Shown here: positions 1 to 64,000 of the stretch, one piece after another
Position numbering within the stretch: position 1 is the stretch's first letter
Layout: each line of letters opens with the position of its first letter
Assembly: GCA_000091205.1 (NCBI GenBank)
Contig: AP006498.2
DNA from: Cyanidioschyzon merolae
Lineage: Eukaryota
Length of the DNA: 64,000 nt
Direction: 5' to 3' (one strand)
The notes under the pieces: generated by a model
Seen by the model: only the letters and a program-made list of their open reading frames with translations
Told to the model about the DNA's origin: nothing
Database searches by the model: none
Translations under genes and position numbers: made by a program

Positions 1-379
1 TGCCAGTATCGCCAGCCAGATCAAACTCGTCATTTTCGAAAACCAAAAGAGCAGTTTTCTCGCTCTCTTTCTTGATGCGGTCAATCCGGAGCTGGAGCCA
101 CAGGACGTCGCCAGAGGGCTCGCTCGACTCGTCCGCTCTCGCCGCGTTTCGCAAGGGCGGGGTCTCGGCACTCATACCAGAGGGCACGTCCAATTCCGTT
201 GCCGCATCAGGTACCCCTGCAGGAACCGTGTCGACCTGGGCGTGCTCCTCGGAAGAGGAGGGCGCAGGCTCGTCTGGAGCTTCTCGTTTTCGGCGGTTGC
301 GCTCTTGGCGCGCCTTCTTGGGTCCCTTTGACTCATCCTTGGATGCCTGGCTTAAATAGCTTTCGATTGCAGTCTGCAT
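1..379 (-). CDS. Hypothetical protein. This is a partial CDS whose 3' part runs off the left edge of the window.
   Basis: The minus-strand reading frame is open from an ATG at about 379 down to position 1 with no stop (more than 126 codons, beginning MQTAIESYLSQASKDESKGPKKARQ...). Its codon composition resembles the neighbouring genes. No recognisable domain was found. Confidence 0.3.
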   Translation of the reverse strand, partial: MQTAIESYLSQASKDESKGPKKARQERNRRKREAPDEPAPSSSEEHAQVDTVPAGVPDAATELDVPSGMSAETPPLRNAARADESSEPSGDVLWLQLRIDRIKKESEKTALLVFENDEFDLAGDTG

Positions 380-569
380 ATGTGAAACAGAGGAAGCAAG
401 TTGCCCATCAGTTGGCGGTTAACTGAGTAGGCGTGCTCAGAAGCAACACAACGCTTGCATATCCGCTCGAACGCACGCAGGTCGATCGGCACGCTCTGGG
501 TTTTGGCATGGCGCACTTCCCGCCAAAGTGCGATAACAAGTTCCTCATTTTTGTTTGTTTGATGAAACG

Positions 570-1250
570 TTTACATTGTCCTCGGATCCCAGGTTGCACG
601 ATGAATTGTGGCTATCGTGAAAGGGTTCATCATGTTGCACCCAAATTTTAAGTACCATGACGCATGCGTCCTCTCGGATGTCCAGGTCGTTCTGTGCGTT
701 CGATCGTGCATCGAATGCCTGCGCTGAGCACCTGCAATAGCGCCTATGCTGCTGGTGCGGATGCAACACGGAGACAGAGCGGCATTGCCGTACCAATGAG
801 GTCGTCGGCTCGAGGCGTGGTTCAACGCATTCGGTACTGGGACTCATCATACTTCTAGGAGCCTGAAAGGCTGTGCAGACAGACGTCCCCCCAGCGACCA
901 CGCGAAGTGACATACTAGGAATCAACAGCGACCGGTGCGTCGCCGAGAAGCAGCCTATCCGCTGCGATTCCCAGACTAGACTGCGTTATGGACAAACTGC
1001 TCAGGTCTCGGCACTGCACCCGTCGCTGCAGAGGCACATGCAGCGGATGCCCGGTTGACTCGAGCGGCCGCAGGACCTTCCGCCTAGATGGTAAACTTTC
1101 GGACATAGGGAAAACTTTCCCCCTGCCAACGCTTACCGTAGAGGAAGAACGAAATCGTTATCGAGTTGCTAGTACGTTTTCCGTTTCTGATCTGTTGTCA
1201 ATGTTTACTCGATCGGATGCACGCTGAGGCTAGCAGCGCACCGCCGCGCC
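570..1250 (+). repeat. Solo copy of dispersed repeat family R3, about 700 bp. Other copies lie next to Fanzor 5' ends.
   Basis: It aligns by eye over most of its length with 59395-60100, which lies upstream of Fanzor copy C. Its reverse complement aligns with about 19250-19880 beside copy A. Shared blocks include gatgaaacgtttacattg, ctgtgcagacagacgt, actgcgtt.tggac.a.ctgctcaggtc and ggtaaactttcg.aca. Small ORFs in the track from both regions are mutually similar (571..825- versus 59418..59666-). Confidence 0.5.
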
Positions 1251-1999
1251 GTCCTAAAGCGATCAAAAAAGGCACAGTGTCGGAGGCGTTGCCGGACCGA
1301 TCAATTCGCTTTATGCAGCGGGAATACTGGAATGGAGGTCGTACAACGTGGAAACGTATGCACGGTACGAGCTGTCGCTTGGATGGGCATCGCCAGCATG
1401 AACGCAAGCAGGCAAGCTCGTCCCGTGTCACTGTTGGTGATTCCGCTCCCGAGTTGTTCACCTAGACTTGTCTTTTCAAATTTGCACAGGATACATGGGT
1501 ACCCGGCTAGAACCATTGCTTCTACATCAAAAGAAGCGCTGCGGCGTTGAAGCACGATCGGGCTGATGCCACAGACACTCCAACAGACATTGAGCGAAAA
1601 CCATGGTACACAAAATTAGGCAATGATTTGTGCGATCTTTCCATAACCTGCGAGCCATTGGAGACGAAAGAAGCAATTGAACCTCCGCAGGCAAAGGTTG
1701 AAGGGCCCTCATTTCACGCGCTCTACAGAATTCGAGCGGTTTCTGCGAACAACAGCTAAGAAATCGTTTCAATGATGCGACGCATATCAAAGTCTGGGTA
1801 TAGCATGGACCCTTTTTGCCCAAGTTTCCTCGCGACATGGAAAAAGCACAATGGGCGCAATAGACTGCACCTGAACACTCCAGACACATGAGCGCGAAAA
1901 ATAGCATCCTCGCGCTCGGCTACGTTTCTCCTGGACCTCTTGTAGATTAGAGTGGAACGCTGAACTGTGCGCGTTGTTCCAGTATTTCGATTTTTTTCG

Positions 2000-2245
2000 A
2001 ACCTTCTTTTGTCTACAGCTGCGACATTTGAACTTTGTCAATAAGAGCTCACGGATGAATACGTAGTTTTGGGATTCTCTGTCGTTGATTCGGTGTGACC
2101 TCGTCGCTGCTTCGTCGCTGGATTTCGTTGAATCAACGGGGTTACGATATATCTCGATGCCCTCGAACATGCTTTCGTAAACGAATCGATATCATTTTGC
2201 CATTTCATGCATAGAAGCCTCCGATCCTCTCCTTCCCTTCCATGA
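2000..2245. repeat. Dispersed short repeat family R4, copy 1 of 3 (about 250-300 bp).
   Basis: It shares ggcaataag.g..tacgga..catacg.agtt.t.ggatt.tc.gtcg, a middle block ccctcgaaca.g.tttgtaaa, and a ctcttc...ccc end with 12905-13200 and 54120-54420. Confidence 0.45.
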
Positions 2246-3894
2246 CGCATGCTCAATTCAGACATTTTTCAAGTTCTCGATCTTTCTCTTCCGAGGCAAC
2301 TCCTGGGTGCAGCGGTTCGCGTCACCGGATTGGCAAGGGAAAATTCTCGAAGTCGCCCCTTGAAGCCTTGTTCAAAAGCGTATATGGAAAGCTCGCTGAA
2401 CTCTATGCGCAAAAGAATAGATACCGTTTGATAGACAAATCAGCAGCCGTTCATGGGCATCGACGAAACGGCAGGCAACAGCAGCTGGTACCACCCGCGG
2501 GATACGCTCCCAGGCGCTTCGGCCTCTTCGGTTTCCATGAAAGAGCGCCCCGGACTCAGCACTGATTTATCGCAGCAAACCGCATCCACTTTCGAATGCG
2601 TTACAGCTTTGCACAAAGAGAGCATTGACGAATCGGAATTTCTGGATCTCTTCTGCAAGCTGCATATTCCTTCTTGTACTTGTTCCAGCATGGCCGAATC
2701 TGAGTTCCACATATTTTTGTCTATCGAATGGAACTGCGTGCACTTGCGTCTGTAGCAGACAGAGTATTCACCGAATGGATCATCCAAAAGTGCCCCACGA
2801 CCGTAGAGTACAGCACTGAACACGGGAACAGTGAAGGGCACCCAGCGGAGTCTTCGATACTCGCCAGGGCATGTATCGAACGTTAAAGCAAGCGTTCACG
2901 TGCCACTGGATAGCCCACAGAGGAATACGCATGGAGGACGTATAGGAACACTTGATCATCGTCAAGTGTCACTTTTGCAACGGGCGATCCGAGGCTGTGT
3001 ACAACGAAGATGAAAATGGCACGCAAAGCGCAGATCGCGACTCTTTCCATGTGCGTACCATGCGCAGACAGCAGCCGGAAGCAATGGAATCGGGGCTTGA
3101 ATGCTGCCATCAGCATCCTTCCGCTGCCGCCAATGATGCTTGACGGAAAAGAGAGACTCTTGTATTCAAAGCCGGTGTAAATAGAGTGGAAATGCAGTAG
3201 TTCTAAAGAAAACGAAAGTCCGCCAAATCTGGTATTGTTGACTCTAGGAGGAAACAAGAACTTTAGCGTGTACTCCCGAGTGAGATAAGAGGACTCATGT
3301 CACTTTCTCCTGGAATGGATGCATTCTTACGTTGCATATCAGCCGTTATTCGAAACGGTCTTTCTAACCGAGCGCTTGCGGCTTGCGTTTACGCGCCCTG
3401 GTTGGAACGGCCGGACGCAAGCATCATGCCTGAGAGCCAGCTATCGGTGTGCTCACACGGCAAAGAAAGAGCCCTGAAACCCACAGCCTGAACACGAGTA
3501 AGGTGCGACTGCTTGTACAGAAAGCAGCTGCGCCTGGATGGATGCTTCGCCTTGGTGGCACGTCAAATACGGAAGCCGCTTCCCGCGGATTTTCTGGCGG
3601 TTATTATTACAACGCGACCTCATCCCGTGAAGCAGAAACCGCGCCGCGATAAAACGTTGCAACTTGCATCCAGAGCTGAACTTCGCACCCAATGTGCCTC
3701 GGTTCGGCACACCGACACCACACGCTCTTTACTCCAAGACGCTGCACAACAGAGCATCTCAGTTGTCTGGGGTGAAGCACTCTCGTAGCTAAGCAGACTG
3801 CCCTGGGTACGAGAACGCTGCCGGTTCGCGGAGCTTCAGCGGCACCGCAAACGCGGCAAACTTGCAGTAACTATAATCCTGTCCTATTTCCGTA

Positions 3895-4480
3895 TAGAAA
3901 GAACCGAGTGAGTCCTATAAGCCTTGCGTTCCAGTGGCAAACCTGCTATCTCCAGTCACGAACGCTCTCTATCGACCAGAGCATGACTCCAACTTGCCTC
4001 GCGCTACAGTTGCAAAACTGCTTTCTCCAATTTTAAACGCTTTCTACACTGAAAGGACCGAGTGAGTCCTATAAGCCTTGCGTTCCAGTGGCAAACCTGC
4101 TATCTCCAGTCACGAACGCTCTCTATCGACCAGAGCATGACTCTAACTTGCCTCGCGTTTCAGTGGCAAACCTGCTATCTCCAGTCACGAACGCTCTCTA
4201 TCGACCAGAGCATGACTCCAACTTGCCTCGCGCTACAGTTGCAAAACTGCTTTCTCCAATTTTAAACGCTTTCTACACTGAAAGGACCGAGTGAGTCCTA
4301 TAAGCCTTGCGTTCCAGTGGCAAACCTGCTATCTCCAGTCACGAACGCTCTCTATCGACCACAGCATGTCTCCAACTTGCCTCGCGTTTCAGTGGCAAAC
4401 CTGCTATCTCCAGTCACGAACGCTCTCTATCGACCAGAGCATGACTCCAACTTGCCTCGCGTTTCAGTTGCAACAAGGCT
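3895..4480. repeat. Tandem satellite array of about 7.5 units of 76-78 bp, with two alternating unit variants giving a higher-order period of about 229 bp.
   Basis: Unit U1 is ttccagtggcaaacctgctatctccagtcacgaacgctctctatcgaccagagcatgactccaacttgcctcgcg. It alternates with a diverged unit U2 (ctacagttgcaaaactgctttctccaattttaaacgctttctacactgaaaggaccgagtgagtcctataagccttgcg). The array ends about 115 bp upstream of the SUV3-like gene. Confidence 0.9.
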
Positions 4481-4633
4481 GGTGGCGCGCTTTCCCCGGT
4501 AGCAACGGTGCATCCCGTTCGATCAAAACAACTGTGCTAGTCGGCGCTTTCGCGCTCGTGCAGTGGGCTCGTCTACGCACTGGACACTTCTCTGGTGCCA
4601 AATTTAGAATGCTCGACTAGTACCGGTCGGCTC

Positions 4634-7165
4634 ATGTCCGTGATCACGAGGCGCCCTTGCTTCATGCCTGCGGCTGCGTTGCGCAGTCAGCAACAGACGT
4701 TCGCGCTCGTCCAGAGTGGCTTCACCTGCCGACTTCAACTCCGGTACAGCTCGCAGGGGGCGTTTTTGCCGAGTGAGCGACCTTGGCGTCGAAGGCAGGT
4801 TCTAGAACTTATTCGTCAAGTGCAGCAGGGCGAGCGCTACCGGGAGCGCCTTCGTCGAGAGTGCCAACTGCCGCTCGGACTCTGGGACCTGGTGGCACAG
4901 CGCATCAGCGGCTGGAAGCTCAAACGCTTGCGTCGTTGGCTTCGTGGCGCCGAAAACCTTCTTTTGACGCACAAGCAGCTGCCTCTAAAGGGACAGGAAA
5001 CTCTCTCCGAAGGTGCCGAGCTCAGCTGTGCTGCCCATGCACCCCAAGAGCTAGTATTTCGTGCAATGCTAGCCTATTGTCGGCAGCGCTATGGTGAAGA
5101 ACTGGGTTCGCTCGCTCGGCTTGCAGTGTGTGCAGACTTAAGCTTGCCAGCGACTTGGTTTCCCCTCGCCCGCGCCCGCAAGAGAAAGGTGATTTATCAT
5201 GCAGGGAAAACCAACAGCGGGAAGACTCATCAGGCATTGCAGCGCTTTCTGAACGCCGAGTCGGGTGTGTACTGCGGACCTCTTCGGCTGCTCGCCTGGG
5301 AAGTCTACGATCGACTGAACAAGCAGGGCATTGCCTGCATCCTGCGAACTGGTCAGGAGTTCGCCATGCCGCCAGGCTCGCCTTCAACAGCAAATGTGAA
5401 AGATGCAGCGATGATGCCTGGGTCAGTGTCGGGCGCCCTGAATCATGCCTTGAGCCCGAAAACCGATGATCACGAAGAGGAAGACGAGGATGAAGACGAA
5501 GAGGAATCGAACGCGTCTGCCGCTTTCGATGATGAGCGCATTCATCTAGGACGCCATGCGCACAGCGGCCTAGCCAGAGGCGTTGCGCTCGATCAGTCAG
5601 TGACTGATCCACTTGACTTTCCAAAACAGGTACGTTTCGTGTCCTGTACTGTAGAGATGGCTGATCTCTATCGTCCCGTGCAAGTCGCCATAGTTGATGA
5701 AGTGCAGATGATTGCTGAGCGGGAGCGTGGTGGTGCATGGACGCGAGCGATCCTCGGTTTGCCGGCGGATGAGCTCCACCTCTGCGGATGTCCCAGTGCA
5801 GTTGACGTCGTACGCGCTATGATCGAGGAAGACTGCCACGAGCAACTAGAGGTGCGCACCTACGAGCGTCTAGGTCCGTTACGTGTCTCAGAGAAGGCAC
5901 TGGGCGAGACCCAGCGCCAGTGGAGCCGTGGCGTGCGTGCCGGGGACTGTTTCGTTACGTTTTCCAGACGCGAACTCTTCCGCATCAAACACCAGTTGGA
6001 ACGAAATGCTATCAAACCTCTACAGTGCGCTGTCATCTACGGCTCACTGCCACCGGAAACACGTCGTGAACAGGCGCAGCTCTTTAATGAGGCGGATACC
6101 CACTCGATTCTGGTGGCGACGGACGCAGTCGGCATGGGCCTGAACCTCAATATTCGGCGCATGATCTTCTCCGCTTTGGACAAGTTCGACGGGACTCAGC
6201 GTCGACCGCTAACGACCGCAGAAATTCTTCAAATTGCGGGCCGAGCCGGCCGCTATGCCGGGCCTGACCGGCGGCCCCAGTGCGGTGAGGTCACCGCGTT
6301 TCGCCAGGACGACCTCAGACGTCTTCGAAGCATTCTGCATGGTGCCGGTATCGATACGCACGGCTGGCCTGCCTCGATTGTACCGGAAAAAGTCACAAAA
6401 GCGGGCCTCAGTCCGACTCGAGAGATGATGGAGGCGTTTGCCGCTCGCTGTACTGCAGAGCTTGCTTCGCGCTCGGCGTCTGGCGATGACCTGATGCGGC
6501 GAGCTGCCACGAAGCGACCGCCACTCAGTGAGCTCTACGAAAAATTTGAAAACCTGGCCCAAGTGGACGCTTCCGGGCGATACTTCGTGTGCGACCTCAC
6601 CGACGTCAAGCGAATCTGCCGTCTCCTGGAGCGTGCCCGGGTTGACGAATGGATGACCTTTGATCTACTGTACAGTGCGTCTATGGCTCCGCTCAAGCTC
6701 GACGATGCTGCGGCCTGCGAGGCCATGGTCCAGTTTATGCGAGCATTCACCACAAGCGGCGTGGTGCGTCTCACTCTCCAGCAGTGCGGCTCCAGGATGG
6801 CGTTGCGTTGGTTGAGTGGGGCGCCCCAGTGGAGCTCCGGGCCTCGCACGGTTTCTGAACTCAGGGAGCTCGAGTCGCTCTACCACGTCCTCGATCTATA
6901 TAATTGGTTTGCGAATCGATACACTGACGCATTCGTGGACCGAGATCGTGCCTCTGAATTGCGCCAGCGATGTGCAGAGGCAGTTGCTCGTGGTCTCGCG
7001 AACCTCTCCCAAAGTGCCATCGAAGACGAGCATGACGACATGCAGGCCGACACCCTCTCACAGAGACGTCCGCGGCGAACTCGCTACCGTCTTCGTCTGG
7101 ATGAAAATGAACGTCTGCAGTATGTATCCTATCTGCGGAAGCACCAACCGCTATATCTGCGATGA
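4634..7165 (+). CDS. SUV3: ATP-dependent RNA helicase SUV3-like, the helicase of the mitochondrial degradosome.
   Basis: It is collinear with the SUV3/SUPV3L1 core: KVIYHAGKTNSGKTHQALQRF...GVYCGPLRLLAWEV (Walker A), VAIVDEVQMIAERERGGAWTRAILGL (DExQ), AVIYGSLPPETRREQAQLFN, VATDAVGMGLNLNIRRMIFS and QIAGRAGRY. The track ORF begins at a GTG at 4595, so the start was moved to the first in-frame ATG (MSVITRRPCFMPAAALRS, which resembles a presequence). There is an acidic insertion (HEEEDEDEDEEE). Confidence 0.85.
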   Translation: MSVITRRPCFMPAAALRSQQQTFALVQSGFTCRLQLRYSSQGAFLPSERPWRRRQVLELIRQVQQGERYRERLRRECQLPLGLWDLVAQRISGWKLKRLRRWLRGAENLLLTHKQLPLKGQETLSEGAELSCAAHAPQELVFRAMLAYCRQRYGEELGSLARLAVCADLSLPATWFPLARARKRKVIYHAGKTNSGKTHQALQRFLNAESGVYCGPLRLLAWEVYDRLNKQGIACILRTGQEFAMPPGSPSTANVKDAAMMPGSVSGALNHALSPKTDDHEEEDEDEDEEESNASAAFDDERIHLGRHAHSGLARGVALDQSVTDPLDFPKQVRFVSCTVEMADLYRPVQVAIVDEVQMIAERERGGAWTRAILGLPADELHLCGCPSAVDVVRAMIEEDCHEQLEVRTYERLGPLRVSEKALGETQRQWSRGVRAGDCFVTFSRRELFRIKHQLERNAIKPLQCAVIYGSLPPETRREQAQLFNEADTHSILVATDAVGMGLNLNIRRMIFSALDKFDGTQRRPLTTAEILQIAGRAGRYAGPDRRPQCGEVTAFRQDDLRRLRSILHGAGIDTHGWPASIVPEKVTKAGLSPTREMMEAFAARCTAELASRSASGDDLMRRAATKRPPLSELYEKFENLAQVDASGRYFVCDLTDVKRICRLLERARVDEWMTFDLLYSASMAPLKLDDAAACEAMVQFMRAFTTSGVVRLTLQQCGSRMALRWLSGAPQWSSGPRTVSELRELESLYHVLDLYNWFANRYTDAFVDRDRASELRQRCAEAVARGLANLSQSAIEDEHDDMQADTLSQRRPRRTRYRLRLDENERLQYVSYLRKHQPLYLR

Positions 7166-8361
7166 ACGATACGCAGCACGTGCGTTGTAAAGTGGACACG
7201 CCAAGCGCAAACTTATCTTTATAGCCGCTCTCCATGGATCAGAGACAAGAACACCGCCACTTGTGCAGTTATCGCAGTGCATACGACGCTACCGTTCAGT
7301 TTGTTGTACGAGCGCGCTGCGAGGTTGCCAGCGAATGCCGTGAAAGAACTCCTGTCTTCTTTCACTGGCGTCAAGGGTCGAGATCCCCCTGACGCATGAA
7401 CGCGACTCGCTCCGCTTCAGCAGATTTTCGCGTCATCTCTGCGACGAATACGCTGTCGGAGGTATCGGAGACGTCGACAGCATGCCACCCATGGACACCA
7501 CCAGCATCTACGTAAACAAAAGGAGTGCATCTCTGTCATGCAGATGCTCGCCTCGATGCCAGACAAAGTGCACACGCTAGCAGCGCGTACGCAACAATTC
7601 CTCGGGAGAGTCTCTCAGACTCGAACCAAGTTTGACCTGGACGTGTTTACTCGACCCAGTCAAAGCATCTGGAACGACAGAAAGACACAAGATCGACGGG
7701 TTTGTTGCCTCCGATACAACAGCGTCCACTGCTGCATCGTGCGACTCTGCTACCTGCGCTTCTACGAAACGATGTTCATTGAAATTGACGAATAAGCACG
7801 CTTCATGAATCCTAAGCGTAACGTGCATGCTTGCATGTCATGATGACACGATGAAGATCAAGATCATGAGCATCGTGATCCTTGTGATCATCATTGTTAG
7901 CAATTCTTTGGTCGTGTAGGGTGATGCTCTAGCCGCGCTCGGTTCGCTGGCGTGTCTTGACTACACATCCGAGGCACGTCTCAAGAGAATCTTCCTGCAA
8001 GCAGGGCCAGGGAGCCATTGAAAGTAGACAACGACCAGTGTAGAGGCCAACGCAAGCAGAACCTGAAGCACTCGTCTTGCCATGTGCAACGCAAGTGGAT
8101 ACATCACAATCTCCGACTGCATCCAGCCACGCTTTCTAATTTTGGACGCCTTGGTGCGACACGTGTACGCCCCGTTTCGTTACGGTGACCTGGTGTGGCA
8201 GCGAAACTATGCGATCACATCCAAGCAGAAGCAGCAGAAGCAGTAGCAAAAGCGCTGCTGGCGACACCCAAGCTCGTGAAAGCAGTACCACGACAGACGC
8301 TTCGCCTGGTCCATCGATGCGAGTCGCCGTGGTAACGACAGCTACGCTCGCCCGAAGGGTC

Positions 8362-8364
<3 letters not shown>

Positions 8365-8393
<29 letters not shown>
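8365..8393. repeat. Compound microsatellite (CA)n(GA)n.
   Basis: The sequence reads cacacacacacacacagagagagagagaga. Confidence 0.8.
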
Positions 8394-8879
8394 CGCGTTC
8401 CAGACGTTTCAGACTCCCCTTCCAGATTTGTACCAACTTGAGCTACTGCAGAACGACTGCAGAAGCCTTTTCCATTCGATATGACAGCATCAGTTGCCAA
8501 CCAAAGGCATAGCCTCTGTCAGTGTGTGGATTTCGACTCCCCCCGGACGCGGTAGCGCCACCGATACCGTCGGTATAACCGAACAACAGCAACAACAGCA
8601 CAAGAAGTGCGAGTTGTTATAGAAGCAGCGGTATCGTTTTGGTGCGCATCCCTCGCAGCAGCATTCGCCGCTGGTGATACCTTGCGTTCCGGCGACTCGG
8701 GTCCTCTGTAGACGACGAGAAGGGTCACTCTAGTCAAGTGTGTGTAATTTGCACCATATTGTCGACGACCTTTCGATCTGTCTGGGATATCGAAAGGCAA
8801 CGAGCAATTGAGTCCTTTGTTGCAAGCATCGGCATGTGTTGGCCTGAACAGACAGGAGATCCTGTCGAGTCTCTGCACT

Positions 8880-10220
8880 ATGATTCATGGTAACGAGTCG
8901 CAGCAGCGTCGTTGTGCGAGTCCGCTCTGGAGCTGGATGCGAGGGTCTTTGCGGAGCCATTTGCAAGCCGGTCGCCAGCACCTGTGCTCAGCACCGGGTG
9001 ACGCACAGGCCGCAGGATCTGAGGTCACAAGCGACAACCACGGAGCAGTCCAAACGAGCGCACGAGTACAACGCGGTGCCCGGGATACCCCGAGGAACCT
9101 GTGGAGCGTGCTTCTAGGACGTGATCGAACGCATACAAGCGCGTTGGCAGCTGCAGAGCCACCAGCCGTTATCGCGTTACTGCCTTCTCCTGTTGGGGTT
9201 GTAGCAGTTGCGCCCAAAGAGCCTGAGCTCTTGACCTGGAACCGTGATCGTTTCGACGGCAGCCGTACTGACGCGGAGATTACCGCTGAATCCGCGTCCC
9301 GAGAGCCGCTTGAAAGACAATGTGCGGTAGCGAGCCGCCAGGCAGCCCCAGTGCCGGACAGTTACCAGATGCTGGACGTAGGCTCCGGTCGTTCGTTTCT
9401 CAACGCTCTAACCATTGCGGGCGTTGGTATCCCGAGCAAACTTCTCATGGGCAGTCTCGAGCGCATTCATGCGTATCACCTGGATCGCTTGCACGAAGCG
9501 GTGATGTCGCGCCCGCGAAATACACCGCTTTTGACGGTCAGCAACCACAAGTCTGTCATGGACGATCCGTTCCTGTTGGCGTGGATGCTTCCGACTCGTA
9601 CGCTGCTCCATCCAGAGACTATGCGTTACGGCTTATGCGCTGTAGACATTTGCTTCCGAAGCAAGTGGTTGAATCATTTCTTCACGGCAGGCAAGGTGCT
9701 CCCCATTCGCCGTGGCGGCGGACTCAATCAACCCGAACTCTACCGAGCCGCGGAGAAGCTCGCTGCCGGCGCCTGGCTCCACGTCTATCCCGAGGGTCGC
9801 GTCAGTCAGCGCTGCCTGGGTCTTATTCGACGCGGCGTCGGAAAACTTCTCGCCCTTGCCCACGAAAAGCGCAATGCAAACGACCCCGAAATTCTTATTC
9901 TTCCCATTTACCACGAGGGCATGCAGACGGTCATGCCTCAAGACGAAGAAACAAATGAGTTGGTATCTATGGTACCGAGGATCGGACGCGAAATCTTTGT
10001 ATGGGTCGGGGAGCCCTTCACGGTGTCGGACATACTCCACAAATGGCAAGATTTAGGTACGATATCGCTTGCCGAAGATGGACCTCAGCAACTCTCCATG
10101 TATGAGGAGATTTGTGATCGCATTGCTGGCGTTCTCGTCGAGCTCCGAGCCGAGCTCCGTCGACGTGTACTCGAAGACCACGGTATCGATCTGCGCGAGA
10201 GGCTCCAGAGCTACGACTGA
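8880..10220 (+). CDS. Tafazzin-like phospholipid/lysophospholipid acyltransferase.
   Basis: It has an HxxxxD acyltransferase motif in a tafazzin-type context (PLLTVSNHKSVMDDPFLLAWM, compare human LITVSNHQSCMDDPHLWG), together with a downstream HVYPEGRV motif. The track ORF starts at a TTG at 8808, and 8880 is the first in-frame ATG. The conserved domain aligns best if translation starts at the ATG near 9372 (MLDVGSGRSFLNALTIAGVG...), so the true start is uncertain. Confidence 0.65.
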   Translation: MIHGNESQQRRCASPLWSWMRGSLRSHLQAGRQHLCSAPGDAQAAGSEVTSDNHGAVQTSARVQRGARDTPRNLWSVLLGRDRTHTSALAAAEPPAVIALLPSPVGVVAVAPKEPELLTWNRDRFDGSRTDAEITAESASREPLERQCAVASRQAAPVPDSYQMLDVGSGRSFLNALTIAGVGIPSKLLMGSLERIHAYHLDRLHEAVMSRPRNTPLLTVSNHKSVMDDPFLLAWMLPTRTLLHPETMRYGLCAVDICFRSKWLNHFFTAGKVLPIRRGGGLNQPELYRAAEKLAAGAWLHVYPEGRVSQRCLGLIRRGVGKLLALAHEKRNANDPEILILPIYHEGMQTVMPQDEETNELVSMVPRIGREIFVWVGEPFTVSDILHKWQDLGTISLAEDGPQQLSMYEEICDRIAGVLVELRAELRRRVLEDHGIDLRERLQSYD

Positions 10221-10597
10221 ACCCTCGGATGAAACGAACGCTCTGGCCGGAACGGGGTCCCATAGTTCGCTCTACCAGGAGCGGATGCCCGGGCGATCAG
10301 GCAGGGAGCAGGCACTGCGCTGCTGGTGTTGGACGCGCCTCACACGTACGCTGTGCAGCGAGACACTAGCGTGCTGGACGTCGCTTCCAAGGAGCCTTTG
10401 CGTTCACCAGGTTGGTAACGAAGTTTTCTGGGGTGTTTACGACCAGACTTGGGGCGGACAAGTGCCTGTAGGTGTACGCAAATGTGCGTGTGTTTGTGAT
10501 TATGCTCTCCGCCCGCGAGGCAATGAAGTGATGCTGCTTTCCGACTCTGGAATGCGAATGAGCAGGCGCTACGACCGGTTGGCGTCAAAAGCAGCGT

Positions 10598-12067
10598 TCA
10601 ATCACCATCGAATGTGGTCACATGACTCGCGGTCGGTGCTCGACGCGCTGTACTGGAAAATATGCCACCAAATGTTCTCTTTTCCTGCTTACGATGAACT
10701 TCGATCAGTCGCTGTAATTGCTCGAGCTCTTTCTTTGCGATTGTATGTTTCGGTTCAAGACGCAATACCTGTAGTAGGTCACGTTTGGCGTCCTCGTAAT
10801 TCCCTAGCTCGCGCTGAGCCTGGCCACGTGTAAACAGCGCTTTGCCCACGAGCGAACAGTGCGCGCTCTCGCCGGCTGCAGCTGCCCCTTCAGCTGCTGG
10901 GGCAACTCTGTCTTCTTCTCGTTTGTCGGACTTGCCGTGTTGCGCGGACTCGAGCACCAGGTCTGCTAGGCGTATCGCATCGTGGTACGCGCCCAGCCGA
11001 TAATGCGTCCGAGCCAAGTTACTCAACAGCGTGCGCGTCAGTTGTTCCCGTTGCGTCTGAATGGACAGGTCTCCAGTATCATCAGCCTCATTCGTCTTTG
11101 AGGAACCGCTCTGATTCGATGGCGCTTTCCCCCAGAGCTGCAAAGTCTGAAGCGCTACCTCATACTCTTGTACGGCTGCCTCCAGCTGGCCTCCTTTGAA
11201 ATAGTAGTTCCCGAGCTCCTTTGCCTCCAGGGCGTACGCCAGCCGATCCGCATCCGTCTCAAGGTCTGCAAAAGCACGCGTCTTCCGGAATCGTAACAGT
11301 GGAGGTGCGGTGACGCTCTGTGTGCCTGCTGTGCTGCCTGTCGGAGGGCTTGTCGTGCCGTCTCCGCAGCTTGCACTGCTTCCATTGGCCTCGGTCTCTA
11401 GTGCGCCCGATGACAATGATTGGGGTGCATTGGGGGCATCGCCGCCTTGGCATGCGCCGTCGAGGGCTTTCGCCTCAGGTCGCCAGGGCAAAGACGTAAC
11501 CCCGTTGAGCGCAAGGAGCTGCGGCCGGCCGTCAACGATTCGCACCGTGCCCAAGAAGTGAATCTCTAACTCAATGCTCGCACAGTTCGGTTTCACCACC
11601 CAGCGTCCACCACGGCCTTTGCGACCGCGATCGCCGTAGGCATATTTTGGCGCACGGCAGCATACAAGAGCTTTTTCTCCGACCCGCATCGTAAATAACG
11701 CCAGCTCTACCACCGGGATCACCTGGTGTCGGCCGAGCACGAACGTGAACGGTGCAACTGCGTCAGCTACGTCGCTGTCGCAAACGTCGAAAAGTATACG
11801 ACCCTGCGAGTCGGGCTCTCCTTTCAGGTCGGTATCACTTGCTGCAACATAGGCGCGGTAGTGAATAGCGACACGTTCGCCAATGGCTGGCGGCGGAAGC
11901 AGTGCAACAGGTGCTGCAGGTTCCTCGGGGGCCGCGTCGCAGCCGCTGCCTGTTTGGCTCGGTGCCGTCGTCGCGGGCTCGAGAACAACTTTATAGACTT
12001 GTCCGTATACTGCATGACCAGGAGGCAGCAACTCAACTTTCGTGCCTTTCGAGGCCACGGAACTCAT
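10598..12067 (-). CDS. FKBP-type peptidyl-prolyl cis-trans isomerase with C-terminal TPR repeats.
   Basis: It has an FKBP domain (RVAIHYRAYVAASDT...FTFVLGRHQVIPVVELALFTMRVGEKALVCCRAPKYAYGDRG...IELEIHFLG) and TPR-like repeats (AYALEAKELGNYYFKGGQLEAAVQEYEVALQ, LFTRGQAQRELGNYEDAKRDLLQVLRLEP). The track start at 12097 is a GTG, so the start was moved to the first ATG. Confidence 0.75.
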   Translation of the reverse strand: MSSVASKGTKVELLPPGHAVYGQVYKVVLEPATTAPSQTGSGCDAAPEEPAAPVALLPPPAIGERVAIHYRAYVAASDTDLKGEPDSQGRILFDVCDSDVADAVAPFTFVLGRHQVIPVVELALFTMRVGEKALVCCRAPKYAYGDRGRKGRGGRWVVKPNCASIELEIHFLGTVRIVDGRPQLLALNGVTSLPWRPEAKALDGACQGGDAPNAPQSLSSGALETEANGSSASCGDGTTSPPTGSTAGTQSVTAPPLLRFRKTRAFADLETDADRLAYALEAKELGNYYFKGGQLEAAVQEYEVALQTLQLWGKAPSNQSGSSKTNEADDTGDLSIQTQREQLTRTLLSNLARTHYRLGAYHDAIRLADLVLESAQHGKSDKREEDRVAPAAEGAAAAGESAHCSLVGKALFTRGQAQRELGNYEDAKRDLLQVLRLEPKHTIAKKELEQLQRLIEVHRKQEKRTFGGIFSSTARRAPTASHVTTFDGD

Positions 12068-12369
12068 ATCGAGCACGCCGTCAAACTGATCGCTCACGCA
12101 ACGTCACCTAGAGGCTTGTGGTCGTTACCGAAGTGGCCGTGTGTCCGTCGGAGTCCACTGCGTACAGTCTCGAACGCGCGGAGATCTCTGAACGCACTGG
12201 CCTACTGCACCGAGAGACACGACACCAACACGAACACGAACACCAAAACCAACACCTCCCTCTGGCCGCTTCCACAGTCCTTTGTGCAAGTCCGCAGAAG
12301 CACGCGAACGCGGTCTGCGGGTCTGCCACGCCAAAGAGCGCAGGCGCTGCAATCTGTAGTATTCTGAGC

Positions 12370-12795
12370 CGCCGCGCAGAGGTGCACCTATGCCCTGGCA
12401 AGGCGTGGGAATGTCTGTACTAGCATGTCGCTAAATTTTGTGCCGCGCAGAGGTGCTCCTATGCCCTGGCAAGGCGTGGGAATGTATGTACAAGCATGTC
12501 GCTAAATTTTGTGCCGCGCAGAGGTGCTCCTATGCCCTGGCAAAGCGTGGGAATGTCTGTACAAGCATGTCGCTAAATTTTGTGCCGCGCAGAGGTGCTC
12601 CTATGCCCTGGCAAGGCGTGGGAATGTCTGTACAAGCATGTCGCTAAATTTTGTGCCGCGCAGAGGTGCTCCTATGCCCTGGCAAGGCGTGGGAAGTCTG
12701 TACAAGCATGTCGCTAAATTTTGTGCCGCGCAGAGGTGCTCCTATGCCCTGGCAAGGCGTGGGAATGTCTGTACAAGCATGTCGCTAAATTTTGT
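12370..12795. repeat. Tandem array of six 71-bp units.
   Basis: The unit is tgccgcgcagaggtgctcctatgccctggcaaggcgtgggaatgtctgtacaagcatgtcgctaaattttg. The array lies about 270 bp upstream of the FKBP-TPR gene, and each unit contains an AAAUUUUG tract. Confidence 0.9.
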
Positions 12796-12904
12796 TGTTG
12801 CTCGTTAGACAACTTGTACGCTTCAGTCGTGCGTCTGTTGTCGTTTCGTGGCGCTACACCGGTGTCAGACGATAAGGCAACACCGTACTAGTCGCTCTTT
12901 TCCT

Positions 12905-13200
12905 GCTTTCCGACTTTTGTCTGAAGTTTTCTTAGATCCATAGCCTTGATCTTCTAAGTGCGGCAATAAGGGGATAACGGAAACATACGTAGTTCTAGGA
13001 TTCTCGGTCGCATTTTCAGATAGATCCTACGACGCTTTGTCGGTACAGTTCGTCACGTTTCCGAAATCACGATGATTGCCGACACTCTCAGTCAAGATTT
13101 TAGAAAATAACCTATAAGATTATCCATTTCTTATGAACAAGCTTCCACGCTTCTGATTCCCGTGCTTGGAGCAAGCTCAAATCATATCTTTCCAGGGTTT
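12905..13200. repeat. Dispersed short repeat family R4, copy 2.
   Basis: See the R4 copy at 2000-2245. The shared core is cggcaataaggggataacggaaacatacgtagttctaggattctcggtcg... Confidence 0.45.
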
Positions 13201-14426
13201 GCCATCTTTGGTTTCACCTGGCAAGTCGCATGCGCCGCCATTCGCAACGCTCCGTTGACGAGGACAGTAACGCAACCAAGTGCCTTGTGGACTTGATCTC
13301 CAGCCGGGTTTTCCCTTTCCAGGCATGTTCCATTATGGACAGTGTCGCGTTCCGCGATCCCGCTATCGAATGGGACAGCGCACGCCTGCTTGTACAGCGA
13401 ACAGCGTACTTGTCGAGTAGCTCGACCAGCAGAAACCGCACGTTGTAGCGTACAGCAACTGGATTAACAACGGAGGAGGGCATCGTGCGGAGCCTTGTGT
13501 ACTTTTCAAGGGATGCACGCGGCGATGAAGCAAGCGTTTCTCGCGACTCAGACAGGTCCGCGATCCGAAGTGGAAGCATCCGTGAACACGCGAGGATACC
13601 TGGCCTCAGTCCATAATCACCGGTGCGAAGCGCGTACCGAATGCATTCTGCAAAGAAGATAGCAATCGCGCTTCACGCGTAGATCGTCACTACCGCGCAT
13701 GCATGAGATGCTTCGACGAGAGCAGCACGTCACAAACTCGGGACGCGAACGTCGCCGTGAACATTTTTACAGCTGGCAGCGGAGCTGAAAAGAACCGTTT
13801 AACCGGATGTTTGAAAGCCCATGATAAGAGAGCGAGAGAACGGAAGCAGACGCGGAAACATCCGCAAACCCCGGTGTTGATGATACTGGGAAACCCTCAA
13901 ACCTCACATTGTACGCCCACTTGATAGGACCTGGTCCATTGAACCCTGGCACGGGTGTAGACAGGGAGCGCAGAGCGACCTTGCGTCGCGAGTATAAAAC
14001 AAAACAATACTGGGGGTGGTATGATCAACAGCAGGCAACCGAGCATTCAGCGCCTCGTTGACGCTACGTCAGGGCATAGACTAGCAAGCACGCTTACCGC
14101 TGCTGCTGCTGCCCTCAAGACGTCATACAGCGCGCTACACCATTGATTGATCACTAGACAAGAAGGCTGGCGTTCTCAGGCAATGGGACTTGAATCATGT
14201 ACACACTTTACTTGGCCGTCCATGATGCTGCCCCTCGAGAGGCTTCCATGTATTGCTTTCCTGAGAGAAGACAGCACAGCAGAAACACGCCTCATTCAAA
14301 GTCGCATCCAGTCAAGGAGCGGACGCTACTCCTGACGATGACGCTTCATTGGCTGAGCGCCGTGGTTTGAGTGCGTGCGTTCAACAGAATGCTCGAACAG
14401 CAGACGTTTTTCCGCACTGCTCGCTC

Positions 14427-16412
14427 CTAGTCGACTTCTTCGACAGTTGGGCCGCTGCCAGTGCCAGCGCCGCCAGCACCAGGCATGCCGCCAGCTCCAG
14501 GCATGCCGCCAGCTCCAGGCATACCACCGGCACCTGGCATGCCATCTGCAGCGCCGCCAGCTTGCTGGTACATGCGAGTGAAGATGGGCATGGTAACGCT
14601 TTCCAGCTCTTTCTGCATGTTCTTGATCTGATCGAGCGAAGCAGTGGCGCCGTTTTCTTCGAGCCATTCCAGCACTTCTTTGGTCTTGTCAAGAATCTTC
14701 TGCTTGTCGCCGGCGCTGAGGCTCTGAGCTACCTGTTCCTCTTCCACGGTGCGCTTCGCCGAATAGGCCAGCTGCTCGAGCGAGTTGCGCGCCTCGACCG
14801 TGCGTCGGACTTCTTCATCCTTCGCCTTCATGGCCTCTGCCTCCTTCACCATGCGCTCAACCTCCGCCTCGCTCAGCCGACCCTTTTCATTCTTAATCGC
14901 AATCCGTTCACTCTTACCGGTAGTCTTGTCAACTGCTGTAACATTCAGGATGCCGTTCGCATCGAGGTCAAATGTGACCTCAATCTGAGGCACACCCCGT
15001 GGTGCCGGCGGAATACCTGTCAAGGTGAACTGTCCCAACAGGTGGTTGTCCTTGGTCATAGCGCGCTCGCCTTCATAAACTTGAATCGTGACAGCAGGCT
15101 GATTGTCGGCATAGGTTGTGAAGATCTGGCTCTTCTTTGTCGGGATTGTGCTGTTCCGCGGAATCAAAACAGTCATGACACCTCCGGCGGTCTCAATACC
15201 GAGCGAGAGAGGCGTCACGTCGAGCAACAGAATGTCCTTGGTCGTTTCAGACTCATGGCCCGACAAGATTGCAGCCTGGACGGCTGCTCCGTACGCCACC
15301 GCCTCATCCGGATTGATTGACTTGCAGAGCTCCTTGCCATTGAAGAACTGGCTAAGAAGTTGCTGAATCTTTGGAATGCGTGTCGAGCCGCCGACGAGAA
15401 CGACGTCGTCAACTTGGCTCTTCGACAAATTCGCGTCCTTCAGGACCCTCTCAACAGGATCGAGGGTGCTGCGGAACAAATCTCCGCAGAGCTCCTCGAA
15501 CTTGGCTCGAGTGATTGAGCTGTAAAAGTCAATGCCGTTGTAAAGGGAATCTATCTCAATCGTCGCTTGCGTCGCCGACGACAGCGTCCGTTTCGCCCGT
15601 TCGCACGCCGTCCGCAATCGCCGCATGGCTCGATTGTTCCCAGTAATGTCTTCCTTGTACTTGCGCTTGAACTCCTTCACGAAATAATCCACCATTCGCG
15701 AATCAAAGTCCTCGCCACCCAGATGAGAATTGCCAGAGACTGCGCGCACCTCGAAGATGCCCGAATCGACGCTCAGCAAGCTCACATCGAATGTTCCACC
15801 ACCAAGGTCGTAAATCAGCACATTGCGCTCCTTGTTATCACTCGTCTTCTTATCAATACCATACGCGATTGCGGCTGCCGTCGGCTCGTTGATGATGCGA
15901 AGGACGTTCAGACCGGCGATCGTACCAGCATCCTTTGTCGCCTGGCGCTGGGAATCATTGAAATATGCCGGCACTGTGATAACAGCATCAGTAACCTTCG
16001 TTCCCAGGTATGACTCCGCAATATCCTTCATTTTCGTCAACACCATGGCACTGATCTCCTCCGGGGAGAACCGTTTCACGTCGCCATGTGCGACAACCTG
16101 GATGAGCGGCTTGTCACCCGGGCCTTGAACGACCTTGAATGGCCAGTGCTTCATATCCTCCTGCACGGTAGGATCAGAGAACTTACGTCCAATGAGACGT
16201 TTCGCGTCAAAGACAGTATTCTCGGGGTTCAGCGCTACCTGGTTCTTCGCGGCGTCTCCGATGAGGCGCTCCGTCTCCGTGAAGGCAACATATGACGGGG
16301 TCGTCCGGTTGCCCTGCTCGTTCGCAATAATCTCAACCTTGTTGCCTTCCATAACGGCAACGCACGAGTAGGTCGTGCCAAGGTCAATTCCGATCGCCTT
16401 TGCCTTTGACAT
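14427..16412 (-). CDS. HSP70: Cytosolic heat-shock protein 70 (HSP70/DnaK family).
   Basis: It contains [22 protein letters not shown] and [14 protein letters not shown] signatures, four C-terminal GMPGAG repeats and a terminal EEVD. The start is an ATG and the gene is a single 661-aa exon. Confidence 0.95.
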
Positions 16413-16675
16413 TGTTCAAAGCTCGTTAACAGGAACTATTCCACGAACACGAGTTAAACGTCCAGTCTGAACACTCTGTCTCACTTGCTCCGCAACAAGA
16501 ACAATATGCTCCCGTACCGGAACTCGCTCCTCTGACACACGTGTTCTAGCGAACGGCGCGTGTTTGACTATGAACACCAATGACTCTTAAGTAGACGCCC
16601 ATTGTATGAATGGGGCCGCGACACGATCGCTAGCGACGCGTCGATCGGCGCGCCGCAGCGATCGTGCGCCGACGG

Positions 16676-16696
16676 TTCGCGAAGGATTCGGAAGCT
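16676..16696. promoter_or_regulatory. Candidate heat-shock-element-like sequence upstream of HSP70.
   Basis: The sequence ttcgcGAAggaTTCggAAGc has alternating GAA/TTC units about 265-285 bp upstream of the HSP70 ATG. One spacer is 3 nt rather than the canonical 2 nt, so the match is imperfect. It coincides with the terminus of Fanzor copy A. Confidence 0.2.
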
Positions 16697-16699
16697 TTG

Positions 16700-16940
16700 C
16701 CGCGAAAAACGCCAGCGGCGTACAGTAGTGGCAGCGACCGCGCCTTAGACAAATCGTTCTCAGCTGACGTGCAGACGCCTCCCAGCCTTTCTCGACCGGC
16801 CACCTACTACTGCTTCCAACTTCTTCTCATATAGTTCGACTTTGAGGGGTTGTCCAACAAAGTTCTCTCTTGTCTATTCTGGAGATCTGTTCTCCAGCAC
16901 CGCACATCTCCGTATATTGCTAGGGGCATGAAAGTCACGA
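16700..16940 (-). ncRNA. Candidate guide-RNA (fRNA/omega-RNA) scaffold at the 3' end of Fanzor copy A.
   Basis: A roughly 230-nt stretch runs from the RuvC-III codons through the stop codon to the element terminus. It is conserved at nucleotide level in copies A, B, C and D, including past the stop where nothing is coding. It contains complementary segments (cagtagtaggtggc ... gccactactg). This placement matches where TnpB and Fanzor guide RNAs are encoded. No RNA evidence is available from sequence alone. Confidence 0.35.
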
Positions 16941-18274
16941 TTCACACACTCCATACGGTTCTTGCCATCATTGGTTGTACTTACTAACGCAGGCAATCCT
17001 CGAACGTTCGCCCTCCTTTCCATTTGCTCCTCTGTTAGCGGTCCGTACTTTGCGATTTCCTCAGGGCACCGCTGGCACTTGTCTATCTCGACCGTCTGAA
17101 GTGTACAACCCAGCTCGTGGTGTGTATAGGACGTTCGGAACTCATCTACAGGTATCGTGACGAGACGCCTTCCACACTCCTTGTACGTTCTTGTTGTTGG
17201 AGCTGGTATGCACCCCTTTTGGGTCTTCCATCGCCCTGCTCCATACGCTACGACGAGCCTTTGACTCTGGTCCCCGTTGAGCGCACGCAACTGATTGAAA
17301 AAGTTGGCAAACGCCCGCTGCCTCCCACAGTGTAGATTCATACGCAGACGGGCCCACCGAGGCTTTGTATATTCCTTCCACAGCGCATCCCAATGGGCAA
17401 CACGAACTTCCATGAATTTCCGAAAAGCTCGAAAGTCCGCTCCTCGGCTCGTCACCTCGCTCATAGCTTCCAGGTGCTCTTTCATTCCTGAATTCCACGT
17501 TTCGATTTTCTTCGTCGCATTTATGACACCGGATTCTCGATAGAATCTCGCTCTCGAGAACGTCAACAGACGGATGTCTTTCTGACGTAAGTTGCCGTAA
17601 GTACCATCTTCCGCCCGCTTCGGTGCTGCGATGGTTATGGTATTTGTGCTTCCGGGGTCCGTGCCAACGACAAAGTCGATATCCTGCACTTTCTGCTTCT
17701 CAGAACCCGCCTTCTTGTTCTCTTCATTCTTTACCGCGCCAACGACAAGGTCGTTATGCTCCACCTCCTGCATCGCAGGATCCGCCGTCTTCTTATCTTC
17801 ATCCTTCGTCACGTCAACGACAAGGTCGTTATCCTCCACCTCCTGAATCGCACGTTCCTCCTCTTTGTTTTCTTCATCCCTCGTCACGGGCGAAGTCAAA
17901 GGCGGAACTGGCCGATCTGTCTTCAACCGCCGATCGTGTACACAAAAGGCTACCCCATCGGTTTCGATCTTCCCAGTGAATACATTTTGCTTGCTCACTT
18001 TGGGACGCTTGGAATCGGAGATACGCTTCCAGTGGGTCTCCCGGTTTTCGCCGGTGAAATCCTTCCTGCTAACACTGAACTTCGGTCCGATCTCCCTCAT
18101 GATGCCGTAAAGGACGCCGGAGTCGATACTCACGAAGTATGACTTGATATTGGACAATGGAACCACGCCGGAGCGCTTCCCCACTAGGACAGCCTTCCGT
18201 CTCTCCCACTCTTCATTTGTCTCTTCACTCAGCTTCATCTCCGCCTTGCGTTCGAGCTCTCGGTCCAGAAACAC
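16874..18274 (-). CDS. Fanzor/TnpB-like RuvC nuclease, RuvC-containing C-terminal portion of copy A.
   Basis: Motifs: RuvC-I-like [17 protein letters not shown]; RuvC-II-like [22 protein letters not shown]; a zinc-finger remnant KCQRCPEE; RuvC-III-like [16 protein letters not shown] (canonical NRDFNAAINIRR in sister copies). Upstream of RuvC-I there are about 25-aa acidic repeats ([25 protein letters not shown]). Confidence 0.8.
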
Positions 18275-18308
18275 AAAGTACCGTAGGACGAGGCGATAGT
18301 ATCGTTCC

Positions 18309-18947
18309 TTATCTTTTTTTCAACTCTGATATCTTTTCTGTTTGATTCGCCAACCCCAGTACCGCACGGTGCTCTTGTACAGTCGCCCGGATCACAGAAG
18401 CTTCATTCGCGCTCTCGTTTGACGCCTTCTTCTCGACAAATTCGACCTCATCTTCATGCTGTCGATCTTTCGTGATGCCATTGATAGTCGCCCATTTTCC
18501 TTTGCGAGAGATGCCCGGGCGGAGTGCAACCGCGGCGCGGATCACGAAACGTTCGAGGTTCGTTGTCAAACGGCTCGTCAGGTTCGTGAGGTACTTCATC
18601 GCCCCGTGGTCGTAAATATCCGCGCCACCCCTGTATCGGGTACGCTCGAAGCGGAATGCCGCGAAGTTTTCGTGGAGGGCATGCACTAGCACATTTTCCC
18701 TCCACGTTCCTGCTGTACAAAGCATCAGGTAGAGAAAAATCGTCTTGTCGAAAACCTCGTCCGGAATCTCGACCGATTCCATGTGCGTCACGTCGAGATA
18801 CATCTCCCTCGCCAGATGCATCAGTCCTGACGAAGCCTTTATAATACTCATGGAGTACGACTCAACACGGTTTCTAGTTGCCTCCCGTAACTTCTCCACC
18901 CACGCATTCTTGATATGTTTAAGAAGACAGGCTTTCACCACCGTCAC
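18309..18947 (-). CDS. N-terminal portion of the same Fanzor gene (copy A). It is out of frame with the downstream part because of a +1 shift in an A7 tract.
   Basis: In copy C the homologous sequence is one continuous frame (ORF 60843..61577 spans both parts), so the break in A and B is a +1 indel in a poly-A tract. The listed start is a GTG and there is no in-frame ATG. An NLS-like basic segment (RKKNKKQ...RKRQRRRRGR) lies in another frame further upstream. The true N-terminus is unresolved and could reflect an intron, a frameshift or a sequencing error. Confidence 0.55.
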   Translation of the reverse strand: MTVVKACLLKHIKNAWVEKLREATRNRVESYSMSIIKASSGLMHLAREMYLDVTHMESVEIPDEVFDKTIFLYLMLCTAGTWRENVLVHALHENFAAFRFERTRYRGGADIYDHGAMKYLTNLTSRLTTNLERFVIRAAVALRPGISRKGKWATINGITKDRQHEDEVEFVEKKASNESANEASVIRATVQEHRAVLGLANQTEKISELKKR

Positions 18948-19266
18948 GTAGGACTCTTGTTTTTCGTGCAGCTTCTGACGTGGGCTCTCCCTCTTCTGCG
19001 TCTTTGTCTTTTCCTGTTACTCTCCGCCGGGCACTGTTTTTTGTTTTTTTTTCTGGCAGCCGGCGACACCTGCCTTCCAGGATCCTCCACTTGCTTTTCC
19101 AGAAATTTCCTTTTTTTCGAAAAAGAACGCGCTTTGAACGCTTCTGTTATAAACTGCGAAGAATCAACCGAATACACTCATTTGAGCGTTGAAACACGAC
19201 TGAGATGAAGTAATATATTTCGCTACGATTCCAATGCAAATACATGTTTTACGTTAAAACAACAAG

Positions 19267-19955
19267 TCAACGAATGGTCAGGATCGCGTTTCCCTTCAAC
19301 GGCGAGATGCGCGTCGTACCTCATGCCTGCCGGTTATGGAGGTGCGCATCTCGACCGCACTATATGCAGCAAAGAACAGGACTAGCTACTGACTAGCAAT
19401 GAGATGACCATTTCTTTCCCACTCTACAGTAAACGTTAAAAGGGCAAATGTTGCCATATCGTCGGAAGCTTACCTTCCAGGCGAAAGGTCCAGCGAGCCG
19501 GACGAGTCTCCGGGGGTTCGTGCTTCATGGCTTCCCCTTCGCCACCCCAGTGCCAGGTGCTTTAGTGATATCTGACCAACTCATCCCCGAAGCGGTTTAT
19601 TCCGGCATTAAGGGTGCTCAGGCAGCGTCTGGGCGTCGCCCTGGTCGCAGCGCATTCGGTGGTACGCCTACGCTGTTCTGTCCCTGTGCAGCATCCGCTC
19701 CAGCGGTACAAGCGCTGCGGCGGGTGCTCACCGCAGGCTCGGCGCACGAAAGAACGCACAAATCGACCAATCTAGCGGAAAGGGAGTCTAAGTAATGGAA
19801 CCTGGAGGCAGGGTGCACCATGATGGGCGCTTTCCCGAAAGCCGATATCCATCCCGCAATCCGTGATCCACGGTCAACGAATAGGTTTTCTCAGACCAGA
19901 AAAAGAACAAGACACGACGCACATCTCGCCGTTGAAGGGAAACGCGATCCTGATC
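19267..19955. repeat. MITE-like segment bounded by a 41-bp inverted-repeat pair. It encloses an R3 copy.
   Basis: ggtcaggatcgcgtttcccttcaacggcgagatgcgcgtcg at 19267-19307 is reverse-complemented at 19915-19955. The same pair occurs in the duplicate at 32415 and 33060. A single arm is present at 60089-60131 beside copy C. Confidence 0.45.
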
Positions 19956-20079
19956 ATGAACGTGTCGCTCTAACGGACAAGACGTGTTAGGGTTGAAGGG
20001 GCAGCAAGGTCTAGTCTTTCAATGCATTCGTGTTCCACTAGCCTCGTAGAGTATTCAAGTGGTTTTTCGCGGTTAACAG

Positions 20080-20583
20080 CAGATGCGTTCCAAGTGCGTT
20101 CGTTCTCAAAAAAAATAGAATGCAATGGTATGGACGTGAAAGTCGAGGATACCGGAGGACCGTCATTGCCGAGTTCGACAAGCAAAATGAGGAAATCCTC
20201 TTCCCGCCGACCACCTATCCAAGAAGAACAACGGGTGACGACAACGAAGACGATGACGATGACGACGATGCGATATAGGCGAGAAAAGGTGTTTGCTCAC
20301 CGGTACGTTTACGAAACTGTGGTGGCACAGAGAGCACGAGTTCGAGGCGTCTTCGCAAAGCGAGGTTCCACCATCGGCCATAAATGCAAGGAGTTCGTCG
20401 ACCGAGACCCCAACGTCGCCATCATGATCAGATAATATGCAGAGCGAAAGACTTTACCCGAGGAACTGACGCGATCTGACTTGCGGGGCAGTCTCTCAGG
20501 GTCTCCGTACACAACCAGAAGCTGAAGCCGACAGCAGGGCCCGGTCCAGCACGGCAGGGAGGCGTCTGCGGGTAGATATCCAT
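20080..20583 (+). mobile_element. Short non-autonomous Fanzor-derived element (family 2, F2a, about 500 bp).
   Basis: It has a Fanzor-type 5' terminus (gcgttccaagtgcgttcgttctcaaaaaaaata...gtcgaggataccggaggacc) joined to the 3' region, which encodes a RuvC-III remnant (KEFVDRDPNVAIMI) and a conserved tail ending gggtagatatccatg. The internal coding region is deleted. Confidence 0.6.
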
Positions 20584-22577
20584 GTATACGACATGGTCGT
20601 GGGACGTTTTTGTTCCACTGACAGGTGCGTTCGAGTTACATAGAACTGAACAGATCCACGGACAAAGACGTATGCACTAATATTTCGGCTTCTTTAAACG
20701 ACGCTGGTCTCTCCTTTCTCTCCGGCGCTGTTCATAGCAGTCGCACGATATTGGCGGTGGTGGTGTTCAGGCCCCGATTCCATAGCTGCCGACTCTTGTC
20801 TAGGCATTCCATGCACTGCCAAAAGTTGCCATCTTCGCTTCGCTTGCCATGTGCACCTTCTCTCCACTCTGTTGCGGTGCGCCCGTCGCAGCGTTGCCGC
20901 TTGGCTGTGGTCTGGCGGTCACATGCCACCAGCATACTTCGTCATCTGACGGCTAGTCGCTGACACGTGAACGCTCGCGTCGACGCTCCGTAACTGTGTG
21001 TGGCGGGTCCAGAAGCCTCACCTCAGTGCCCTGCTCCGTTCTCGCACCAGCTGCCGTAACCTACGCTCACGGGCTTCTGCTGGGCGATCGCCTCGGCGAG
21101 AGCGCTCCCCGCAGCACACGCCTGCGCATGCTGCTCCCTTCTCTAGACGACTCGTCGAAGGCGATGCTCTCCAGACAGGAACAGGTACCGCAACGAACCT
21201 CCCAGGCCGGCGTGCACGTCGTGAACTCTCGATCTGTCTTCGCTCGCTTCGCGCAAAGCAGTGACGCACACTCTACTCAAAGTCATCGCAGCGATGAGTA
21301 AAGCCCGGGTCCAAGACCCCTTTCCATGCGCAGAAAAGAGACGGGCGCCTCTGAGCGCATGTTCCGGGAACTGCACCATACTGCCAATGAGTGCCGCTCC
21401 GTCGATAGCCCCACATAGAGGTGGCATTGCCTCTCAAGCGAAACTGCCTGTTTGCAGTGATAAGCTGCGTGACGTTTCAGCGAGAGTCTGTGAACGAGTC
21501 GTCACGGCCTCAACCCAGGTATTTTTCGTCGTTCATCCAGCGACGTGAAGTGCTGCACCCGAGTGTCGCCTTGAAACAGAGGCATCGAACCTTGGCGCAT
21601 GCGAGTGATTCGTGCACGCTACACTTAGGAATATGAGAAGCGCAGAGGCTTGTACACATGTCGTGGAAGAAGATGCCTTTTATGTGATGAATCCTTGCTC
21701 GTGGGTGCCGCGCATCATTCAAATGACGGTGACGTGACGAATGCGAGCGGCAGAGGGTCTACAAAGCAACTCCGGATGTGCGACCCTGATTCCTACAGCT
21801 ACTTCCCAGTCCATGAGCCCGCACTGTTGCACTTTGCATCTACAGGCTGGAGATCTAAAACAATTGCGGAAAAATCTCAAGCCAGGAACTGCGCGAGCAG
21901 CTCAGTTCTCCACTTTAATCTGACTTAAGAATAGGATGCCATGGGTGCCTACAACTGGGACTCCGCGCGAACACGCTGCAGAAGCGTTGTTGCAGCCTCT
22001 GGACTGCAGGGAGCGCCACGCGGCGAACCAGGCCCTTTCCGCATACGACAACCCGACTCGCCAGGCTGTGACCTGGCCATACCTCAGATGGTGCTTCAGC
22101 GAACCTTGGTTCCGGACGGCCGACTTCATACGCTGGACATAGGAGCATTGCGTACTCTTTTGATCCTTCGAGAAAACATGTAATCGTTATGTGGGAACGA
22201 GCAACGCCCCTCACGGAGCATGCCACATTCGTTCTCCTGTTGCTCAACTGCCCCCCAGCCGCGGTGTCTGACGAGACGTTTGCTCTCGGGGACACCCGAC
22301 AAGTTAAATACGAACGGATTCGGGCATCCCAGGCCCGCTGATGCTATTCGAGAAGGCATACGCCTGTCGTAAATGAAACGCAATGTGTACCTCTATGGCG
22401 CACCCTCTGACGAGCAGATGCCAACACACGCGCGCTCGAAGACTGCTCCCGAAAGAAGGCCTTCCAGGACACGTAAGAGCTCTTCAATAGCATAGTGCTT
22501 GCAGCTGGTTCTGCTCAGTCCGCTCAGAGCGACGCTAGACCTCACACTGATTCCGTAGGAGCTTGCAACACAGTGCA

Positions 22578-24170
22578 CTACAGGCTTCCGAGTATGATTG
22601 AGCCCACAAGACAAAGAGCAAGCACACCGCCAATGTCTGTAAGCGTGCTGAGCAGTGGGCTCGCGCAGTGGCATGGATCCAATCCCATCTGAGCCAGGAT
22701 GAGCGGAGCAATTGTTCCGATTAGAACTGCAGTGAAAACGGTTATCCAAAGAGAGGTTGAGACAGTTACACAGGCCAAAAAGTCACCGCCCCCGATATAT
22801 ACACGCGTAAAGCCAACTGCTGAAAGGATCGTGGCTATAGCGCACCCGACGAGGAGTTCCCTCCGGATGACACGACCCGCATTTGCAGGGCTGATCTCTC
22901 CGGTGGCGAGCCCTCGTATCACCAGGGCACTGGATTGGTTACCGGCGTTACCACCGGCACCAACCATCATCGTTAGAAAGAGTGCGAGCACGACGTGACG
23001 TTCAATGAGGGCCGAATACTGGCCCAATACAATCGAGCTCAATGACTGGAGAAGCAGAAGAGCAACCAACCATGCAGATCGACCAATTACGAAGGATCGT
23101 GTGCTCGTCTGAAAGTACGACTCTATGTCATCTCTCTGTAAAGGTGATTCGACACCACCAAAGCGAAGGATGTCGTCAGTTGCTTCAAGTTCCATCTCCC
23201 GAATGATATCCGCTGCGGTAACGAGCCCTACGAGACGCATCTCACGATCCACAACAGGGGCAGTCAGTGCTCCAACGTTCCGCAGGCGCCGAACTGCTGC
23301 CTCAAACTCCTCGTCAACCGAAAGCACAACAGAGCATTGTCGCACAAACTGATCAATTTTCTGTTCATCATCCGCGGCAAGCAAGAGATCCTCCAAAGAG
23401 AGAAATCCCACAAGCCCCGACGTGCACGGGTCCAGTACGTAGAGTGCATCCAAAACAGGGGCACTCTGATTCCTTACCTGCATTGCGGCAGTTATCGGGA
23501 GCTGTAGGGAGCCTGGTGCTTGCGAGTTGCTGTCCCGGACGGTGCCATTCACTGTCGCAGGATCGGGTACTGGGGCGGTATCATGGACACGATGGAGCTG
23601 CCAGAGGAGGCCCTTGCACTCACGCACCGTGTAGCCCAGGGGAACCGTTACAGCCTCGCGTCGCGAGGTTGTATCGGTCCAGACCCCACCGGCCGGGACG
23701 CAACCGGGGCCCATGATAGTAGCGACACAGGCCTCGCGGTCTGCAACCCGGGCTTTGAGAAGCGAATCACCAGTTTCAGCGGTCGGAGACCTCGAGTCCT
23801 GCCAAAGTCCATCAGGAAGCGGCCTCAGAGTATCGTTCGAGTGCTCCGCGCGTGGCCCGGTGCTGGCTGTTGCACTCAGAACGCGGCGCCGGAGACGTAC
23901 CCTCGACCTCCCCATAGAGGCCGGTCGCGTGCCGGCTACACCACGAGCAGCGGTCGCGCCGTAGCTAAGGCCACCAGCCACGCGTGTCCGCCACGCGCAT
24001 GCGTTTCGGTGTGCAGTTCCCGAGTGAACCGCGACCTGGCCGGTCCACCGAACTGAGCTCGTCACAAAACTCAGAAAGGAGGCCCCGAAGCGCTCAGAGC
24101 TCGTCATAGCCGCATTCGACGTACTTCGGAGCCTCTTTGGCGTCCCTTGGGTACCTAAGACAACACTCAT
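22578..24170 (-). CDS. MgtE-family (SLC41-like) magnesium transporter with a cytosolic CBS pair.
   Basis: It has CBS-like segments (SVDEEFEAAVRRLRNVGALTAPVVD...LVGLVTAADIIREM) and an MgtE membrane domain containing the MMVGAGGNAGNQSSAL motif. The start is an ATG. Confidence 0.85.
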   Translation of the reverse strand: MSVVLGTQGTPKRLRSTSNAAMTSSERFGASFLSFVTSSVRWTGQVAVHSGTAHRNACAWRTRVAGGLSYGATAARGVAGTRPASMGRSRVRLRRRVLSATASTGPRAEHSNDTLRPLPDGLWQDSRSPTAETGDSLLKARVADREACVATIMGPGCVPAGGVWTDTTSRREAVTVPLGYTVRECKGLLWQLHRVHDTAPVPDPATVNGTVRDSNSQAPGSLQLPITAAMQVRNQSAPVLDALYVLDPCTSGLVGFLSLEDLLLAADDEQKIDQFVRQCSVVLSVDEEFEAAVRRLRNVGALTAPVVDREMRLVGLVTAADIIREMELEATDDILRFGGVESPLQRDDIESYFQTSTRSFVIGRSAWLVALLLLQSLSSIVLGQYSALIERHVVLALFLTMMVGAGGNAGNQSSALVIRGLATGEISPANAGRVIRRELLVGCAIATILSAVGFTRVYIGGGDFLACVTVSTSLWITVFTAVLIGTIAPLILAQMGLDPCHCASPLLSTLTDIGGVLALCLVGSIILGSL

Positions 24171-24386
24171 TCAATAGGCTCCCGAGAGAAGCCTGGGGAG
24201 CTGCAAAAGATATCTGCAGTGGACCGTCGTGCGCTTCCAGGTTGCCCGACTTGGGCGAGTGCTCCACTGGAACGAACAGCAGCGAGAGCGCTCGATGACG
24301 CCCGGCGGCAGCGCAGCTGCAGATCGCACACTCGTCCATTTGCGGGTGTAGCTGCAATCGCTAAATTGTCAAGTGCAAGCGGCACC

Positions 24387-24975
24387 AGCAACTCGAGAAC
24401 GATGGGTTTCTCTCTCTACGGTAAGTGCTGAAAGGGGGAAGAGGTTTTCCGTATTTTCGAAACTTTATCCTATAGATGGAAAAGCAGCAACTCGAGAACG
24501 ATGGGTTTCCATCTCCACGGTAAGCGCTGAAAGGGGAAGAGGTATTCCGTATTTTCGAAACTCTACCCCATAGATGGAAAAGCAGCAACTCGAGAGCGTT
24601 TGCTTTCCCTCTCTACGGTAAGTGCTGAAAGGGGGAAGAGGTTTTCCGTATTTTCGAAACTTTATCCTATAGATGGAAAAGCAGCAACTCGAGAACGATG
24701 GGTTTCCATCTCCACGGTAAGCGCTGAAAGGGGGAAGAGGTATTCCGTATTTTCGAAACTCTACCCCATAGATGGAAAAGCAGCAACTCGAGAGCGTTTG
24801 CTTTCCCTCTCTACGGTAAGCGCTGAAAGGGGGAAGAGGTATTCCGTATTTTCGAAACTCTACCCCATAGATGGAAAACCAGCAACTCGAGAACGATGGG
24901 TTTCCATCTCCACGGTAAGCGCTGAAAGGGGGAAGAGGTTTTCCGTATTTTCGAAACTTTACCCTATAGATGGCA
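24387..24975. repeat. Tandem array of six 98-99-bp units, with two alternating variants giving a period of about 197 bp.
   Basis: The unit is agcaactcgagaacgatgggtttccatctccacggtaagcgctgaaagggggaagaggtattccgtattttcgaaactctaccccatagatggaaa. Each unit carries a GGTAAG splice-donor-like site and a downstream GUAUUUUCG tract. Confidence 0.9.
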
Positions 24976-26442
24976 GATCTCGCGTGCTCGACGTGTCTAC
25001 CGGGCTTGTGCTCCGTGCGACTCTGCAGTGGCGGGTGCTCTTGCGCGACCTGAGTAGCATACCCGCTCCTAGGCCCAGAATAAAGTGCGTTGGGGACGAG
25101 TGGCTGTGCTGTTGCCACTGCACTCGCCAGGGCAGAGACGCGCGGACCTACAACACCGGAGCATTGTCGGCCTTGCGGGACCTTTCGTACAGAAGCTAGG
25201 TTTGCGACTGTAAGGAAACCTTCACCACTTTTCAGCTCTTACGGTGGAGTGGGAACGAAGTCATGCAAAGTAGTTTGTTCGTGTTTCATTTCTGTTCTAT
25301 TACCCTAATAGTTGATGTCCAGTGAAACGGAACGCATGCCCGGGTTGCGCTGCCGGCGCGGCAATTGTTGATACAATAACATCGATGAATCGAACCAGAA
25401 CGCTTGGGATGCGTACGTTCGTGCTGTACGCAATCAGGAAAGTGACCAGCATTCCCTAGAGACGTCCATGCGCCCCGGAAGCTGCAGCCCGTTTCCCAGC
25501 CTGCACCGGGAGTTTGACTGAGCGAACGACCCTGCAATTGCCGAGCCTACCGCAAGCGCTTGCTGTGGCGTTGCAGGCGCCCAACTAGTCGCCTTGTGGA
25601 GACAAAAAGCGTCTGCGTCGTATCCCAGCGGGAATCTCATCGAGGCTCAGGGCCATGCCCGCCTGGCACACGCCCCTTCGTTGTCCGTGCGAATTTCGGG
25701 CCGCATGGAGGTCGTGCTGCGGCGCGAACTCGCGGCATCGTCGTATCTGCTCGCTGAAGAGCGACCGCCTGCGGTCGCTGCTTCCTCCGCATACCGTGCA
25801 ACTGCATTCTTTCTGCCAACGGGGGTGACGTGCGCCAGTTCGGCATCGCCCGCGTGCTGCAAATTTGAAACCGTCACCGGCAAAGGATTTCTGTCCGCCT
25901 AAGTAGCTTCTCTAGGCACAGGCGTCTCCATCGGGAGCTGGGTACACGTGCTGGGTTCCGGATGAGGGTGCATACCCAGTCTCGCCACAATGCCCGCTCG
26001 CTGGACGTATCCGCGTGACGCTGTGTGCCTCGTTTGCCTCCAGGCCGGGTTTCTGGTAGTTGAGGACACCGCGCAGCCTGCTCATATGCAAGCCAGCCGA
26101 TCCTGCGTGCATTTTCGTGATCGAGTGCTCGCGTGCGTGCTATCAGTAGCCCGTCTGCGTGCCATCCGATTCCACGAGGAATCTTCAGAACAAATGCGCG
26201 CACCTACAGCATCAGTGGCAACGAGTAAGCACGAGTACCGCAGACCTCGAGTGCAGACTGCTGTATGCCTTGCATGCAGCGCGTCGCGCTGTCGACGCTG
26301 CGGCAGGGCGCCTTGTGCGCAAATCGGCTGCGACGTCTGTACTCGCGTCGAGACGCCTTTCCAGTAGGCAGCGTTCGGGAAAACTGCAGCCTTGCCAATA
26401 GAACTGAACGTTGTTGCACGGAATAGGAGCTGTGGAACATGC

Positions 26443-28353
26443 ATGTCCAGGGAAAACGGGAACAACGGCCAGAATGGGAATACGACGGACGAAGAGGCTT
26501 TCCTTGTCGACGAGAGAACAATGACGGTAGATGGGCTTCCCCTGCACATCTGGTGTCGCACGCCCGGGAACCTAGCAAAAGTACGGGCCCTGGTGGAGCG
26601 AGGCGCAGACGTCAACGCGGTTGACGAACACGATGCGACACCGGTCTACTACTGCGCCTTGACGGGGAACGCTCCAGTGCTCCGTTTCCTGCTAGAAGCG
26701 GGAGCCGTGCTCGACCCGAAAACGTTTGTTGGCGAGCGTGTTCTATACGCCGCTCTAACTCCAGAAATTAAACGCTTGCTGCTTCAGTATCGGGAGCAAA
26801 CGCTCCCTAGCTATACGGATGCACTGACGGAGCACCTGCGCGCTGTCCTGGAGGGTAACGAGAACGTCGGCGGACACGTCGATGATGATGCCGACGTCGG
26901 CTTCAGACTTGAGGGGAATCGCTGCATCTGGGCCCATCGGGTGGTGCTCGCTGCCCGCAGCCCGGTTTTCGAGAAAATCCTCGAGAAACGAACATCACCG
27001 GGCAAAGTCCTGCGGCTGAAACACGTCTCCACGGATGCATTCGAGGCGTTTCTGCGCTACCTGTACACCTCAACCGTTTCCGTGCGGGTACGGCATGCGG
27101 AAGAATTCATGACCATAGCGCAGCGGTTCCATCTCGATGAGCTCGCCCAGGAAGTCGATAGGCAAAGGCAATGGCTCTTGCGAAAGCGCGAGCACAAATA
27201 CGAAGTTGTAACGCATCAGCGCCTCGAAGATCTACACATCAATCTTTTCGGCGCGTCGCGAGTCCACCGTCTGGAACAGGACTTGGAGCACCTTCTGTCG
27301 CGTACCGATAACATGCCGTTCGTGGACGTGTACGTACAGGTAACGTGCCCAGGCCCCACATACGAGGAATGTTCGTTGTTGGTGTACCCCGCGCACTGGC
27401 TTTTTCTTCGTCGTGCGGAGTACTTTCGGGCCTTGCGCGACTTTTATCGCGATCGTTCCAGTGCCTGTGCAATCGTGCGCATCCCGTCGAATATCTCTCC
27501 TTTTGCTTTCGAATGCGTGTTGCATCACATGTACCATTCGAGCCTTCCCCGGAACTGGCGCGAAAAGGCACTTGATTGTGCGCGCCTCCGACGCGAGCCG
27601 TGCAATCATCACGCAGTGGACGTCGACATGAACGAGTTTCTGGTGGAGATCATTGCCGCCGCCGACCTTCTGGGCTATCCGCATGTGAAGCAGTCAGCCG
27701 CCTCAGCGATGGAAATCAATCGCATCAATGTCTTCGGTCTCATCTACGCGGCGGCATGTTATCAGTCGCGGGCGTTGCGAGCAGCTTGTGTGCGAATCCT
27801 TGCGGAGATGCTGTTGGATGCGGTGCAGCCTCTGCTTGTGCCGAGCGTCACGGCGATTTCTTGTTCGGCAACCCGAGTTCCAGAGCCCGGCAGTATTGCA
27901 GAGGCCTTGGTGCCGCACGTGGATTCGCAGTTGAGGCTTCCGCCCGCCGATTCTCGCACACGAGACTCGTCGATTGCCACCTCACAGGAATCGAACCACG
28001 CTAGCCAATGCTCGTCGATTGCTGCAGTGTCCGCAACGGACACTTGCACAATGCCGTCGTGGCAGGTTCTGAACCAGTGTCCGACGCATGTCGTTCAGGT
28101 CGACCGGCACGCAACCGTTTTCCAGCGTGCGCGCGATTTCATCGCCCTCAGACAAGTGCTCAGTGCGGTTGAATTCTCGGAAATCATGGAGGATGTTCGC
28201 GAGGAAGCCCTGCGTCTGGGCCTCGTGCATAAATTTAGTTCGGCAGTCAGGGACGCACTCGGCGAGACGCTGGATTGTATCGTTTTCGAAATCACGGACG
28301 GGCTGGTGTTGGCCGAGGGCAGCGCAGAGCGCACCACGAGACACCATGCGTAG
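26443..28353 (+). CDS. Ankyrin-repeat and BTB/POZ-domain protein.
   Basis: It has N-terminal ankyrin-like repeats (GADVNAVDEHDATPVYYCALTGNAPVLRFLLEAGA) and a BTB-like domain (GNRCIWAHRVVLAARSPVFEKILE...LKHVSTDAFEAFLRYLYT). The track start at 26392 is a TTG, so the start was moved to the first ATG. Confidence 0.7.
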   Translation: MSRENGNNGQNGNTTDEEAFLVDERTMTVDGLPLHIWCRTPGNLAKVRALVERGADVNAVDEHDATPVYYCALTGNAPVLRFLLEAGAVLDPKTFVGERVLYAALTPEIKRLLLQYREQTLPSYTDALTEHLRAVLEGNENVGGHVDDDADVGFRLEGNRCIWAHRVVLAARSPVFEKILEKRTSPGKVLRLKHVSTDAFEAFLRYLYTSTVSVRVRHAEEFMTIAQRFHLDELAQEVDRQRQWLLRKREHKYEVVTHQRLEDLHINLFGASRVHRLEQDLEHLLSRTDNMPFVDVYVQVTCPGPTYEECSLLVYPAHWLFLRRAEYFRALRDFYRDRSSACAIVRIPSNISPFAFECVLHHMYHSSLPRNWREKALDCARLRREPCNHHAVDVDMNEFLVEIIAAADLLGYPHVKQSAASAMEINRINVFGLIYAAACYQSRALRAACVRILAEMLLDAVQPLLVPSVTAISCSATRVPEPGSIAEALVPHVDSQLRLPPADSRTRDSSIATSQESNHASQCSSIAAVSATDTCTMPSWQVLNQCPTHVVQVDRHATVFQRARDFIALRQVLSAVEFSEIMEDVREEALRLGLVHKFSSAVRDALGETLDCIVFEITDGLVLAEGSAERTTRHHA

Positions 28354-28393
28354 CACATGCACTGGACTAGCGTGCAGAACGCCGTTTCCAACT

Positions 28394-29212
28394 TTACATA
28401 TCGCGAAACTCTATTCGACGCGATTTTAGAAGCGCCCACTTGAATCGTTTCATGTAAAGCATCAGACCTGCCAGAATGCCCAGAGAAACCATGGTTTCAA
28501 CACCCATGAGCTTGCGCTGATCGTGCTCCGGCTCTGCTGCCCAGCTCAGAAACGTAGCCACATCTTTCGCCATCTGACTTGTTGTGGCCGGAGTTCCGTC
28601 GTCGTACTCGACACCGTCATCGTAGAGCGCTCGGGCCATTGCAATCTGCTGGCCAGGGAAGTATGGATTGTAGTAGAGGCCTTCGCGAACGTGCACACCG
28701 GCCGGTGGATCACGGTAACCAGTCAGGAGTGCGAAGATGTAGTCGGCACCACCATGACGTGCCTTGGTGATCAAAGATAGGTCCGGCGGAAGCGCTCCGT
28801 TGTTGGCGTAGCGCGCGGCCTCTGCATTTGGATATGGCGCTGGGAAATAGTCCGAGAGTCGGCCAGGACGAGTAAACATCTCGCCTTCGTCGTTAGGCCC
28901 ATCCTCAACCTCAACCTCCTCCGCTAGCTGTTTCGCCTCCTCCTCAGTGAAGGCAACACCCACCAGGTTGCGAAAAGCGACTCGGTTCATCGAGTGGCAC
29001 GAAGAGCAAACATTCTTGTAAACTTGGTAGCCACGACGTATGGAAGCTGCGTCAAACGCTGACAAGGGACCGCGGTGAGACCAGGGGTATTTTGGTGGTG
29101 GCAAGTGGTCCTCTTCGGCGAGCGCGGGCTGTGCGCTCATCAGAAGATACCCGGCACCCGAGACGCCCGCCGCGAAAGCCGCGCCGTTCAGCAGTCGCGT
29201 TAGGACCTGCAT
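28394..29212 (-). CDS. CYC1: Cytochrome c1 of the bc1 complex.
   Basis: It has a heme-binding CSSCHS motif ([21 protein letters not shown]), followed by [25 protein letters not shown] and a C-terminal membrane anchor. The track ORF starts at a GTG at 29314, so the start was moved to the first in-frame ATG ([16 protein letters not shown]...). Confidence 0.85.
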
Positions 29213-29793
29213 TCCTTTGACGCGATTCTTCTCGATATAATTGAAGCGTTGTCCAGTAACCTGAAAGATCGGGCGCTGCCAGAAAACTCGTCCGCAACAA
29301 GGCACGAAATGCACGCCCTGTCGAAGCGCAACAGCACACCGGTACAGTGTTAGCGGCCTTTCACCGCAGAAACTCGCACTGATGGTGCTTTACGGAAGCT
29401 TCTCTTCGTCGCGCCTTGAGCTCTGTTCCCGGTCGAAGCGAGGCTCCCCGGGTCTGCAAAGCTCTAATAAAGCCACGTGGGCAAAGAGTCGTGCACTGCA
29501 GCAGCTGCAGCACGAACCAGATATGCTGCACCCGTTCAGAGCAAGTGCAGTGCCTCGTCTCTACTGCCGATAACGGATCCGGAGACCGACGACGGTAGAG
29601 AAACCAAACGCCTTCACAGAGTCGAACGATGCCGACTGTGTACAGTAGTGGCGGTGAACGCGCCCTAGACTTAAAGTCGCCAATTGACGTGCAGACGCCT
29701 CCCAGCCTTTCTCGACCGGCCACCTACTACTGCTTCCAACTTCTTCTCATATAGTTCGACTTTGAGAGGTTGTCCAACAAAGTTCTCTCTTGT

Positions 29794-31419
29794 CTATTCT
29801 GGAGATCTGTTCTCCAGCACCGCACATCTCCGTATATTGCTAGGGGCATGAAAGTCACGATTCACAAACTCCATACGGTTCTTGCCATCATTGGTTGTAC
29901 TTACTAACGCAGGCAATCCTCGAACGTTCGCCCTCCTTTCCATTTGCTCCTCTGTTAGCGGTCCGTACTTTGCGATTTCCTCAGGGCACCGCTGGCACTT
30001 TTCCATCTCGACCGTCTGAAGTGTACAACCCAGCTCGTGGTGTGTATAGGACGTTCGGAACTCATCTACAGATATCGTGACGAGACGCCTTCCACACTCC
30101 TTGTACGTTCGTGTTGTTGGAGCTGGTATGCACCCCTTTTGGGTCTTCCATCGCCCTGCTCCATACGCTACGACGAGCCTTTGAGTCTGGTCCCCGTTGA
30201 GCGCACGCAACTGATTGAAAAAGTTGGCAAACGCCCGCTGCCTCCCACAGTGTAGATTCATACGCAGACGGGCCCACCGAGGCTTTGTATATTCCTTCCA
30301 CAGCGCATCCCAATGGGCAACACGAACTTCCATGAATTTCCGAAAAGCTCGAAAGTCCGCTCCTCGGCTCGTCACCTCGCTCATAGCTTCCAGGTGCTCT
30401 TTCATTCCTGAATTCCACGTTTCGATTTTCTTCGTCGCATTTATGACACCGGATTCTCGATAGAATCTCGCTCTCGAGAACGTCAACAGACGGATGTCTT
30501 TCTGACGTAAGTTGCCGTAAGTACCATCTTCCGCCCGCTTCGGTGCTGCGATGGTTATGGTATTTGTGCTTCCGGGGTCCGTGCCAACGACAAAGTCGAT
30601 ATCCTGCACTTTCTGCTTCTCAGAACCCGCCTTCTTGTTCTCTTCATTCTTTACCGCGCCAACGACAAGGTCGTTATGCTCCACCTCCTGCATCGCAGGA
30701 TCCGCCGCCTTCTTATCTTCATCCTTCGTCACGTCAACGACAAGGTCGTTATGCTCCACCTCCTGCATCGCAGGATCCGCCTTCTTCTCATTTTCATCCT
30801 TCGTTACGCCAACGACAAGGTCGTTATGCTCCACCTCCTGCATCGCAGGATCCGCCGCCTTCTTATCTTCATCCTTCGTTACGCCAACGACAAGGTCGTT
30901 ATGCTCCACCTCCTGCATCGCAGGATCCGCCGTCTTCTTATCTTCATCCTTCGTCACGTCAACGACAAGGTCGTTATCCTCCACCTCCTGAATCGCACGT
31001 TCCTCCTCTTTGTTTTCTTCATCCCTCGTCACGGGCGAAGTCAAAGGCGGAACTGGCCGATCTGTCTTCAACCGCCGATCGTGTACACAAAAGGCTACCC
31101 CATCGGTTTCGATCTTCCCAGTGAATACATTTTGCTTGCTCACTTTGGGACGCTTGGAATCGGAGATACGCTTCCAGTGGGTCTCCCGGTTTTCGCCGGT
31201 GAAATCCTTCCTGCTAACACTGAACTTCGGTCCGATCTCCCTCATGATGCCGTAAAGGACGCCGGAGTCGATACTCACGAAGTATGACTTGATATTGGAC
31301 AATGGAACCACGCCGGAGCGCTTCCCCACTAGGACAGCCTTCCGTCTCTCCCACTCTTCATTTGTCTCTTCACTCAGCTTCATCTCCGCCTTGCGTTCGA
31401 GCTCTCGGTCCAGAAACAC
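29794..31419 (-). CDS. Fanzor/TnpB-like RuvC nuclease, C-terminal portion of copy B (541 aa with the expanded acidic repeat).
   Basis: It has the same RuvC-I, RuvC-II, zinc-finger and RuvC-III motifs as copy A, and five to six copies of [25 protein letters not shown]. Confidence 0.8.
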
Positions 31420-31453
31420 AAAGTACCGTAGGACGAGGCGATAGTATCGTTCC

Positions 31454-32092
31454 TTATCTTTTTTTCAACTCTGATATCTTTTCTGTTTGATTCGCCAACC
31501 CCAGTACCGCACGGTACTCTTGTACAGCCGCACGGATCACAGAAGCTTCATTCGCGCTCTCGTTTGACGCCTTCTTCTCGACAAATTCGGCCTCATCTTC
31601 ATGCTGTCGATCTTTCGTGATGCCATTGATAGTCGCCCATTTTCCTTTGCGAGAGATGCCCGGGCGGAGTGCAACCGCGGCGCGGATCACGAAACGTTCG
31701 AGGTTCGTTGTCAAACGGCTCGTCAGGTTCGTGAGGTACTTCATCGCCCCATAGTCGTAAATATCCGCGCCACCCCTGTATCGGGTACCCTCGAAGCGGA
31801 ATGCCGCGAAGTTTTCGTGGAGGGCATGCACTAGCACATTTTCCCTCCACGTTCCTGCTGTACAAAGCATCAGGTAGAGAAAAATCGTCTTGTCGAAAAC
31901 CTCGTCCGGAATCTCGACCGATTCCATGTGCGTCACGTCGAGATACATCTCCCTCGCCAGATGCATCAGTCCTGACGATGCCTTTATAATACTCATGGAG
32001 TACGACTCAACACGGTTTCTAGTTGCCTCCCGTAACTTCTCCACCCACGCATTCTTGATATGTTTAAGAAGACAGGCTTTCACCACCGTCAC
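31454..32092 (-). CDS. N-terminal portion of the Fanzor gene in copy B, with the same A7-tract +1 frameshift as copy A.
   Basis: It is near-identical to 18309..18947. Confidence 0.55.
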   Translation of the reverse strand: MTVVKACLLKHIKNAWVEKLREATRNRVESYSMSIIKASSGLMHLAREMYLDVTHMESVEIPDEVFDKTIFLYLMLCTAGTWRENVLVHALHENFAAFRFEGTRYRGGADIYDYGAMKYLTNLTSRLTTNLERFVIRAAVALRPGISRKGKWATINGITKDRQHEDEAEFVEKKASNESANEASVIRAAVQEYRAVLGLANQTEKISELKKR

Positions 32093-33224
32093 GTAGGACT
32101 CTTGTTTTTCGTGCAGCTTCTGACGTGGGCTCTCCCTCTTCTGCGTCTTTGTCTTTTCCTGTTACTCTCCGCCGGGCACTGTTTTTTGTTTTTTTTTCTG
32201 GCAGCCGGCGACACCTGCCTTCCAGGATCCTCCGCTTGCTTTTCCAGAAATTTCCTTTTTTCGAAAAAGAACACGCTTTGAACGCTTCTGTTATAAACTG
32301 CGAAAAATCAACCGAATACACTCATTTGAGCGTTGAAACACGACTGAGATGAAATAATATATTTCGCTACGATTCCAATGCAAATACACGTTTTACGTTA
32401 AAACAACAAGTCAACGAATGGTCAGGATTGCGTTTCCCTTCAACGGCGAGATGCGCGTCGTACCTCATGCCTGCCGGTAATGGAGGTGTGCATCTCGACC
32501 GCACTATATGCAGCAAAGAACAGGACTAGCTACTGACTAGCAATGAGATGACCATTTCTTTCCCACTCTACAGTAAACGTTAAAAGGGCAAATGTTGCCA
32601 GATCGTCGAAAGCTTACCTTCCAGGCGAAAGGTCCAGCGAGCCGGACGAGTCTCCGGGGGTTCGTGCTTCATGGCTTCCCCTTCGCCACCCCAGTGCCAG
32701 GTGCTCTAGTGATATCTGACCAACTCATCCCCGAAGCGGTTTATTCCGGCATTAAGGGTGCTCAGGCAGCGTCTGGGCGTCGCCCTGGTCGCAGCGCATT
32801 CGGTGGTACGCCTACGCTGTCCTGTCCCTGTGCAGCATCCGCTCCAGCGGTACAAGCGCTGCGGCGGGTGCTCACCGCAGGCTCGGCGCACGAAAGAACG
32901 CACAAATCGACCAGTCTAGCGGAAAGGGAGTCTAAGTAATGGAACCTGGAAGCAGGGTGCACCATGACGGGCGCTTTCCCGAAAGCCGATATCCATCCCG
33001 CAATCCGTGATCCACGGTCGATGGATAGGTTTTCTCAGACCAGAAAAAGAACAAGACACGACGCACATCTCGCCGTTGAAGGGAAACGCGATCCTGATCA
33101 TGAACGTGTCGCTCTAACGGACAAGACGTGTTAGGGTTGAAGTGGCAGCAAGGTCTAGTCTTTCAATGCATTCGTGTTCCACTAGCCTCGTAGAGTATTC
33201 AAGTGGTTTTTCGCGGTTAACAGC

Positions 33225-33728
33225 AGATGCGTTCCAAGTGCGTTCGTTCTCAAAAAAAATAGAATGCAATGGTATGGACGTGAAAGTCGAGGATACCGGA
33301 GGACCGTCATTGCCGAGTTCGACAAGCAAAATGAGGAAATCCTCTTCCCGCCGACCACCTATCCAAGAAGAACAACGGGTGACGACAACGAAGACGATGA
33401 CGATGACGACGATGCGATATAGGCGAGAAAAGGTGTTTGCGCAACCGGTACGTTTACGAAACTGTGGTGGCACAGAGAGCACGAGTTCGAGGCGTCTTCG
33501 CAAAGCGAGGTTCCACCATCGGCCATAAATGCAAGGAGTTCGTCGACCGAGACCCCAACGTCGCCATCATGATCAGATAATATGCAGAGCGAAAGACTTT
33601 ACCCGAGGAACTGACGCGATCTGACTTGCGGGGCAGTCTCTCAGGGTCTCCGTACACAACCAGAAGCTGAAGCCGACAGCAGGGCCCGGTCCAGCACGGC
33701 AGGGAGGCGTCTGCGGGTAGATATCCAT
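33225..33728 (+). mobile_element. Short non-autonomous Fanzor-derived element (F2b). It is the duplicate of F2a.
   Basis: It has the same sequence as 20080-20583 within the duplicated block. Confidence 0.6.
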
Positions 33729-35220
33729 GTATACGACATGGTCGTGGGACGTTTTTGTTCCACTGACAGGTGCGTTCGAGTTACATAGAACTGAACAGAT
33801 CCACGGACAAAGACGTATGCACTAATATTTCGGCTTCTTTAAACGACGCTGGTCTCTCCTTTCTCTCCGGCGCTGTTCATAGCAGTCGCACGATATTGGC
33901 GGTGGTGGTGTTCAGGCCCCGATTCCATAGCTGCCGACTCTTGTCTAGGCATTCCATGCACTGCCAAAAGTTGCCATCTTCGCTTCGCTTGCCATGTGCA
34001 CCTTCTCTCCACTCTGTTGCGGTGCGCCCGTCGCAGCGTTGCCGCTTGGCTGTGGTCTGGCGGTCACATGCCACCAGCATACTTCGTCATCTGACGGCTA
34101 GTCGCTGACACGTGAACGCTCGCGTCGACGCTCCGTAACTGTGTGTGGCGGGTCCAGAAGCCTCACCTCAGTGCCCTGCTCCGTTCTCGCACCAGCTGCC
34201 GTAACCTACGCTCACGGGCTTCTGCTGGGCGATCGCCTCGGCGAGAGCGCTCCCCGCAGCACACGCCTGCGCATGCTGCTCCCTTCTCTAGACGACTCGT
34301 CGAAGGCGATGCTCTCCAGACAGGAACAGGTACCGCAACGAACCTCCCAGGCCGGCGTGCACGTCGTGAACTCTCGATCTGTCTTCGCTCGCTTCGCGCA
34401 AAGCAGTGACGCACACTCTACTCAAAGTCATCGCAGCGATGAGTAAAGCCCGGGTCCAAGACCCCTTTCCATGCGCAGAGAAGAGACGGGCGCCTCTGAG
34501 CGCATGTTCCGGGAACTGCACCATACTGCCAATGAGTGCCGCTCCGTCGATAGCCCCACATAGAGGTGCCATTGCCTCTCAAGCGAAACTGCCTGTTCGC
34601 AGTGATAAGCTGCGTGACGTTTCAGCGAGAGTCTGTGAACGAGTCGTCACGGCCTCAACCCAGGTATTTTTCGTCGTTCATCCAGCGACGTGAAGTGCTG
34701 CACCCGAGTGTCGTCTTGAAGCAGAGGCATCGAACCTTGGCGCATGCGAGTGATTCGTGCACGCTACACTTAGGAATATGAGAAGCGCAGAGGCTTGTAC
34801 ACATGTCGTGGAAGAAGATGCCTTTTATGTGATGAATCCTTGCTCGTGGGTGCCGCGCATCATTCAAATGACGGTGACGTGACGAATGCGAGCGGCAGAG
34901 GGTCTACAAAGCAACTCCGGATGTGCGACCCTGATTCCTACAGCTACTTCCCAGTCCATGAGCCCGCACTGTTGCACTTTGCATCTACAGGCTGGAGATC
35001 TAAAACAATTGCGGAAAAATCTCAAGCCAGGAACTGCGCGAGCAGCTCTGTATTGCATTGATTCTAACACTGGCGCTGCATCAGGTGCCGCCGCTGTTTC
35101 TCTGCAAAGCTCTGCCGTGCGCTCTCTCTCGCTTTCTCTCTCTACAACCTCCTCTCCGCGCCCTTGGCCAAAACACGTGAACAGAGTGCTGGATGTCGAG
35201 CATAACGCCCCGTTGCGCAG

Positions 35221-35724
35221 CTATCCGCCAGTCTGCACCTGCTTCGAGTACTCTCTCACTAAATAGACCAGGACCGCTATGCATACAGGAACAAACAGTC
35301 GTTTCAAAAGCGTCCACGTGCTGGATCCACCAGAGAGCGGCTCAGCTCCGAACGCGCCCCCGGCAAAGAGTCGCTCTTTTCCCAGACCGTTGGCTCGAAC
35401 ACCATCGCCGTCACGCCTCTCGGCTGCTGCACTCGCTTGGACGGCTCGCTTTGCAGCGAGTTCCTCTGCAGTGGGCTCTCGTACGTCACCAATGTAAAAC
35501 TCTTTGAGCTGCTCCCGCGCAGACTTGGAGTGACCGACATCCTCGAACTCGCGCGTCGCGTCCCGACCTGCGGTCTCGAGGAGCACGTCTTCGCCTCCGG
35601 GGTGCTCGTTCAGAAACTTCTCAACGGCGTATACTTTACCATCGATGACTAGCCAGCATGAGTCCTTATCTGCGTGTTTAGCGACCTCGTCCAAAGTAAA
35701 CTGAGTCGTGCGACCCATCGCCAT
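35221..35724 (-). CDS. CYB5: Cytochrome b5, with a heme-binding domain and a C-terminal membrane anchor.
   Basis: It has an HPGGEDVLLETAGRDATREFEDVGHS heme-binding motif and a hydrophobic C-terminus (LFVPVCIAVLVYLV). The track ORF starts 33 codons upstream at an ATG at 35823, which lies inside the Fanzor copy D terminus. The conserved b5 domain begins at M-A-M, so that start was chosen. Confidence 0.8.
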   Translation of the reverse strand: MAMGRTTQFTLDEVAKHADKDSCWLVIDGKVYAVEKFLNEHPGGEDVLLETAGRDATREFEDVGHSKSAREQLKEFYIGDVREPTAEELAAKRAVQASAAAERRDGDGVRANGLGKERLFAGGAFGAEPLSGGSSTWTLLKRLFVPVCIAVLVYLVREYSKQVQTGG

Positions 35725-35726
35725 CA

Positions 35727-36500
35727 CCAACGCCGTTCGAAAGTCGAACGACGCCAACGGTGTACAATAGTGGCGAGTGACCCGCCCTAGAGGAGACGTC
35801 GCCAGTTGATGTGCGGACGCCATCCAATCTTTCTCGACCGGCCACGTACAACTGCTTCCAACTTTTTCTCATATAATTCCACGTTGGGAGGTTCTCCCAC
35901 AAAATTCTCTCTTGTCTACTTTGGAGGTCTATTCTCCAGCACCGCACATCTCCTTATATCGATAGCTGCGTTAAGGTCTCGGTTCACAAACTCGATACGT
36001 TTCTTGCCATCATTGGTTGTACTTACTAATGCAAGTAGCCGTCGAACTTTTGCCCTCCTTTCCATTTGCTCGTCTGTCAGCGGTCCGTACTTTTTTATAT
36101 CCTCAGGGCTCCACTGACACTTTTACATTTCCACTCTCTGAGGTGTGCATCCGAGTTCATGGTGTGTACACGATGTTCGGAACTCATCTACAGGTATCGT
36201 GACGAAACGCCTTGCGCACTCCTTTTACGTTCTTGTCGATGGAGCTGGTGTAGTCCCTTTTTGGGTCTTCCATCGGCCTGCTCCGTACGCTACTACGAGC
36301 CTCTGACTTTCATCCTCCTTCAGGGCACTCAGCTGATTGAAGAAGTTTGCGAACGCCCGCTGCCTCCCACCGTATAGATGCATACGCTGACGAGCCCACC
36401 GGGGCTTTGTATACCCTTTCTACAGCTCCTCGTTATGAGCAGCGCGAGTATTCATGAACTCCAGAAAAGCCTGAAAGTCCGCTCAACGGCTCGTCACGTT
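35727..36500 (-). mobile_element. Truncated family-1 Fanzor element (copy D), 3' part only. Its terminus abuts the cytochrome b5 start codon.
   Basis: It aligns with the 3' roughly 770 bp of copies A and B, covering the tail, the stop and the RuvC-III/zinc-finger region. It ends in gccactattgtaca followed by cgttggcgtcgttcgactttcgaacggcg. Similarity to A and B stops near 36500. Confidence 0.65.
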
Positions 36501-36539
36501 ACCGATAGATGAGTAACGAACGACTTTCGTCCACCATGA

Positions 36540-36900
36540 GTTGGGACGTACACTTCAGAAGGTAGAGATGGAAAAAGCCAGCGGGGCGCTCCGGAGATGA
36601 AAGAGTACGGAGAGCTGCCAGAGCAGGAAATTGCAGTGAGGGCACGAGGCCGTGGACTCCTTGCATTCATAAGTTCCACCAGCGGCGGAGCATGCAAGGA
36701 GTTCGTGAACCGAGACTTTAACGCAGCTATTAATATCAGAAGATGTGCAGTGCCGGAGACGAGACCCGAAGAGCTGACGCGATCTAATTTTGTGACACAG
36801 CCTCTCAGGCTCCAAGTGTACAGAGAGAAGCTGAAACCGATAGCCGAGGGCAGGTCGAAAAAGACTGGGAGATGTCTGCGCGATAGTAGATACACACAAA
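36540..36900 (+). mobile_element. 3' fragment of a plus-oriented Fanzor-derived element (E) with a degenerate zinc finger. It is joined tail-out to copy D.
   Basis: It encodes KSQRGAPEMKEYGELPEQ (compare [19 protein letters not shown]), then VNRDFNAAINIRRCAVPE, then an F2-type tail ending gatagtagatacac. Confidence 0.55.
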
Positions 36901-37372
36901 TACCGCCCATGGCCGCGAAACGTTCTTCATTTTGCTGAATGTATAGATCATCTTCCGCCGGATGCACCAGCGATGTCCCCGGCACAAACGCTCCAACAGA
37001 AGATGTATTTCTTTTGGCAAGCCGTCGCACGGAAGACTTGCTCGGATACCGATGTTGGACGTCTGGGTCTGCATAATATTCTCAAACGAATGCTGATCCA
37101 GATTCTACCGTGGCATCTCTCGCAACGCATGAACTTCGCGCGAACCCGTTTCATCGTGTGCGTACGGCTTCCGCAAACCCCCTACATTTCAAAATCCGCT
37201 CACTCGGTGGTTGCCAACGCGGGGGTGAGGCCAACCTCATGTCGCCCTCTTTGAAACGCGCCTCCGGGGCGGAGCGTTCGCCACTCGGGTGATCCCAAAG
37301 ATGGATACCCCCGCAGCGATGCATATCGGTGGAGCGCATCCCAAGGAAGCGCGCCCCTATGATTTTCCGTCA

Positions 37373-38524
37373 TTATTCCTCTTCGACTAGATTGCCATGA
37401 CGGTCAAAGAAACGATACCGACGCCCGGGCACGATCGCGTTCCAAGCGATGCTTGCAAACGCGCCCGGCAGTGTCTTGAACCTGATGTACGCCCCACGAA
37501 GTGGTGGCTGTGATCGCGCCACCTGGATGATTCGAGGCACCAGGAACGCTGCAACTGTTTCCGGTCGCTCCGCCAAAAGGTTAAAGAATAGGCGCATCTG
37601 CGCGGTGGAGTCACGGAGCAGAAGATCCGTTATCATCATACCCGGTGAAATGGTGTGGACGGACACATTGGTGCCAGCGAGCTCTCTGTTAAGGGAGCGC
37701 ATCAGCTGCGGCATGGCACGTTTGGTTGTACCATACGCAGCAAAGTACGGGGTTCCGTTGCCAAAGACACCCGCACCGTCGACATTGAAAATATGCCCAT
37801 GCTTGTTTTGCGCACGCGTCATGTGGAGCGCTGCGGTGCGGCAGCCGAGCATCGTTCCGAGAAGGTTCGTCTCGATGACTTCGCGGAGCGCAGCTGCTGG
37901 CACATCGACAGCGCTCCCGCGTCTGCCAACAGTACCTGCGTTGTTAATCCACACATCCATGGTCGATTCACCAAAGTACGAAAAAGCCGACTCCACAAAC
38001 GACTCCAACTCGTCTTCACTCGCTACGTTGCAACGTTGAGCGAATAGAAGCGTTGGCGGGAGTTCGCTGCGAATGTCCGCGAGGCGCGTCGTATCGCGTC
38101 CGCAAACGGCAACGCGGTGTCCGCCCTGTGCAAATGCCCTCGTCAGCGCCCAGCCGAGACCACGGGAGCCCCCAGTGATGAAGACTACGAGTGAATCAGC
38201 CGCCGGCTGGAGTGTGCTGTCGAGGGCGAGCCTCGACGGACGCCTTGTGCGCCTGCGTGTCCAGCGCCGAGGTTCGTGCGCAACGCTCCTGTTGACGCAA
38301 GTTCCGCAAGCAGAGCGTGTGCGTTTTAGCACGCGCGCCGAACGCTGTACCGGCCGCAGATGCACGCGTTCCGACTCTGCTGTAGTACGGAGCGAGAACG
38401 ACCGGCCGCTTGCTGCCCTGAAGGGCGAAATCAGGAAGCATTCGCTCGGGGTACGCGTCGCGCTACCTGTCAACAGGGACAACCGACAGTGGCGCTGTCC
38501 ACAAGCTCCCTGCTCGGGGATCAT
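37373..38524 (-). CDS. Short-chain dehydrogenase/reductase of the NOL/NYC1 (chlorophyll(ide) b reductase) type, with an N-terminal extension of about 100 aa.
   Basis: It has TGxxxGxG (VVFITGGSRGLG), WINNAGT, HIFNVDGAG, a YGTTK active site, and HTISPGMMITDLL, all collinear with plant NOL. It starts at an ATG, and the basic, S/R-rich N-terminus resembles a targeting peptide. Confidence 0.75.
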   Translation of the reverse strand: MIPEQGACGQRHCRLSLLTGSATRTPSECFLISPFRAASGRSFSLRTTAESERVHLRPVQRSARVLKRTRSACGTCVNRSVAHEPRRWTRRRTRRPSRLALDSTLQPAADSLVVFITGGSRGLGWALTRAFAQGGHRVAVCGRDTTRLADIRSELPPTLLFAQRCNVASEDELESFVESAFSYFGESTMDVWINNAGTVGRRGSAVDVPAAALREVIETNLLGTMLGCRTAALHMTRAQNKHGHIFNVDGAGVFGNGTPYFAAYGTTKRAMPQLMRSLNRELAGTNVSVHTISPGMMITDLLLRDSTAQMRLFFNLLAERPETVAAFLVPRIIQVARSQPPLRGAYIRFKTLPGAFASIAWNAIVPGRRYRFFDRHGNLVEEE

Positions 38525-38601
38525 GCCCGACCTACCCGAGCGGTCTTCAACAGCCTCCAGTTTGCAGTGTATTCCGAAAGACTTGCGAAAAAGGAGTTTC
38601 G

Positions 38602-38685
38602 TGACGGCGACGCGATTCGAACGCGCGTGAGCTGTCGCTCATTGGAACCTTACTCCAACGCCTTGGACCACTCGGCCACGCCGTC
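38602..38685 (-). tRNA. tRNA-Leu (anticodon AAG), a type II tRNA with a long variable arm.
   Basis: The minus-strand sequence is GACGGCGTGGCCGAGTGGTCCAAGGCGTTGGAGTAAGGTTCCAATGAGCGACAGCTCACGCGCGTTCGAATCGCGTCGCCGTCA. It folds with a 7-bp acceptor stem, a GCC/GGC D-stem, a 5-bp anticodon stem with loop GUAAGGU, a variable-arm hairpin TGAGC-GACA-GCTCA, a GTTCGAATC T-loop and discriminator A73. Confidence 0.8.
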
Positions 38686-39194
38686 GTGCCTCTCTCTGAA
38701 GCGTACTGGGTGCACAGCGTCCGCGATAGTCGCTGCGATTGCATCGGCACGTCCATCGCGTTAGACATTGACGCGAACGCGCTCACCTGAGCGGATCAAG
38801 CTGTGCCCCAGCATCTCCATGGATCTTGTGATGCAGAAAACCGTATATAAAGTGATCAGTGCTGTCCGCGCAACGGCTGTCGCTCCGGTGGCGATCGCTG
38901 CGTGCCGCGGGCACGGAAGCGCACGCGTGCGCCTTCACGCATGGCCGTGCCTGAAGGGTTATTGCGTGGCAACGCGAGAGGCGTCCGCACACCAGAATGC
39001 GCCTCCAGCACCGCTGGACTGGGATCAATCGCCCGCTGCATGCACCGATGCGTGCGAGTCACGCGATCCTCCCGGCATCAGCGCCAGCAGAGATTTGCCC
39101 ATGCTGGGTCTGCGTGCTGCTGCTGTGTACGCGTGTGTATAGAGAGGCTCCTGATATCGCGAAACGTACCTATTCTTGAACTGGGCGGGCAGCC

Positions 39195-41531
39195 ATGTTC
39201 GTGCAGAGAACGTTTATAGCTCAGCACGCGCGGGAAAAGAGCCGCCCATTCAACCCGAGTCGCTCAGGAAAAGTTGGTCGGCGGCAGCACCCGGTGGCTT
39301 GCTCGTACCTGCCCTTGTCGCCCACGTCGCCGGGGCCTGGGCCGTCGAGACCGGAGAAGGAACTTCAAAAGAAGATAGATAATTTTCTCAAGCAAGTTCG
39401 TACGAGCTTTGCACGGTTGACGCGTCGTGGACAGTCGCGCGAAGCAGAGCGCTCTGCTGGGCCGCTCCCGGCGCCGTTGTCAGAGGCCCTGGCGGCGTTG
39501 CGGAAGCGCTTCGGCGACGATTCAGCGCAACCCAGCAGTTCCAGTACGGAAGACGGGTCTATCAGCAGCATTTTGAAGAGCGCAAGCGAGTTTGTGGACA
39601 ACATAGTATCCTCTGGTACGGGTTCGATGCCAGATCTAGGAGCTGTCCTGTCCGATTTGGTTGAGGATGCGCAGTCGCGTCTCGGGCAGACACGCAAGGA
39701 AATCGAGCGCTGGAGTCGCGATACGAGCAGATACATCCAAGACCAGCTGCCGGATGATACGGCGCAGCGAATGCGCGACCTGAACGACGCCGTACGCTCG
39801 GTGGCGATGACGGGGCCGGGCGATATCGACATGCCAGCACGCCTGCGGTCCGCAGAGCAGACGTTGCAGAACCTACGCGGAGACTTTGAGAATCTCAAAC
39901 CGTACTTGTCGAATACGTTGTCGCCAGTGGTTTCGGAAGCACAACGGTTCCTGGAATCTATTCGTTCGCAGTACAATCGCTTTGTGGAGACCAAGCTCGC
40001 CGAAATGACGGCATCGATTGGTATAGCGGAGTCATCATACATTGCAGAACCTCTTCGCGGGCGCAGGGTCCCTTTTGATGCGCAGCTGGCTTTACTCATG
40101 GCGGGGTTCACTTTCGACGCTTATCGAGATCCAGAGCCACACGAGGGCAAACGATGCGCTCTCGGGGACCTTCAGACGGTTTATCTCTCCCTAGATTTTG
40201 TTCGGGAATGCTTCGAGGGCGTGCTCACGGGACAAACTGGACGCAATTGGGCGTTGGAGTATCCACCGGAGGACTCGGCTCGCGAGGATAGCAGCTACAG
40301 CTTCTACATCAGAGATTTCGAGAACGATGATGCCACCGTCATTGAAAACAAGCCCTTTTTCCGTACAGAACGCCGAAAAGTTAAGGTCAAACAAATTCCG
40401 GAATCGCGGTTTGTGCGTTTCAAATTGAATGGTAATGGAAATGAGGAACACGGGCTTAATTCTGAGCAAATGGTGACTTCATCAGAGTCTTCTCTGATAG
40501 GGTTCGCGAACCAAGCAACACGCCGCTGGACGGACGCCGCACAGTATGCGTTTCATCGAACAGTGCAACTCGCTCAGCGACAAGCGAATAGCACCGAGAT
40601 CGCAAGATCCGTGGAGCAACTGATTCGCGAGTCAAACGTTCCGCCAGGCGAACTGCGAGAATGGGATGAGTTGCAGCGACGGGTCTTGGATGAGATCAGC
40701 TGCTACAAGGACACAGAGAGGCTGATGTTCGTCAAACATGTTGGTACTGATACTGAGTTTTATATCTGGCGTTCGCCTCCGGGCGAGCCGAACCGACGCG
40801 TGGTCTTCGCGTTCCGTGGAACAGTCCAAATGTCCTGGCGCGATTTCCTGACCGATGCCAAGCTCAATCAGGTGGATTTTTCTGAAGAAACTCGCGTGGA
40901 AGGGGCTTGCGTACATGCTGGGTTCGCCGAGGCGTACCGCTCGATCCGGGAGACAGTTCGGCGCGTGGCGCTCTATTTCGTGGAAAAGAGCCGGCGAGAA
41001 GGCACCCTCTCCAGCGAAGGGCTTGAGTTCTTCTTCACCGGACATTCGCTGGGTGCCGCGTTGGCCACACTTGCGGCGCTCGATGTGACGCGCGTTCTCG
41101 AGGATCGTGGCATTCCGTTGAGCCAGCGTGCACGCAACGGTGTCCGCATTCGTATGTACAACTTTGGCTCGCCGCGGGTTGGCAACGGAGTGTTTGCGCG
41201 GACCTTCAATACGCTGGTACCTGACGCTTATCGTATCGTGAATGACGCGGATGTTGTCGCTCGAATGCCGCGTACATTAAGTTTCGACTATCATCACGTC
41301 GGATCAACGGTCCTTGTGAACGCTGACGGCAAACTCTGGATAGAGGGTCAGAGTCCGGGCAGGGATCCGCTCAAGGAGCGATGGAGCACCATCGAGGATT
41401 TGATCAAGCTGGAGCAACGCGCGTTCGAGAGCATTTTTAACAATGAAGCGCTTTTGCACCACCTAGAAGATGCCTATTTCGTCGCTTTAGCTCGAACCAT
41501 CGTGAGGATCTCCGAATCAGCCATTTTGTAA
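39195..41531 (+). CDS. Class 3 (fungal-type) lipase domain protein.
   Basis: Its C-terminal Lipase_3 domain has RVVFAFRGTVQMSWRDFLTD and the nucleophile elbow FFFTGHSLGAALATLAAL. The start is an ATG and the ORF is 778 aa. Confidence 0.8.
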   Translation: MFVQRTFIAQHAREKSRPFNPSRSGKVGRRQHPVACSYLPLSPTSPGPGPSRPEKELQKKIDNFLKQVRTSFARLTRRGQSREAERSAGPLPAPLSEALAALRKRFGDDSAQPSSSSTEDGSISSILKSASEFVDNIVSSGTGSMPDLGAVLSDLVEDAQSRLGQTRKEIERWSRDTSRYIQDQLPDDTAQRMRDLNDAVRSVAMTGPGDIDMPARLRSAEQTLQNLRGDFENLKPYLSNTLSPVVSEAQRFLESIRSQYNRFVETKLAEMTASIGIAESSYIAEPLRGRRVPFDAQLALLMAGFTFDAYRDPEPHEGKRCALGDLQTVYLSLDFVRECFEGVLTGQTGRNWALEYPPEDSAREDSSYSFYIRDFENDDATVIENKPFFRTERRKVKVKQIPESRFVRFKLNGNGNEEHGLNSEQMVTSSESSLIGFANQATRRWTDAAQYAFHRTVQLAQRQANSTEIARSVEQLIRESNVPPGELREWDELQRRVLDEISCYKDTERLMFVKHVGTDTEFYIWRSPPGEPNRRVVFAFRGTVQMSWRDFLTDAKLNQVDFSEETRVEGACVHAGFAEAYRSIRETVRRVALYFVEKSRREGTLSSEGLEFFFTGHSLGAALATLAALDVTRVLEDRGIPLSQRARNGVRIRMYNFGSPRVGNGVFARTFNTLVPDAYRIVNDADVVARMPRTLSFDYHHVGSTVLVNADGKLWIEGQSPGRDPLKERWSTIEDLIKLEQRAFESIFNNEALLHHLEDAYFVALARTIVRISESAIL

Positions 41532-41860
41532 AAACAAACACGACATGAACAGGAGTCTCGTTCCCGATCAACGCTGGTTGTGGTATAGGCTGCTATCCTG
41601 CCGTCACTGCAGCCTTCAGTGCACATGGGCTAGAATACGCTCCACCAGCACGATTTCCGGACCCGAGCACACAACTCTCGGCATCAGCGGTTAATCTCAG
41701 CCGCCGTCACCGCGATGTCAACCGCTCAGTGCATCACGCACTCAGGATCCCCGGTCAGATACAACAATCCTGCATTGCGACACACGAAACACACCCATTC
41801 AGTTGCGTACCCACAACCCGTGGTTAGACGCAGCGATTCTTCAGAGCATAGGAAATCCAC

Positions 41861-42910
41861 TCAGTGCTGAACAACCTGGGGTGAGCCTGTCTGCCATGAG
41901 CGAACGAGCGCCTCGGCGACGCGCGTAGCTGCGAGGCCATCCAGAGGCCCGGGTGCGCCTGCGGGTAGGGTTCCCTTTCGAACTGCTTCAGCGAAGACCT
42001 CCATCTCTCGTTGGAAGGCCTGTTCGAAACGCTCCCTGAAAACGGGTGCAATGCGCTCGGACAGGGCTCCGGCTGGATCTGCAACGCGAATGGCGTCTCC
42101 CGGTCGCTTGAGTTCTCCTAAATACACGGAACCGCGCTCACACACCAGTTCGCTCGTAACATTATATCCGTAGTTAAATGCGCGACAAAAGTGTGCCGAC
42201 ACCAGAGCGCCGCTATCCATCTCGAGCAGGGCCAAGGCGTTGTCTGCGTCGCCCAGCCCCGCCAGCTGCGGATACACGAGCGAACGACAAACGACGTGAA
42301 CCCGGTGGACCTCAGCACCGAGAAGCCAGCGGGCCAAATCGATATCATGCACAGCAAGGTCAAGCAGCATGGAATTGTAGCCAAGATCTCGTTGATATTT
42401 CGCGGGATACTCGGCGTCACCGGAGGTGCACTTGAGCACCGTCGGTTTCCCAAGCGCCCCCGACTGTACCAGTAGTTTTCCTCGCGCGTACGCCGGATCA
42501 AAGCGGCGCATAAACCCGACCATGAAAACTTTCTTTCCAAAGTCGCCGCGCTCAAGTCGAGCGTGCTCCACTTGTGCAAGCGCCTTTTCAACGCTCGCAG
42601 CTGAGAGGCCAAGCGGCTTCTCACAAAATATGTGCTTTCCAGCTTGGGCTGCTCGAACGATTCGTTCAGTATGATCCGCAGGAGCGGTAGCCACTACGAC
42701 GGCATCCACTCTCGGACTGGCTAGAGCATCCTCGTACGACTCGAAGCGCAACGCACACGGTACGTACAGGCGCTCCGCAAGCTCGTGGAGAACCTCGGAG
42801 CGTTTCGAGGCAAGAGCGAGCTCTACTCCGCCAAGTCTCCGCAGAGACTCAGCGTGTATGGTGCCCATCTCACCCAATCCCAGTACAGCTATACAAATAT
42901 TCCGGTCCAT
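41861..42910 (-). CDS. Gfo/Idh/MocA-family NAD(P)-dependent oxidoreductase.
   Basis: It has an N-terminal Rossmann fold (ICIAVLGLGEMGTIHAESLRRLGGVEL) and the family-typical VVVATAPADHTERIVRAAQAGKHIFCEKPLG. The track start is a TTG, so the start was moved to the first ATG. Confidence 0.75.
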   Translation of the reverse strand: MDRNICIAVLGLGEMGTIHAESLRRLGGVELALASKRSEVLHELAERLYVPCALRFESYEDALASPRVDAVVVATAPADHTERIVRAAQAGKHIFCEKPLGLSAASVEKALAQVEHARLERGDFGKKVFMVGFMRRFDPAYARGKLLVQSGALGKPTVLKCTSGDAEYPAKYQRDLGYNSMLLDLAVHDIDLARWLLGAEVHRVHVVCRSLVYPQLAGLGDADNALALLEMDSGALVSAHFCRAFNYGYNVTSELVCERGSVYLGELKRPGDAIRVADPAGALSERIAPVFRERFEQAFQREMEVFAEAVRKGTLPAGAPGPLDGLAATRVAEALVRSWQTGSPQVVQH

Positions 42911-43179
42911 TGTACCAAGAACAAAAAGCTGCGCTGCTTTGTAGTACAAGGCGAAATGCGGTCAAGAAGCCTGGAGACAATTCCGGGTGCGGGCTCTCCG
43001 CGAGCACAAGCCGACGTTCTGGCTCTCTGAATGGACAGGGTCCAGTACGGGATGGTGCCGGCTTCACTAGATGCCGATAACCATGATGCATTCGAGGAGC
43101 TCTGCTTCTAGTCTTCCAGGTAAATTATGCTGGATTCTGCAGGTTCGTATCATCAAAAGCTTTTTTACGGTTTATAGTG

Positions 43180-43669
43180 AATGCATTCGAAGTGCGTTCA
43201 TTCGAAGTGTAAAAAATCCATAGGAAATATATGGACATGGAGGTCGAGGATCCTGGTGGACCCCCATCGCCGTGCTCGACAAAGGAAACAAAAAAAGTCC
43301 TCTTCTCGCTGGCCATGGATCGAAGAAGAGCGCATGACGGAGAAGAACAGGGGGAATAGGCGAGAAAAGGTGTTTGCCGGACGGTACGTTTACAAAACTC
43401 TAGTGGTACAGGGGGCACGAGTTCCAGCTATCCTTGCGTTGATGAGTTCCACCATCGGCGGCAATAGAAGTATGGAGCTCGTGAACCGCGACTTCAAAGC
43501 TGCCATCAATATCAGACGATACGCGTTGCTAAAGACGAGACCCGCGGATCTGACGCGATCCAACTTTGCGGGACAGCCTCGCAGGGCCTAACTTTACAAG
43601 CAGACGCTAACGTCGATAGCATGAGGCCCGTCTAAAAAGGCCGGGTGGCGTCCGCAGGTGGATATTCGT
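43180..43669 (+). mobile_element. Short non-autonomous Fanzor-derived element (F2c).
   Basis: It has a 5' terminus gcattcgaagtgcgttcattcgaagtgtaaaaaat...gtcgaggatcctggtggacc, a 3' region encoding RSMELVNRDFKAAINIRRYALLK, and a tail ending ggtggatattcgt. Confidence 0.6.
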
Positions 43670-46600
43670 TTACCGACTTATGTGTATGCTTTGAAACAAC
43701 ATCCCCAGGATGCATGATGGAGATCGATAGCCAGCTGCAGGACCTCAGTTCCCTTTGAAATGCTAAAACATTTCGTTAACTCCATGTTCAACTAGCCGTC
43801 TGGGACAGAGTCTTGATCCGATGAGCCCCTCGTGTATCGAACCTACCATGAGCACCGGCTGTGAAGCTAGATGCTTCGCCAGCGCAATTGTTTCCTCGAG
43901 ACAGAACAGCTCGGCTATACCTTTGCGGGTGTCGGCTCCAGTGCGCTGCTGCTCCCGCTGACGTGATGCGCAGCTACGGAAAAGCGATGTAGAGGCAGCC
44001 CCGATGACCGGGAGCGTTTGCCCATATGCGGAAACCTGGCTCAATGCCATCATCCCGCCCGACACACAAGCGGTATTACGCTTCCTGCTGCGCAGAGCAG
44101 TTCCGATGCAGCCAGCTGCTGGGAGTCTCTCCACGAGCATATTCGAGAACAGTTACGGAAAATTCATGAAAGACGCTCGATGAAGTGGAATATGGCTGTG
44201 AGCATGGCAGCAGTCAAACGCCAGAAGGCAAACGTGCCAGAATCCAACATAGAGAAGCGCGCTCAACAGTCTTTGCGTACAGCCCCGCTCCCATCTCTTG
44301 TCGCTGCTCATGCATGGCGTACGACGGGGTTGCGACGGTGCGCACCGAACTCCATCCAGCATGGTGGAACTGAGCGAGACATTTGGCAGCAGATGCACCT
44401 TCAGTTAGGTAAGCAGAGAAACAGACAGAGCCCGCCATTGACCGCGCTAGAAGATTCAGAAGTAGCTTGAAGAAGCTGCTCCGTCATCCCAGTTGCTTCT
44501 GTTTCCAACACAACAGGTCATACGCTCGCTCAGTGGAATCGCCATGAGGCACCTGTCCGCAGTGATCATTCTCTCCAGCTGCAAAGGACTCGGAGCACGC
44601 CAATTCTGTGCTTTCCCGAGATGGCAGCACAGCGTTCGGGATCACCGTTATCTGGATGACCCAGATCGTACGAGCATTGATGCCAGAGGAGGTCGACGGG
44701 TGGACTGTGCGTTCACTGCAGCCTTCGATCCGTCTGTTGACGTTTAGAAACGGACGTCGTCTGCCCAAGCACTCACGGCGGAGCACCTGCACCGAAGCTA
44801 CGGCACCCAATAAGTTGCATGCTGCCCTTTCCCGCCCGTCCGTCCGCGAATGCACGCTGCCAATGTTTTTCGTTTCAAAGAACGTTTACACTAACCAGTG
44901 ATACCCGACTGCAAGCTCGATATCAGCGATCGGAGAAGCGTTTGTCGTCCCGCCGACCTTCAGGCTCCATGACTTGCACTTCACCTCCGAGATACTGGAC
45001 ATTTATCACGCTGCCGATACGCGCAGTCGAGCAGGTTGCCGCAACGCTGTGTATGTTGACTCGGCGAAGGGGGCGGACGGGCGGCTGTCTCACTCAGAGG
45101 CAGCGCCCCGGACTCTGCATCATAACCTCTTTCTGTGTTCCGAACAACCCGAGACCTGCATACTCCACCAAAGCTCGGTTCTCCCAAATAGAACCACTTT
45201 GCATCCATACACCTAGATCGGGATAGATGTTTCGTCTTGCACTCAATACGCTAGCACCTATGTCAGAATGAATACGAACTGGATTACGAACTCGGGCGTA
45301 CTCTATAAAGCTTAAACCTCTTCCCGTTACCGCCAGCATCAGCCTTTGCGAATTTTTCCTGCAATTGCTTTTTCCTTGCATGTTATCTTCAGCTTTCAGT
45401 AGCTACGCTCTCGTGCCCATCTAGCTCCATTGTCAGCGGTCGATGGATGCCCATTGCAACGTGAAACTCCCGATTCCGCCGCTTCTGGTTGTATGCTATT
45501 CATGTCATGGACTGGAAAAAGGTTGCGGTCTACGCTTCGCTTGCTATTTCCATCTTCATCGCAACCAGCTTCGGTGCGTCTTTTGCAGCCGTGATACTTG
45601 GCTGTGGTCAGGTGTTCGCATATATCCACGATTTTTCCTCCTCCGGGAGCTGCTTACTTGCACATGAACGTTTGCTTCATCGCTCGGTTCATGCACTTGA
45701 CGGGTACAGCAGCCTCAACACAAGGCCCTGGTCCTTTTGCGCACCAGTACCCATATCCACTTATCACGAGCTTCTTCTGGGCAAGCCTTTTGGTGAGGTC
45801 CATATCTGCTGCATGCGCAAGGGTACGCTGTTCCATTCGATACAGAATTTGTGGAACGCGATTTTGTTCATGATGAAAAGAAAACCAGAAGGGATATTCA
45901 GACAGGCGAACAAGTCTAGACACTTAGATACGCCCATGCTGCTTTGGAGCAAAGCAGTGACACGCTCTCCGCTGGAAACCATCACCGCGATGATGGAGGT
46001 CCGAGTCCGATACCCTTTTCCATGAACACAGAAACGAAGGCAGCCTCTGGGAATGTATCCCGTGATATGTATCACGCTGCAGTGGAATCATATTTCTTGG
46101 ACGGCGACGATGAGAGGAAGTTTCTCTTTCGAACGGAGTCGATGATTGCACATGAGAAAATCAGGGAACTTTCTGCATGAACTTGTGGAGAAGCCTTCAT
46201 GGGCTGATGTCGAGCTTTTTCCCTCGTCAATCCACCGGCGTGAATCACGGCGCCTGCGAGTCCCTCTGAGGCAAAAACATTGAGATTTTGAAGAATGCAC
46301 GATCCGGCCATGCATCAGGGAAGGAAAAACAATGCGGAGCTCCTTGTACGCATGTCCTGGATAATTATATTGGTTATTTTACGAACCCGGTGTTCGACGG
46401 CATCGCGAATTATCCTGATGAAGATGCCGTGACGAATTCTAGCGCCAACGGGCCGAGGTAGTTTCTCAGAAAACGCGACCACGCATCCTAAACCTACGGA
46501 TGAATCGGCAAGCCCCAAGTGCTGCACTTCGAGTCTCGAACCTGCAGATATAAAAAACAGTTCGGAAAAATCGAAAGACAGGAATAGAACGAAAAAACTG

Positions 46601-46686
46601 TGTTCTATTTTAATCTGAAATTGGTGCAGCTCTTTTGAACGCCTGGACGGTCCCGAATACCTGTAGCGTGCCCAAAAGAAGCACTT

Positions 46687-46995
46687 CTACGTCGTCGATG
46701 AAGGTACATAGGCACATCCGAGCTGCTGGGATCCATCCAGTGTCGGGGCTGCTGCCAGAACACAGATCTGGCTACCGTTCAAGAACATTTGAGCGATATG
46801 CTGCTTCTCGATACCCTCCTCACTGTACGTATACTCATCGACATCTTCCAAAAATAAGTTCACATATTCATCAAATCCCCGGAGAATACCACAGAACTCG
46901 CGTGCACCCCGTAGGATGATCCAGACGCGGGTTCCCACAGCTGCGTCCACAAGTTCCAGCGGATAAAGAGACGGCTGGTTCGCGTGTGCCGCCAT
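46687..46995 (-). CDS. LSM5: Sm-like protein LSm5.
   Basis: PLELVDAAVGTRVWIILRGAREFCGILRGFDEYVNLFLEDVDEY aligns with LSm5 ([44 protein letters not shown]). The start was set at the ATG of MAAHANQ within the longer track ORF. Confidence 0.75.
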   Translation of the reverse strand: MAAHANQPSLYPLELVDAAVGTRVWIILRGAREFCGILRGFDEYVNLFLEDVDEYTYSEEGIEKQHIAQMFLNGSQICVLAAAPTLDGSQQLGCAYVPSSTT

Positions 46996-47838
46996 TCTGA
47001 GCGACAACTCGCCGTTCGGTCCAGGAGCTTCGTGAGACACAAAAGCGATGAGCAACCTCTGAACCAGTAACTTGCCAGGACTCCAGCGGGCCTCGGCTGC
47101 ACAAACGTTGCGGCTGGAGGGTCTTGCGCTGCAGCCGAGAACTGCAACAGTTGACAAACCAATCGATCTTGTCCGGTGGCGAGCTCAGTTCAAGCGTGAA
47201 TTCCCAAAGCCTTCCAGCTTGAGTAAAGAGACGGCTCAAGCGAAAAGCTCCGTATGTGAACGAACGGATATAATGGCCTATTGGTCAGCGCTCCAAGTGT
47301 GTGGAAGCTTTCCCCAGTCTCAGACAGAGACTCTTCCCGAGGCCTCGGGTTGTAGCACTATCCTGGGGAGTTCTCGAGTTTCCCGGACGATTCGTACACC
47401 CAGGCTCTTTCTTAAACTCGAAATAATACCCGGACAACACAAGTTCAAGTCCTGATTGGTGCAACAGCACTCGAACAGCGTCCGCGGTTGGCCTGTTGCC
47501 CCGACGTCCCGAGTGCTGCACTTGCCAAGGAAGGCGCGCTCAGACAACAACGTCGCCGCGCTAGTTGTCGCGCTTTTTACCGACTGCTTTGGCTAAGCTG
47601 CTTGGACGCGGGCGAGGAACCCTCCTGGCTGGATTAGCGTGAGGTTCTTTCAATGGTGCTGCAGCGCACGAGCAAGGGTGGCTAGGTTCCTGGAACCGCA
47701 AGCGAGCTCCAAAGAGTTGTCCGCCGAGCGCAACGTTGGCAACTACGAGCCGTTTCGAGGAGTCCTGCAGCGTTTCTCGAAAACGATCAGGCCAGGGTTC
47801 CACTCGAGACGCCCTCAATTGTCTGACTTGATGCAAGT

Positions 47839-50316
47839 ATGTGGGTGCGGGGTCGTTGGTTGCTTCAACCGCTCCGCTCCAACAGAGCAACCTGCAGTTC
47901 GCTCTCGACGGGGCGCGCACAGTCCAGTCCCCAGGAAGACGGTGCTACAGCGAAAGCAGGTCGTTTCTGGGGCGGTGGTTGGGTTTCTCGGCTCTCGCGA
48001 ACACTCCGAAACACTCTGGCCCTTATCGGACTCTCAACTATCGCGCTCAGTGCTTTGACAGCAGCTCGTGCAGACCAGGCATATCGAGCAGCAGTTGGCG
48101 ACAGACCAGCGTCCGTCATTCTCGAGATCCCCCTTGATCGAATCGTCATCACAGAGGAGGAACCCATCGAGGATCTGGCGGTGTGGCGAAGGTTATGGCG
48201 TCGCCTCTCATCGGGCTCCATGTCGCCACCAGAGCCAGTCTCTCTGTTTCAGGTAACCCGCGCACTCGAGGATGCTGCCCGGGATCCCCGCATCGCTGGT
48301 ATCCTAACCACTTCTGGGAGTAACCAGGGGCGTGCTTTCCGCGCTTACACCAACCCGCTTGGCGTTCTGGAGGAGGTCACAGCGGCCCTGCGGTCATTCG
48401 CGCTAGCCGGGCAGCCGACCGCTTTCTACGCCCCGTCGTTCGAAAATACGGCTATGTACTACTTGGCTGCTGCTCACGAGAAAATCTTCATGCATCCAAC
48501 TGGCATTTGGAATGTCGTTGGATTATCGGCAGGTGGCCTCTTTCTTCGCGATCTCCTCGATGCGAAGGGTGTCCGGATCGATGTCATTCGTTGCGGGGAA
48601 TACAAAACGGCAGCGAACATCTTCACCCAGACCGCCTATACCCCAGAACATCGAGAAGCAGTGCAGGCGCTTTTGGACACGATGTACGTCACGATTGTGC
48701 AGGCGATTGCGGCGAACCGCCGAAAAGAGCCAGCTCGAGTGGAGGCGCTCATCAATACAGCCCCTCTGAGCGCGTCCGAAGCTTTCGAAGCGAACCTGGT
48801 GGATGCACTCGCCTATCCGGATGCAGTTCGATCACAGATGCAAGCGCTAGTGCTTGCTCGAATGCAGGAACGCGCAGCTGAACGCCAGGAGGCCAGGGAG
48901 CTTCTCGAGCAGGCGCTCCTGAACCCACAGGCACTCGAGGACCTCAGCGATAGTGTTGAAAGGTGGCTGCGCACCCGACCCTGGGAAGCGAACCCACCGA
49001 GCGTCGAGAGGGAACCTGCAGCCGAATGGTTCGCGGCCTATGAAGCGGTGCAACGCGCTCGAAGTACTGTTGCAAACTCGGACAGCGAAATACCCGCTGA
49101 GAACGCCACCGTCCTAGTTGAACGCATCCAGGCACTCCTGAAACTAAGCACAGCCCAGGAGACGCGACTTGGCGATGCGGTTCCGGATGCATCAATAGAC
49201 GCGAAACGGCCTGCGTCTCGTTCAGAGGGACACGCTCGCAGAGAAAGCACCGAGAGTTTGCGCTTCTGCCCGGTCACAGACTACATCGCGGAGCGATCCT
49301 TGTTCCGCAGTCGGCTGGAAAGGGCTCAACAGTCTGGTCTCGAATGGCTCAAACGTCGATTCTCGCGGACGGAGCCACTTGGCAACGCTGACCGACGAGC
49401 CAGCATTCCAGTCATTGCGATCGTTCCCGTAACAGGTGTGCTGACCGATGGCAGCGTGCGCTCGCCTTTGAGGGCACTGCGCAAAGCCTCCAAGGATCCA
49501 AAAGTATGCGCAGTAGTGCTACGAGTGGTATCGCCTGGTGGTACGGTAACCGCTTCGGAAAATCTTCGCCAAGCTGTGGAGCAGTGTGCACAGGCGAAAC
49601 CGGTGATCGCCTCCTTCGGCGAAGTCGCTGCCTCAGGGGCTTATTTGGCAGCGCTGGGAGCCAAGCACATCATCGCACCAACGTGTTGTATCACTGGCAG
49701 TATTGGCGTCATACTGCTCAGATTGAATCTGCTCGATGTGGCGAAACGCAATGGCATCCAGTTTGATCACGTCTCGATTGGCAAGAATGCACCCTCCTTT
49801 GCCGCAGTTTCCAGTCTCTTTCAACCGTTAGATGAAGAGCAGCAACAACGGTTACAGAGTCTAGTGCATTGGCAGTACAAACTCTTCTGCGAACGAGTCT
49901 CTCGAGCACGTCGGCTCAGCGAGGAGGCGGCGCAACGCGTTGCCAGGGGTCGCGTCTGGAGCGGCGCTGATGCGCTTCGCAACGGTGTGGTGGACCAGCA
50001 GGGTGGCCTGCAGGACGCCATTCGCTTGGCTCGTCGAGAGGCAGGCCTAGCCGCCTGGGACCCTGCGTCAGTCGATGCGCGTTACGGGCAGTATTCGGGC
50101 TCTGCTGTACAGACGCTTCGGCGTCTGACGAGTCGCGATCGAGATGACACAGAACAGGAACAGCTTGCTGAGCTTGTGTTGCGATCCCCAATGATCACTG
50201 TTCCGAGCGAGGTCCAGAGGTATCTGGGCCAGTGCCTGCAGCTCTTGGGGCATGCGTCGGTGCCAGAACCGATGGCGCTCTGGCTGGAAGGCATTGGATT
50301 CTGGATTCATTCGTGA
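47839..50316 (+). CDS. sppA: Signal peptide peptidase SppA (protease IV, family S49), two-domain 67K type.
   Basis: It has two tandem S49 domains. The second carries VVLRVVSPGGTVTASE and the catalytic-serine region ASFGEVAASGAYLAALGAKHIIAPTCCITGSIGV. The N-terminus is hydrophobic and targeting-like. Confidence 0.85.
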   Translation: MWVRGRWLLQPLRSNRATCSSLSTGRAQSSPQEDGATAKAGRFWGGGWVSRLSRTLRNTLALIGLSTIALSALTAARADQAYRAAVGDRPASVILEIPLDRIVITEEEPIEDLAVWRRLWRRLSSGSMSPPEPVSLFQVTRALEDAARDPRIAGILTTSGSNQGRAFRAYTNPLGVLEEVTAALRSFALAGQPTAFYAPSFENTAMYYLAAAHEKIFMHPTGIWNVVGLSAGGLFLRDLLDAKGVRIDVIRCGEYKTAANIFTQTAYTPEHREAVQALLDTMYVTIVQAIAANRRKEPARVEALINTAPLSASEAFEANLVDALAYPDAVRSQMQALVLARMQERAAERQEARELLEQALLNPQALEDLSDSVERWLRTRPWEANPPSVEREPAAEWFAAYEAVQRARSTVANSDSEIPAENATVLVERIQALLKLSTAQETRLGDAVPDASIDAKRPASRSEGHARRESTESLRFCPVTDYIAERSLFRSRLERAQQSGLEWLKRRFSRTEPLGNADRRASIPVIAIVPVTGVLTDGSVRSPLRALRKASKDPKVCAVVLRVVSPGGTVTASENLRQAVEQCAQAKPVIASFGEVAASGAYLAALGAKHIIAPTCCITGSIGVILLRLNLLDVAKRNGIQFDHVSIGKNAPSFAAVSSLFQPLDEEQQQRLQSLVHWQYKLFCERVSRARRLSEEAAQRVARGRVWSGADALRNGVVDQQGGLQDAIRLARREAGLAAWDPASVDARYGQYSGSAVQTLRRLTSRDRDDTEQEQLAELVLRSPMITVPSEVQRYLGQCLQLLGHASVPEPMALWLEGIGFWIHS

Positions 50317-50726
50317 GAGGCTGGTCAGCGGTCGGCGATCATTGCGGGCCTCTCTGGAGCGGCGTCTTGAGGGGCATTTTTTGTTGCTCGACTGCCTCTG
50401 GTATGCGCATCGATACTGGAGGCCATTTCAAAGACGTAAAGCACCCGCGGCTTCGACGTCACGACCGTGAATACGTCTGCAGGGCGCACCGAGCATCACG
50501 GAGCGTAGACAAGAGAACGAGGTTGTTTTGTCGGGCTGTAAGACGCGTGTATCGAACCAGAATTCGGCATATGCGTAGTCGCTGCTGGCATCCGAAGAAA
50601 CGACCGTCAATGCGCTCCTGGGAAGGAGCGGATATATCGCGAGACGGTTTTTCGAAAGACGCAAGAGCAATAATATGCGTATTAGCAGGGTTTCTTTCAT
50701 GCACTCCTACACAGGGAAACGTTCCG

Positions 50727-50870
50727 ATCGGCCTGAACGCATCATTGCAATGCGGAACCTGATGATATGCCTCGTAGAACCACTCGGTTATTGCCAAAGA
50801 TCGCCTGAACGCATCACTGCAATGCAAAACTTCAAGATGCGTCCCACGGGATCACTCGGTCATTGCTAGA
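50727..50870. repeat. Two tandem copies of a roughly 71-bp unit.
   Basis: cggcctgaacgcatcattgcaatgcggaacctgatgatatgcctcgtagaaccactcggttattgcc is followed directly by a diverged copy (...gaacgcatcactgcaatgcaaaac...cactcggtcattgc). Confidence 0.5.
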
Positions 50871-51368
50871 GTCGCTTGGCTGCCGTCCATGGCGCCATTG
50901 CAGCTCGAAAGTGCTCCATCTTGATCATCGGTTCAGAAAAGCTACCCATGTACTGTGCTTGCGCTTCGTTGCGGTGCCCGAATACCATATTCACCATCGC
51001 CAGCATAGCGTGTGCATTGATAGAACACCAGAAAAACTCATCTGACAAAGTTCATTGTCGTCACCTCAAAGTCAATCTATGGAATGTCTCGCGCTCCCTG
51101 TGGACTCACGACGTCAGCTCCTTTCAAATGCGACATAAATACCGATTTATGGAGATACCTCCCAAGCTGCGGTGCAGACATCACCACAACCATCTGTGCA
51201 GCTGCATCGCTTCACGTTGCCTTCAAGAAGCCTAACGGAAAATTCGATGCACACATGGAGTTTCCTGTACGGAACCTTTACAGGCATCGCAGCAGGGATC
51301 CGCACTGCTGGATCGATTCGTGCTGCATTTTCAGAGCGTTATGAAATCTGCTGCTTGACAGCGGAATT

Positions 51369-52274
51369 TTAAGCGCCGGGCTTCCATTGCCTACGCACAA
51401 TCACCACCTGCTTTTCTACAAGAAAGAGCGCATCCCTAAACGGCTCGAAACGAAACGCTCCCAGCTTTCGTGAACAACCAGGGCATCGGAGACGACCTCC
51501 TCCTGACTGGACGACTCCGCACGCTGCCCCGGGTACCTCGGTGCTCTGCTGCATCCATGAAATGGCGTATAGCTGAAACGTTCGCGCATCTTCCCGAACA
51601 ACATCCTCCGCGAGACGAAACAGCGGCACACGACACCAACGACAGCAAGCGCAGACAAATCCACAACGTGCCTCCTGTTCCACCGTTTTCCAATCCAAGG
51701 CATACTCTGAAGACCAGGCCCTGCATAAGCCCATATAGGTTAGCCCGTGCGACGCTTTCGCGATGGCGGTGCGACCTCCTTTCCATCTCTGCAGCTGCAG
51801 CACAAAGCCGGGGTTCATGTCGGGCTCGACGCCACTGCGTTTGAGGATGGCCTCGGCTTCAGCAAAGTCGTGCCCGTAACTGTGCATGAGATAGGCGCAT
51901 ACAACCGCTAGACATCGACTCCGGCCAGAGACGCAGTGGCAGAGCACGCCGTGTCGCTCGCGCTGCGCGCTCTGTATCAGGGGAACTGTTTCTCCCAAAA
52001 TAGGCCATAAATCCTGGTCTGGTGTGTCCTTCAAGTCAGGGGCCTCATACCAGAAGCGGCCTGGCGCTTGTCGAGTCCAGTCCTCCAGAGCGCGGACGGC
52101 ATCGCCACATCCAAGCGACACGATAACTTGGACCGGATAGAGTACACCGCGGCGCGCTACCTCCAGCGCCGTCTCTAGCGAACCGATGTAAAGAGCTGGT
52201 GGCACGACCAAAATAGGGGCGTGCGGCTCCCGGAGGTATCCACCAGCTGCTTGACGCGTCGATCCGGCAGTCAT
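51369..52274 (-). CDS. Dual-specificity protein phosphatase.
   Basis: It has a CX5R active site in a DUSP context (VLCHCVSGRSRCLAVVCAYLM). The track start is a GTG, so the start was moved to the first ATG. Confidence 0.7.
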   Translation of the reverse strand: MTAGSTRQAAGGYLREPHAPILVVPPALYIGSLETALEVARRGVLYPVQVIVSLGCGDAVRALEDWTRQAPGRFWYEAPDLKDTPDQDLWPILGETVPLIQSAQRERHGVLCHCVSGRSRCLAVVCAYLMHSYGHDFAEAEAILKRSGVEPDMNPGFVLQLQRWKGGRTAIAKASHGLTYMGLCRAWSSEYALDWKTVEQEARCGFVCACCRWCRVPLFRLAEDVVREDARTFQLYAISWMQQSTEVPGAACGVVQSGGGRLRCPGCSRKLGAFRFEPFRDALFLVEKQVVIVRRQWKPGA

Positions 52275-53489
52275 GTGGAGCGCCCGCACCGCCACACTTT
52301 AGAAACCGCTCTCCTTGGTCTGCTTGCCGCTCAACCGACGCCAACTGCGCCGTCCACACGCCTAGAGCGCTCTGTGAGAGGTTGCTCGTCTGCGAGATCT
52401 CAAATTTTTATGACTGCAATGTTCAAGACTCGTGGTGCAGCCCCCATGGCCCGAACGGAGATCGTGCAGCTCAGTCGTCCATCGTTGCTATAGCCCTTGA
52501 ACTCGATTTCGTTCCGTCCCTGCCGCGTGTCATCGAATGCTTGTTCGCAGTGTATTGCAGGAGATCGAAATCGCTAAGCAATATGCCGCATAGATCTCGG
52601 ACGAATTGAATGTAGTATATATTCTTTCACTGAAGAGTGCAAGGAGGACTGCATTCTTCTTTCAGGTCAGTCGTACCACAGTACTCCGATAACAGAGGAA
52701 CACTGAAACAAAGAACTACATGCGCTCCGCGCCTTACATCGATATTATCAATGTGTGTTTGCAGTCCGTCGAAGAAACGCGACCCGTTGGTCACATTTCG
52801 GAAAGCAAAAGCGACGATGGTAGTCACCACGGGCGTCTGTGTGGCTCAACAGCTTGCTCGTGTGGTCCTGAATGCATTGGGATGCAATCCAGTAAAAGAG
52901 ACCTAGTTCACGCACGGCGTTCTTCCACACAAATCGCAACGAAAAAAAGTTCCTGGAACGTCGCGATCAGTATGAAGTACCCGGCGGTCGGTTTGTTTGT
53001 TCAGTCGGTGACACTTGCTTCGGACGAGAAGGTCGGATCGTGTATGAGTATTCGTGGGGCAGGGCGCCCATTTTATGTACAATCGAACTCGAATAGAACG
53101 AGGAAATCATAATCTGTTCTAGCTTTAGTGTATTCAAGTGGTGGCTCCAATTTCGCTCATAGAGAGGGCTCATATTAGAGCGCTTACGTTGTCGAATCAT
53201 TGAAGACTTTTCCCTGACGCCCGGCGACGCCCTTCAATTGGAAGACATGGTACTTCGCAAGTCCCGTTGCGTTCGAGCTTTTGTCGAATCGATCGAGGAG
53301 TAGAGCTGCTTTTCATTTCTCCGTACGCTCCGTGATTTAACCCCATCGAGGGAGTGTTTCGTATTGTGATACGTAATGACAGCTCCACTGGGTGAATCGC
53401 TGAAGCGTGCAGCACACGGTGACACACCAGGCCACATGTCGTCGTCCTTATGCAAGTCCTTCTCTCTCTAGGAAGGTACTCGCCTAACG

Positions 53490-53980
53490 GCATAAACAAG
53501 TATGTTCTTTTGAAGAAACATGAAATTCAAGGGAAAGTTACGGACATGGATGTCGAGAATCCTGGAGGCCCGATGTCTCCGGATCCGAAAGAAAATATTC
53601 GCCTCCCCGACCATGGAGCGAAGAAGAGCAATTCATGACGACGACGACGATGATGACGACGATGCGATATAGGCGAGAAAAGTTGTTTGCTCGACGGTAC
53701 GTTTGCGAAACTGTAGTGGCACCGAGAGCACGAGTTCGAGGCATCTTCGCAAAGCTAAGTTCCACTATTTGCAGTAAATGAAAGGATTTCGTTTACCGAG
53801 ACCTCAACGCCGCGATCATTATCAGACAAATGTGCAGTGCGAAAGACGATACCCGAGGAACTGACGCGATCTAACTTCGCAGGGCACTCTCTCAGGCTCA
53901 AAGTGTGTCTAGATAAACTGAAACCGATAGCACGTGGCTGGTCAAAAAAGGCTGCGAGGCTTCTCAGGGTGGATATTCAT
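53490..53980 (+). mobile_element. Short non-autonomous Fanzor-derived element (F2d).
   Basis: It has a 5' terminus ...aaacatgaaattcaagggaaagttacggacatggatgtcgagaatcctggaggcc, the shared block ggcgagaaaagttgtttgctcgacggtacgtttgcgaaactgt, and a tail ending gggtggatattcat. Confidence 0.6.
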
Positions 53981-54119
53981 TTACTCTATGGTCCTGGGAT
54001 ATTTTCTGTTTCACGGATCACATGTATACAGCGACTAGTTCAGATGCCGATCGGCGTCCTGTCCAACGCTAACTACACCAGTTCCAGGATAAAATGTGAC
54101 ATGGAACTATTCGCTCTGT

Positions 54120-54420
54120 TTCTGTCTTGCGATTTCAACCGAACTATTTTAGATGTCCAGGCTCTGCGTTCGTAGTCTGGCAATAAGCGCTTACGGATTC
54201 ATACGCAGTTTTTGGGATTTTCGGTCGACCATCCGCAGTGGCTCCATCGATGTCGTGGCGCTGGAATTCGTTACGCCACAGGATTCAAGATCATTCGCTA
54301 CGCCCTCGAACAGGGATTTGTAAAATAACCTGTATTATAATCCAATGGATAAGCAGAAGCCTTGACTCTTCTCTCCCAGTTGCGTACAGCATGCTCAAAT
54401 CAAAAGACTTTAGCATTTTT
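54120..54420. repeat. Dispersed short repeat family R4, copy 3.
   Basis: See the copy at 2000-2245. Confidence 0.45.
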
Positions 54421-56109
54421 GGATCTTTCAGTGCCAATGGAACTCGTGAGTGCAGCAGTTCGCCCCACTGGATAAACGAGGAAAAGAGTGCAACGTTGTC
54501 GTCGACTATGGGCTTGTTCACAAACTCATATCAAATGCATACGGACATTTTCACGTCATAGATACGATTGCGTTCAAAAGAAATATCGTTTTCCCTTAAT
54601 GTCCATCGACGAGACGGGATTCGACAGCAGCATGAACGCGTTCAGAAAAAATCTGCCCCGAGAGCATCCGCCGCTTTTTATGTATGGGAAAGGACCAGGA
54701 ACCGGGACTTGAGTCGTCAAAGCGATTACATTCAGTGGATAGTTCGTCAGCGCTTTGCACGAAGGGCGCGAAGCCGGATCAAGATTTCACGATTACCTCT
54801 TTGACCTGAGTTTTAGTTTTTGGTACCGTTTTCGTCGTCGACGACAGCGCGTTCTAGTATCCCTCTATCAAATGGAGCAGCGTACGCTTATATATGCTGC
54901 GGAGAGAGTCCGCACCGAGGGGACCTCTTTGAGGAAAACGCGTGGTCATAGGATATCCGCTGGACGCATAAACGGGAACGAGCACCGTTCAGTGCCGTCT
55001 GTACCCGCCAAGGGCATGAACCGAGCGATAAAGCAAGCATTCATGCGCGACTGGGCGGCGCTTGGGGGAGAAGATCTAAAGGGTGCAGAGTTATACCTGA
55101 CCAGTATCTAGTGTAACCGCTGCGCGGGGCGCACAGAAACTGTATACAAAGAGAATGAAAATCACAAGCGAAGCGTAGATCGCAATGATCGTCTGTCAAA
55201 GAAGTACATCGACAGCATCCGAAAGCAGCGGAGTCAGATCCCTAAAGCTACCATCGACATCCTCCGACTGCTGGCAAGAGAACCGGAGGGAAAAAAGTGA
55301 CCAGCATATTCAAAGCCAGCACGTAAGGGAGAGGATAAGGAAGCAGATGCAGGAATTGCCGCCAGAGGCTGATTTTGGTGCTCATGGTAAGGGACGCAAG
55401 CTTTGCAGTGTACATACGTTTCAGGGGACACGCCCTGTTTTCTCTGACACTCTAGCGCACAACCTGAATATTGGGCGCGTACCGCCTGACGCCTATCGGT
55501 GGTTCACGCTTTCTCGAAGAGAGCAGCAGTGAGGCATGCAAGAAACCGCTCTAGCCTGATCTGCTCTGTACCCGTTCACGTTGATATTCGTAGAGTGCGG
55601 GCGTCAGCAGTGCAACACGACTCCACGAATGACTGGACTCGAAAGTATGCGCGGCAGCGATGGGGTTCATATCCCGATGATGCGCAGCGATGACTACTTC
55701 GGAAGTGTGTAGTTCCATCCATCGATCCGCTCGCTAGAAAATCCGATACTAGTTCAACTGCCGTGTGCGTAGCATTGCGAGCACCCTTGTGCCTGTCGAC
55801 AAAGTACTCTACTCTTCAGGACACTTTTCTTCATATTGAGGCCCGGAGCGCAAGCGTCCTCATCCTTCTCCTGTTTTACAGAAAAGCACCGCGCTTACTG
55901 CTTCGGCATGATCTCGAAATGGGTTCAGCAAAACGCCCCCTAGAGCGAAACATTTATCCGAGTACGCGTCTATGGAGACACGACGCCATCTGGGGTATCA
56001 CCGACGCGGTTTGGTAAACAAAAGCGTAGCCACTGCGGGCTACACGACCTGCACCTTGTTCTGAACGCGAACTCTTGGACGCGCATCAACTAACGCCGTA
56101 CATTGCCAG

Positions 56110-58737
56110 CTAGCATTCATCGCACCAGACGCTTGTCTCCTGGACAATGCGCTGGATCATGTCCAGCACGCTCCTATAGCGCACATCCTCCCGGCTTGGT
56201 GGCTTACAAACCTGCAAGTGATCGGCACGATCCACGCGGACCAGCTCGCCGACCCCTGCGTAAGCAGATTCCTCTGAAACGAATAGGAAGCGACTCCCGC
56301 CCCACGTTCGAGTTGTGGTGCCTTCATAGATGCTGAGCACTTGCACCGGCGGTAGTATGCAGCTTGGCTCTAGGGACAACTTCTTCGCTGGTGACGAAGG
56401 AACATCGCAGTCTGATGCTGCGGCTTCCTGCTCATCGTCGTCGGCAGCGCTGCGACGTTTGATTTCCTCACGTAAAAGGCCCTGCACATACTCAGTGCCG
56501 ACCGATACCGGTCCAAGCACGTCCAGAACTTGGTCGCCTCGCTCGCGAAAGACCTGTCGACGAGACGGCTCTCTGCTAGACTGTTGTCCACGATGCGCGT
56601 GCTGGTCTGCAACGGTGCTCTGGAGCTCGCTCCGGATGCCCGCTCCTCCTTCGGCAGGTCTTCGAGCATATTTTGTTGTCCCTGCATCCAGCGCTGAGCG
56701 CGACCCATCCCGCTGCTGCTGACCTGCACTTGCTGCCAACCAGAGACCCCAGAGCACCCCGGGAAGCCGAGTGCGCCCCTGGTCGTCGCGCAGTTCTCGA
56801 CAGGGGTGTCGAATGAGTGTCAGAAAGGCACGGTGTAACTTTTCGATGCTTTCATTGTAGGGGAGCAGCTCACGCACGGGCGCTGCAGGCCTGACGGCCT
56901 TGTCGAGGATGCCACCCAGAAACCGGCCAGCAACTGCAGATCCATGATGCGGTGTCGAATAGAACGCAATACCACGCAATGCCCTAGACAAGGTTCCCGC
57001 GCCCGGCGTATCAGCAGCCGAGGCAGCTGCGTCATCCACGAGGAGCTGTTTCGCAATGAGGCCTCCATATGAGTGCGCAACAAGCACCAGGGGCCGCTTG
57101 CCCACACCTGCTCGGAGGAGTTTCCGACGCAGATCAGCGGCTTGCTCGCTCAAGGAGAGCGTTGCACCGGATTCCTCAGAACTTCCCCAGGCGGTCAGGG
57201 CACTGGAGTAACCAACGGAGAGAATTCGTGCCGATGCACCAAGGTCTGGCGCGAGCCACTCCCGAGGCCACAGTCGCTCTTGCCAGGCTTTCATGCTCTT
57301 GCGCGCTGCGGTTGCCTGCACAGGCGCCTCAACGAGGTCCTCATCCGTCGGTTTGCGGACGTCGTAGGCGCCACATCGCCACGTCAGAAGCGGATCGCCT
57401 CGAAGTCCGTGGACAAATACCACATCCACCAGGGGTGCGCAGGCTCGCGCTAGGGTCGGCTCAGGAGATAGCAGGTACACCTCCAAATCGAGGCGGTTCG
57501 ATGAATATCCCAGGAGTTCCTCACACGCATTCTCGAGGGCTCGATCCGCGCACGCCTGCAGAAGCGTATGATCTGTTCTACACTTCCACTCGCAAAAGAT
57601 GCGAATCCATTCAGGATATTGCTGGGCAAGCGTAACACTAAACCGATCCGTGATCCGCTTTGCTATTTCCATGCGTAGAAGATCCGCTGCCTGCACGCCC
57701 GCAGTGCCGCTTCTATCCCGGCTGTTGGGAGACGACGGCCTTGGTGTCTCTGCAGCATTCATGTTCACGAGTCCTGCGCCCTGCTGCTGTCTCGAATCGG
57801 CAAGGAGCATCAGCGTGCGCATGCATTCATCTGCTTTGGGGTTTCCGTCAATCTGCTCAAACAAAAGTGTGACTGCTCTGGTATCCGCATGACGAACGCA
57901 GGCAGAGGCAAGCAGGCGAGCGTACTCCTGTTCAGGAGTCTCAGTTGGAAGTGCCAACAGGCCATCGGTGTCATCCGGGAAAAGTGGAAGACGTCGCAGC
58001 GGAGACGGGTCCGCTTCTAGAATCCGTTCAAGCGTTCCTCGCAATACAGCAAACATCTGGGTATCGTCGAGGCTGTGGTTCGCAGTACGCTCGTGTGCCA
58101 GTGTTGTGGCTGCTGGGTCCGGCAGCGCGGACTCGACGCTATGCCGTCCCACTGTTCTGCGCTCGCCAGCAACCGCTGGAGAAGCAGCCACCAGTTGGGA
58201 CCACGATTCTAACAGCACTGGGGCAACAGCTGCCTGCCTGGCAAACTCCAGCAAATGAGGTGTGCTTCCTCTCACACTGTATGGAGCACATCGCAGTAGC
58301 AAGCGAGAAGCCTCAGCGCTTGCGGAGACGCAGGCATCGCGCAGGGACTCCATGACAGCGCGACTGATCGGCCTTGAGGCGTGTTGCATAGCGTCTCCGG
58401 AGGCGTGCCCCTGCTCGCTCGAGAAACCTGTTCGAAAAAGTTTCTTGCTGGTCGCTTGGTTGCACGCGAGCCGCCAGATACGGGCGATCCAAGCAGTCAA
58501 GACCCAGCCTCCTTGCAGCGCCCATTCTTCGCACCACGCAGCATCTTCAACGGGTCTTAGACTCCGCATGGCGAGTGCTCGCTGTTCAGCGTCCCCAACG
58601 CGCAGACGCCATACCGTCTGCAACACTTGTCTGCGGATATATACCCGGTCCATCGTACCAAACCCACCTGCTGGGCGGCCTCGACTCCATTCCGTGCATG
58701 CTCGGTCGCTCTGTTGAACACTTGACGACTCTCCCAT
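56110..58737 (-). CDS. SERAC1-like alpha/beta-hydrolase protein (a GxSxG lipase-like domain with a long N-terminal region).
   Basis: DVVFVHGLRGDPLLTWR and the nucleophile elbow LVAHSYGGLIAKQLL match the SERAC1/DUF676-type fold. The start is an ATG and the ORF is 875 aa. Confidence 0.6.
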   Translation of the reverse strand: MGESSSVQQSDRACTEWSRGRPAGGFGTMDRVYIRRQVLQTVWRLRVGDAEQRALAMRSLRPVEDAAWCEEWALQGGWVLTAWIARIWRLACNQATSKKLFRTGFSSEQGHASGDAMQHASRPISRAVMESLRDACVSASAEASRLLLRCAPYSVRGSTPHLLEFARQAAVAPVLLESWSQLVAASPAVAGERRTVGRHSVESALPDPAATTLAHERTANHSLDDTQMFAVLRGTLERILEADPSPLRRLPLFPDDTDGLLALPTETPEQEYARLLASACVRHADTRAVTLLFEQIDGNPKADECMRTLMLLADSRQQQGAGLVNMNAAETPRPSSPNSRDRSGTAGVQAADLLRMEIAKRITDRFSVTLAQQYPEWIRIFCEWKCRTDHTLLQACADRALENACEELLGYSSNRLDLEVYLLSPEPTLARACAPLVDVVFVHGLRGDPLLTWRCGAYDVRKPTDEDLVEAPVQATAARKSMKAWQERLWPREWLAPDLGASARILSVGYSSALTAWGSSEESGATLSLSEQAADLRRKLLRAGVGKRPLVLVAHSYGGLIAKQLLVDDAAASAADTPGAGTLSRALRGIAFYSTPHHGSAVAGRFLGGILDKAVRPAAPVRELLPYNESIEKLHRAFLTLIRHPCRELRDDQGRTRLPGVLWGLWLAASAGQQQRDGSRSALDAGTTKYARRPAEGGAGIRSELQSTVADQHAHRGQQSSREPSRRQVFRERGDQVLDVLGPVSVGTEYVQGLLREEIKRRSAADDDEQEAAASDCDVPSSPAKKLSLEPSCILPPVQVLSIYEGTTTRTWGGSRFLFVSEESAYAGVGELVRVDRADHLQVCKPPSREDVRYRSVLDMIQRIVQETSVWCDEC

Positions 58738-59394
58738 CGTATCGCTTACGTTCTATATCATAACATGATCCGCTATGAGGACGTGCCAGGGCTGTGCTTG
58801 GTGCATACACGCTCGTTGTGCGCTTAGCGCTCGTTTCGCCTTGGCCCGTCGCTGACGAGCAGCGGTGTCGCAGCAGCGTCCAGCGTGCGCTGCTTGTGCC
58901 GCGTTTAAAGAGTCCTGCGGCACTACAGGGCCGTAGCGGCCGGCTCACACGAGCGCTGGCAGGGCACTGTCTCAAGCGTTTCCAGCGGGTGTACTGCAGG
59001 TACGGGAGGTACGACTCTGGACAGGTACCTGGCGCTGTTCAACGGTACTCCTCTCGCTAACTGAGCTTGAACTGTGGACAACTTGGAAACCGTCTCGTGT
59101 AGTTGTCCTGAACAGACGCAGGCAAGTGGCAACTGCCTCCCTTTGCGCTGCAACTAGGCTTGGTGGCTTTCCCGGTGACGCTGAAGCGACCTTGCAGACG
59201 TCTCGACTACGTACGGGCAGTTATGTGTTTGCAAGCAACGTGCTAGAGCGTGTTCAGTTGCGAGCAAGCGTCTATATAGAAGATGTAAACGTCCGTTTTT
59301 ATTCAAAACTAGCGTCAATCTAGGTACACAACGATTTCTTTGACGCACCAACCAGTGCTTCGCCCTATACGCGGGCTAGATGAAAATGGTACAC

Positions 59395-60240
59395 TGATTT
59401 TTTCGATGACAAAACGTTTACATTGACCTTGCATCCCGGATTGCAGGATAGATAATGGTAATCAAAGAAGTGTCCAACATGATGCACCTTACCTCCAAGT
59501 TCCATGACTTATTCTCGGATGTATTGGTCGTTTCGTATGTTCTATCGTGCGCCAGGTACCTGCTTTGAGCACCCGCCTTGGTACCTAAACTGCTGTTACG
59601 GATGCTGCACGTAAACAGAGCGGCTTTGCCATACCACTGAGCGCTTCGGCTGGAGGAATGCTTCACCTAACATGGAGTCGGGATCCATTATAATCCTGGG
59701 TGCCGGTAAGCTGTGCAGACAGACGTACTGTCTGCGGCAGCGCGAAGCGATGTACAAGGAGTCCACTGCGACCGGGGCGATCCCCAGACGCAGCGTACCC
59801 GCTCCTAGTCTTGGAATAAACTGCGTTTTGGACGAGCTGCTCAGGTCCATTCACAGCACTGGGCGCTGGAAAGAGCATGAATGACTGGTCTAGCAGACAC
59901 GTCCGGCTCGCGAGACCCTCCTCCTATAGGGTAAACTTTCGACAGTGTGGAAAGCGTGTCCGCCTTTTAACGTTTATCGTAGATGGGGAAAGTAATCATT
60001 TTATTGTCGCTACTTAGTGGCTTCTTTCTGTTCTTCGTTCTGAATAGAGCGCTCGATGCGCGAACCTCCATACCTGGCAGGAACTGAACATGTCGCGTAT
60101 CTCGCAGATGGAGGGAAACGCGATCCTGACCGCTCCTTGCCCTATTTCTCTAAAGGGCGAGTTGTATTCTCGTTAACTTCATAGCCAAGTATAGTTTTCA
60201 ATTCGATTGCTTTTCAACCCTCAAGTAAAAATATTCGATT
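59395..60240 (+). repeat. R3 repeat copy immediately upstream of Fanzor copy C.
   Basis: It aligns with 570-1250 and, in reverse complement, with 19250-19880. It contains one arm of the 41-bp inverted repeat at 60089-60131. Confidence 0.5.
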
Positions 60241-60249
60241 GACTTTTCG

Positions 60250-62690
60250 CAGTATATAACAGAAGCGTTCAAAGAGCGTTCTTTTTCAAAAAAAATAAAA
60301 ATGAAAAGTTATGAGAAAGCAAGTCGACGATCCTGGAGGCCCAGTGTCGCTGGGTGCCAGACAAAAAAACGAAAAACTGTGCCTAGTCCAGAGGAACAGG
60401 AAAAGGCAAAGAAGCAAGGGCAGGAAGACCGACGTCAGTGGCTGCAAGAAAGACGACAGTACGACGAGACGGTGGGGAAAGCCTGTTTTCTTAAACATAT
60501 CAAGGATCCGCATAGAGAAAAATCGCGAGAGGTCATTAGGAACCGTGTCGATTCGTACTCCAGGAGGAGTATAAAGTCGTCCTCAGGACTAATGCATCTG
60601 GTGAAGGGGATGTACGAAGACGTGATGGACATGGAAACAGTCGAGGTTCCGGAAGAATTCTTCGACAAGACCTATATTCGTCACCTGATGCTTGGTAGAG
60701 CGGAAGCGCAGAGGGAAAAAGAGCGGATACACGTCCTCACGAAAACCATCCTTTTTACAGCTTCGAGGGTGCTCGAAACAAGGGTGACCGGGATATTCAC
60801 GACAATGGGGCGATGAAGTAGATCACGAACCTGAAGAACCATTTGACAGTGAACCTCGAACGTTTCATGAAACGCACCGTGTTTGCACTCTACTCGGGCC
60901 TATCTCGCAATGGAAAATGGGCGATTATCAATGGCATCACGAAAGATCGCAAGCGTGAAGATGAAGTCGAATTCGTCGACAAGAAGGCATCAAACGAGAG
61001 CACGAATGAAGCTTCTGTAATCCGTGCGGCTATAGAAGAGCATCGTGCAGTCCTGGAGCTGGCGAATCCAACAGACAAGATATCAGAGTTGAAAGAAGCT
61101 AAGGAAAGATACTATCGCCTCGTCCTGCGCTATTTCGTGTTTCTGGACCAAGAACTCGAACGCAAGGCAGAGGTGAAGCAGCGTGAGGAAAGCAATGAAG
61201 AGTGGGAGAGACGGAAGGCTTTCCTACTGGGGAAGCGCCTCAACGTGGTTCCAATGTGCAACATCAAGTCACATTTTGTGACTATCCACTCCAGAATCCT
61301 TCACGGCATCATGGAGGAGATTAGTCCGGAGTTCGATGTTAGCAGGGAGGAATTCTCCGGTGAAAACCGGGAGACGTACTGGAAGAATATCTTCGATTTC
61401 AAACATCTCAAAGTGAGCAAGCAAAAGGTATTCAATGGGATGATCGAAACCGATGGGGTAGCCTTGTGTGTACACTATCGGCGGTTGAAAAGAGATCGTC
61501 CAGTTCCACCCTCGGCTTCGCCCGTGACGAAGGATGAAGAAAAGAAGGAGGCGGATCCTGCGACGCAGGAGGTATAGGATAAAGACCTTGTCGTTGACGT
61601 GACGAAGGATGAAGAAAGGGAGGAGGCGGATCCTGCGACACAGGAGGTGGAGGATAACGACCTTGTCGTTGACGCGGTGAAGCATGAAGATGAGAAGGAG
61701 GCGGATCCTGTGATGCAGGAGGTAGATGGGAACGACTTTGTCGTTCGTGCTGACCCCGGAAACACAAATATCGTAATCATCGCAGTATCCAAGCGTGCGG
61801 AAGACGGTACCGACGGTAATTTTCGTCAGAGACATGCGTCTTTTGAGGTTCTCGAAAATGATATATTATCGAGAATCCGGCACAATGAATGCAAGGAAGA
61901 AAATTGAGACATGGAATGCAGGAATGAAGGATCACCTGGAAACTTTGAGCGAGGTGACTAGCCGAGAGGCGGACTTTCAAACTTTTCTGAAATTCATGGA
62001 AGTTCGCGTTGCTCATTGGGATGCGCTGTGGAATGAGTATGCAAAGCCCCGGTGGGCTCGTCTGCGTATGAATTTGTATTTTGGGAAGCAGCGTGCATTC
62101 GCGAACTTTTTCAATGAGCTGAGCACCTTCAAAGAAGATGAAAGTCAGAGGCTCGTAGTGGCGTACGGAGCAGGGCGCTGCGCGCCCAAAAAAGTATATA
62201 CACCAGCTCCAACGACAAGAACGTACAAGGAGAGCGCAAAGCGTTTCTTTACGATACCAATAAGATGAGTTCCGAACATCGTATACACACCATGAACTGG
62301 GGTGTACATTTCAAAGGGTCGAGATGGAAAAGTGCCAGCGGAGCCCTGAGAATATAAAAAAGTACGGAGCGCTGACAGATGAGCAAATGGAAAGGAGAGC
62401 GGAAGTTCGGGACTACTTGCATTCGTAAGTACAATCAATGGCAAGAAACGTATGGAATTTTTGATCCGGGACTTTAACGCCACAATCAATATAACAACAT
62501 GTGCGGTGATGGAGAATAGACCACCAGAGCGAACACGAGAGAACTTTGTTGGACAACCTTTCAAAATGAAACTATATGAGAAAAAGTTGAAACCAGTAGT
62601 AGGTGGCCGGTCGAGAAAGACTCGATGGTGTTTGAACGTCAGTTGGAGACTTCTTGACTAGGGCGGGTTTCTCGCCACTACTGTACACCG
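60250..62690 (+). mobile_element. Fanzor/TnpB-like element, family-1 copy C. It is diverged and degenerate, and lies co-oriented with and immediately upstream of the RNase III-like gene.
   Basis: Its 5' terminus (cagtatataacagaagcgttcaaagagcgttctttttcaaaaaaaata) and 3' tail (...ctagggcgggtttctcgccactactgtaca) match copies A and B. It is about 70-75% similar to A and B by eye. Confidence 0.75.
60301..62661 (+). pseudogene. Fanzor/TnpB-like ORF of copy C, disrupted by in-frame stops and frameshifts.
   Basis: The ORF fragments 60301..60816, 60843..61577, 61599..61907, 61795..62268 and 62452..62661 are collinear with the A and B protein. In-frame stops are present, for example TAG where A has TAC-CTC and TAG where A has GAG. 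The RuvC-III region is kept (IRDFNATINITTCAV). The N-terminal segment and the RuvC-I segment are in one frame here, unlike in A and B. Confidence 0.75.
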
Positions 62691-62925
62691 CTGGCGTCGT
62701 TCGACTTTCGAACGGCGTTTTGCGATGGTTTGATCGTTGCAACGCTCCAGGAGCAAACAAGGCTTGGAAACGTGCACGCTTTTCATGGAAAGAGCGCAGC
62801 GCTGCTTGCAGAGAGAGCCTTTGATGCGGTAGAGGTGCTTGGTGCTCGTCGCTGAGAGTCCGCGAAGCAACTGCACCAAAACTGGCGACGGCAAGGTTTT
62901 ATCTATGTGCATGGTAGTCGCGAAA

Positions 62926-64000
62926 GGCGTAATAGCACGTTTCAGCGGTAGCGTGCACAACCTGGGCCGCTGGAGAAGCTGGCTTGTCTCGCGGACAGCT
63001 CTGTTTCGTCCGTTTTCACTTCGAGGCGAACGGGCGCTGCTAGCAGATCCCCGATGCCAAAACGACAACGTTGCAGCTCCTCTTCTACCTGTTCAACTGA
63101 GCAGCTCTCATCCAAGGGGCTTGCTTTCGGCAAACTTGGTGTATCGGACAGCGCGATTTATTTGCACGAAACAGTGTTTGCCAGCGACGGCAGCAGAACC
63201 GCCTGTACAGCAGCAGCACCAGCAGCAGCAAGACGGCAACGTTACCGATTCTGCGTGTCATAGGAAGTGCCTCAGTTTTCTGCAGGCCTGGAGCATTCCC
63301 GAGTTCCCGGTAGTGTCCGGGACGCAGCTCGGGGCCTTCCATGGATGGCCGTTGCTCCTGAGAGCCCTCACACATGCGTCTGCTCTGCCGCCACGTCTGT
63401 GTCCCCGCGAGTCCGGTGTGCTCACTGATGCACAGCGCTGGGAGCGCTACCAGCTCCATAATGCTGCCTTAGAGTTTGTCGGGGACCGCGTCCTCAACCT
63501 TTGTGTCGTGGACTGGCTCGTAAGGACACAGCCGTGGAAAACTCAAGGTGCAGACACTGCGCTGTATCGAGGCTCGAATATCAAAGAACGGTTGACGTTC
63601 TATGTACAGCAATATGTGTATAATGCGCATCTGACGGATGTTGCATATCGAATAGGACTTGATCGTATCGTCCGTCGAAGACTCCCTGCTGAAAAGGAGC
63701 ACCCCGGACGCGGCACCGAGCTGGTGCTCGCCAACGCTTTCGAAGCCCTTGTTTGCGCGATATTTCTGGAACACGGTTTTCTCCAAGCACAGAAATTTGT
63801 ACGCCAAACATTATTTGAGGGGCCGGGTTCCTCGCTGAAACAGCCCATGGGAGACTCGTGGCATGCAGACACACGATTTGCTGCGACGGACACAGCTCGG
63901 GTACGACAGGAGGCTGCTGCTCTGGACAGGATGCGGCAGCCAGTTCTGCGACCCCCGCATAATATACCGCTTTCTTCTCATCCCAAGGAGGCTTTGGAAA
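62926..64000 (+). CDS. RNase III-domain protein, partial. The frame is open to the window end and its start is uncertain.
   Basis: It has the RNase III signature NAALEFVGDRVLNL (consensus ERLEFLGD) and a downstream ELVLANAFEALVCAIFLEHGF (consensus ALADAFEALIGAIYLD). The frame is open from about 62926 but has no in-frame ATG before the domain, which begins at about 63410. This may indicate an intron or a non-ATG start. Confidence 0.55.

Follow-up and report, generated by a model that had tools for sequence, protein, structure and literature searches.

The right ends of CMe-1A Fanzor1 elements tend to face nearby host gene starts in Cyanidioschyzon merolae

In Cyanidioschyzon merolae, elements of a Fanzor1 (TnpB-like) family are placed non-randomly with respect to host genes, and the bias is tied to one end of the element. 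At 39 of 54 sites (p = 0.0015) the right end (RE) faces the start of a gene in the same orientation, and the distance between the two is often short. It is therefore likely that the transcription of many host genes begins in a transposon tail or passes through it. Four of the sites, copies A to D, lie in the stretch of DNA analysed here, 64,000 nucleotides of contig AP006498.2 that are called the window below. Judged by sequence comparison, these copies are members of the CMe-1A (or CMe-1) family described by Bao & Jurka (2013, Mob DNA 4:12, PMC3627910). The element itself does not differ from that description, and what is new is the positional bias.

The termini of the four copies were placed by self-BLAST, by alignment of the tails and with the published CMe-1A consensus, which ends at the terminal hairpin (Table 1). 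All four are arranged as a sequence-only reading of the window had described, co-oriented with and upstream of a host gene start, while several of its positions had to be moved. The range of 0–330 bp that it gave holds for copies A (∼280 bp), C (∼185 bp) and D (4 nt), but not for copy B (394 bp). Copy A does lie before the HSP70 ATG on the same strand, and its terminus, given earlier as 16720 at 290 bp from the ATG, is found at ∼16690–16703; the terminal hairpin is aberrant here and the sequence diverges from the other copies beyond 16703. For copy B, before cytochrome c1 on the same strand, the terminus is shifted from 29640 to 29607, where the terminal hairpin ends, and the first ATG is the one at 29212. 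Copy D abuts the cytochrome b5 start as had been read, with its terminus at 35729 in place of ∼35727. Copy C precedes the RNase III-like ORF on the same strand, with the hairpin ending at 62719 and not at 62690, a point that matches the end of the CMe-1A consensus, and with the first ATG at 62905 and not at 62926. No further tails of this family were found within the 64-kb window, in which the GC content is ∼55% and the genes are intron-free.

Table 1. Positions of the element copies, their tails and the neighbouring host genes in the window
Feature	Positions	Strand	Description
Copy A	16690–21903	−	CMe-1A-type core to ∼19509, plus 2.4-kb 5' extension common to copy B
HSP70 host gene	14427–16412	−	661-aa ORF, HSP70 sequence ending EEVD
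Copy B	29607–35048	−	Near-duplicate of A; six 75-bp internal repeats, three in A
Cytochrome c1 host gene	28394–29212	−	Pfam Cytochrom_C1, E = 4e-104
Copy D	35729–36497	−	5'-truncated, only the last ∼770 bp; whole tail and terminal hairpin kept
Cytochrome b5 host gene	35221–35724	−	Pfam Cyt-b5; ATG 4 nt past the RE of copy D, same strand
Copy C	59398–62719	+	Full-length 3.3 kb CMe-1A element with two frameshifts (tblastn, P0002)
Host gene, 875 aa	56110–58737	−	Diverges from copy C; ATG ∼660 bp from the left end of C
RNase III-like host ORF	62905–64000, runs off the window	+	Pfam Ribonucleas_3_3, E = 3e-18; Ribonuclease_3, E = 4e-12
Conserved structured tail of A, ∼215 nt	∼16690–16905	−	
Conserved structured tail of B, ∼215 nt	29607–29822	−	
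Conserved structured tail of D, ∼215 nt	35729–35944	−	
Conserved structured tail of C, ∼215 nt	62504–62719	+	

The copies differ in mutual identity and in completeness. In self-BLAST, A and B are 97–98.7% identical over 16720–21903, A and C are 79% identical over 16709–19509, and copy D has 81–82% identity to the 3' ends of the other three. Copies A, B and C all carry frameshifts; in A, the Fanzor frame is split into 18309–18947 and 16874–18274 by a single one, as seen by tblastn with the full-length homologue P0002, of which copy D represents residues 548–752. The junction of copy D with its host gene reads ...CGAACGGCGTT GGTG ATG GCG ATG, and the first residue of the Cyt-b5 domain is at codon 10 when the ATG at 35724 is taken as codon 1, and at codon 43 of a longer ORF that opens at 35823. 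Copy C reaches further 5' than first apparent. Its left end, TTTTTTCGATGACAAAACGTTTACATTGACC, is sharp at ∼59398, and the homology of many copies starts at 59394–59402. The distance to the ATG of the 875-aa gene places copy C in a divergent promoter region, nearer to the gene faced by its RE. An identical HSP70 protein with the same element upstream is found on several metagenome contigs, JGI contigs among them, and the 272-aa cytochrome c1 product is called on 23 public contigs.

The identification with CMe-1A is based on both ends, on the protein and on the general architecture. At the left end, the window copy at 59398–59450 and 17 other copies carry CGATGACAAAACGTTTACATTGACCATGGATCCCAGATTGCGG, the first bases of the consensus. 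At the right end, the tails of 44 copies match the last ∼200 bases of the consensus including the terminal hairpin, and the end is of the same type, ...GCCACTACTGTACACCGCTGGCGGCAGCGTTTTTCTTTTGAAAGGCG; the element runs from TTTTTTCGATGAC... on the left to ...GGCG(TT) on the right. The window element and CMe-1A have in common a length of ∼3.2–3.3 kb, a single-exon protein of ∼734–752 aa, copies that are ∼80% identical to the consensus, and the absence of terminal inverted repeats and of a recognisable target-site duplication. Over the part that was compared, the ORF of copy A is identical to the CMe-1 consensus protein at 286 of 405 positions (71%; BLASTP, E-value reported as 0.0). Self-BLAST of the window gave no inverted-repeat relation between the element ends, and in eight copies the longest match between left and right flank was 4–6 nt, which is the chance level and leaves no target-site duplication. 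Solo copies of a 5' portion of ∼600 bp are present on the fetched loci as well, in agreement with the TE-N2_CMe module of PMC3627910. Across the family the 3' end stays constant while the 5' modules vary, and some duplications stop exactly at the RE (L050 and L056; A and B). The family is old, with most copies at least 13% different from their nearest paralogue.

The Fanzor ORF is the sole ORF of the element, and no transposase, Rep/helicase or Y1 gene was seen in it. RuvC-like D-E-D motifs (GADPGNTN, VDEFRTS and NRDFNAAINI, which includes NAAxNI) are present in the conserved order in the homologues and in the consensus, and in copy A the corresponding stretches of 15 and 10 residues are present; both statements come from motif inspection only. 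Sequence and profile searches gave no significant TnpB or Fanzor match in Pfam or PDB. In PDB, phmmer found no match and a profile reached SpuFz1 (8gkh) only weakly (E = 0.47), while in Pfam the Cas12f1-like TNB domain PF07282 was hit, again weakly, on the RuvC-III motif (E = 0.23). The precomputed database annotation of the protein is PF26935 (DUF8286), and an AlphaFold2 model built from 13 close homologues has a pLDDT of 31, too low for a fold comparison. With no significant HMM or PDB match here, the assignment to the Fanzor1 class is that of Bao & Jurka.

The bias itself becomes visible only with a larger sample. The best 80 of 356 matches fell into 64 flank clusters, and these gave 54 usable RE sites: the four of the window and 50 more, with downstream flanks unrelated to one another, on metagenome contigs of the same organism group. 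Neighbour genes were called with our own ORF and codon-score caller. Five tail-like pieces of 85–90 bp were excluded from the tally. Such pieces, ∼3.3 kb upstream of some copies, might be taken for additional REs; they are actually the start of an alternative 5' (left-end) module, followed by Fanzor coding sequence. The sequence-only reading had held that four copies out of four in one configuration are unlikely by chance. This was too strong, as 0.5^4 is 0.06 and the length-weighted null for co-orientation, derived from the intergenic types, is ∼0.48. The wider claim of a non-random placement is sound only with the 50 additional sites, 35 of which are co-oriented when the window's own sites are left out (p = 0.0066). 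Among the 54 sites, the 150 bp next to the RE contain 27 gene starts and 4 gene stops, and the distance from RE to ATG is a continuum of 4–435 bp with a median of 83 bp.

Both neighbours could be called at 30 sites, which allows the two ends of the element to be compared. Here 14 elements lie between divergent genes, 10 between tandem genes in co-orientation, 5 between tandem genes in anti-orientation, and 1 between convergent genes. At both ends the neighbouring gene more often has its start than its stop towards the element, and the flank on the RE side is shorter than that on the left-end side at 27 of the 30 sites. At 19 sites a co-oriented ATG is found no more than 120 bp from the RE, whereas 4.5 such sites are expected from a simulation based on the spacer length of each individual site (P < 5e-5); this excess persists when the left-end distances are capped at 200–500 bp, with 4.5–9 expected. 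The orientation bias alone within tandem gene runs is weak (10 versus 5), so that much of the co-orientation signal stems from a preference for divergent regions and an avoidance of convergent ones. There are also 10–15 sites at which the RE faces a gene's stop codon, sometimes from 17–41 nt away, showing that gene stops, and not gene starts alone, can lie close to the RE.

The neighbouring ORFs are real host genes: of the 17 tested, 16 have Pfam domains, and in several of these neighbours the domain begins within 15–20 residues of the predicted methionine. The RE lies 4–40 nt from the ATG for cytochrome b5 in the window, and elsewhere for Tim17, a TPT transporter, a glutaredoxin, a bicarbonate transporter and a likely eIF5B homologue. 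Fragments are found at such places too. One right-end fragment (L033) stands 37 nt before a Macro-domain gene, while two of the four clear right-end-only fragments (L050 and L078) face stop codons. Many of the copies that adjoin gene starts still have long Fanzor ORFs. The pair that was homogenised most recently, A and B, is among those farthest from an ATG.

The element closes in a tail that overlaps the end of the Fanzor ORF and, in the alignment of 44 copies, terminates in the hairpin GGCGTCGTTCGA-CTT-TCGAACGGCGTT. Its position and form resemble what is expected of an omega-RNA scaffold with a guide read from the flank, and we regard it as a candidate for such an RNA. Since RNAalifold predicted no structure on the 263-column tail alignment as a whole, the structure used here is that of ViennaRNA alifold on sub-alignments. 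In the tail alignment, 87% of the cells are paired, as compared with 41–54% when the partners are slid. Covariation is modest, with few compensatory changes and a score of 0.132 that 12 of 500 shuffles reached, and the fold z-score is −2.2. A search of Rfam with the tail gave no match. Conservation of the tail equals that of the coding part and does not exceed it. The tail is conserved at the DNA level although the stop codons upstream of it stand at varying places among the copies. No extra constraint was found on tails that abut gene starts, which are 85.1% identical to the consensus against 85.4% for the other tails.

The flanks give little indication of a target. Downstream flanks are mutually unrelated, with the exception of two pairs of facing or adjacent tails that share a contig and have overlapping flanks, and the sole common feature is a stretch of ∼9 nt just past the hairpin that is poor in A and rich in T and G. 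No common motif was found that joins left and right flanks. On the other side, every mapped long-form left end has a T-rich run of 5–8 nt before or at its start, outside the published CMe-1A consensus. A T-tract was considered as the target and was set aside, given a weak asymmetry and small counts. Look-ups with the exact proteins HSP70, cytochrome b5 and cytochrome c1 recovered no pre-insertion allele: the contigs either have these insertions already or end within the repeat, and the public HSP70 and cytochrome c1 contigs are genomic and broken in this way.

How the bias arises can be explained in several ways. The explanation that we prefer, and to which we give roughly even odds, is that insertions land or persist only in DNA that bears promoters, with the orientation set by sense transcription out of the element. 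Insertions would land in, or survive only in, divergent and tandem regions, which carry promoters; an omega-RNA with a guide derived from the flank would need transcription that leaves the RE; and the only orientation tolerated would be the one in which this transcription runs sense into the adjoining gene. Where the RE is 4–40 nt from the ATG, the tail would have to supply the 5' UTR of the host gene and probably its promoter too. Of the earlier proposals, a preference of the elements for promoter or 5' regions fits the 14 divergent sites against 1 convergent one, and a role of their ends as promoters or 5' UTRs seems near-unavoidable for the tightest junctions. Several points count against the explanation by promoter-bearing DNA. 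Conservation is no higher in start-adjoining tails than in others, the orientation bias within tandem runs is weak, some REs face stop codons, the most recently homogenised pair (A and B) is far from ATGs, and H3K27me3 is reported to be present on TEs of C. merolae (cited in PMC13353863), which is a poor fit to a constitutive promoter role.

A strand-specific targeting of the 5' end of transcription units by the transposition machinery, in a fixed orientation, would instead produce the bias at the moment of insertion; we find this possible, with distinctly less confidence than the preferred explanation. The machinery could use single-stranded non-template DNA at promoters, much as HUH-type IS200/IS605 elements exploit the single strand at replication forks, or recognise a promoter feature that differs between the strands, for instance a T-tract. 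The ancestors of Fanzor travel with single-strand or rolling-circle elements. With neither inverted repeats nor target-site duplications, and with a terminal or subterminal 3' hairpin, the element has a single-strand or rolling-circle architecture, and the composition of the 9 nt after the hairpin, the T-rich run at the left ends (which is outside the consensus) and the strongly non-uniform position relative to the ATG all agree with such targeting. In the last 150 bp before the ATG of 75 element-free upstream regions, T5 runs outnumber A5 runs on the sense strand by 15 to 5. These counts are small, however, T exceeds A downstream of stop codons as well, and the T-run could be merely the element's own first bases. 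Targeting is also weakened by the missing transposase gene, by the failure of the exact-protein look-ups to recover an empty or polymorphic site, by the continuum of ATG distances with no fixed offset, and by the quarter of sites with the opposite configuration. If selection alone were at work, insertion would be random and deletion pressure would have spared only those copies or RE fragments that had become a promoter or 5' UTR. The age of the family fits this exaptation, as do the 5'-truncated remnants before gene starts (copy D at cytochrome b5 and the fragment at the Macro-domain gene) and the shorter RE flank, which is what a dispensable spacer would leave. It is nonetheless unlikely, because start-adjoining tails are not more conserved, half of the clear right-end-only fragments face stops, and the long Fanzor ORFs in many start-adjoining copies show that these are more than leftover promoters. 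Mere chance, by which the short intergenic regions of a compact genome bring any insertion near a gene and the shared orientation of the four window copies is a coincidence, is very improbable. It could draw on the p of only ∼0.06 for the window and on several divergent regions in which the whole spacer is 260–380 bp and proximity alone is expected; against it are the orientation of the 50 independent sites, the ratio of starts to stops within 150 bp, and the excess over the simulation with own spacer lengths. The least credible explanation is homing to a shared sequence upstream of host genes, one of the suggestions of the sequence-only reading. Apart from the weak T/G-rich, A-poor likeness after the hairpin, nothing points to it: the host genes are functionally unrelated, left and right flanks share neither a motif nor a duplication, and the unrelated downstream flanks exclude any target longer than a few bases.

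Several known systems share parts of this picture. In the IS200/IS605-derived architecture of TnpB/IscB and Fanzor, the omega-RNA is a structured, conserved non-coding region that spans the 3' end of the nuclease ORF up to the RE (Saito et al. 2023, PMC10432273), and the CMe-1A tail appears to be built in the same way. A guide read from the flank requires that transcription crosses the RE. The RuvC D-E-D motif is common to TnpB/Fanzor and the CMe-1A protein, which differs in having no significant HMM or PDB match, and its omega-RNA is putative. We know of no TnpB, IscB or Fanzor system in which the guide-encoding flank lies systematically on host 5' UTRs or start codons. Transposons that favour promoters or 5' regions include the P element, plant Mutator, hAT and MITEs, S. 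pombe Tf1, promoter-donating Helitrons, and TRE5-A upstream of Dictyostelium tRNA genes. Like these, CMe-1A is enriched in the promoter-bearing intergenic DNA of a gene-dense genome, near gene starts, and plausibly donates a promoter or 5' UTR; unlike these, it has a bias tied to one end (at 27 of 30 sites the nearest gene is on the RE side), comes as close as 4–20 nt to the ATG, and encodes an RNA-guided nuclease with no recognisable transposase. With Helitron, IS91 and IS200-IS605 elements it shares the absence of inverted repeats and target-site duplications, a hairpin at the 3' end or beside it, variable 5' modules joined to a constant 3' end, and duplications that end at the RE. Helitrons have termini of the form 5'-TC...CTRR-3' and insert in A|T, and IS200-IS605-like elements have a left-end target of the TTAC type. 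CMe-1A differs in having no HUH (Rep/Y1) gene and no 5'-TC...CTRR-3' termini, and an A|T target is not evident. A literature search found no report of a positional bias for CMe-1A or other Fanzor elements, and the passages of Bao & Jurka 2013 (PMC3627910) that were searched say nothing on the placement of copies relative to host genes, on their orientation, or on a terminal hairpin or structured tail.

It is worth considering what these observations would mean if taken together. A joint reading, which we put forward as a speculative one with the odds clearly against it, is that the RE is an obligate, outward-directed omega-RNA promoter and scaffold unit from which many host genes of Cyanidioschyzon now take their promoter and 5' UTR. 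Integration may then be strand-specific in the regions where transcription starts, for instance into single-stranded non-template DNA. The guide part of each omega-RNA would correspond to the 5' UTR or start-codon region of the adjoining host gene, and an RNA-guided, Fanzor-dependent maintenance or regulation of specific host genes would become possible. C. merolae can be modified genetically by homologous recombination, and both RNA-seq and chromatin data sets are available for this alga. If the rule for the RE holds family-wide, it would give a handle on site choice and survival in elements that have neither inverted repeats nor target-site duplications, and it would define the targets that natural omega-RNA guides match. 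It would also mean that host genes in a highly streamlined eukaryotic genome, housekeeping genes included, rely on a transposon for their 5' UTR or promoter.

The window has a G+C content of 50-60% and carries long, unbroken ORFs for housekeeping proteins on either strand. Self-BLAST finds four related segments here, copies A to D of one Fanzor family, and BLAST with their tails gave no further family-1 tail in the window. A and B are 97-98.7% identical across 5.2 kb, and copy C is 79-81% identical to both. There is one frameshift each in A and B and two in C, and D is a fragment. In the tail alignment, the common sequence of B, C and D runs to ...TTCGAC(T)TTCGAACGGCGTT, which is the published consensus end of the family; in copy A the terminal hairpin is aberrant, and the element ends near 16690-16703.

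Family-1 copies, the host genes faced by their right ends, and other features of the window
Feature	Position	Strand	Remarks
Copy A	16703/16720-21903	minus	self-BLAST
Copy B	29607-35048	minus	self-BLAST
Copy C	initially 59895-62719, later extended 5' to ~59398	plus	self-BLAST, left-end mapping
Copy D	35729-36497	minus	770-bp 3' fragment, 81-82% identical to other copies (self-BLAST)
HSP70	ATG 16412	minus	~280 bp past right end of copy A
Cytochrome c1	ATG 29212	minus	394 bp past right end of copy B
Cytochrome b5	ATG 35724	minus	4 nt past right end of copy D; b5 domain nine codons on
RNase III-domain ORF	first ATG 62905	plus	185 bp past right end of copy C
75-bp tandem repeat in Fanzor ORF	17663-17888, 30583-31033, 61523-61745		3 units in A, 6 in B, 3 in C
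Second-family fragments	36307-36844, 43356-43673, 53638-53984, 20244-20579, 33388-33724	plus	
Solo fragment	672-1007		73% identical to copy C 5' module part 59513-59847
tRNA-Leu (AAG)	38601-38685	minus	sole tRNA in the window
Tandem array	12371-12795		71 bp x 6 (97% matches)
Tandem array	24386-24973		99/198 bp x 6/3
Tandem array	3893-4473		75/154/229-bp units

The family is the published CMe-1A (Fanzor1). Bao & Jurka (2013, PMC3627910) give ~150 copies in C. merolae, ~3 kb long and ~80% identical to the consensus, without terminal inverted repeats and with target-site duplications undetermined; the 5' 635 bp are common to another repeat, TE-N2_CMe, and the supplementary consensus starts with CGATGACAAAACGTTTACATTGACCATGGATCCC... 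and ends with ...CCACTACTGTACACCGCTGGCGGCAGCGTTTTTCTTTTGAAAGGCG. Both consensus ends are present in the window copies and related loci, the tails of 44 copies align with the consensus end, and the copy A ORF shares 71% identity with the CMe-1 protein. The left end (5' terminus) of copy C is sharp at ~59398: the homology of many copies at other loci begins at 59394-59402, and the sequence upstream is unrelated, so copy C is a full-length element of 3.3 kb. RuvC-type motifs (GADPGNTN, VDEFRTS, NRDFNAAINI) are present in the protein. As searches for a TnpB/Fanzor fold gave no significant match in Pfam or PDB, and the AlphaFold model is poor, the Fanzor1 label rests on the analysis of Bao & Jurka.

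The 75-bp repeat within the Fanzor ORF codes for an acidic 25-residue unit and is found 1-6 times in homologues. A second, more distant Fanzor-like family is represented by fragments whose tails are related and whose protein is 34-57% identical to the family-1 C-terminus. One of them adjoins the truncated end of copy D, inverted, and two are nested in the 5' extensions that A and B carry. None of the fragments has its end upstream of a co-oriented gene. The solo fragment near the window start matches the module known in the literature as TE-N2_CMe. The identity between A and B (16720-21903, 29640-35048) takes in a 2.4-kb extension that reaches past the element's canonical left part. The two differ in both flanks and in the final 35-90 bp, where the terminal hairpin lies. 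The pattern suggests ectopic gene conversion or a composite mobile unit more than simple recent transposition.

The genes downstream of the four copies are real genes, and all four share the strand of the element upstream of them. The HSP70 protein (14427-16412) also occurs, identical at every residue, in Logan assemblies and on metagenome contigs from JGI and ENA. Together with the base composition, the uninterrupted ORFs and the match of the repeats to a transposon family of Cyanidioschyzon merolae, this suggests that the window derives from that red alga or a very close relative. The sequence-only reading had described this arrangement correctly as four of four co-oriented upstream of genes, with termini that were off by 20-35 bp, and its distance range of 0-330 bp needs an upper bound of ~395 bp (copy B to cytochrome c1). 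It had also judged four of four unlikely by chance, but alone they give p ~0.06, which is not significant; the null for co-orientation, length-weighted by intergenic region type, is ~0.48.

Elsewhere in the window, an ankyrin/BTB gene (26443-28353, plus) is convergent with cytochrome c1 (28394-29212, minus). Their stop codons are ~40 bp apart, so convergent spacers leave little room for insertions. The tRNA gene lies ~80 bp beyond the start of a 383-aa gene (37373-38524), within a divergent spacer. The three tandem arrays are intergenic, and those at 12371-12795 and 24386-24973 are in long spacers beside HSP70 and MgtE.

For the extended sample, a protein-profile scan of metagenome contigs, which may mix strains, gave 356 matches, and the best 80 of these were taken as loci. 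BLAST with tails found 100 tails, which fell into 64 clusters by downstream flank. Ten clusters were left out (five tail-like pieces of an alternative 5' module, two weak matches and three without a usable flank), and 54 sites were kept, with mutually unrelated flanks save for two same-contig pairs of facing or adjacent tails. Genes were called with our own ORF and codon-score caller, trained on long ORFs from the same sequences. A Pfam check found domains in 16 of 17 neighbours, including Tim17, COPI-associated protein, glutaredoxin, TPT transporter, WD40, bicarbonate transporter, RNase III, Macro, VHL, LRR, RRM, ribosomal protein S4e, cupin, DUF155 and copper amine oxidase.

A co-oriented gene start is faced by 39/54 right ends (p = 0.0015), and the orientation bias extends beyond the window, with 35/50 co-oriented when the four window sites are excluded (p = 0.0066). 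The distance from right end to ATG varies continuously between 4 and 435 bp (median 83 bp), and counting gene boundaries no more than 150 bp from the right end gives 27 starts vs 4 stops. Of the 30 sites with both neighbours called, 14 lie in divergent, 10 in tandem co-oriented, 5 in tandem anti-oriented and 1 in convergent regions. These two sets of counts fit the preference for promoter or 5' regions that had been proposed, as one option, from the window. At 27/30 sites the right end has the shorter of the two flanks. A co-oriented ATG lies within 120 bp of the right end at 19/30, compared with 4.5 expected from a simulation with uniform placement and random orientation inside each site's own spacer (P < 5e-5); left-end boundaries are estimates from repeat coverage, and capping left-end distances at 200-500 bp for this error still gives P <= 1e-4. 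The signal has two parts: promoter-bearing regions are strongly preferred and convergent ones avoided, and the right end specifically lies close to the neighbouring ORF, usually to its start. Within tandem gene runs alone the orientation bias is weak (10 vs 5).

At some sites the right end and the gene start are almost in contact. The cytochrome b5 start is 4 nt past the copy D hairpin, and at metagenome loci the first Met is 4-19 nt past the hairpin in genes for a Tim17-family protein, a COPI-associated protein, glutaredoxin, a TPT-type transporter, a bicarbonate transporter and a WD40 protein; in Tim17, COPI_assoc and TPT the Pfam domain begins at residues 15-20. The largest neighbours are 39-51 nt off: one protein has at least 1320 aa, its ORF still open where the sequence stops, and the other, of 1265 aa, we take from its sequence to be an eIF5B homologue. 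Since such junctions leave no space for a 5' UTR or promoter outside the element, transcription would have to start in the element or cross it. They are the strongest argument that the tail may act as a 5' UTR or promoter.

The last ~215 nt are 82-90% identical to the consensus, a conservation equal to that of the coding region, which persists though stop codons vary in position, upstream of or within the tail; identity drops to 76% over the final 50 nt. The predicted fold has a long-range stem (AGUAGUAGGUGG / CCACUACU) around three hairpins, followed by the terminal hairpin GGCGUCGUUCGA-CUU-UCGAACGGCGUU, with a variant AACGUUUUU-CUUU-UGAAAGRCGUU. Standard pairs occur in 87% of cells in 44 copies, vs 41-54% with partners slid, with few compensatory changes and a fold z-score of -2.2; the tail matched no Rfam family. 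Position, size and structure are as expected for an omega-RNA scaffold with its guide taken from the flank, a role that the tail may have. The 9 nt past the hairpin are T/G-rich and A-poor, and certain short strings recur there at unrelated sites, so that the terminus is uncertain by 0-12 nt. In some short-form copies a duplicate of the terminal 85-90 nt of the tail (the long stem's 3' half, GGGCG hairpin, terminal hairpin) stands at the head of an alternative ~900-bp 5' module (metagenome loci L045:4370-4455, L044:2485-2574, L077:~700-773 and L079:427-516), and such elements are thus bounded by direct repeats of right-end sequence.

Chance is excluded as an explanation by the extended sample. 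Homing to a shared target, which had been offered as one option, is likewise excluded, as downstream flanks at independent sites are unrelated, with no target-site duplication or common flank motif. If adjacent tails were simply kept as host promoters or 5' UTRs, this pure exaptation would have to explain why tails beside gene starts are no better conserved than other tails, and why 2/4 right-end-only fragments face stop codons. We favour, at roughly even odds, a combination. The elements would insert into promoter-bearing DNA, or survive nowhere else; transcription would have to leave the right end to yield an omega-RNA with a flank-derived guide, and the sole tolerated orientation would be the one in which this outgoing transcription is sense to the neighbouring gene. 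In the closest cases, the tail would be the 5' UTR or promoter of the host gene.

Strand-specific targeting at insertion is of comparable standing, although we regard it as a tentative possibility. The elements recall single-strand or rolling-circle elements in having neither inverted repeats nor target-site duplication, a 3' hairpin, and 5' modules that vary while the 3' end stays constant. Some duplications also end precisely at the right end. As an example, L050:1-8281 and L056:1-8267 (two metagenome loci) are 95% identical over 8.3 kb to the last hairpin base and unrelated past that, which places a rearrangement or duplication breakpoint precisely on the right end. Copies A and B likewise part company only in their final 35-90 bp. 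Suggestive at most are a T-rich run before every mapped long-form left end, not in the published consensus, and an excess of T5 over A5 runs (15 to 5) in the sense strand of 75 regions immediately preceding ATGs. Nearly all copies are old, and protein look-ups of HSP70, cytochrome b5 and cytochrome c1 among public contigs recovered no empty sites.

In other families, transposons are known to sit near the 5' ends of genes and to donate promoters. A literature search found no report of a positional bias for Fanzor or CMe-1A. The element itself belongs to a known family, and the new point is where its right end lies: the presumed guide-encoding end of a Fanzor is placed systematically at the 5' end of a host gene that runs in the same direction, at times only a few nucleotides from the start codon. 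This placement bears on Fanzor biology, and it is directly testable in a tractable organism.

What the first reader, a model, noticed from the sequence alone, without database searches (positions are those of the whole stretch)
16700..19180. Multi-copy Fanzor/TnpB-like RuvC nuclease gene family, a candidate eukaryotic RNA-guided endonuclease system
Four related copies (A at 16.7-19.2 kb, B at 29.6-32.3 kb, C at 60.25-62.69 kb and truncated D at 35.73-36.5 kb) encode a protein with the TnpB/Cas12 catalytic triad layout.

The motifs are Ruv[10 protein letters not shown], Ruv[18 protein letters not shown] followed by a CxxC zinc finger (KCQRCPEE), and RuvC-III VNRDF(H/N)A(P/A)(S/I)NIRR. In fragment copies the last motif is the textbook NRDFNAAINIRR.

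This is the signature of Fanzor, the eukaryotic descendant of the IS200/IS605 TnpB OMEGA nuclease. The elements lack terminal inverted repeats and have conserved asymmetric ends, which is consistent with that ancestry.

No companion transposase is present in the window. Nuclease activity, the guide RNA and the target-motif requirement of this family cannot be read from sequence.
Basis: partly seen in the sequence, partly recalled or inferred. Interest (0 to 1): 0.85.

Follow-up and report, generated by a model that had tools for sequence, protein, structure and literature searches.

The report
Decayed Fanzor1 transposon copies (CMe-1A)
The four repeats are broken copies of a Fanzor1 (eukaryotic TnpB-like, RNA-guided nuclease) mobile element of the red alga Cyanidioschyzon merolae; the family was described in 2007 and named CMe-1A in 2013, so the reading is right but not new.

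Summary
Four related copies exist: A 16703-19360(-), B 29607-32503(-), C 60046-62719(+), and 5'-truncated D 35729-36497(-). All the quoted motifs are present.

So the Fanzor interpretation holds, with three corrections:
- The glutamate in VDEFRTS is the relocated Fanzor-type glutamate; the canonical RuvC-II position is an invariant Gly.
- The "CxxC zinc finger" is not conserved.
- None of the four copies is intact. They carry start-codon loss, frameshifts and nonsense codons.

The family is already published: Nozaki 2007 (253 copies, 3.2 kb) and Bao & Jurka 2013 (Fanzor1 CMe-1A, with TE-N2_CMe at the 5' end). The guide RNA, TAM and mode of spread remain untested. Side observations are short "ghost" derivatives, variable 5' modules, terminal hairpins, and a recent recombinational replacement of copy B by copy A.

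The parts
16703..19360 (-). Copy A, core element (defective Fanzor1 gene plus 5' and 3' non-coding ends)
   Evidence: Aligns over its full length with copy C at 79.5%. ORF pieces are 16874-18274 (466 aa) and 18309-18947 (212 aa). Lesions seen.
17642..17665 (-). RuvC-I motif GTDPGSTN (catalytic Asp) in copy A; the same motif in B is at 30562-30585 and in C at 61746-61769
   Evidence: The column is invariant D in 61 relatives and aligns with SpuFz1 D383.
17231..17248 (-). AYGAGR: the canonical RuvC-II strand, with Gly in place of the TnpB glutamate
   Evidence: G623 is invariant in A4. The interpretation follows Jiang et al. 2023.
17129..17149 (-). VDEFRTS: the relocated (Fanzor-type) catalytic Glu in copy A; B at 30049-30069, D at 36171-36191
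   Evidence: E656 is invariant and aligns with SpuFz1 E541.
16925..16945 (-). RuvC-III motif VNRDFHA in copy A; B at 29845-29865, C at 62461-62481, D at 35967-35987
   Evidence: D725 is present in 60 of 61 relatives and aligns with SpuFz1 D606.
17060..17080 (-). KCQRCPE, the claimed CxxC; not a conserved zinc finger
   Evidence: It lies in a CMe-specific insertion. The second Cys is S, N or T in relatives, and there is no second Cys pair.
18314..18320 (-). A7 run carrying the +1 frameshift that splits the ORF of A (same in B at 31459-31465)
   Evidence: Copy C and relatives read through this position.
17663..17888 (-). 75-nt (25-aa, acidic) tandem repeat inside the ORF, 3.0 units in A; 6.0 units in B (30583-31033), 3.0 in C (61523-61745)
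   Evidence: TRF. The region is disordered in the model (residues 385-469, pLDDT below 50). It shows no codon periodicity.
29607..32503 (-). Copy B, a chimeric copy: its own 3' tail (29607 to about 29727) joined to a body copied from A
   Evidence: L010, from a close relative, has the same site and the same tail but a body only about 80% identical.
60046..62719 (+). Copy C, a full-length core with several frameshifts and stops
35729..36497 (-). Copy D, 5'-truncated (core positions about 1927 to the end), with stops; its 3' end lies about 7 nt upstream of the cytochrome b5 ATG
   Evidence: Cyt-b5 domain.
62693..62719 (+). 3'-terminal hairpin GGCGTCGTTCGA-CTT-TCGAACGGCGTT (12 bp counting G.U pairs); D at 35729-35755; diverged version in B at 29607-29633
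   Evidence: Conservation across 59 copies drops just after it. It is folded in both MFE predictions.
60046..60067 (+). 5'-terminal hairpin (consensus GCGCTC-GNT-GAGCGC) marking the left end of the core; A at 19340-19360, B at 32484-32503
   Evidence: This is the junction point with at least 5 different upstream modules in 49 copies. It is absent from the solo TE-N2-like copy.
59398..60045 (+). TE-N2_CMe-like 5' module attached to copy C; also 19392-19904 (-) at A, 32536-33048 (-) at B; a solo copy at 549-1173 (+)
   Evidence: It matches Bao & Jurka's description of the 5' 635 bp of CMe-1A.
19912..20621 (+). Short 'ghost' derivative of a related lineage (5' UTR-like part plus RuvC-III/3' part, about 70% identical); others at 33056-33766, 36487-36882, 43153-43673, 53523-54017 (all +)
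   Evidence: NCBIfam guided_TnpB gives a weak hit on the 36597-36938 ORF.

Best explanation
These are decayed copies of CMe-1A, the Fanzor1-carrying interspersed repeat of Cyanidioschyzon merolae. It has about 150-250 copies of roughly 3.2 kb and makes up about 5% of the genome.

Shown:
- An intact family member, such as the 752-aa P0001 from a hot-spring metagenome, has the fold of solved Fanzor1 nucleases.
- It has an N-terminal half and a split RuvC domain, separated by a disordered acidic repeat linker.
- The catalytic residues are D (DPG), a relocated E (DEFRTS) and D (NRD).
- The zinc ribbon is degenerate.

Inferred from SpuFz1, GtFz1, PpFz1 and other tested Fanzors:
- The protein binds an omega-RNA transcribed from the 3' end of its own element. 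That is the last ~250 nt, overlapping the end of the ORF and ending in a 12-bp hairpin.
- The omega-RNA continues into flanking DNA, which supplies the guide.
- The complex cuts double-stranded DNA next to a TAM. The DNA just 5' of the left-end hairpin (ATC/CAT/ATA-like) is the candidate TAM.

In this window the gene is dead in all four copies. At most they can supply RNA or act as recombination substrates. Copy B shows the latter: its body was recently overwritten by copy A together with 2.5 kb of A's flank.

How the family spreads without a transposase is not known.
For: Organism:
- Two window ORFs are exact matches to C. merolae 10D proteins on a 908,485-bp record.
- That is the length of chromosome 16 in PMC1955436.

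Family size:
- 38 close homologues were found.
- 1448 representatives have E<=1e-3.

Homology:
- Profile A4 against PDB sequences gives PpFz1 3.4e-20, SpuFz1 2.8e-12 and GtFz1 7.8e-5, with motif-to-motif alignment.
- D484 and E656 are invariant; D725 is present in 60 of 61.
- These columns map onto the Mg-coordinating residues D383, E541 and D606 of SpuFz1.

Structure:
- The AF2 model has pLDDT 81.7 and pTM 0.80.
- The Foldseek top 7 hits are all Fanzor1, E 1.5e-16 to 1.7e-13.

Selection:
- In the RuvC part, third codon positions vary 2.5 times more than first and second positions among 29 copies: 0.168 vs 0.075 and 0.060.

Published identity:
- Bao & Jurka 2013 describe CMe-1A: about 150 copies, about 80% identical to consensus, about 3 kb, no TIR, 5' 635 bp equal to TE-N2_CMe.
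- Nozaki 2007 describe 253 copies of 3.2 kb with a truncated ORF resembling WSSV WSV486, and report transcription.

Lesions in the window copies.

The A-to-B replacement.
Against: - No curated profile reaches threshold on the window proteins or on close relatives. Pfam Cas12f1-like_TNB gives only E 0.002-0.23; NCBIfam guided_TnpB gives 0.07.
- The C4 zinc finger that Bao & Jurka list as part of the Fanzor/TnpB signature is missing in this clade.
- No omega-RNA is demonstrated. RNAalifold on 40 3' ends shows almost no compensatory changes.
- Folding energies are not better than shuffles, with z of -0.5 and -1.7.
- The non-coding ends are no more conserved than third codon positions.
- Activity of this particular Fanzor has never been tested. 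Almost all copies are broken, here and in relatives.
Confidence: 0.93

Rival explanations
1. The window contains a working RNA-guided endonuclease system: at least one of the four copies still makes an active Fanzor and guide RNA.
For: A and B keep all three catalytic motifs in one 466/541-aa ORF. The family is transcribed according to Nozaki 2007. Bao & Jurka state that some CMe-1A copies elsewhere are intact.
Against: A and B lack the start codon and carry two frameshifts that cut off the N-terminal ~250 residues. That part covers residues 1-380, modelled with confidence. They also have a nonsense codon. C has several frameshifts and stops, and D is a 770-nt remnant. The genome sequence is finished, and the A7 shift is shared by A and B.
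Confidence: 0.04
2. On how the family spreads: CMe-1A copies are made through an RNA intermediate. The genome's non-LTR retrotransposon reverse transcriptase would act in trans and recognise the 3' hairpin, as with a SINE or HAL1-like passenger.
For: Many copies are 5'-truncated at different points but keep the exact 3' end: at least 10 truncation points in 71 loci, plus window copy D. A conserved terminal hairpin is followed by a variable, often simple-repeat-like GT-rich tail. There are no TIRs. Ghost derivatives keep only the 5' UTR and the 3' part. The elements are transcribed, and the genome has 26 non-LTR elements, 3 with intact RT. Jiang et al. report LINE associations for Fanzor1c.
Against: No target-site duplications were found around 20 copies, though this is a weak test at ~20% divergence. 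There is no poly(A). The left end is a fixed hairpin abutting repeated modules rather than random flanks. All functionally studied Fanzors sit in DNA transposons. I could not compare the tail with the C. merolae LINE tails.
Confidence: 0.2
3. On how the family spreads: copies are made at the DNA level without a transposase. Double-strand-break repair copies a donor element starting from its 3' side (homing or SDSA-like). The break may be made by Fanzor itself.
For: The 3' end is fixed, while the 5' end is either truncated or extended into repeated upstream modules. No TSDs or TIRs are seen. The 10-12 nt just beyond the hairpin are semi-conserved (TTGATGGTGCC-like), as expected if new sites resemble the donor's guide. 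There is a documented recent event in which element B was overwritten from within its 3' tail through the 5' end and 2.5 kb of donor flank. TnpB-driven homing is established in bacteria; this rests on my own knowledge of Meers et al. 2023, which I did not read here.
Against: This is purely inferential. The A-to-B event can be ordinary ectopic recombination between repeats. C. merolae 10D is haploid, so allelic homing needs a sexual cycle. No intact nuclease gene is in the window. The semi-conserved tail may simply be the degenerate end of the element.
Confidence: 0.12
4. It is a prokaryote-type TnpB (IS200/IS605 or IS607) or a Fanzor2 element, for example from recent horizontal transfer or contamination, rather than Fanzor1.
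For: Weak sub-threshold hits to Cas12f1-like_TNB and guided_TnpB. Terminal hairpins at both ends recall IS200/IS605 ends.
Confidence: 0.02

Closest known systems
Fanzor1 family CMe-1A of Cyanidioschyzon merolae (Bao & Jurka 2013, Mob DNA 4:12)
   Same: Same genome. About 3 kb, about 80% identity between copies, no TIRs and undetermined TSDs. The 5' ~635 bp equals TE-N2_CMe, which also occurs alone. It encodes a Fanzor1 protein.
   Different: Nothing essential; this is the same family. Added here: exact core ends with hairpins, the missing zinc finger, the ancestral C-terminal extension, ghost derivatives, and the A-to-B replacement.
'Novel interspersed repetitive element' of C. merolae (Nozaki et al. 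2007, BMC Biol 5:28)
   Same: 253 copies with a mean length of 3.2 kb on all chromosomes, about 5% of the genome. It has a truncated ORF weakly similar to WSSV WSV486 and is transcribed. WSSV is one of the Fanzor1-bearing viruses in Bao & Jurka's table.
   Different: The 2007 paper did not recognise the TnpB/RuvC relationship.
Parasitella parasitica Fanzor1 (PpFz1, PDB 9cf0-9cf3), Spizellomyces punctatus Fanzor1 (SpuFz1, 8gkh) and Guillardia theta Fanzor1 (GtFz1, 9cer)
   Same: Significant profile matches (3.4e-20, 2.8e-12, 7.8e-5) with the DPG, DE(F/Y)xTS and NRD motifs aligned. They are the best structural matches. They share the relocated RuvC-II glutamate.
   Different: Only 13-15% identity. 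These three have CxxC...CxxxxC zinc ribbons, and the CMe clade has none. CMe-1 has a variable acidic 25-aa repeat linker before RuvC-I and an insertion of about 20-30 residues after the Glu motif. Spu-1 has 30-nt inverted repeats; CMe-1A has none. Omega-RNA, TAM and cleavage are shown for those proteins and untested here.
ISDra2 TnpB / IS200-IS605 OMEGA system
   Different: The canonical RuvC-II Glu is replaced by Gly. There is no TnpA. The protein is twice as long. The host is eukaryotic. No sequence-level hit was found.
MCi-2 Fanzor1 elements of Mucor circinelloides (Bao & Jurka 2013)
   Same: Copies share the 3' region with the Fanzor gene but differ in their 5' regions, and no classification is possible. 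The CMe-1 relatives show at least 5 alternative 5' modules at one junction.
   Different: The species and sizes differ. MCi-2 copies are 99% identical, whereas CMe-1 copies are old.
'Ghost' Spu-1 elements (Saito et al. 2023) and solo fRNA copies in Chlamydomonas (Jiang et al. 2023)
   Same: Short derivatives that keep the element ends or the 3' RNA region but lack the nuclease ORF.
   Different: The window's ghosts belong to a lineage only about 70% identical to the long copies, and their last ~100 nt differ.

Membership tests
Fanzor1 | TnpB homologue encoded in a eukaryotic nuclear genome (or eukaryotic virus) | tested here: met
   Window ORFs are exact matches to C. merolae 10D proteins on the 908,485-bp chromosome 16. 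Neighbouring genes are ordinary eukaryotic genes.
Fanzor1 | Significant sequence homology to established Fanzor1 proteins | tested here: met
   Family profile A4 gives PpFz1 3.4e-20, SpuFz1 2.8e-12 and GtFz1 7.8e-5; no Fanzor2 or TnpB chain is hit. Single sequences and a narrow profile fail.
Fanzor1 | Fanzor1 fold (the solved structures are described as WED, REC and split RuvC with a TNB domain) | tested here: met
Fanzor1 | RuvC catalytic residues D...E...D at the positions of SpuFz1 D383/E541/D606 | tested here: met
   D484 and E656 are invariant and D725 is 60/61 in A4. They align with chain positions 777, 935 and 1000, which equal D383, E541 and D606. The residues are present in copies A and B.
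Fanzor1 | Rearranged RuvC-II: canonical Glu replaced by Pro/Gly, with an alternative Glu tens of residues downstream (Jiang et al. 2023) | tested here: met
   G623 is invariant in the VVAYG strand and E656 lies 33 residues later. The criterion comes from PMC10530073.
Fanzor1 | C4 zinc finger (OrfB_Zn_ribbon/TNB) between the Glu motif and RuvC-III (Bao & Jurka signature) | tested here: not met
   No conserved Cys pairs occur between E656 and R724 in 61 sequences. KCQRC is specific to A and B. Pfam Cas12f1-like_TNB is only sub-threshold. This is a degenerate feature of the clade. The homology evidence is not affected.
Fanzor1 | Omega-RNA/fRNA derived from the 3' end of the element, with the guide taken from the flank | tested here: inconclusive
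   A conserved 3' region and a terminal hairpin exist. There is no covariation support, no energy signal, no Rfam hit and no excess conservation. RNA data are needed.
Fanzor1 | TAM-dependent, RNA-guided dsDNA cleavage | not testable with these tools
   Only a candidate motif is available: ATC/CAT/ATA just 5' of the left-end hairpin.
Fanzor1 | Carried by a multi-copy transposable element | tested here: met
   Four copies plus five ghost derivatives lie in 64 kb. 71 loci were found in metagenomes. The literature reports 150-253 copies.
Fanzor1 | N-terminal nuclear localisation signal (frequent, not universal) | tested here: inconclusive
   Basic clusters are present: TKKRKT in copy C, ARKKRRT...KRHKRRR in P0038 and ARKKQKT in the consensus. 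No predictor was run.
TnpB of IS200/IS605 or IS607 (OMEGA) | Association with TnpA (Y1 HUH or serine recombinase) or prokaryotic IS ends; canonical RuvC-II Glu | tested here: not met
Fanzor2 | Close clustering with TnpB, short N-terminus, frequent IS607 context | tested here: not met
CRISPR-Cas12 | Adjacent CRISPR array | tested here: not met
   The only tandem repeats near the genes are the 75-nt coding repeats. Rfam finds no crRNA family.

The most novel reading that the evidence does not exclude
CMe-1 Fanzor elements may multiply without any transposase, by a copy process that starts at the fixed 3' hairpin end and runs a variable distance towards the 5' end. The process could be break-induced, homology-directed copying triggered by the element's own RNA-guided nuclease. 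It could instead be reverse transcription primed at the 3' hairpin. Either would explain the exact 3' ends, the many 5'-truncated copies and the alternative 5' modules picked up from donor flanks. It would also explain the absence of TIRs and TSDs, the semi-conserved 10-12 nt beyond the hairpin, and the observed overwriting of copy B by copy A plus its flank. C. merolae is reported to recombine efficiently (my own knowledge, not checked here). That would make it a tractable organism for asking what Fanzor does for its element.
Probability: 0.15. Interest if true: 0.7.

Novelty: already known. Interest (0 to 1): 0.2.

Why it matters
The finding shows that motif reading can correctly spot a Fanzor family where standard single-sequence profile searches fail. 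But the family itself was among those first described in the 2013 Fanzor paper, and the repeat was catalogued in the 2007 genome paper.

What is still open is of moderate interest:
- No one has tested this Fanzor, which comes from an alga of acidic hot springs (pH 1.5, 45 deg C) and has lost the zinc finger, for activity, guide RNA or TAM.
- The way transposase-less Fanzor1 elements spread, and what the nuclease does for them, is unknown.
- The copies and relatives gathered here (fixed 3' hairpin, variable 5' ends, a dated recombinational replacement) give concrete hypotheses to test in an organism reported to be genetically tractable.

Tried and rejected
Searches that found nothing useful:
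- Single-sequence searches of the 466-aa and 212-aa ORFs against Pfam, NCBIfam and PDB sequences gave no relevant hit. A narrow family profile (A1) against the PDB also failed. Only the profile of distant representatives worked.
- The precomputed Pfam tag PF26935 (DUF8286) is uninformative, is absent from the local Pfam copy and does not appear in the paper library.
It was repeated with P0001.

Guide RNA:
- RNAalifold on 40 non-redundant 3' ends showed almost no compensatory pairs.
- Fold-energy z-scores were -0.5 and -1.7.
- Rfam found only a tRNA.
- No claim about the omega-RNA structure is made.

Element ends and mobility:
- A TSD search around 20 copies found nothing of 8 nt or more. This is not decisive at ~20% divergence.
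- A Helitron reading was considered because of the hairpin near one end and the one-ended variability. It was rejected as a classification because the ends lack TC...CTRR. No RepHel-like ORF was seen in the window either.
- A Replitron reading was rejected. No Replitrons were found in red algae, and no terminal direct repeats are present.
- The head-to-head truncated pairs (L042, L043 and the window's D|ghost pair) were tested as single-event palindromes. Their arms are only 70-82% identical, so this is undecided.


Full report
**What is there**

The repeat search, a four-way alignment and BLAST confirm four related copies.
- Core coordinates are A 16703-19360 (-), B 29607-32503 (-) and C 60046-62719 (+).
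- D, 35729-36497 (-), is a 5'-truncated remnant.
- C is about 80% identical to A and B.
- A and B are 98.7% identical over 5.1 kb (16780-21906 vs 29700-35051). That stretch includes DNA outside the element, so they are one insertion lineage plus a later duplication or conversion.

All quoted motifs are present at the stated places. None of the copies is intact.
- A and B have CTG in place of the family's ATG and an A9-for-A7 shift near the N-terminus.
- A and B also have a +1 shift in the A7 run at 18314-18320 / 31459-31465, and a TAG after ...ENRSPE.
- C has several frameshifts and stops.
- D is truncated and has stops.

**Where the window comes from**

Two ORFs (39195-41531 and 47839-50316) are exact matches to Cyanidioschyzon merolae 10D proteins on a record of 908,485 bp. 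That is the length of chromosome 16 in the finished genome (PMC1955436). The surrounding genes are ordinary, largely intron-less eukaryotic genes: HSP70, cytochrome c1, cytochrome b5, an MgtE domain, SUV3 helicase domains and others.

**Is it a Fanzor/TnpB nuclease?**

- The 466-aa and 212-aa ORFs give no Pfam, NCBIfam or PDB sequence hit.
- A profile of the 38 close homologues, all from JGI metagenomes and at least 52% identical, gives none either.

A search of 1.84 billion representatives with the family profile found 1448 relatives (696 at E<=1e-10), many of 600-700 aa. An alignment of P0001 (752 aa, the best-preserved close relative) with 60 of them, at 23-39% identity, has these features:
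- invariant D484 (DPG);
- invariant G623 (VVAYG);
- invariant E656 (VDEFRT);
- D725 in 60 of 61 sequences (NRDxNAAxNI).

This profile hits only Fanzor1 among all PDB sequences: Parasitella PpFz1 at 3.4e-20, Spizellomyces SpuFz1 at 2.8e-12 and Guillardia GtFz1 at 7.8e-5. Counting along the printed alignment, the three family columns fall on chain positions 777, 935 and 1000 of the MBP fusion. These are SpuFz1 D383, E541 and D606, the residues that coordinate the two Mg ions in the cryo-EM structure (PMC10432273).

An AlphaFold2 model of P0001 built on this alignment is confident, with pLDDT 81.7 and pTM 0.80. It is disordered only in the acidic repeat linker, residues 385-469.
- Foldseek against the PDB returns seven Fanzor1 chains first (E 1.5e-16 to 1.7e-13, TM up to 0.73). 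Cas12 and TnpB follow far behind.

The Fanzor1 assignment is therefore secure.

**Corrections to the motif reading**

1. The Glu of VDEFRTS is not the canonical TnpB/Cas12 RuvC-II glutamate. Jiang et al. 2023 showed that Fanzors have Pro or Gly at the canonical position and use a glutamate about 45 residues downstream. Here the canonical strand is VVAYG with an invariant Gly, and E656 lies 33 residues later.
2. KCQRCPEE is not a zinc finger.
   - The second Cys exists only in A and B; relatives have CQRS, CQRN or CQRT.
   - The segment lies in a CMe-specific insertion of about 20-30 residues.
   - The whole 61-member clade lacks conserved Cys pairs between the Glu motif and RuvC-III.
   - PpFz1, SpuFz1 and GtFz1 all have such pairs.
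3. The ancestral protein did not end at ...RPPE.
   - The next codon is unusually variable among 59 copies: TAG 19, TGG 10, TTG 7, CTG 6 and others.
   - The wider clade has Leu there (RPxxLxR).
   - The next ~40 codons stay open in most copies and show coding-like periodicity.
   - Part of the "conserved 3' tail" is therefore former coding sequence. Only about 55-60 nt are truly non-coding.

**Already known**

- Nozaki et al. [quoted passage not shown] It averages 3.2 kb, makes up about 5% of the genome, is transcribed, and has a truncated ORF weakly similar to WSSV WSV486.
- Bao & Jurka 2013, the paper that defined Fanzor, list one Fanzor1 family in C. merolae, CMe-1A. It has about 150 copies, about 80% identity to consensus and about 3 kb. 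It has no TIRs, its TSDs are undetermined and its class is unknown. Its 5' 635 bp is 95% identical to a separate repeat, TE-N2_CMe.
- The window reproduces this. A TE-N2-like module precedes A, B and C (19392-19904, 32536-33048, 59398-60045), and a solo copy lies at 549-1173. The solo copy stops just before the core's left-end hairpin.

**Anatomy added here**

I used 71 related loci from hot-spring metagenomes.

The core's right end:
- It is sharply defined by a hairpin, GGCGTCGTTCGA-CTT-TCGAACGGCGTT, which is 12 bp if G.U pairs are allowed.
- A sequence variant (AACGTTTTTC...GAAAGGCGTT) keeps the pairing.
- The hairpin is followed by 10-12 semi-conserved nucleotides (TTGATGGTGCC-like) and then unrelated DNA.

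The core's left end:
- It is another hairpin (GCGCTC-GNT-GAGCGC).
- Upstream of it, copies carry one of at least five different repeated modules or unique DNA.
- The junction usually reads ...CATC...AATC or ...ATAG immediately before the hairpin.

Other features:
- Many copies are 5'-truncated at different points while keeping the 3' end.
- I found no TSDs, though this is a weak test at this divergence.
- Third codon positions in the RuvC part vary 2.5 times more than first and second positions (0.168 vs 0.075 and 0.060). The nuclease domain was therefore under purifying selection while the family diversified.
- The non-coding ends vary about as much as third positions.
- Of 28 full-length metagenome copies checked, none has an ORF above 620 aa, and only two ORFs (505 and 294 aa) carry all three motifs. 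Only L001, which encodes P0001, reads through 752 aa.

**Guide RNA**

Nothing can be concluded.
- A consensus fold of 40 3' ends shows almost no compensatory changes.
- Folding energies are not unusual, with z of -0.5 and -1.7.
- Rfam finds only a tRNA in the window.

By analogy with tested Fanzors, the omega-RNA should come from the last few hundred nucleotides and read into the flank. That is inference only.

**Side findings**

Ghost derivatives:
- Five short elements lie at 19912-20621, 33056-33766, 36487-36882, 43153-43673 and 53523-54017.
- They keep a 5' UTR-like part and the RuvC-III/3' part of a related lineage at about 70% identity, with a different last ~100 nt.
- They resemble the "ghost" Spu-1 elements and the solo fRNA copies of Chlamydomonas.

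Replacement of copy B by copy A:
- Contig L010, from a very close relative, is 98-100% identical to the window in the host DNA next to copy B. It has an element at the same site with the same 3' tail.
- Its element body is only about 80% identical to B, whereas B's body is 97-100% identical to A.
- In strain 10D the body of B was therefore recently replaced by a copy of A together with 2.5 kb of A's upstream flank. One junction lies inside the 3' tail near 29700-29727.
- This fits ectopic homologous recombination or unequal exchange between copies.

**Mechanism and verdict**

Shown: these are Fanzor1 genes by sequence profile, by fold and by catalytic-residue alignment. They belong to the published CMe-1A family. 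The four copies here are pseudogenes.

Inferred: intact members act as omega-RNA-guided, TAM-dependent DNA endonucleases like SpuFz1, GtFz1 and PpFz1.

Unknown: how the family spreads. The pattern is a fixed 3' end, variable or truncated 5' ends, and no TIRs or TSDs. It fits copying that starts at the 3' end. That could be RNA-mediated: the genome has 26 non-LTR elements, 3 with intact RT. It could also be break-repair-mediated. I cannot decide between these.

It deserves low interest as a discovery, with modest residual interest in the untested biochemistry and mobility.

Noticed in passing
window 16780-21906 vs 29700-35051; locus L010 3600-7600: Copy B is chimeric. Its last ~100-140 nt and its downstream flank are orthologous to a close relative's element (L010; flank 98-100% identical). 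Its body, plus 2.5 kb beyond the 5' end, is a 98.7% copy of locus A. This looks like a recent ectopic recombination or conversion between two Fanzor copies with a junction inside the 3' tail. Upstream of the element, L010 is not collinear with the window.
   Followed up: yes
window 19912-20621, 33056-33766, 36487-36882, 43153-43673, 53523-54017 (all +): Short 'ghost' derivatives (400-710 bp) of a related Fanzor lineage. They keep a 5' UTR-like part and the RuvC-III-to-tail part (~70% identical to the long copies), but their final ~100 nt differ. The copy at 36597-36938 still reads FVNRDFNAAINIRR.
   Followed up: partly
loci L002-L072, 5' junctions; window 19340-19360, 32484-32503, 60046-60067: The left end of the core is always the hairpin GCGCTC-GNT-GAGCGC. 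Upstream of it, copies carry at least five different repeated modules or unique DNA. The modules are TE-N2-like, a GGACACGTGTCC-containing type, an A-rich type, a TTTAAGATAGTTG type, and reverse TE-N2. The junction usually reads CATC, AATC or ATAG before the hairpin. This recalls the variable 5' regions of Mucor MCi-2 noted by Bao & Jurka.
   Followed up: partly
codon at window 16874-16876 (A), 29794-29796 (B) and the aligned codon in 59 copies: The codon right after ...RPPE is far more variable than its neighbours: TAG 19, TGG 10, TTG 7, CTG 6, TCG 4, CGG 3 and others. The flanking columns are about 90% conserved. TAG truncates the last ~40 codons in a third of the copies. The reason for the hypervariability is unexplained.
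   Followed up: partly
3' flanks of copies: window 62720-62735, 35714-35728; loci: The 10-12 nt after the terminal hairpin are semi-conserved and GT-rich (TTGATGGTGCC, TTGTTGGTGCG, GTGATGGTGTG and similar). Some copies instead have simple repeats such as (GGCGGT)n, (GCT)n or (GGTATC)n. This could be the degenerate true end of the element, a target preference, or a slippage tail.
   Followed up: partly
window 17663-17888, 30583-31033, 61523-61745: The 75-nt coding repeat (an acidic 25-aa unit ending in NDLVV, like the strand before the catalytic DPG) has 3 units in A but 6 in B, although A and B are otherwise 98.7% identical. The array therefore changed copy number very recently. It is disordered in the model and shows no codon periodicity.
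   Followed up: partly
window 16412-16703, 29314-29607, 35729-35823: Three of the four copies end just upstream of a host gene in the same orientation. A ends ~290 nt before the HSP70 ATG. B ends ~290 nt before the cytochrome c1 ORF. D ends ~7 nt before the likely cytochrome b5 ATG, and the longest cyt b5 ORF (35221-35823) actually starts inside D's tail. Read-through transcripts would enter these genes.
   Followed up: no
window 24386-24973; also 549-1173: A 99-nt tandem array (5.9 units, 90% matches) is about 72-75% similar, on the opposite strand, to the ~100 nt of the TE-N2-like module next to the core junction (59895-59995). A solo TE-N2-like copy lies at 549-1173.
   Followed up: no
loci L042 2784-5339; L043, L044, L056, L058, L060; window 36487-36497: Head-to-head pairs of 5'-truncated copies are joined within a few nucleotides at their truncated ends. 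In L042, core positions 1409 and 1355 lie 2 nt apart. The arms are only 70-82% identical, so a single-event origin is undecided.
   Followed up: partly
window 14349-15320 (+): An ORF antisense to HSP70 matches Pfam PF10712 (NAD-GH) at 3e-39. From my own knowledge, this Pfam family is suspected to be built from spurious ORFs antisense to HSP70, so it is probably not a real gene here.
   Followed up: no
window 12371-12795; 3921-4473; 38602-38685: Other repeats and RNA genes, seemingly unrelated to the finding: a 71-nt tandem repeat (6 units, 97%), a 75/229-nt tandem repeat (7.3 units), and one tRNA gene on the minus strand.
   Followed up: no

Follow-up and report, generated by a model that had tools for sequence, protein, structure and literature searches.

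The 230 nt flagged in the window (the whole 64-kb stretch of DNA analyzed) come from a ∼3.3-kb transposon that carries a Fanzor1 gene and form the right-hand end of copy A, in which the element has decayed. Most likely, this is a CMe-1A-like Fanzor1 element without TIRs or TSDs. The explanation that best covers all observations, and which is considered probable though by no means assured, is that of a decayed Fanzor1 element right end, for which a stem-loop, a box, and a hairpin present in the intact copies would be the candidate ωRNA scaffold. The proposed order on the minus strand is RuvC-III codons, a premature TAG, ∼43 former codons, a GGCG...CGCC stem-loop, the box and, in intact copies, the hairpin.

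Four copies align through the flagged region within the window: A (16703–17026, minus strand), B (29623–29946, minus), D (35729–36068, minus), and C (62384–62720, plus), with identities of 79–95% when B is taken as the reference. The preliminary description of this stretch had thus correctly stated that the tail is alignable between the four copies, and also that the likeness continues outside of the 14-mer GCCACTACTGTACA, which is seen in B, C, and D for ∼35–45 nt beyond it. Copy C (59407–62727, plus), a full-length (∼3.3 kb) but pseudogenized family-1 element, served as the coordinate reference. With the left ends aligned, positions 19646–19893 of copy A correspond to 59648–59407 of copy C, which places the left end of A approximately at 19893–19905 (minus); D is 5′-truncated. 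A and B do not count as two separate copies, because both lie inside one duplicated block of 5.2–5.4 kb (16720–21903 equals 29640–35048, 98.7% identity), which also carries DNA outside the element. Beyond the window, more than 450 relatives of the repeat were found in a handful of metagenomes from Yellowstone hot springs. Copies are ∼80% alike over their whole length, most of them are pseudogenes, and they are mosaics in which linkage fades within ∼100 nt throughout the tail (Mantel tests), which indicates gene conversion among copies. Variability per column was 0.11–0.15 in the tail, 0.07–0.15 in the ORF, 0.15–0.24 in the 5′ non-coding part, and 0.33–0.49 in the flanks; conservation of the tail, therefore, is not above that of the ORF. 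Equal variability of tail and ORF, uniform likeness, mosaic structure, and the prevalence of pseudogenes would all be expected if the right end had no function and the likeness of tails and hairpins merely reflected young copies homogenized by gene conversion, an explanation that is taken up again below.

The protein encoded is, as judged from its sequence, a Fanzor1, i.e., a member of an RNA-guided nuclease family. In copy A, the gene is represented by a C-terminal (RuvC) fragment (ORF at 16874–18274, minus) and an N-terminal fragment (18309–18947, minus), the latter aligning with the N-terminus of a full-length homologue of 752 aa (P0002). The two fragments lie in different frames, which points to a frameshift between them (18309 to 18274), and with this frameshift and the premature TAG at 16874–16876, copy A contains no intact ORF. 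Searches of Pfam, NCBIfam, and the PDB that used the protein from the window or its near homologues returned nothing useful (no Pfam or PDB match for the window protein alone), and the search succeeded with a family profile that took in distant representatives; this profile matched PpFz1 (9cf0, E = 1.4e-19) and SpuFz1 (8gkh, E = 4.6e-12). One homologue, P0160, matched SpuFz1 by itself (E = 3.9e-4). The initial assignment of the ORF to TnpB/Fanzor-type RuvC nucleases is thereby upheld and, by the profile matches, narrowed to Fanzor1. None of 25 sequences at ∼30% identity departs from D484 (RuvC-I), E656, or D725 (RuvC-III). These three residues form the putative acidic triad, with Asp in RuvC-I, Glu in VDE(F/Y)xTS, and Asp in RD.NAA.NI; E656 is presumably the alternative RuvC-II glutamate and a catalytic residue. 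Copy A keeps all three putative acidic residues, in GTDPG, VDEFRTS, and a RuvC-III motif of the RD.NAA.NI type. Variability of the ORF upstream of the tail was 0.06, 0.06, and 0.19 at the first, second, and third codon position, respectively, a clear third-position bias which indicates that the ORF was under purifying selection during spread of the family.

Where the protein originally ended is less clear-cut. The TAG at 16874–16876 (minus), common to A, B, and D, occupies a hypervariable T-N-G codon inside the conserved motif RPPE-L-TRE. Across 80 tails, the codon at this position was TAG (16), TTG (16), TCG (10), TGG (10), CTG (9), or CGG (6). The consensus frame runs 43 codons past the stop of A, to a TAG ∼14 nt before the box, and its C-terminus reads RRLHVSWRRFV*. 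A former C-terminal coding extension (TRENFVGQPLKVELYEKKLEAVVGGRS.K.GRRLHV...) can accordingly be read at 16745–16873 (minus) from the consensus translation, from family 2, the copies of which code through the same extension with synonymous differences, and from a weak codon periodicity (p = 0.03). In copy A itself, the position of the consensus stop is a TAA (16745–16747), and a second in-frame stop, TGA, is present at 16760–16762. L-T-R-E just past the stop of A is part of a motif conserved in homologues of ∼30% identity and in the C-terminus of PpFz1, the alignment with PpFz1 runs across the stop position, and Arg747, also past the stop of A, is invariant in the 25 sequences at ∼30% identity. 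As read from these sequences, the TAG that ends the frame in A, B, and D is premature and not the ancestral stop, and the extension of ∼43 former codons appears basic and weakly constrained. What had been regarded as conserved non-coding sequence past the stop is, consequently, mostly a C-terminal coding extension truncated by a secondary TAG. This is a caution of some generality: if transposon copies are conserved past a stop, the stop may simply be a premature one that decayed members carry. Among the copies sampled, the longest intact ORF ends eight codons past PPE, which leaves the true C-terminus of active copies uncertain.

The 14-mer GCCACTACTGTACA, initially proposed as the invariant terminus of the element, occurs four times in the window at no more than one mismatch (0.22 expected by chance). 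In copy A, it corresponds to a box, GCCACTACTGTAC(G/A), at 16719–16732 (minus). A scan of 628 kb yielded 95 matches to this box, which is 13–14 nt in length; the coding tail precedes 85 of them, and no ORF-less "ghost" right ends of the family were found in the same scan. The box varies across the family and conservation continues beyond it, collapsing only after ∼40–50 nt. The box is followed by a hairpin with a conserved 3′-arm core ending in GGCG, and from ∼12 nt past this GGCG the flanks are unrelated, 52 distinct flanks being present among the 80 tails. The right end of the element thus lies 14–100 nt past the consensus stop, GCCACTACTGTACA is a subterminal box and not the element end, and the 3′ foot of the hairpin is the true end. 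That the true terminus might lie further out had been offered as one of two alternatives, and it is the correct one, given that flanks diverge only after the hairpin. The other, that the copies share a target sequence, is contradicted by the distribution of the hairpin: all 57 hairpins in 628 kb follow a box and none occurs without one, so that a pre-existing target repeat was rejected. Immediately upstream of the box, at 16730–16744 (minus), lies a small stem-loop of the form GGCG-loop-(C/T)GCC, which is a candidate SL1 and comprises the sole pairs that RNAalifold predicts. Its outer four base pairs are nearly invariant and its loop is highly polymorphic; covariation was not detected in it, and pairing between its two halves was not improved when both came from one copy instead of two (p = 0.75).

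In intact copies, the hairpin directly follows the box and comprises 41–51 nt with 19–23 bp. It is intact in C (box 62674–62687, class-1 hairpin 62686–62727, plus; z = −3.07; as RNA −22.0 kcal/mol, z = −4.95) and in D (box 35761–35774, class-1 hairpin CACCGTTGGCGTCGTTCGA-CTT-TCGAACGGCGTTGGTG, together 35725–35774, minus; −21.6 kcal/mol, z = −2.47). In B, box (29639–29652) and a degenerate class-1 remnant together span 29601–29652 (minus; z = +0.20), and in A the remnant at 16678–16720 (minus) no longer folds (z = +0.27; as DNA +0.42, as RNA +1.11); the hairpin is thus destroyed in both. Over 52 independent insertions, the mean z was −2.1. For class 1, the covariation score was 0.167 vs 0.129 in shuffles (reached by 0 of 500), the number of pair types 34 vs 26.8 (0 of 500), and that of pairs changed on both sides 11 vs 5.9 (4 of 500), any tree-based reading of these values being weakened by the fact that copies are mosaics with linkage lost in ∼100 nt. 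Two arm classes exist; their 5′ arms differ, yet a common 3′ arm serves as the partner of both. The outer stem showed no copy-specific compensation (arm match within vs between copies, p = 0.18), and no association was found between hairpin class and upstream sequence. The fold had −16.1 kcal/mol in sense and −10.4 kcal/mol in antisense orientation and was more stable in sense in 48 of 52 copies (p = 3.5e-9), with RNA z-scores between −4.95 and −7.55 for sense and between −2.5 and −3.0 for antisense. The hairpin forms only on the ORF-sense strand, and it shows both covariation and strand asymmetry. Two-sided pair changes more frequent than shuffles allow, two different 5′ arms pairing with one 3′ arm, and strong strand asymmetry are at odds with mere homogenization of functionless copies, as is the purifying selection suggested by the third-position bias of the upstream ORF; this explanation is, therefore, regarded as very improbable.

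Which function the hairpin might serve is a separate matter. G·U pairs account for 21% of its pairs, which makes it better suited to RNA, and its RNA z-scores are ∼1.5-fold stronger than those for DNA. However, it also folds as sense-strand DNA (z between −3.8 and −4.5), and a role in transposition at the DNA level alone would explain it equally well. Box and hairpin could be nothing more than cis-acting end signals, the element being non-autonomous, Helitron2-like (rolling-circle, HUH-type), and loaded with Fanzor1 as cargo; the hairpin would then act on the transferred DNA strand and have no part in a guide RNA. This is the most serious rival and a real possibility, yet judged distinctly less probable than the favored explanation.

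The ends of the element bear on this question. TIRs were not found, the right-end motifs having no inverted copy, nor were TSDs in full-length copies, in which the longest substring shared between ends was 6.0 nt for the same copy and 6.3 nt for different copies; 5′-truncated copies gave no TSD signal either, in a weak test, as chaining of copies broke at internal 75-nt repeats. At the left end of the family, CGA-TGACAAAACGTTTAC comes after a flanking T-run; this T-run, of variable length (4–9 nt), always precedes the left end, and Chlamydomonas Helitron2 elements insert after TTTT (PMC3627910). GACAAAACGTTT (5 nt from the left end) and AGACGTTTTGTC (69–80 nt from the right end) are inverted matches of each other, agreeing at 11 of 12 positions once one is reverse-complemented, a degree reached by 15 of 2000 shuffles (p about 0.008). 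The 5′ ends are ragged, with D truncated and the A/B block over-running by ∼2 kb. Absence of TIRs and TSDs, a T-run at the left junction, a putative asymmetric inverted repeat, ragged 5′ ends, and a strand-specific 3′ hairpin are all in line with a Helitron2-like element, and Chlamydomonas Helitron2 elements do carry Fanzor1 (CRe-1/2/3; CrFNuc-1 fRNA; PMC3627910, PMC10530073). With these, the present element shares the 3′ subterminal hairpin, a putative asymmetric terminal inverted repeat (ATIR) of atypical spacing, the 5′ junction after a T-run, full-length copies without TSDs, and 5′ truncations with intact 3′ ends. In contrast, the window and the neighborhood of the copies yielded neither RepHel nor another gene for a transposase, a CTRR-type 3′ end is absent, the 3′ ATIR lies ∼70 nt and not 20–30 nt from the end, TSDs were not seen at truncated copies (the weak test mentioned above), and the gene is intronless. 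Moreover, the 3′ end of the Chlamydomonas elements coincides with the fRNA region as well, so that a transposition signal and an ωRNA are not mutually exclusive. The right end (small stem-loop, box, and hairpin) is thus plausibly interpreted as a short ωRNA scaffold, as a Helitron2-like transposition signal, or as both.

The element also resembles the TnpB-carrying members of IS200/IS605 in its asymmetric, hairpin-bearing ends with structure specific to one strand, in an ωRNA (here, a candidate) that extends over the nuclease gene's 3′ terminus and the right end of the element, and in the lack of TIRs and TSDs. It differs by its eukaryotic host, by a protein that groups with Fanzor1 and not with TnpB, and by the absence of the Y1 HUH transposase TnpA; ORFs in the 5′ region are short, of low complexity, and unlike TnpA, and Fanzor1 is the only protein encoded. 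What had looked like an "invertible 440-nt segment" of the 5′ region proved to be a short 5′ unit that had inserted separately beside truncated copies. Spread might alternatively proceed free of any transposase, by one-ended, break-induced copying that starts at the box/hairpin junction and extends leftwards over a variable distance. This would explain the fixed 3′ and ragged 5′ ends, the absence of TIRs and TSDs, and the A/B block, in which near-identity (98.7%) spans from the box across the whole element to 2 kb past the left end while the hairpin classes differ. The break could be introduced by the Fanzor-ωRNA complex itself. Such a mechanism is nevertheless considered unlikely.

[quoted passage not shown] Its specific model comprised a non-coding ωRNA/fRNA scaffold of ∼230 nt, beginning within the RuvC-III codons, folded by pairing of cagtagtaggtggc with gccactactg, ending at GCCACTACTGTACA, and followed directly by the guide. 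Besides its position, which is that of known Fanzor ωRNAs, this model can draw on a 13-bp long-range helix in the consensus, for which 88.8% of cells were paired (33–52% in slid controls) and which is part of the minimum free energy fold of consensus positions 200–342. The helix, however, does not covary (0.089 vs 0.085 in shuffles, reached by 62 of 500), RNAalifold keeps only 3 bp of the tail over 52 independent copies, and the pairing partner is missing in family 2, where the stretch stays conserved as protein. In addition, what follows the box shows conservation and structure in all copies and hence cannot be a copy-specific guide; the shared 20–40 nt that had been placed outside the element are the hairpin, the only part with structural support. 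Four other candidate helices in the tail did not covary, and the thermodynamic z-score of the whole tail (−1.6 to −2.2) was no better than that of an upstream coding control (−1.95). Covariation, proposed as a check at the outset, was hence found for the terminal hairpin and was absent from the long-range helix and the rest of the tail, and the ∼230-nt scaffold model can be given hardly any credence. Rfam covariance models gave no match on 62200–62800 (E up to 1) and just a tRNA in the whole window.

A shorter scaffold would be in keeping with known systems. An Fz1 scaffold may consist of no more than SL1 and a 4-bp SL2 (PMC11423790), and the ωRNAs of SpuFz1 and PpFz1 consist of a 7-bp SL1 and one more stem-loop, followed by the guide. 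Compared with SpuFz1, GtFz1, and PpFz1 (Saito 2023, PMC10432273; Xu 2024, PMC11423790), the protein belongs to the same family, the candidate RNA likewise lies at the 3′/right end, where it adjoins or overlaps the final codons, and the layout is compatible with SL1, one stem-loop, and guide, the flank being unique right after the last stem. In contrast, SpuFz1 is surrounded by 33-bp TIRs and TA TSDs, neither of which the present element has, the candidate SL1 of the latter has 4–6 bp and lacks covariation, and its terminal stem of 19–23 bp is much longer than SL2 of PpFz1. By analogy to SpuFz1 and PpFz1, the last 80–100 nt of the Fanzor transcript of intact copies would be cleaved off its 3′ end to give a short ωRNA scaffold, the guide would be supplied by ∼20 nt of unique flank past the hairpin, and the candidate TAM would be the T-run abutting the left end, which may also reflect a target preference or belong to the element itself; the hairpin probably doubles as a cis signal for transposition. 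In copy C, this would place the start of the putative guide past about 62727. Copy A, on the other hand, is dead: since its hairpin is lost and its gene carries both a frameshift and a premature stop, a functional guide RNA from the flagged locus is very unlikely.

Among described elements, the architecture matches the CMe-1A family, as judged from its published description. CMe-1A of Cyanidioschyzon merolae comprises ∼150 copies of ∼3 kb that are ∼80% identical to their consensus and lack TIRs, and the 635 bp at its 5′ end also occur in a short element (Bao and Jurka 2013, PMC3627910). Likewise, the present element resides in a cyanidiophycean red alga, has a single Fanzor1 ORF and a length of ∼3 kb, occurs in many copies that are ∼80% alike, and lacks TIRs and detectable TSDs. 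The host was taken to be a different alga, related to Cyanidium, with Cyanidium caldarium as its nearest named relative (83% identity in cytochrome c1). Its 5′ ∼600–635 bp also exist as a separate short element, TE-N2_CMe of C. merolae corresponding to the solo unit found at 554–1159 of the window and in L017 and L037. The terminal hairpin, the box, the T-run flank, and the ATIR, however, have not been described for CMe-1A (PMC3627910).

For cyanidiophyte elements, the classification of which has been open since 2013, a right end is now defined, and the abundant, uncharacterized Pfam family DUF8286 (PF26935; 1,499 representative clusters) is now tied to Fanzor1. The analysis also yields a concrete candidate for a short ωRNA, a T-run as candidate TAM, and an exact predicted start of the guide. 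As the host stems from hot, acidic springs, an intact member of the family would be an obvious place to look for an RNA-guided nuclease of eukaryotic origin that tolerates heat.

The flagged stretch (16700–16940) belongs to a repeat, a Fanzor1 transposon (family 1) present four times in the window, and forms the 3′ end of its minus-strand copy A. Copies A (16703 to ∼19900) and B (29623 to ∼33040), both on the minus strand, and copy C (59407–62727, plus strand), used here as coordinate reference, are joined by copy D (35729–36497, minus strand), which is 5′-truncated. The 14-mer GCCACTACTGTACA occurs four times in the window at ≤1 mismatch, compared with 0.22 occurrences by chance. Copies A and B are not independent because both lie inside one duplicated block (16720–21903 and 29640–35048; 5.2–5.4 kb, 98.7% identity), which comprises the Fanzor element, a short element of a second Fanzor family and ∼1.3 kb of other DNA beyond the left end. 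Copy A is pseudogenised, with N-terminal (18309–18947) and RuvC (16874–18274) parts in different frames; the flagged copy is dead.

The preliminary description had correctly noted that the four copies share their tail, but took the box, a 13- to 14-nt motif near the right end, as the nominal element terminus, while allowing that the true one might lie further out. Every copy stays similar beyond GCCACTACTGTAC, through a terminal hairpin of 41–51 nt whose first base is the C following TGTA. It exists in two versions, class 1 (CACCGYTGGCGTCGTTCGA-CTT-TCGAACGGCGTTGNTGGTG) and class 2 (CACCGCTGGCGACAACGTTTTTC-TTTC-GAAAGGCGTTTGTTGTTGGCGGTG); their 5′ arms differ, yet both pair with essentially one 3′ arm, which contains the conserved core GAA(A/C)GGCG. 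Information content is at background by ∼12 nt after the core GGCG. For class 1 (32 copies), the covariation score was 0.167 compared with 0.129 in shuffles (reached by 0/500) and 0.066–0.112 in slid controls; pair types numbered 34 versus 26.8 (0/500), and pairs changed on both sides 11 versus 5.9 (4/500). The structure is strand-specific (−16.1 kcal mol−1 sense versus −10.4 antisense; the sense fold is the more stable one in 48 of 52 copies, p = 3.5e-9), G·U pairs make up 21% of the stem pairs, and folding z-scores ranged from −4.95 to −7.55 as RNA and from −3.75 to −4.49 as DNA. The terminal hairpin is therefore a real structure. Since each of the 57 hairpins detected in 628 kb sits after a box, it is part of the element. 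Within the window, it is kept in C (z −3.07) and D (z −2.47) and lost in A (z +0.27) and B (z +0.20). On the right-end side of the A/B block, near-identity ends exactly at the box/hairpin junction, past which A has a class-2-like and B a class-1-like hairpin remnant; this break might stem from one-ended copying, from gene conversion or from fragility of the hairpin. At three sites in element loci sampled outside the window (L041:1809, L039:1716 and L072:903), one element's hairpin foot is abutted on its 3′ side by a partial second box (GCCACTACTCTGC), which may reflect nested or tandem insertion beside another copy's right end.

The conserved tail had also been proposed as a candidate non-coding RNA scaffold of ∼230 nt. 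It proved to be mostly coding. In 80 tails, which represent 52 distinct insertion sites, the position homologous to the stop codon of A, B and D read TAG 16, TTG 16, TCG 10, TGG 10, CTG 9 and CGG 6 times. Only the second base of this T-N-G codon (16874–16876) is hypervariable (TAG, TTG, TCG, TGG; also CTG and CGG), between neighbors that are >90% conserved; this could reflect relaxed constraint, recurrent mutation or selection. The consensus frame reads 43 codons beyond the stop of copy A (…PPE-L-TRENFVGQPLKVELYEKKLEAVVGGRSKKTGRRLHVSWRRFV-stop), ending at a well-conserved TAG ∼14 nt 5′ of the box. The residues directly after that stop belong to an RP..L.R motif with an invariant Arg, which is kept in homologues of ∼30% identity and aligns with the C-terminal RPPLFSRE of the Parasitella Fanzor1 (PpFz1). 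Family 2, the second, diverged Fanzor family, also codes through this stretch, with synonymous and conservative differences. Variability at codon positions 1, 2 and 3 was 0.06, 0.06 and 0.19 upstream of the stop, 0.12, 0.09 and 0.14 in the tail (consensus columns 154–279) and about 0.20 each in columns 283–342. Periodicity in columns 154–279 was weak (p = 0.03) and absent from the last 10 codons, making the C-terminal extension a weakly constrained stretch of protein. The extension may be dispensable, given that the longest intact ORF sampled (locus L026, 778 codons) stops 8 codons past PPE and that PpFz1 ends at the equivalent point. Nor does the tail exceed the ORF in conservation: its variability (0.11–0.15) compares with 0.07–0.15 in the ORF, 0.15–0.24 in the 5′ non-coding region and 0.33–0.49 in the flanks.

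The long-range pairing proposed for the tail performed no better than shuffles (88.8% versus 88.7% paired; covariation score 0.089 versus 0.085), and neither did four other candidate helices. In 52 tails, RNAalifold returned only three GGC/GCC pairs, those of a small stem-loop with invariant outer pairs and a very polymorphic loop, for which a test for copy-specific compensation found none. Whole-tail folding z-scores equaled those of the coding control, and Rfam gave no match to the right end.

The encoded protein is, by profile comparison, a Fanzor1. As a lone query, the window ORF had no match in Pfam or PDB, and a profile of close homologues matched the Spizellomyces Fanzor1 (SpuFz1) marginally (E = 0.45). 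Adding distant representatives yielded E = 1.4e-19 for PpFz1 (9cf0) and 4.6e-12 for SpuFz1 (8gkh); a single distant homologue matched SpuFz1 at E = 3.9e-4. In the alignment including these representatives, none of the three putative acidic RuvC residues varies. Many homologues carry a precomputed PF26935/DUF8286 tag, a family that profile searches place in Fanzor1; Pfam searches with the window protein and with a full-length homologue (P0002, 752 aa) reported PF26935 for neither. Within the ORF, a 75-nt tandem repeat encodes acidic units of 25 aa (17663–17962, 30583–31107 and 61523–61747); its number varies among copies and homologues, with two overlapping units in A (17659–17888), several more in B and three in C.

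The element is ∼3.3 kb long. The sequence at its left end is CGA-TGACAAAACGTTTACATTGACC, and a T-run that varies in length sits in front of it in every case. Neither TIRs at the element ends nor TSDs at full-length copies were found; an 11/12 inverted repeat pairs the left end with a site 69–80 nt from the right end. Copies are mosaics in which linkage is gone over ∼100 nt. The first ∼600 nt also occur as a standalone short element (window 554–1159; sampled loci L017:1344–1995 and L037:1440–2041). These solo copies end in a T-rich stretch, have neither ORF nor right end, and often lie head-to-head with 5′-truncated Fanzor copies; the first impression of an invertible segment came from such pairs, which are really solo 5′ units beside truncated copies. 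Family 2 is represented in the window only by internally deleted elements of ∼0.4–0.7 kb (20022–20621, 33166–33765, 36487–36882, 43153–43665 and 53523–54017), which keep the last RuvC-III codons (…VDRDPNVAIMIR-stop) and the coding tail. Their 3′ end differs, with neither box nor class-1 or class-2 hairpin. Three share a common internal structure, so these short elements were probably amplified as non-autonomous units.

Intron-free eukaryotic genes in the window include those for HSP70, SUV3, a BTB-ankyrin protein, cytochrome b5 and cytochrome c1, the last with Cyanidium caldarium as nearest named relative (83% identity). JGI/ENA contigs carry the same HSP70 with the element adjoining; one project behind them, Ga0078972, is a Yellowstone metagenome (PMC8986864). 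All 153 close protein homologues came from JGI/ENA, a metagenome scan yielded >452 element loci, and a 50%-identity library contained 1,499 representative proteins at E ≤ 0.001. The sole Rfam match in the window was a tRNA gene (38602–38685, minus strand). Further tandem arrays (24333–25024, 12371–12795 and 3921–4453; periods ∼99, 71 and 75 nt) are unrelated to the Fanzor element.

The end of this Fanzor1 transposon thus runs from a coding tail through a small stem-loop and the box to a sense-strand hairpin, beyond which flanks are unique. This structural description is much firmer than an ωRNA role of the right end, to which we give roughly even odds. Fanzor1 ωRNAs come from the right end (PMC10432273, PMC10530073), and their scaffolds can be very short, SL1 having 7 bp (PMC11423790). 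By analogy, the last 80–100 nt of intact copies would provide the scaffold and the guide would begin past the foot of the hairpin, beyond ∼62727 in the case of copy C; the T-run at the left end is a candidate TAM. Of the earlier ωRNA interpretation, a Fanzor1 with a right-end RNA candidate stands, without the long-range pairing and the box as end. Several features resemble Chlamydomonas Helitron2 elements carrying Fanzor1, and the terminal hairpin may be a Helitron2-like transposition signal, a reading compatible with an ωRNA role. CMe-1A of Cyanidioschyzon merolae is described as having ∼150 copies of ∼3 kb, ∼80% identical to the consensus, with no TIRs, undetermined TSDs and unknown classification; its 5′ 635 bp constitute TE-N2_CMe (PMC3627910). 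Our element matches this description feature for feature, and TE-N2_CMe is the counterpart of the solo ∼600-nt units. We describe it as a CMe-1A-like element that carries a Fanzor1 with a candidate right-end RNA.

Follow-up and report, generated by a model that had tools for sequence, protein, structure and literature searches.

A near-identical pair of dead Fanzor clusters in Cyanidioschyzon merolae and its probable origin by ectopic gene conversion

In a 64,000-nucleotide stretch of the Cyanidioschyzon merolae 10D genome (contig AP006498.2 of assembly GCA_000091205.1; hereafter the window), two clusters of dead mobile elements, A and B, share a 5.1-kb tract that is 99.2% identical. We regard repeated ectopic gene conversion between these two resident transposon clusters as the best explanation of the pair, and as a probable one: A and B would be alike because one was copied over the other by recombination, and not because a 5-kb element jumped recently. 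The anatomy of the units, the termini private to each locus, the patchy divergence between the copies, the dead open reading frame (ORF) that they share and the mosaic alleles of environmental relatives are all directly visible in the sequences; from them we infer the repair mechanism and its direction.

Extent, setting and reality of the pair

Global alignment of the two tracts (Table 1) gave an identity of 99.22% with indels excluded. Over 5138 bp the copies differ by 40 substitutions; a 1-nt indel occurs at each of A 19111 and B 33443, and a larger one of 225 bp, at 17739/30660, corresponds to three 75-bp units that are extra in B. Self-BLAST recovered the pair as two matches, i.e., 30808-35048 against 17663-21903 (98.70% over 4242 columns) and 29640-30808 against 16720-17888 (97.19% over 1173 columns). 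With this length and identity at two loci, the pair falls within a definition of segmental duplication that demands at least 1 kb and at least 90% identity. The initial annotation had described a 5.2-kb pair near-identical from end to end, a description borne out for the tracts as delimited here. Its left block, set to begin at 16720, holds from 16766 onwards; the first 46 bp (16720-16765) lie outside the near-identical tract, 16720-16732 being a 13-nt motif kept in all family copies and 16733-16764 containing 15 A/B mismatches. The flanks, said to be entirely different, are so beyond the element termini; inside these, homology persists in diverged form over the outermost ~75-100 bp (left) and ~35 bp (right).

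The clusters are located 12.9 kb apart in direct orientation on a 908-kb chromosome; one is found upstream of HSP70, its counterpart upstream of cytochrome c1. Self-BLAST showed no resemblance to the A-to-B interval in the sequence that follows B, which led us to reject a tandem duplication of A together with the genes in between. Rfam and tRNA scans yielded no match inside either unit, their sole match being a tRNA-Leu at 38601-38685.

That a single locus was entered twice in the reference by mis-assembly has a practically negligible probability. The high A/B identity is all that speaks for it, and against it stand the 40 fixed differences, the finished, telomere-to-telomere status of the C. 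merolae reference genome (PMC1955436) and the recovery of all four junctions in many independent JGI and ENA metagenome assemblies. In these hot-spring contigs, 98.4-99.7% identical to the window, the sequence runs from unique genes across every junction—HSP70 into A, MgtE into A, cytochrome c1 into B and cytochrome b5 into B—and the pair is therefore no assembly artefact of one locus, as the initial annotation had maintained. Most metagenome contigs come to an end 120-140 bp within the right boundary, which a true two-copy repeat would lead one to expect. Among 359 family members in the metagenomes no third near-identical copy was found, identities of at least 90% occurring only in A-locus orthologues. 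Moreover, both right junctions were present in all environmental contigs found, and contigs with variant MgtE and cytochrome b5 proteins showed the same junctions throughout, with no empty or pre-duplication site among them.

Anatomy of the units

Each unit contains three dead mobile elements: a 3.2-kb CMe-1A Fanzor1 element, a 0.74-kb inverted derivative and a 1.25-kb repeat that we call R. The Fanzor element, the segment bounded by inverted repeats and the short derivative previously noted in each unit were all found in both copies.

Table 1. Coordinates of the features of clusters A and B in the window.
Feature	Position	Strand	Basis
Near-identical tract, copy A	16766..21903		self-BLAST, global alignment
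Near-identical tract, copy B (A plus 225 bp)	29686..35048		self-BLAST, global alignment
CMe-1A Fanzor1 element, copy A, ~3.2 kb	16690..19904	-	tblastn, tail terminus from >60 copies, 5' extent from other loci; PMC3627910, PMC1955436
CMe-1A Fanzor1 element, copy B	29603..33049	-	tblastn, tail terminus from >60 copies
Locus-specific 3' end of A element, terminal hairpin degenerate, small deletions	16690..16765	-	tail alignment, folding
Locus-specific 3' end of B element	29603..29685	-	tail alignment, environmental contigs
75-nt tandem repeat, A, 3.0 units, between IETDG region and RuvC-I motif	17663..17888	-	TRF
75-nt tandem repeat, B, 6.0 units	30583..31033	-	TRF
Shared frameshift, A7 run vs A6 in intact relatives	18313..18320 (A); ~31458-31465 (B)	-	tblastn, ORF comparison
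Shared in-frame stop, N-terminal region (GGE*QEK; copy C, SPEEQEK)	19017..19019	-	ORF comparison
44-nt inverted repeat, left arm (in CMe-1A body) / right arm (start of short derivative)	A 19274-19317 / 19914-19957; B 32418-32461 / 33058-33101		inverted-repeat search
Short internally deleted Fanzor derivative	A 19910..20650; B ~33055-33796	+	BLAST comparisons
R element, copy A (coding sense on - strand)	20685..21941	+	sensitive search, R profile
R element, copy B	33830..35081	+	R profile

The largest element agrees with the published description of the CMe-1A family in its length of ~3 kb, its lack of terminal inverted repeats (TIRs), a 5' segment of ~635 bp shared with TE-N2_CMe and the presence of many ~80% identical copies. 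Its probable placement in the Fanzor1 class follows Bao and Jurka (PMC3627910), and Nozaki et al. 2007 (PMC1955436) had reported CMe-1A from C. merolae as an interspersed repeat of 3.2 kb, present in 253 copies and containing a WSV486-like ORF. Copy A consists of a 3' tail, Fanzor ORF remnants (16874-19034) and the TE-N2-like 5' segment (~19270-19904), which at other loci is found either with a Fanzor body or on its own; the 3' end position is common to more than 60 independent copies. The sole inverted repeat found in the unit, with arms that are 95% complementary in A and enclose 596 nt, joins the element body to the neighbouring derivative and not the two ends of CMe-1A to each other. This derivative stands head-to-head with CMe-1A, is composed in A of a 5' part (19910-20160) and a C-terminal remnant with tail (20244-~20650), and belongs to a sub-family shared with 53638-53900 and 43356-43665.

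At the protein level, the split RuvC motifs D ... E ... D, with a Zn-finger between II and III, are present in A and B. Measured against the consensus of the relatives (GADPGNTN, VDEFRTS and NRDFNAAINI), both copies keep the catalytic residues, with substitutions next to the RuvC-III residue. When a profile built from 20 relatives was compared with the PDB, the best and only meaningful match was SpuFz1 (8GKH), a marginal one (E=0.012 over 330 residues) with an alignment passing through the IETDG region, RuvC-I and RuvC-II. Pfam gave nothing useful on the copy A ORFs and only 12 bits for PF07282 on the reading frame P0001, and the relatives carry the precomputed annotation PF26935/DUF8286. No intact ORF was found in A or B. 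The frameshift (+1, at ~18315 in A) and the stop are shared, and the substituted codons of the A/B Fanzor ORF include 10 nonsynonymous and 3 synonymous ones; the A/B sequence is therefore neutral and not self-mobilising. Both copies are family members by descent and now pseudogenes.

The 75-nt repeat is in frame, adding 25 aa per unit, and family proteins contain from 1 to 6 or more such units, which bears out the proposed instability of this repeat. Its difference between the copies had been read as an expansion by 225 bp; the contrast of 3 with 6 units is real, but a single in-register deletion in A fits 10D equally well. The extra units, B2-B4, are hybrids that combine the 5' half of unit 2 with a 3' half like that of unit 1, and they show 2-6 nt differences among themselves. 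Environmental assemblies display 3 units at both loci, which would favour an expansion in B, subject to the possible collapse of such arrays in short-read assemblies. The change itself would have come about by slippage or unequal exchange within the array, during or after conversion; in yeast, break-repair synthesis reportedly alters tandem-repeat numbers, as Paques and co-workers are said to have described in 1998.

R is an old dispersed repeat, the copies of which are only ~60% identical family-wide. Default-sensitivity BLAST gave no matches for the right 1.3 kb, and the possibility that this part is unique DNA was dismissed when a sensitive search revealed a repeat family. The translated R consensus scored 33.1 bits against DDE_3 (Pfam cut-off 28.6), with additional HTH matches; the DDE part stops short of the third acidic residue, and a TnpB/Cas12f Zn-ribbon and RuvC-III motif are also present. 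From this translation, R is predicted to encode a Tc1/IS630-type DDE remnant fused to a Fanzor C-terminus. The ends of the consensus are not sharply defined and display only a ~20-nt sub-terminal inverted match (CTGAACTG...), and exact-protein look-ups of the small ORFs in the R part were uninformative. The table of Bao and Jurka 2013 contains one Fanzor1 family for this alga (PMC3627910), so R was not recognised there; a by-product of this analysis is thus an unrecognised, very old Tc1/IS630-plus-Fanzor repeat family that makes up a noticeable share of the window's intergenic DNA.

Private termini and patchy divergence

The left boundary of the duplication had been equated with the terminus of the Fanzor tail, which was taken to suggest that the element mediated the event. 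This proposal is not supported by closer delimitation: the CMe-1A 3' terminus, placed by more than 60 copies at ~16690 in A and ~29588-29607 in B, lies 75-100 bp outside the start of near-identity, the right boundary likewise falls inside R, and the ORF-killing lesions are common to both copies, which left this Fanzor copy unable to act on itself. Identity between A and B along this terminal stretch is 68% (family median, 70%), no closer than for random pairs of the family, and as mutual relatives their tails rank 26 or 31 of 53. At the left edge, identity jumps from 68% to 99% at 16765/16766 or within the mismatch-free interval 16766-16846. The B 3' end is identical across environmental B-locus contigs, even those with a different element body. 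The right boundary lies ~35 nt inside the R end, and each locus goes on with its own R terminus: the last ~38 nt in A (21904-21941) are outside the identity tract, and the last ~33 nt in B (35049-35081) are locus-specific, yet match the R profile, with profile alignments reaching model position ~1280 in both loci, 33-38 nt beyond the boundary. The high-identity tract is hence embedded in longer, diverged homology (68% on the left and still on the R profile on the right), the arrangement that ectopic conversion would leave. Transposition of a composite would be recognised by common termini and a direct repeat; the termini differ between the copies, and no direct repeat was found at the junctions.

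Divergence inside the tract is uneven as well. No A/B substitution was found at 17266-18370, where 8.6 were expected (P=2e-4), and only one at 20000-21334 (10.4 expected, P=3.5e-4), while 19089-19999 contains 19 (7.1 expected, P=1.5e-4), which points to tracts of different ages. Two independent Yellowstone A-locus assemblies match 10D A except at 17800-18200 (6-12% different) and 18800-19200 (10-25% different). There the two 10D copies match each other, with 0-3 differences in every 200 bp, and the Yellowstone patch sequence is unique to the A locus and at most 88% identical to any other copy. At the B locus, two environmental contigs (L007 and L010) combine the same B tail and flank with different element bodies, switching at the same place. 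Judging by these metagenome assemblies—short-read, possibly chimeric in repeats, and with patches flanked by matching sequence and recurrent in independent assemblies—paralogues are closer than orthologues and alleles are mosaic, in line with ectopic conversion.

Origin of the pair and known parallels

We propose that, at the start, each cluster already had a CMe-1A Fanzor1 element at one edge and R at the other. Non-allelic gene conversion would then have replaced the inner part of one cluster by the corresponding sequence of its partner, more than once, by double-strand-break repair or template switching with the partner cluster as template and without a crossover; C. merolae nuclei carry out homologous recombination with high efficiency. 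The switch points would lie in the best-conserved stretches, namely an 80-nt block just inside the CMe-1A tail and a conserved motif near the R end, and because such points fall inside the edge elements, the outermost ~75-100 bp and ~35 bp would have stayed locus-specific, with the inverted derivative carried along between the two edges. Crossovers are presumably absent because they would delete MgtE, the BTB/ankyrin gene and cytochrome c1. Either cluster may have been the donor: the environmental contigs yielded no outgroup whose site is empty or unconverted.

One competitor is a recent one-step duplication, by transposition or as a segment, of the 5.2-kb composite into an empty site via the Fanzor end. 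We consider it unlikely, even though the tract is long, uniform in order, 99.2% identical and sharply bounded, has unrelated genes beyond it and begins within 100 bp of an element terminus. At each locus the element ends outside the tract are its own and diverged to the family level, there is neither a target-site duplication nor a shared terminus, and the ancestral copy from which both descend already had a broken Fanzor ORF; the patchy divergence and mosaic environmental alleles also speak against a single step, which would need two additional end-replacement events. The right edge deserves separate attention, given that its private stretch is short (33-38 nt). Since R copies are only ~60% identical, resolution there requires either a short conserved patch or R copies that were once more alike, and in the latter case the pair could be an old composite duplication. 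That the whole composite (CMe-1A, derivative and R) was duplicated long ago, diverged strongly and recently underwent conversion in its interior only is a variant of the favoured explanation, differing solely in the first origin of the clusters. It explains resolution at the poorly conserved R end and the agreement of both loci in the kind, order and orientation of their two edge elements; it is nonetheless improbable, as the left private tails are not mutual closest relatives (26 and 31 of 53) and the patches in the environmental A locus, like the element bodies of L007 and L010, resemble independent members of the family.

By analogy with TnpB-assisted transposon retention, an active Fanzor from another copy might have cut one locus, with paralogue-templated repair copying the unit. 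The conserved 3' tail, with its strand-specific terminal hairpin, is consistent with a putative omega-RNA: per-sequence folding indicated that two sub-types retain the hairpin with different sequences, and it is more stable as sense RNA in 33/43 copies (P=2e-5). RNAalifold on 39 whole tails returned a weak consensus only, because the two sub-types do not align in register. Three B-locus alleles switch near the tail, and intact ORFs persist in the old CMe-1A family (Bao and Jurka, PMC3627910). Such RNA-guided homing is highly unlikely all the same: the Fanzor genes and terminal hairpins of A and B are degenerate, the recurrence of switch points could equally well reflect that this block is conserved better than any other stretch, and ordinary breaks suffice. 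The variable patch at 16733-16764 was discarded as an omega-RNA guide, this stretch being homologous and moderately conserved across the family. It is likewise very doubtful that CMe-1A copies at large are kept alike, and their ORFs alive, by frequent homing-like conversion following Fanzor/omega-RNA cleavage near the tails. If true, A/B would be a eukaryotic caught-in-the-act case of TnpB-style RNA-guided copy restoration, and the puzzle raised by Bao and Jurka, of ORFs staying intact although the family lies ~20% away from its consensus, would be solved.

Under the gene-conversion reading, the pair represents real but fairly ordinary repeat homogenisation, known both in event type and in element family. 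In this very compact, transposon-poor alga, dead Fanzor elements still reshape the genome as recombination substrates; copy identity is therefore unusable as insertion age, and dating or counting 'young' CMe-1A copies by pairwise identity misleads. A and B also offer a concrete locus pair on which to measure ectopic conversion, homologous recombination being the process that underlies the genetic toolkit of this alga.

Among known systems, CMe-1A (Bao and Jurka 2013, PMC3627910; Nozaki et al. 2007, PMC1955436) shares with the A/B element the organism, the ~3.2-kb length, the lack of TIRs, the TnpB-like ORF with its RuvC D/E/D and Zn-finger motifs, and the 5' TE-N2-like segment of ~0.6 kb. Family copies are ~75-85% alike, whereas A and B, at 99%, are far above this norm; they are both pseudogenes, and their similarity runs 2 kb past the element. 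SpuFz1, the Fanzor1 of Spizellomyces punctatus (PDB 8GKH), is the best, albeit marginal, PDB profile match of the CMe-1A relatives; in contrast to it, the A and B copies are inactive. R resembles the Tc1/mariner/IS630 transposons carrying Fanzor1 (Bao and Jurka 2013) in having HTH and DDE_3 together with Zn-ribbon and RuvC-III parts, and differs from them as a 1.25-kb deletion derivative at ~60% identity. The conserved, structured CMe-1A 3' tail recalls TnpB/omega-RNA systems, lying where a putative omega-RNA would be encoded. The closest parallel to the pair as a whole is ectopic gene conversion, or concerted evolution, of dispersed repeats, with which it shares an internal converted tract within older, diverged edges, patchy divergence, paralogues closer than orthologues and the lack of a crossover product. 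Such conversion is known from yeast Ty elements, human segmental duplications and the palindrome arms of the Y chromosome; what sets A and B apart is that the seeding homology lies in two different dead transposons at the edges, with a third element carried across between them.

Two genuine loci sharing an interior tract

BLAST of the window against itself recovered the duplicate described in the initial annotation, aligning units A and B in two segments, one of 4242 columns at 98.70% identity and one of 1173 columns at 97.19%. Global alignment delimited a clean tract (16766-21903 vs. 29686-35048) containing 40 substitutions in 5138 bp (99.22% identity), along with one indel of 225 bp and two of a single base. 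In agreement with the initial annotation, the duplicate is not an assembly artefact: hot-spring metagenome contigs (JGI, ENA; 98.4-99.7% identity to the window) cross all four junctions—HSP70 to A, MgtE to A, cytochrome c1 to B and cytochrome b5 to B—and the C. merolae reference is a finished telomere-to-telomere sequence (PMC1955436). Many metagenome contigs end 120-140 bp before reaching the right boundary from within the unit, as k-mer assemblers do at the edge of a true repeat.

The MgtE and SDR proteins of the window exactly match 10D BAM81784.1 and BAM81788.1 (908,485-bp chromosome), and the cytochrome b5 ORF clusters at 90% identity with BAM81787.1, a shorter protein (167 aa). Between MgtE and cytochrome b5 the accession numbering has room for two genes only, and these places are taken by the BTB/ankyrin gene and cytochrome c1; from the numbering we infer that unit B appears to hold no annotated protein gene. 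The Fanzor copies A and B are oriented like HSP70 and cytochrome c1, respectively, and are located ~280-390 bp upstream of these genes.

At the left edge, zero A/B mismatches occur across 16766-16846, whereas 15 of the 32 positions of 16733-16764, outside the tract, are mismatched, with the two copies still differing out to the terminus (~29588-29607 in B, set by >60 copies). Over the ~57 nt past this switch, A and B are 68% identical against a family median of 70%, ranking 26th or 31st of 53 as each other's relative. At the right edge, a profile of the R element made without the A and B copies aligns A up to 21941 and B up to 35081, thereby exceeding the boundary (21903/35048) by 38 and 33 nt, respectively; posterior probability is high for both alignments up to model position ~1280, and their continuations past the boundary are unlike each other. 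Since the edges are diverged but homologous on both sides, these alignments indicate that the outer element ends are private to each locus and that the interior alone is shared.

Elements composing the two units

The CMe-1A family was described by Bao and Jurka as ~150 copies of ~3 kb, without TIRs and with TSDs not determinable, its 5' 635 bp being common to TE-N2_CMe (PMC3627910); the 3.2-kb repeat with a WSV486-like ORF reported by Nozaki et al. in 253 copies (PMC1955436) is the same element. The ORF remnants of the unit carry the split RuvC motifs, with a C..C finger between the second and the third. We found 49 Fanzor relatives, the closest 43 (47-81% identity) all from the same kind of metagenome, and a PDB search with a profile of 20 relatives returned S. 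punctatus Fanzor1 (8GKH) as the top match (E=0.012).

Features of the window
Feature	Coordinates	Strand	Remarks
CMe-1A Fanzor1 element, unit A	16690-19904	-	3' terminus from >60 copies; 5' TE-N2-like part to ~19904
Internally deleted Fanzor derivative	19910-~20650	+	head-to-head with CMe-1A element
R element, unit A	20685-21941	+ (coding sense -)	sensitive BLAST and profile HMM
R copy, unit B	33830-35081	+	R family member
R copy	1915-3196	-	R family member
R copy	12851-13858	-	R family member
R copy	45356-46637	+	R family member
R copy	54072-55355	-	R family member
Fanzor copy C	59895-62720	+	79% identical, frameshifted
Fanzor copy D	35726-36497 (to 36509 as 5'-truncated C-terminal fragment)	-	much more diverged
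Fanzor copy E, partial inverted	~36573-36824	+	much more diverged
Fanzor piece F	43415-43573		much more diverged

Units A and B have in common a frameshift (A7 instead of A6 at ~18315; 18313-18320 and the B equivalent), most simply a mutation, and an in-frame stop at 19017-19019; B alone has an additional 1-nt deletion upstream. The TAG ending the ORF at 16874 recurs in several other copies, and is therefore not necessarily a lesion. Codon changes between A and B amount to 10 nonsynonymous and 3 synonymous. The last ~40-47 nt of CMe-1A 3' ends fold into a long hairpin with many G-U pairs (e.g., 35726-35807 on the minus strand, and loci L018-L097), kept by two tail sub-types of different sequence (TTCGA/TCGAA vs. 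TTTTTC/GAAAG). It is strong in intact copies (-21.6 kcal/mol, z=-5 in D), and in 33 of 43 copies the sense strand gives the more stable RNA fold (P=2e-5). The hairpin may represent either the end of an omega-RNA scaffold or a structure of the transposon end. In both A and B it is degenerate. Fragments D and E, both 5'-truncated Fanzor C-termini, stand head-to-head immediately right of cytochrome b5. The D 3' terminus (35722-35726) lies 0-1 nt from the annotated cytochrome b5 start codon, so that, judged by position, the 5' UTR and promoter of this gene must be located within the D tail.

The inverted repeat noted initially has as its right arm the first 44 nt of the internally deleted derivative, whose tail sub-family also occurs at 53638-53900 and 43356-43665. 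Treating 20685-21941 as unique DNA was overturned by sensitive BLAST and profile HMM, which place it in a family of ~1.25-kb repeats (58-62% identity) with six copies within 64 kb and others at ≥13 metagenome loci, and common in related metagenome contigs. On the minus strand, the R consensus encodes a Tc1/IS630-type remnant with an HTH and a DDE_3 domain (33.1 bits, cut-off 28.6). Next come a TnpB/Cas12f Zn-ribbon (32.5 bits, cut-off 26.3) and a RuvC-III motif, with NRDFNAAINILR at the end; this part is 34% identical to a Fanzor C-terminus. Given this domain order, R appears to descend by deletion from a Fanzor-carrying transposon of Tc1/IS630 type. The family is old, dispersed and unrecognised both by Bao and Jurka, who named one Fanzor family (PMC3627910), and by Nozaki et al., who named eight class II elements (PMC1955436).

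Patchy divergence and repeat-number change

Substitutions are unevenly spread within the tract, a sign of conversion: 17266-18370 has none and 20000-21334 a single one, whereas 19089-19999 has 19. In each of these regions the rate differs from the average at P<4e-4. The A locus of two independent Yellowstone assemblies agrees almost completely with 10D A, except for patches 17800-18200 and 18800-19200, which are 6-25% different and in which 10D A matches 10D B. As the Yellowstone patch sequence is confined to the A locus (≤88% identity to any other copy), the 10D A copy was, on this comparison, evidently overwritten there. Additionally, environmental B-locus contigs L007 and L010 join a normal B tail and flank to quite different CMe-1A bodies, both switching at one conserved block; the L007 body (1-655) is 95.7% identical to that of locus L035, and the L010 body (1-280) ≤82% identical to anything seen. 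They may represent either B-locus alleles converted by different donors or unconverted relics. A high-k graph chimera is unlikely, since only ~38 nt are shared across the switch, and we regard these contigs as supportive rather than decisive evidence for conversion.

TRF counted 3.0 (A) and 6.0 (B) copies of the 75-nt unit, which encodes 25 aa of an acidic repeat situated between the IETDG region and RuvC-I. The instability of this repeat, suggested initially, is borne out by its relatives: unit number ranges from one to at least six among C. merolae-type Fanzors (P0001-P0043; alignment A3, columns ~440-560), and the repeat is absent in more distant homologues (P0044-P0048). The three extra B units differ among themselves by 2-6 nt; each consists of the first 46 nt of unit 2 joined to a 3' part resembling unit 1. 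The 10D sequence would fit both a single in-register deletion in A and stepwise unequal exchange in B. Environmental assemblies have three units at both loci, which favours expansion in 10D B, short-read collapse being possible. Other tandem arrays lie at 24386-24973 (99-nt × 5.9; apparent copy number varies among environmental contigs, with short-read collapse possible), at 12371-12795 (~71-nt unit) and near 3.9-4.5 kb (complex; 3897-4473).

Origin of the duplicate

The best-supported explanation is that two resident clusters, lying in direct orientation, recombined ectopically without crossover on repeated occasions. Recombination would be seeded by homology of the edge elements, and the inverted derivative would be carried across with the converted interior. 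Because MgtE, the BTB/ankyrin gene and cytochrome c1 would be lost in a crossover, conversions alone would be expected to survive. Break-repair synthesis is known to alter repeat numbers as a side effect. The right edge is the weak point of this conversion model, as R family members are only ~60% identical, which is low for resolution by homology. Alternatively, the whole composite may have been duplicated earlier and re-homogenised later. Element-mediated duplication, as proposed in the initial annotation, is not supported: each locus keeps its own element ends, and the A and B Fanzor copies could not mobilise themselves. The A/B duplicate is real and well characterised, but represents an ordinary type of event in the already described CMe-1A family.
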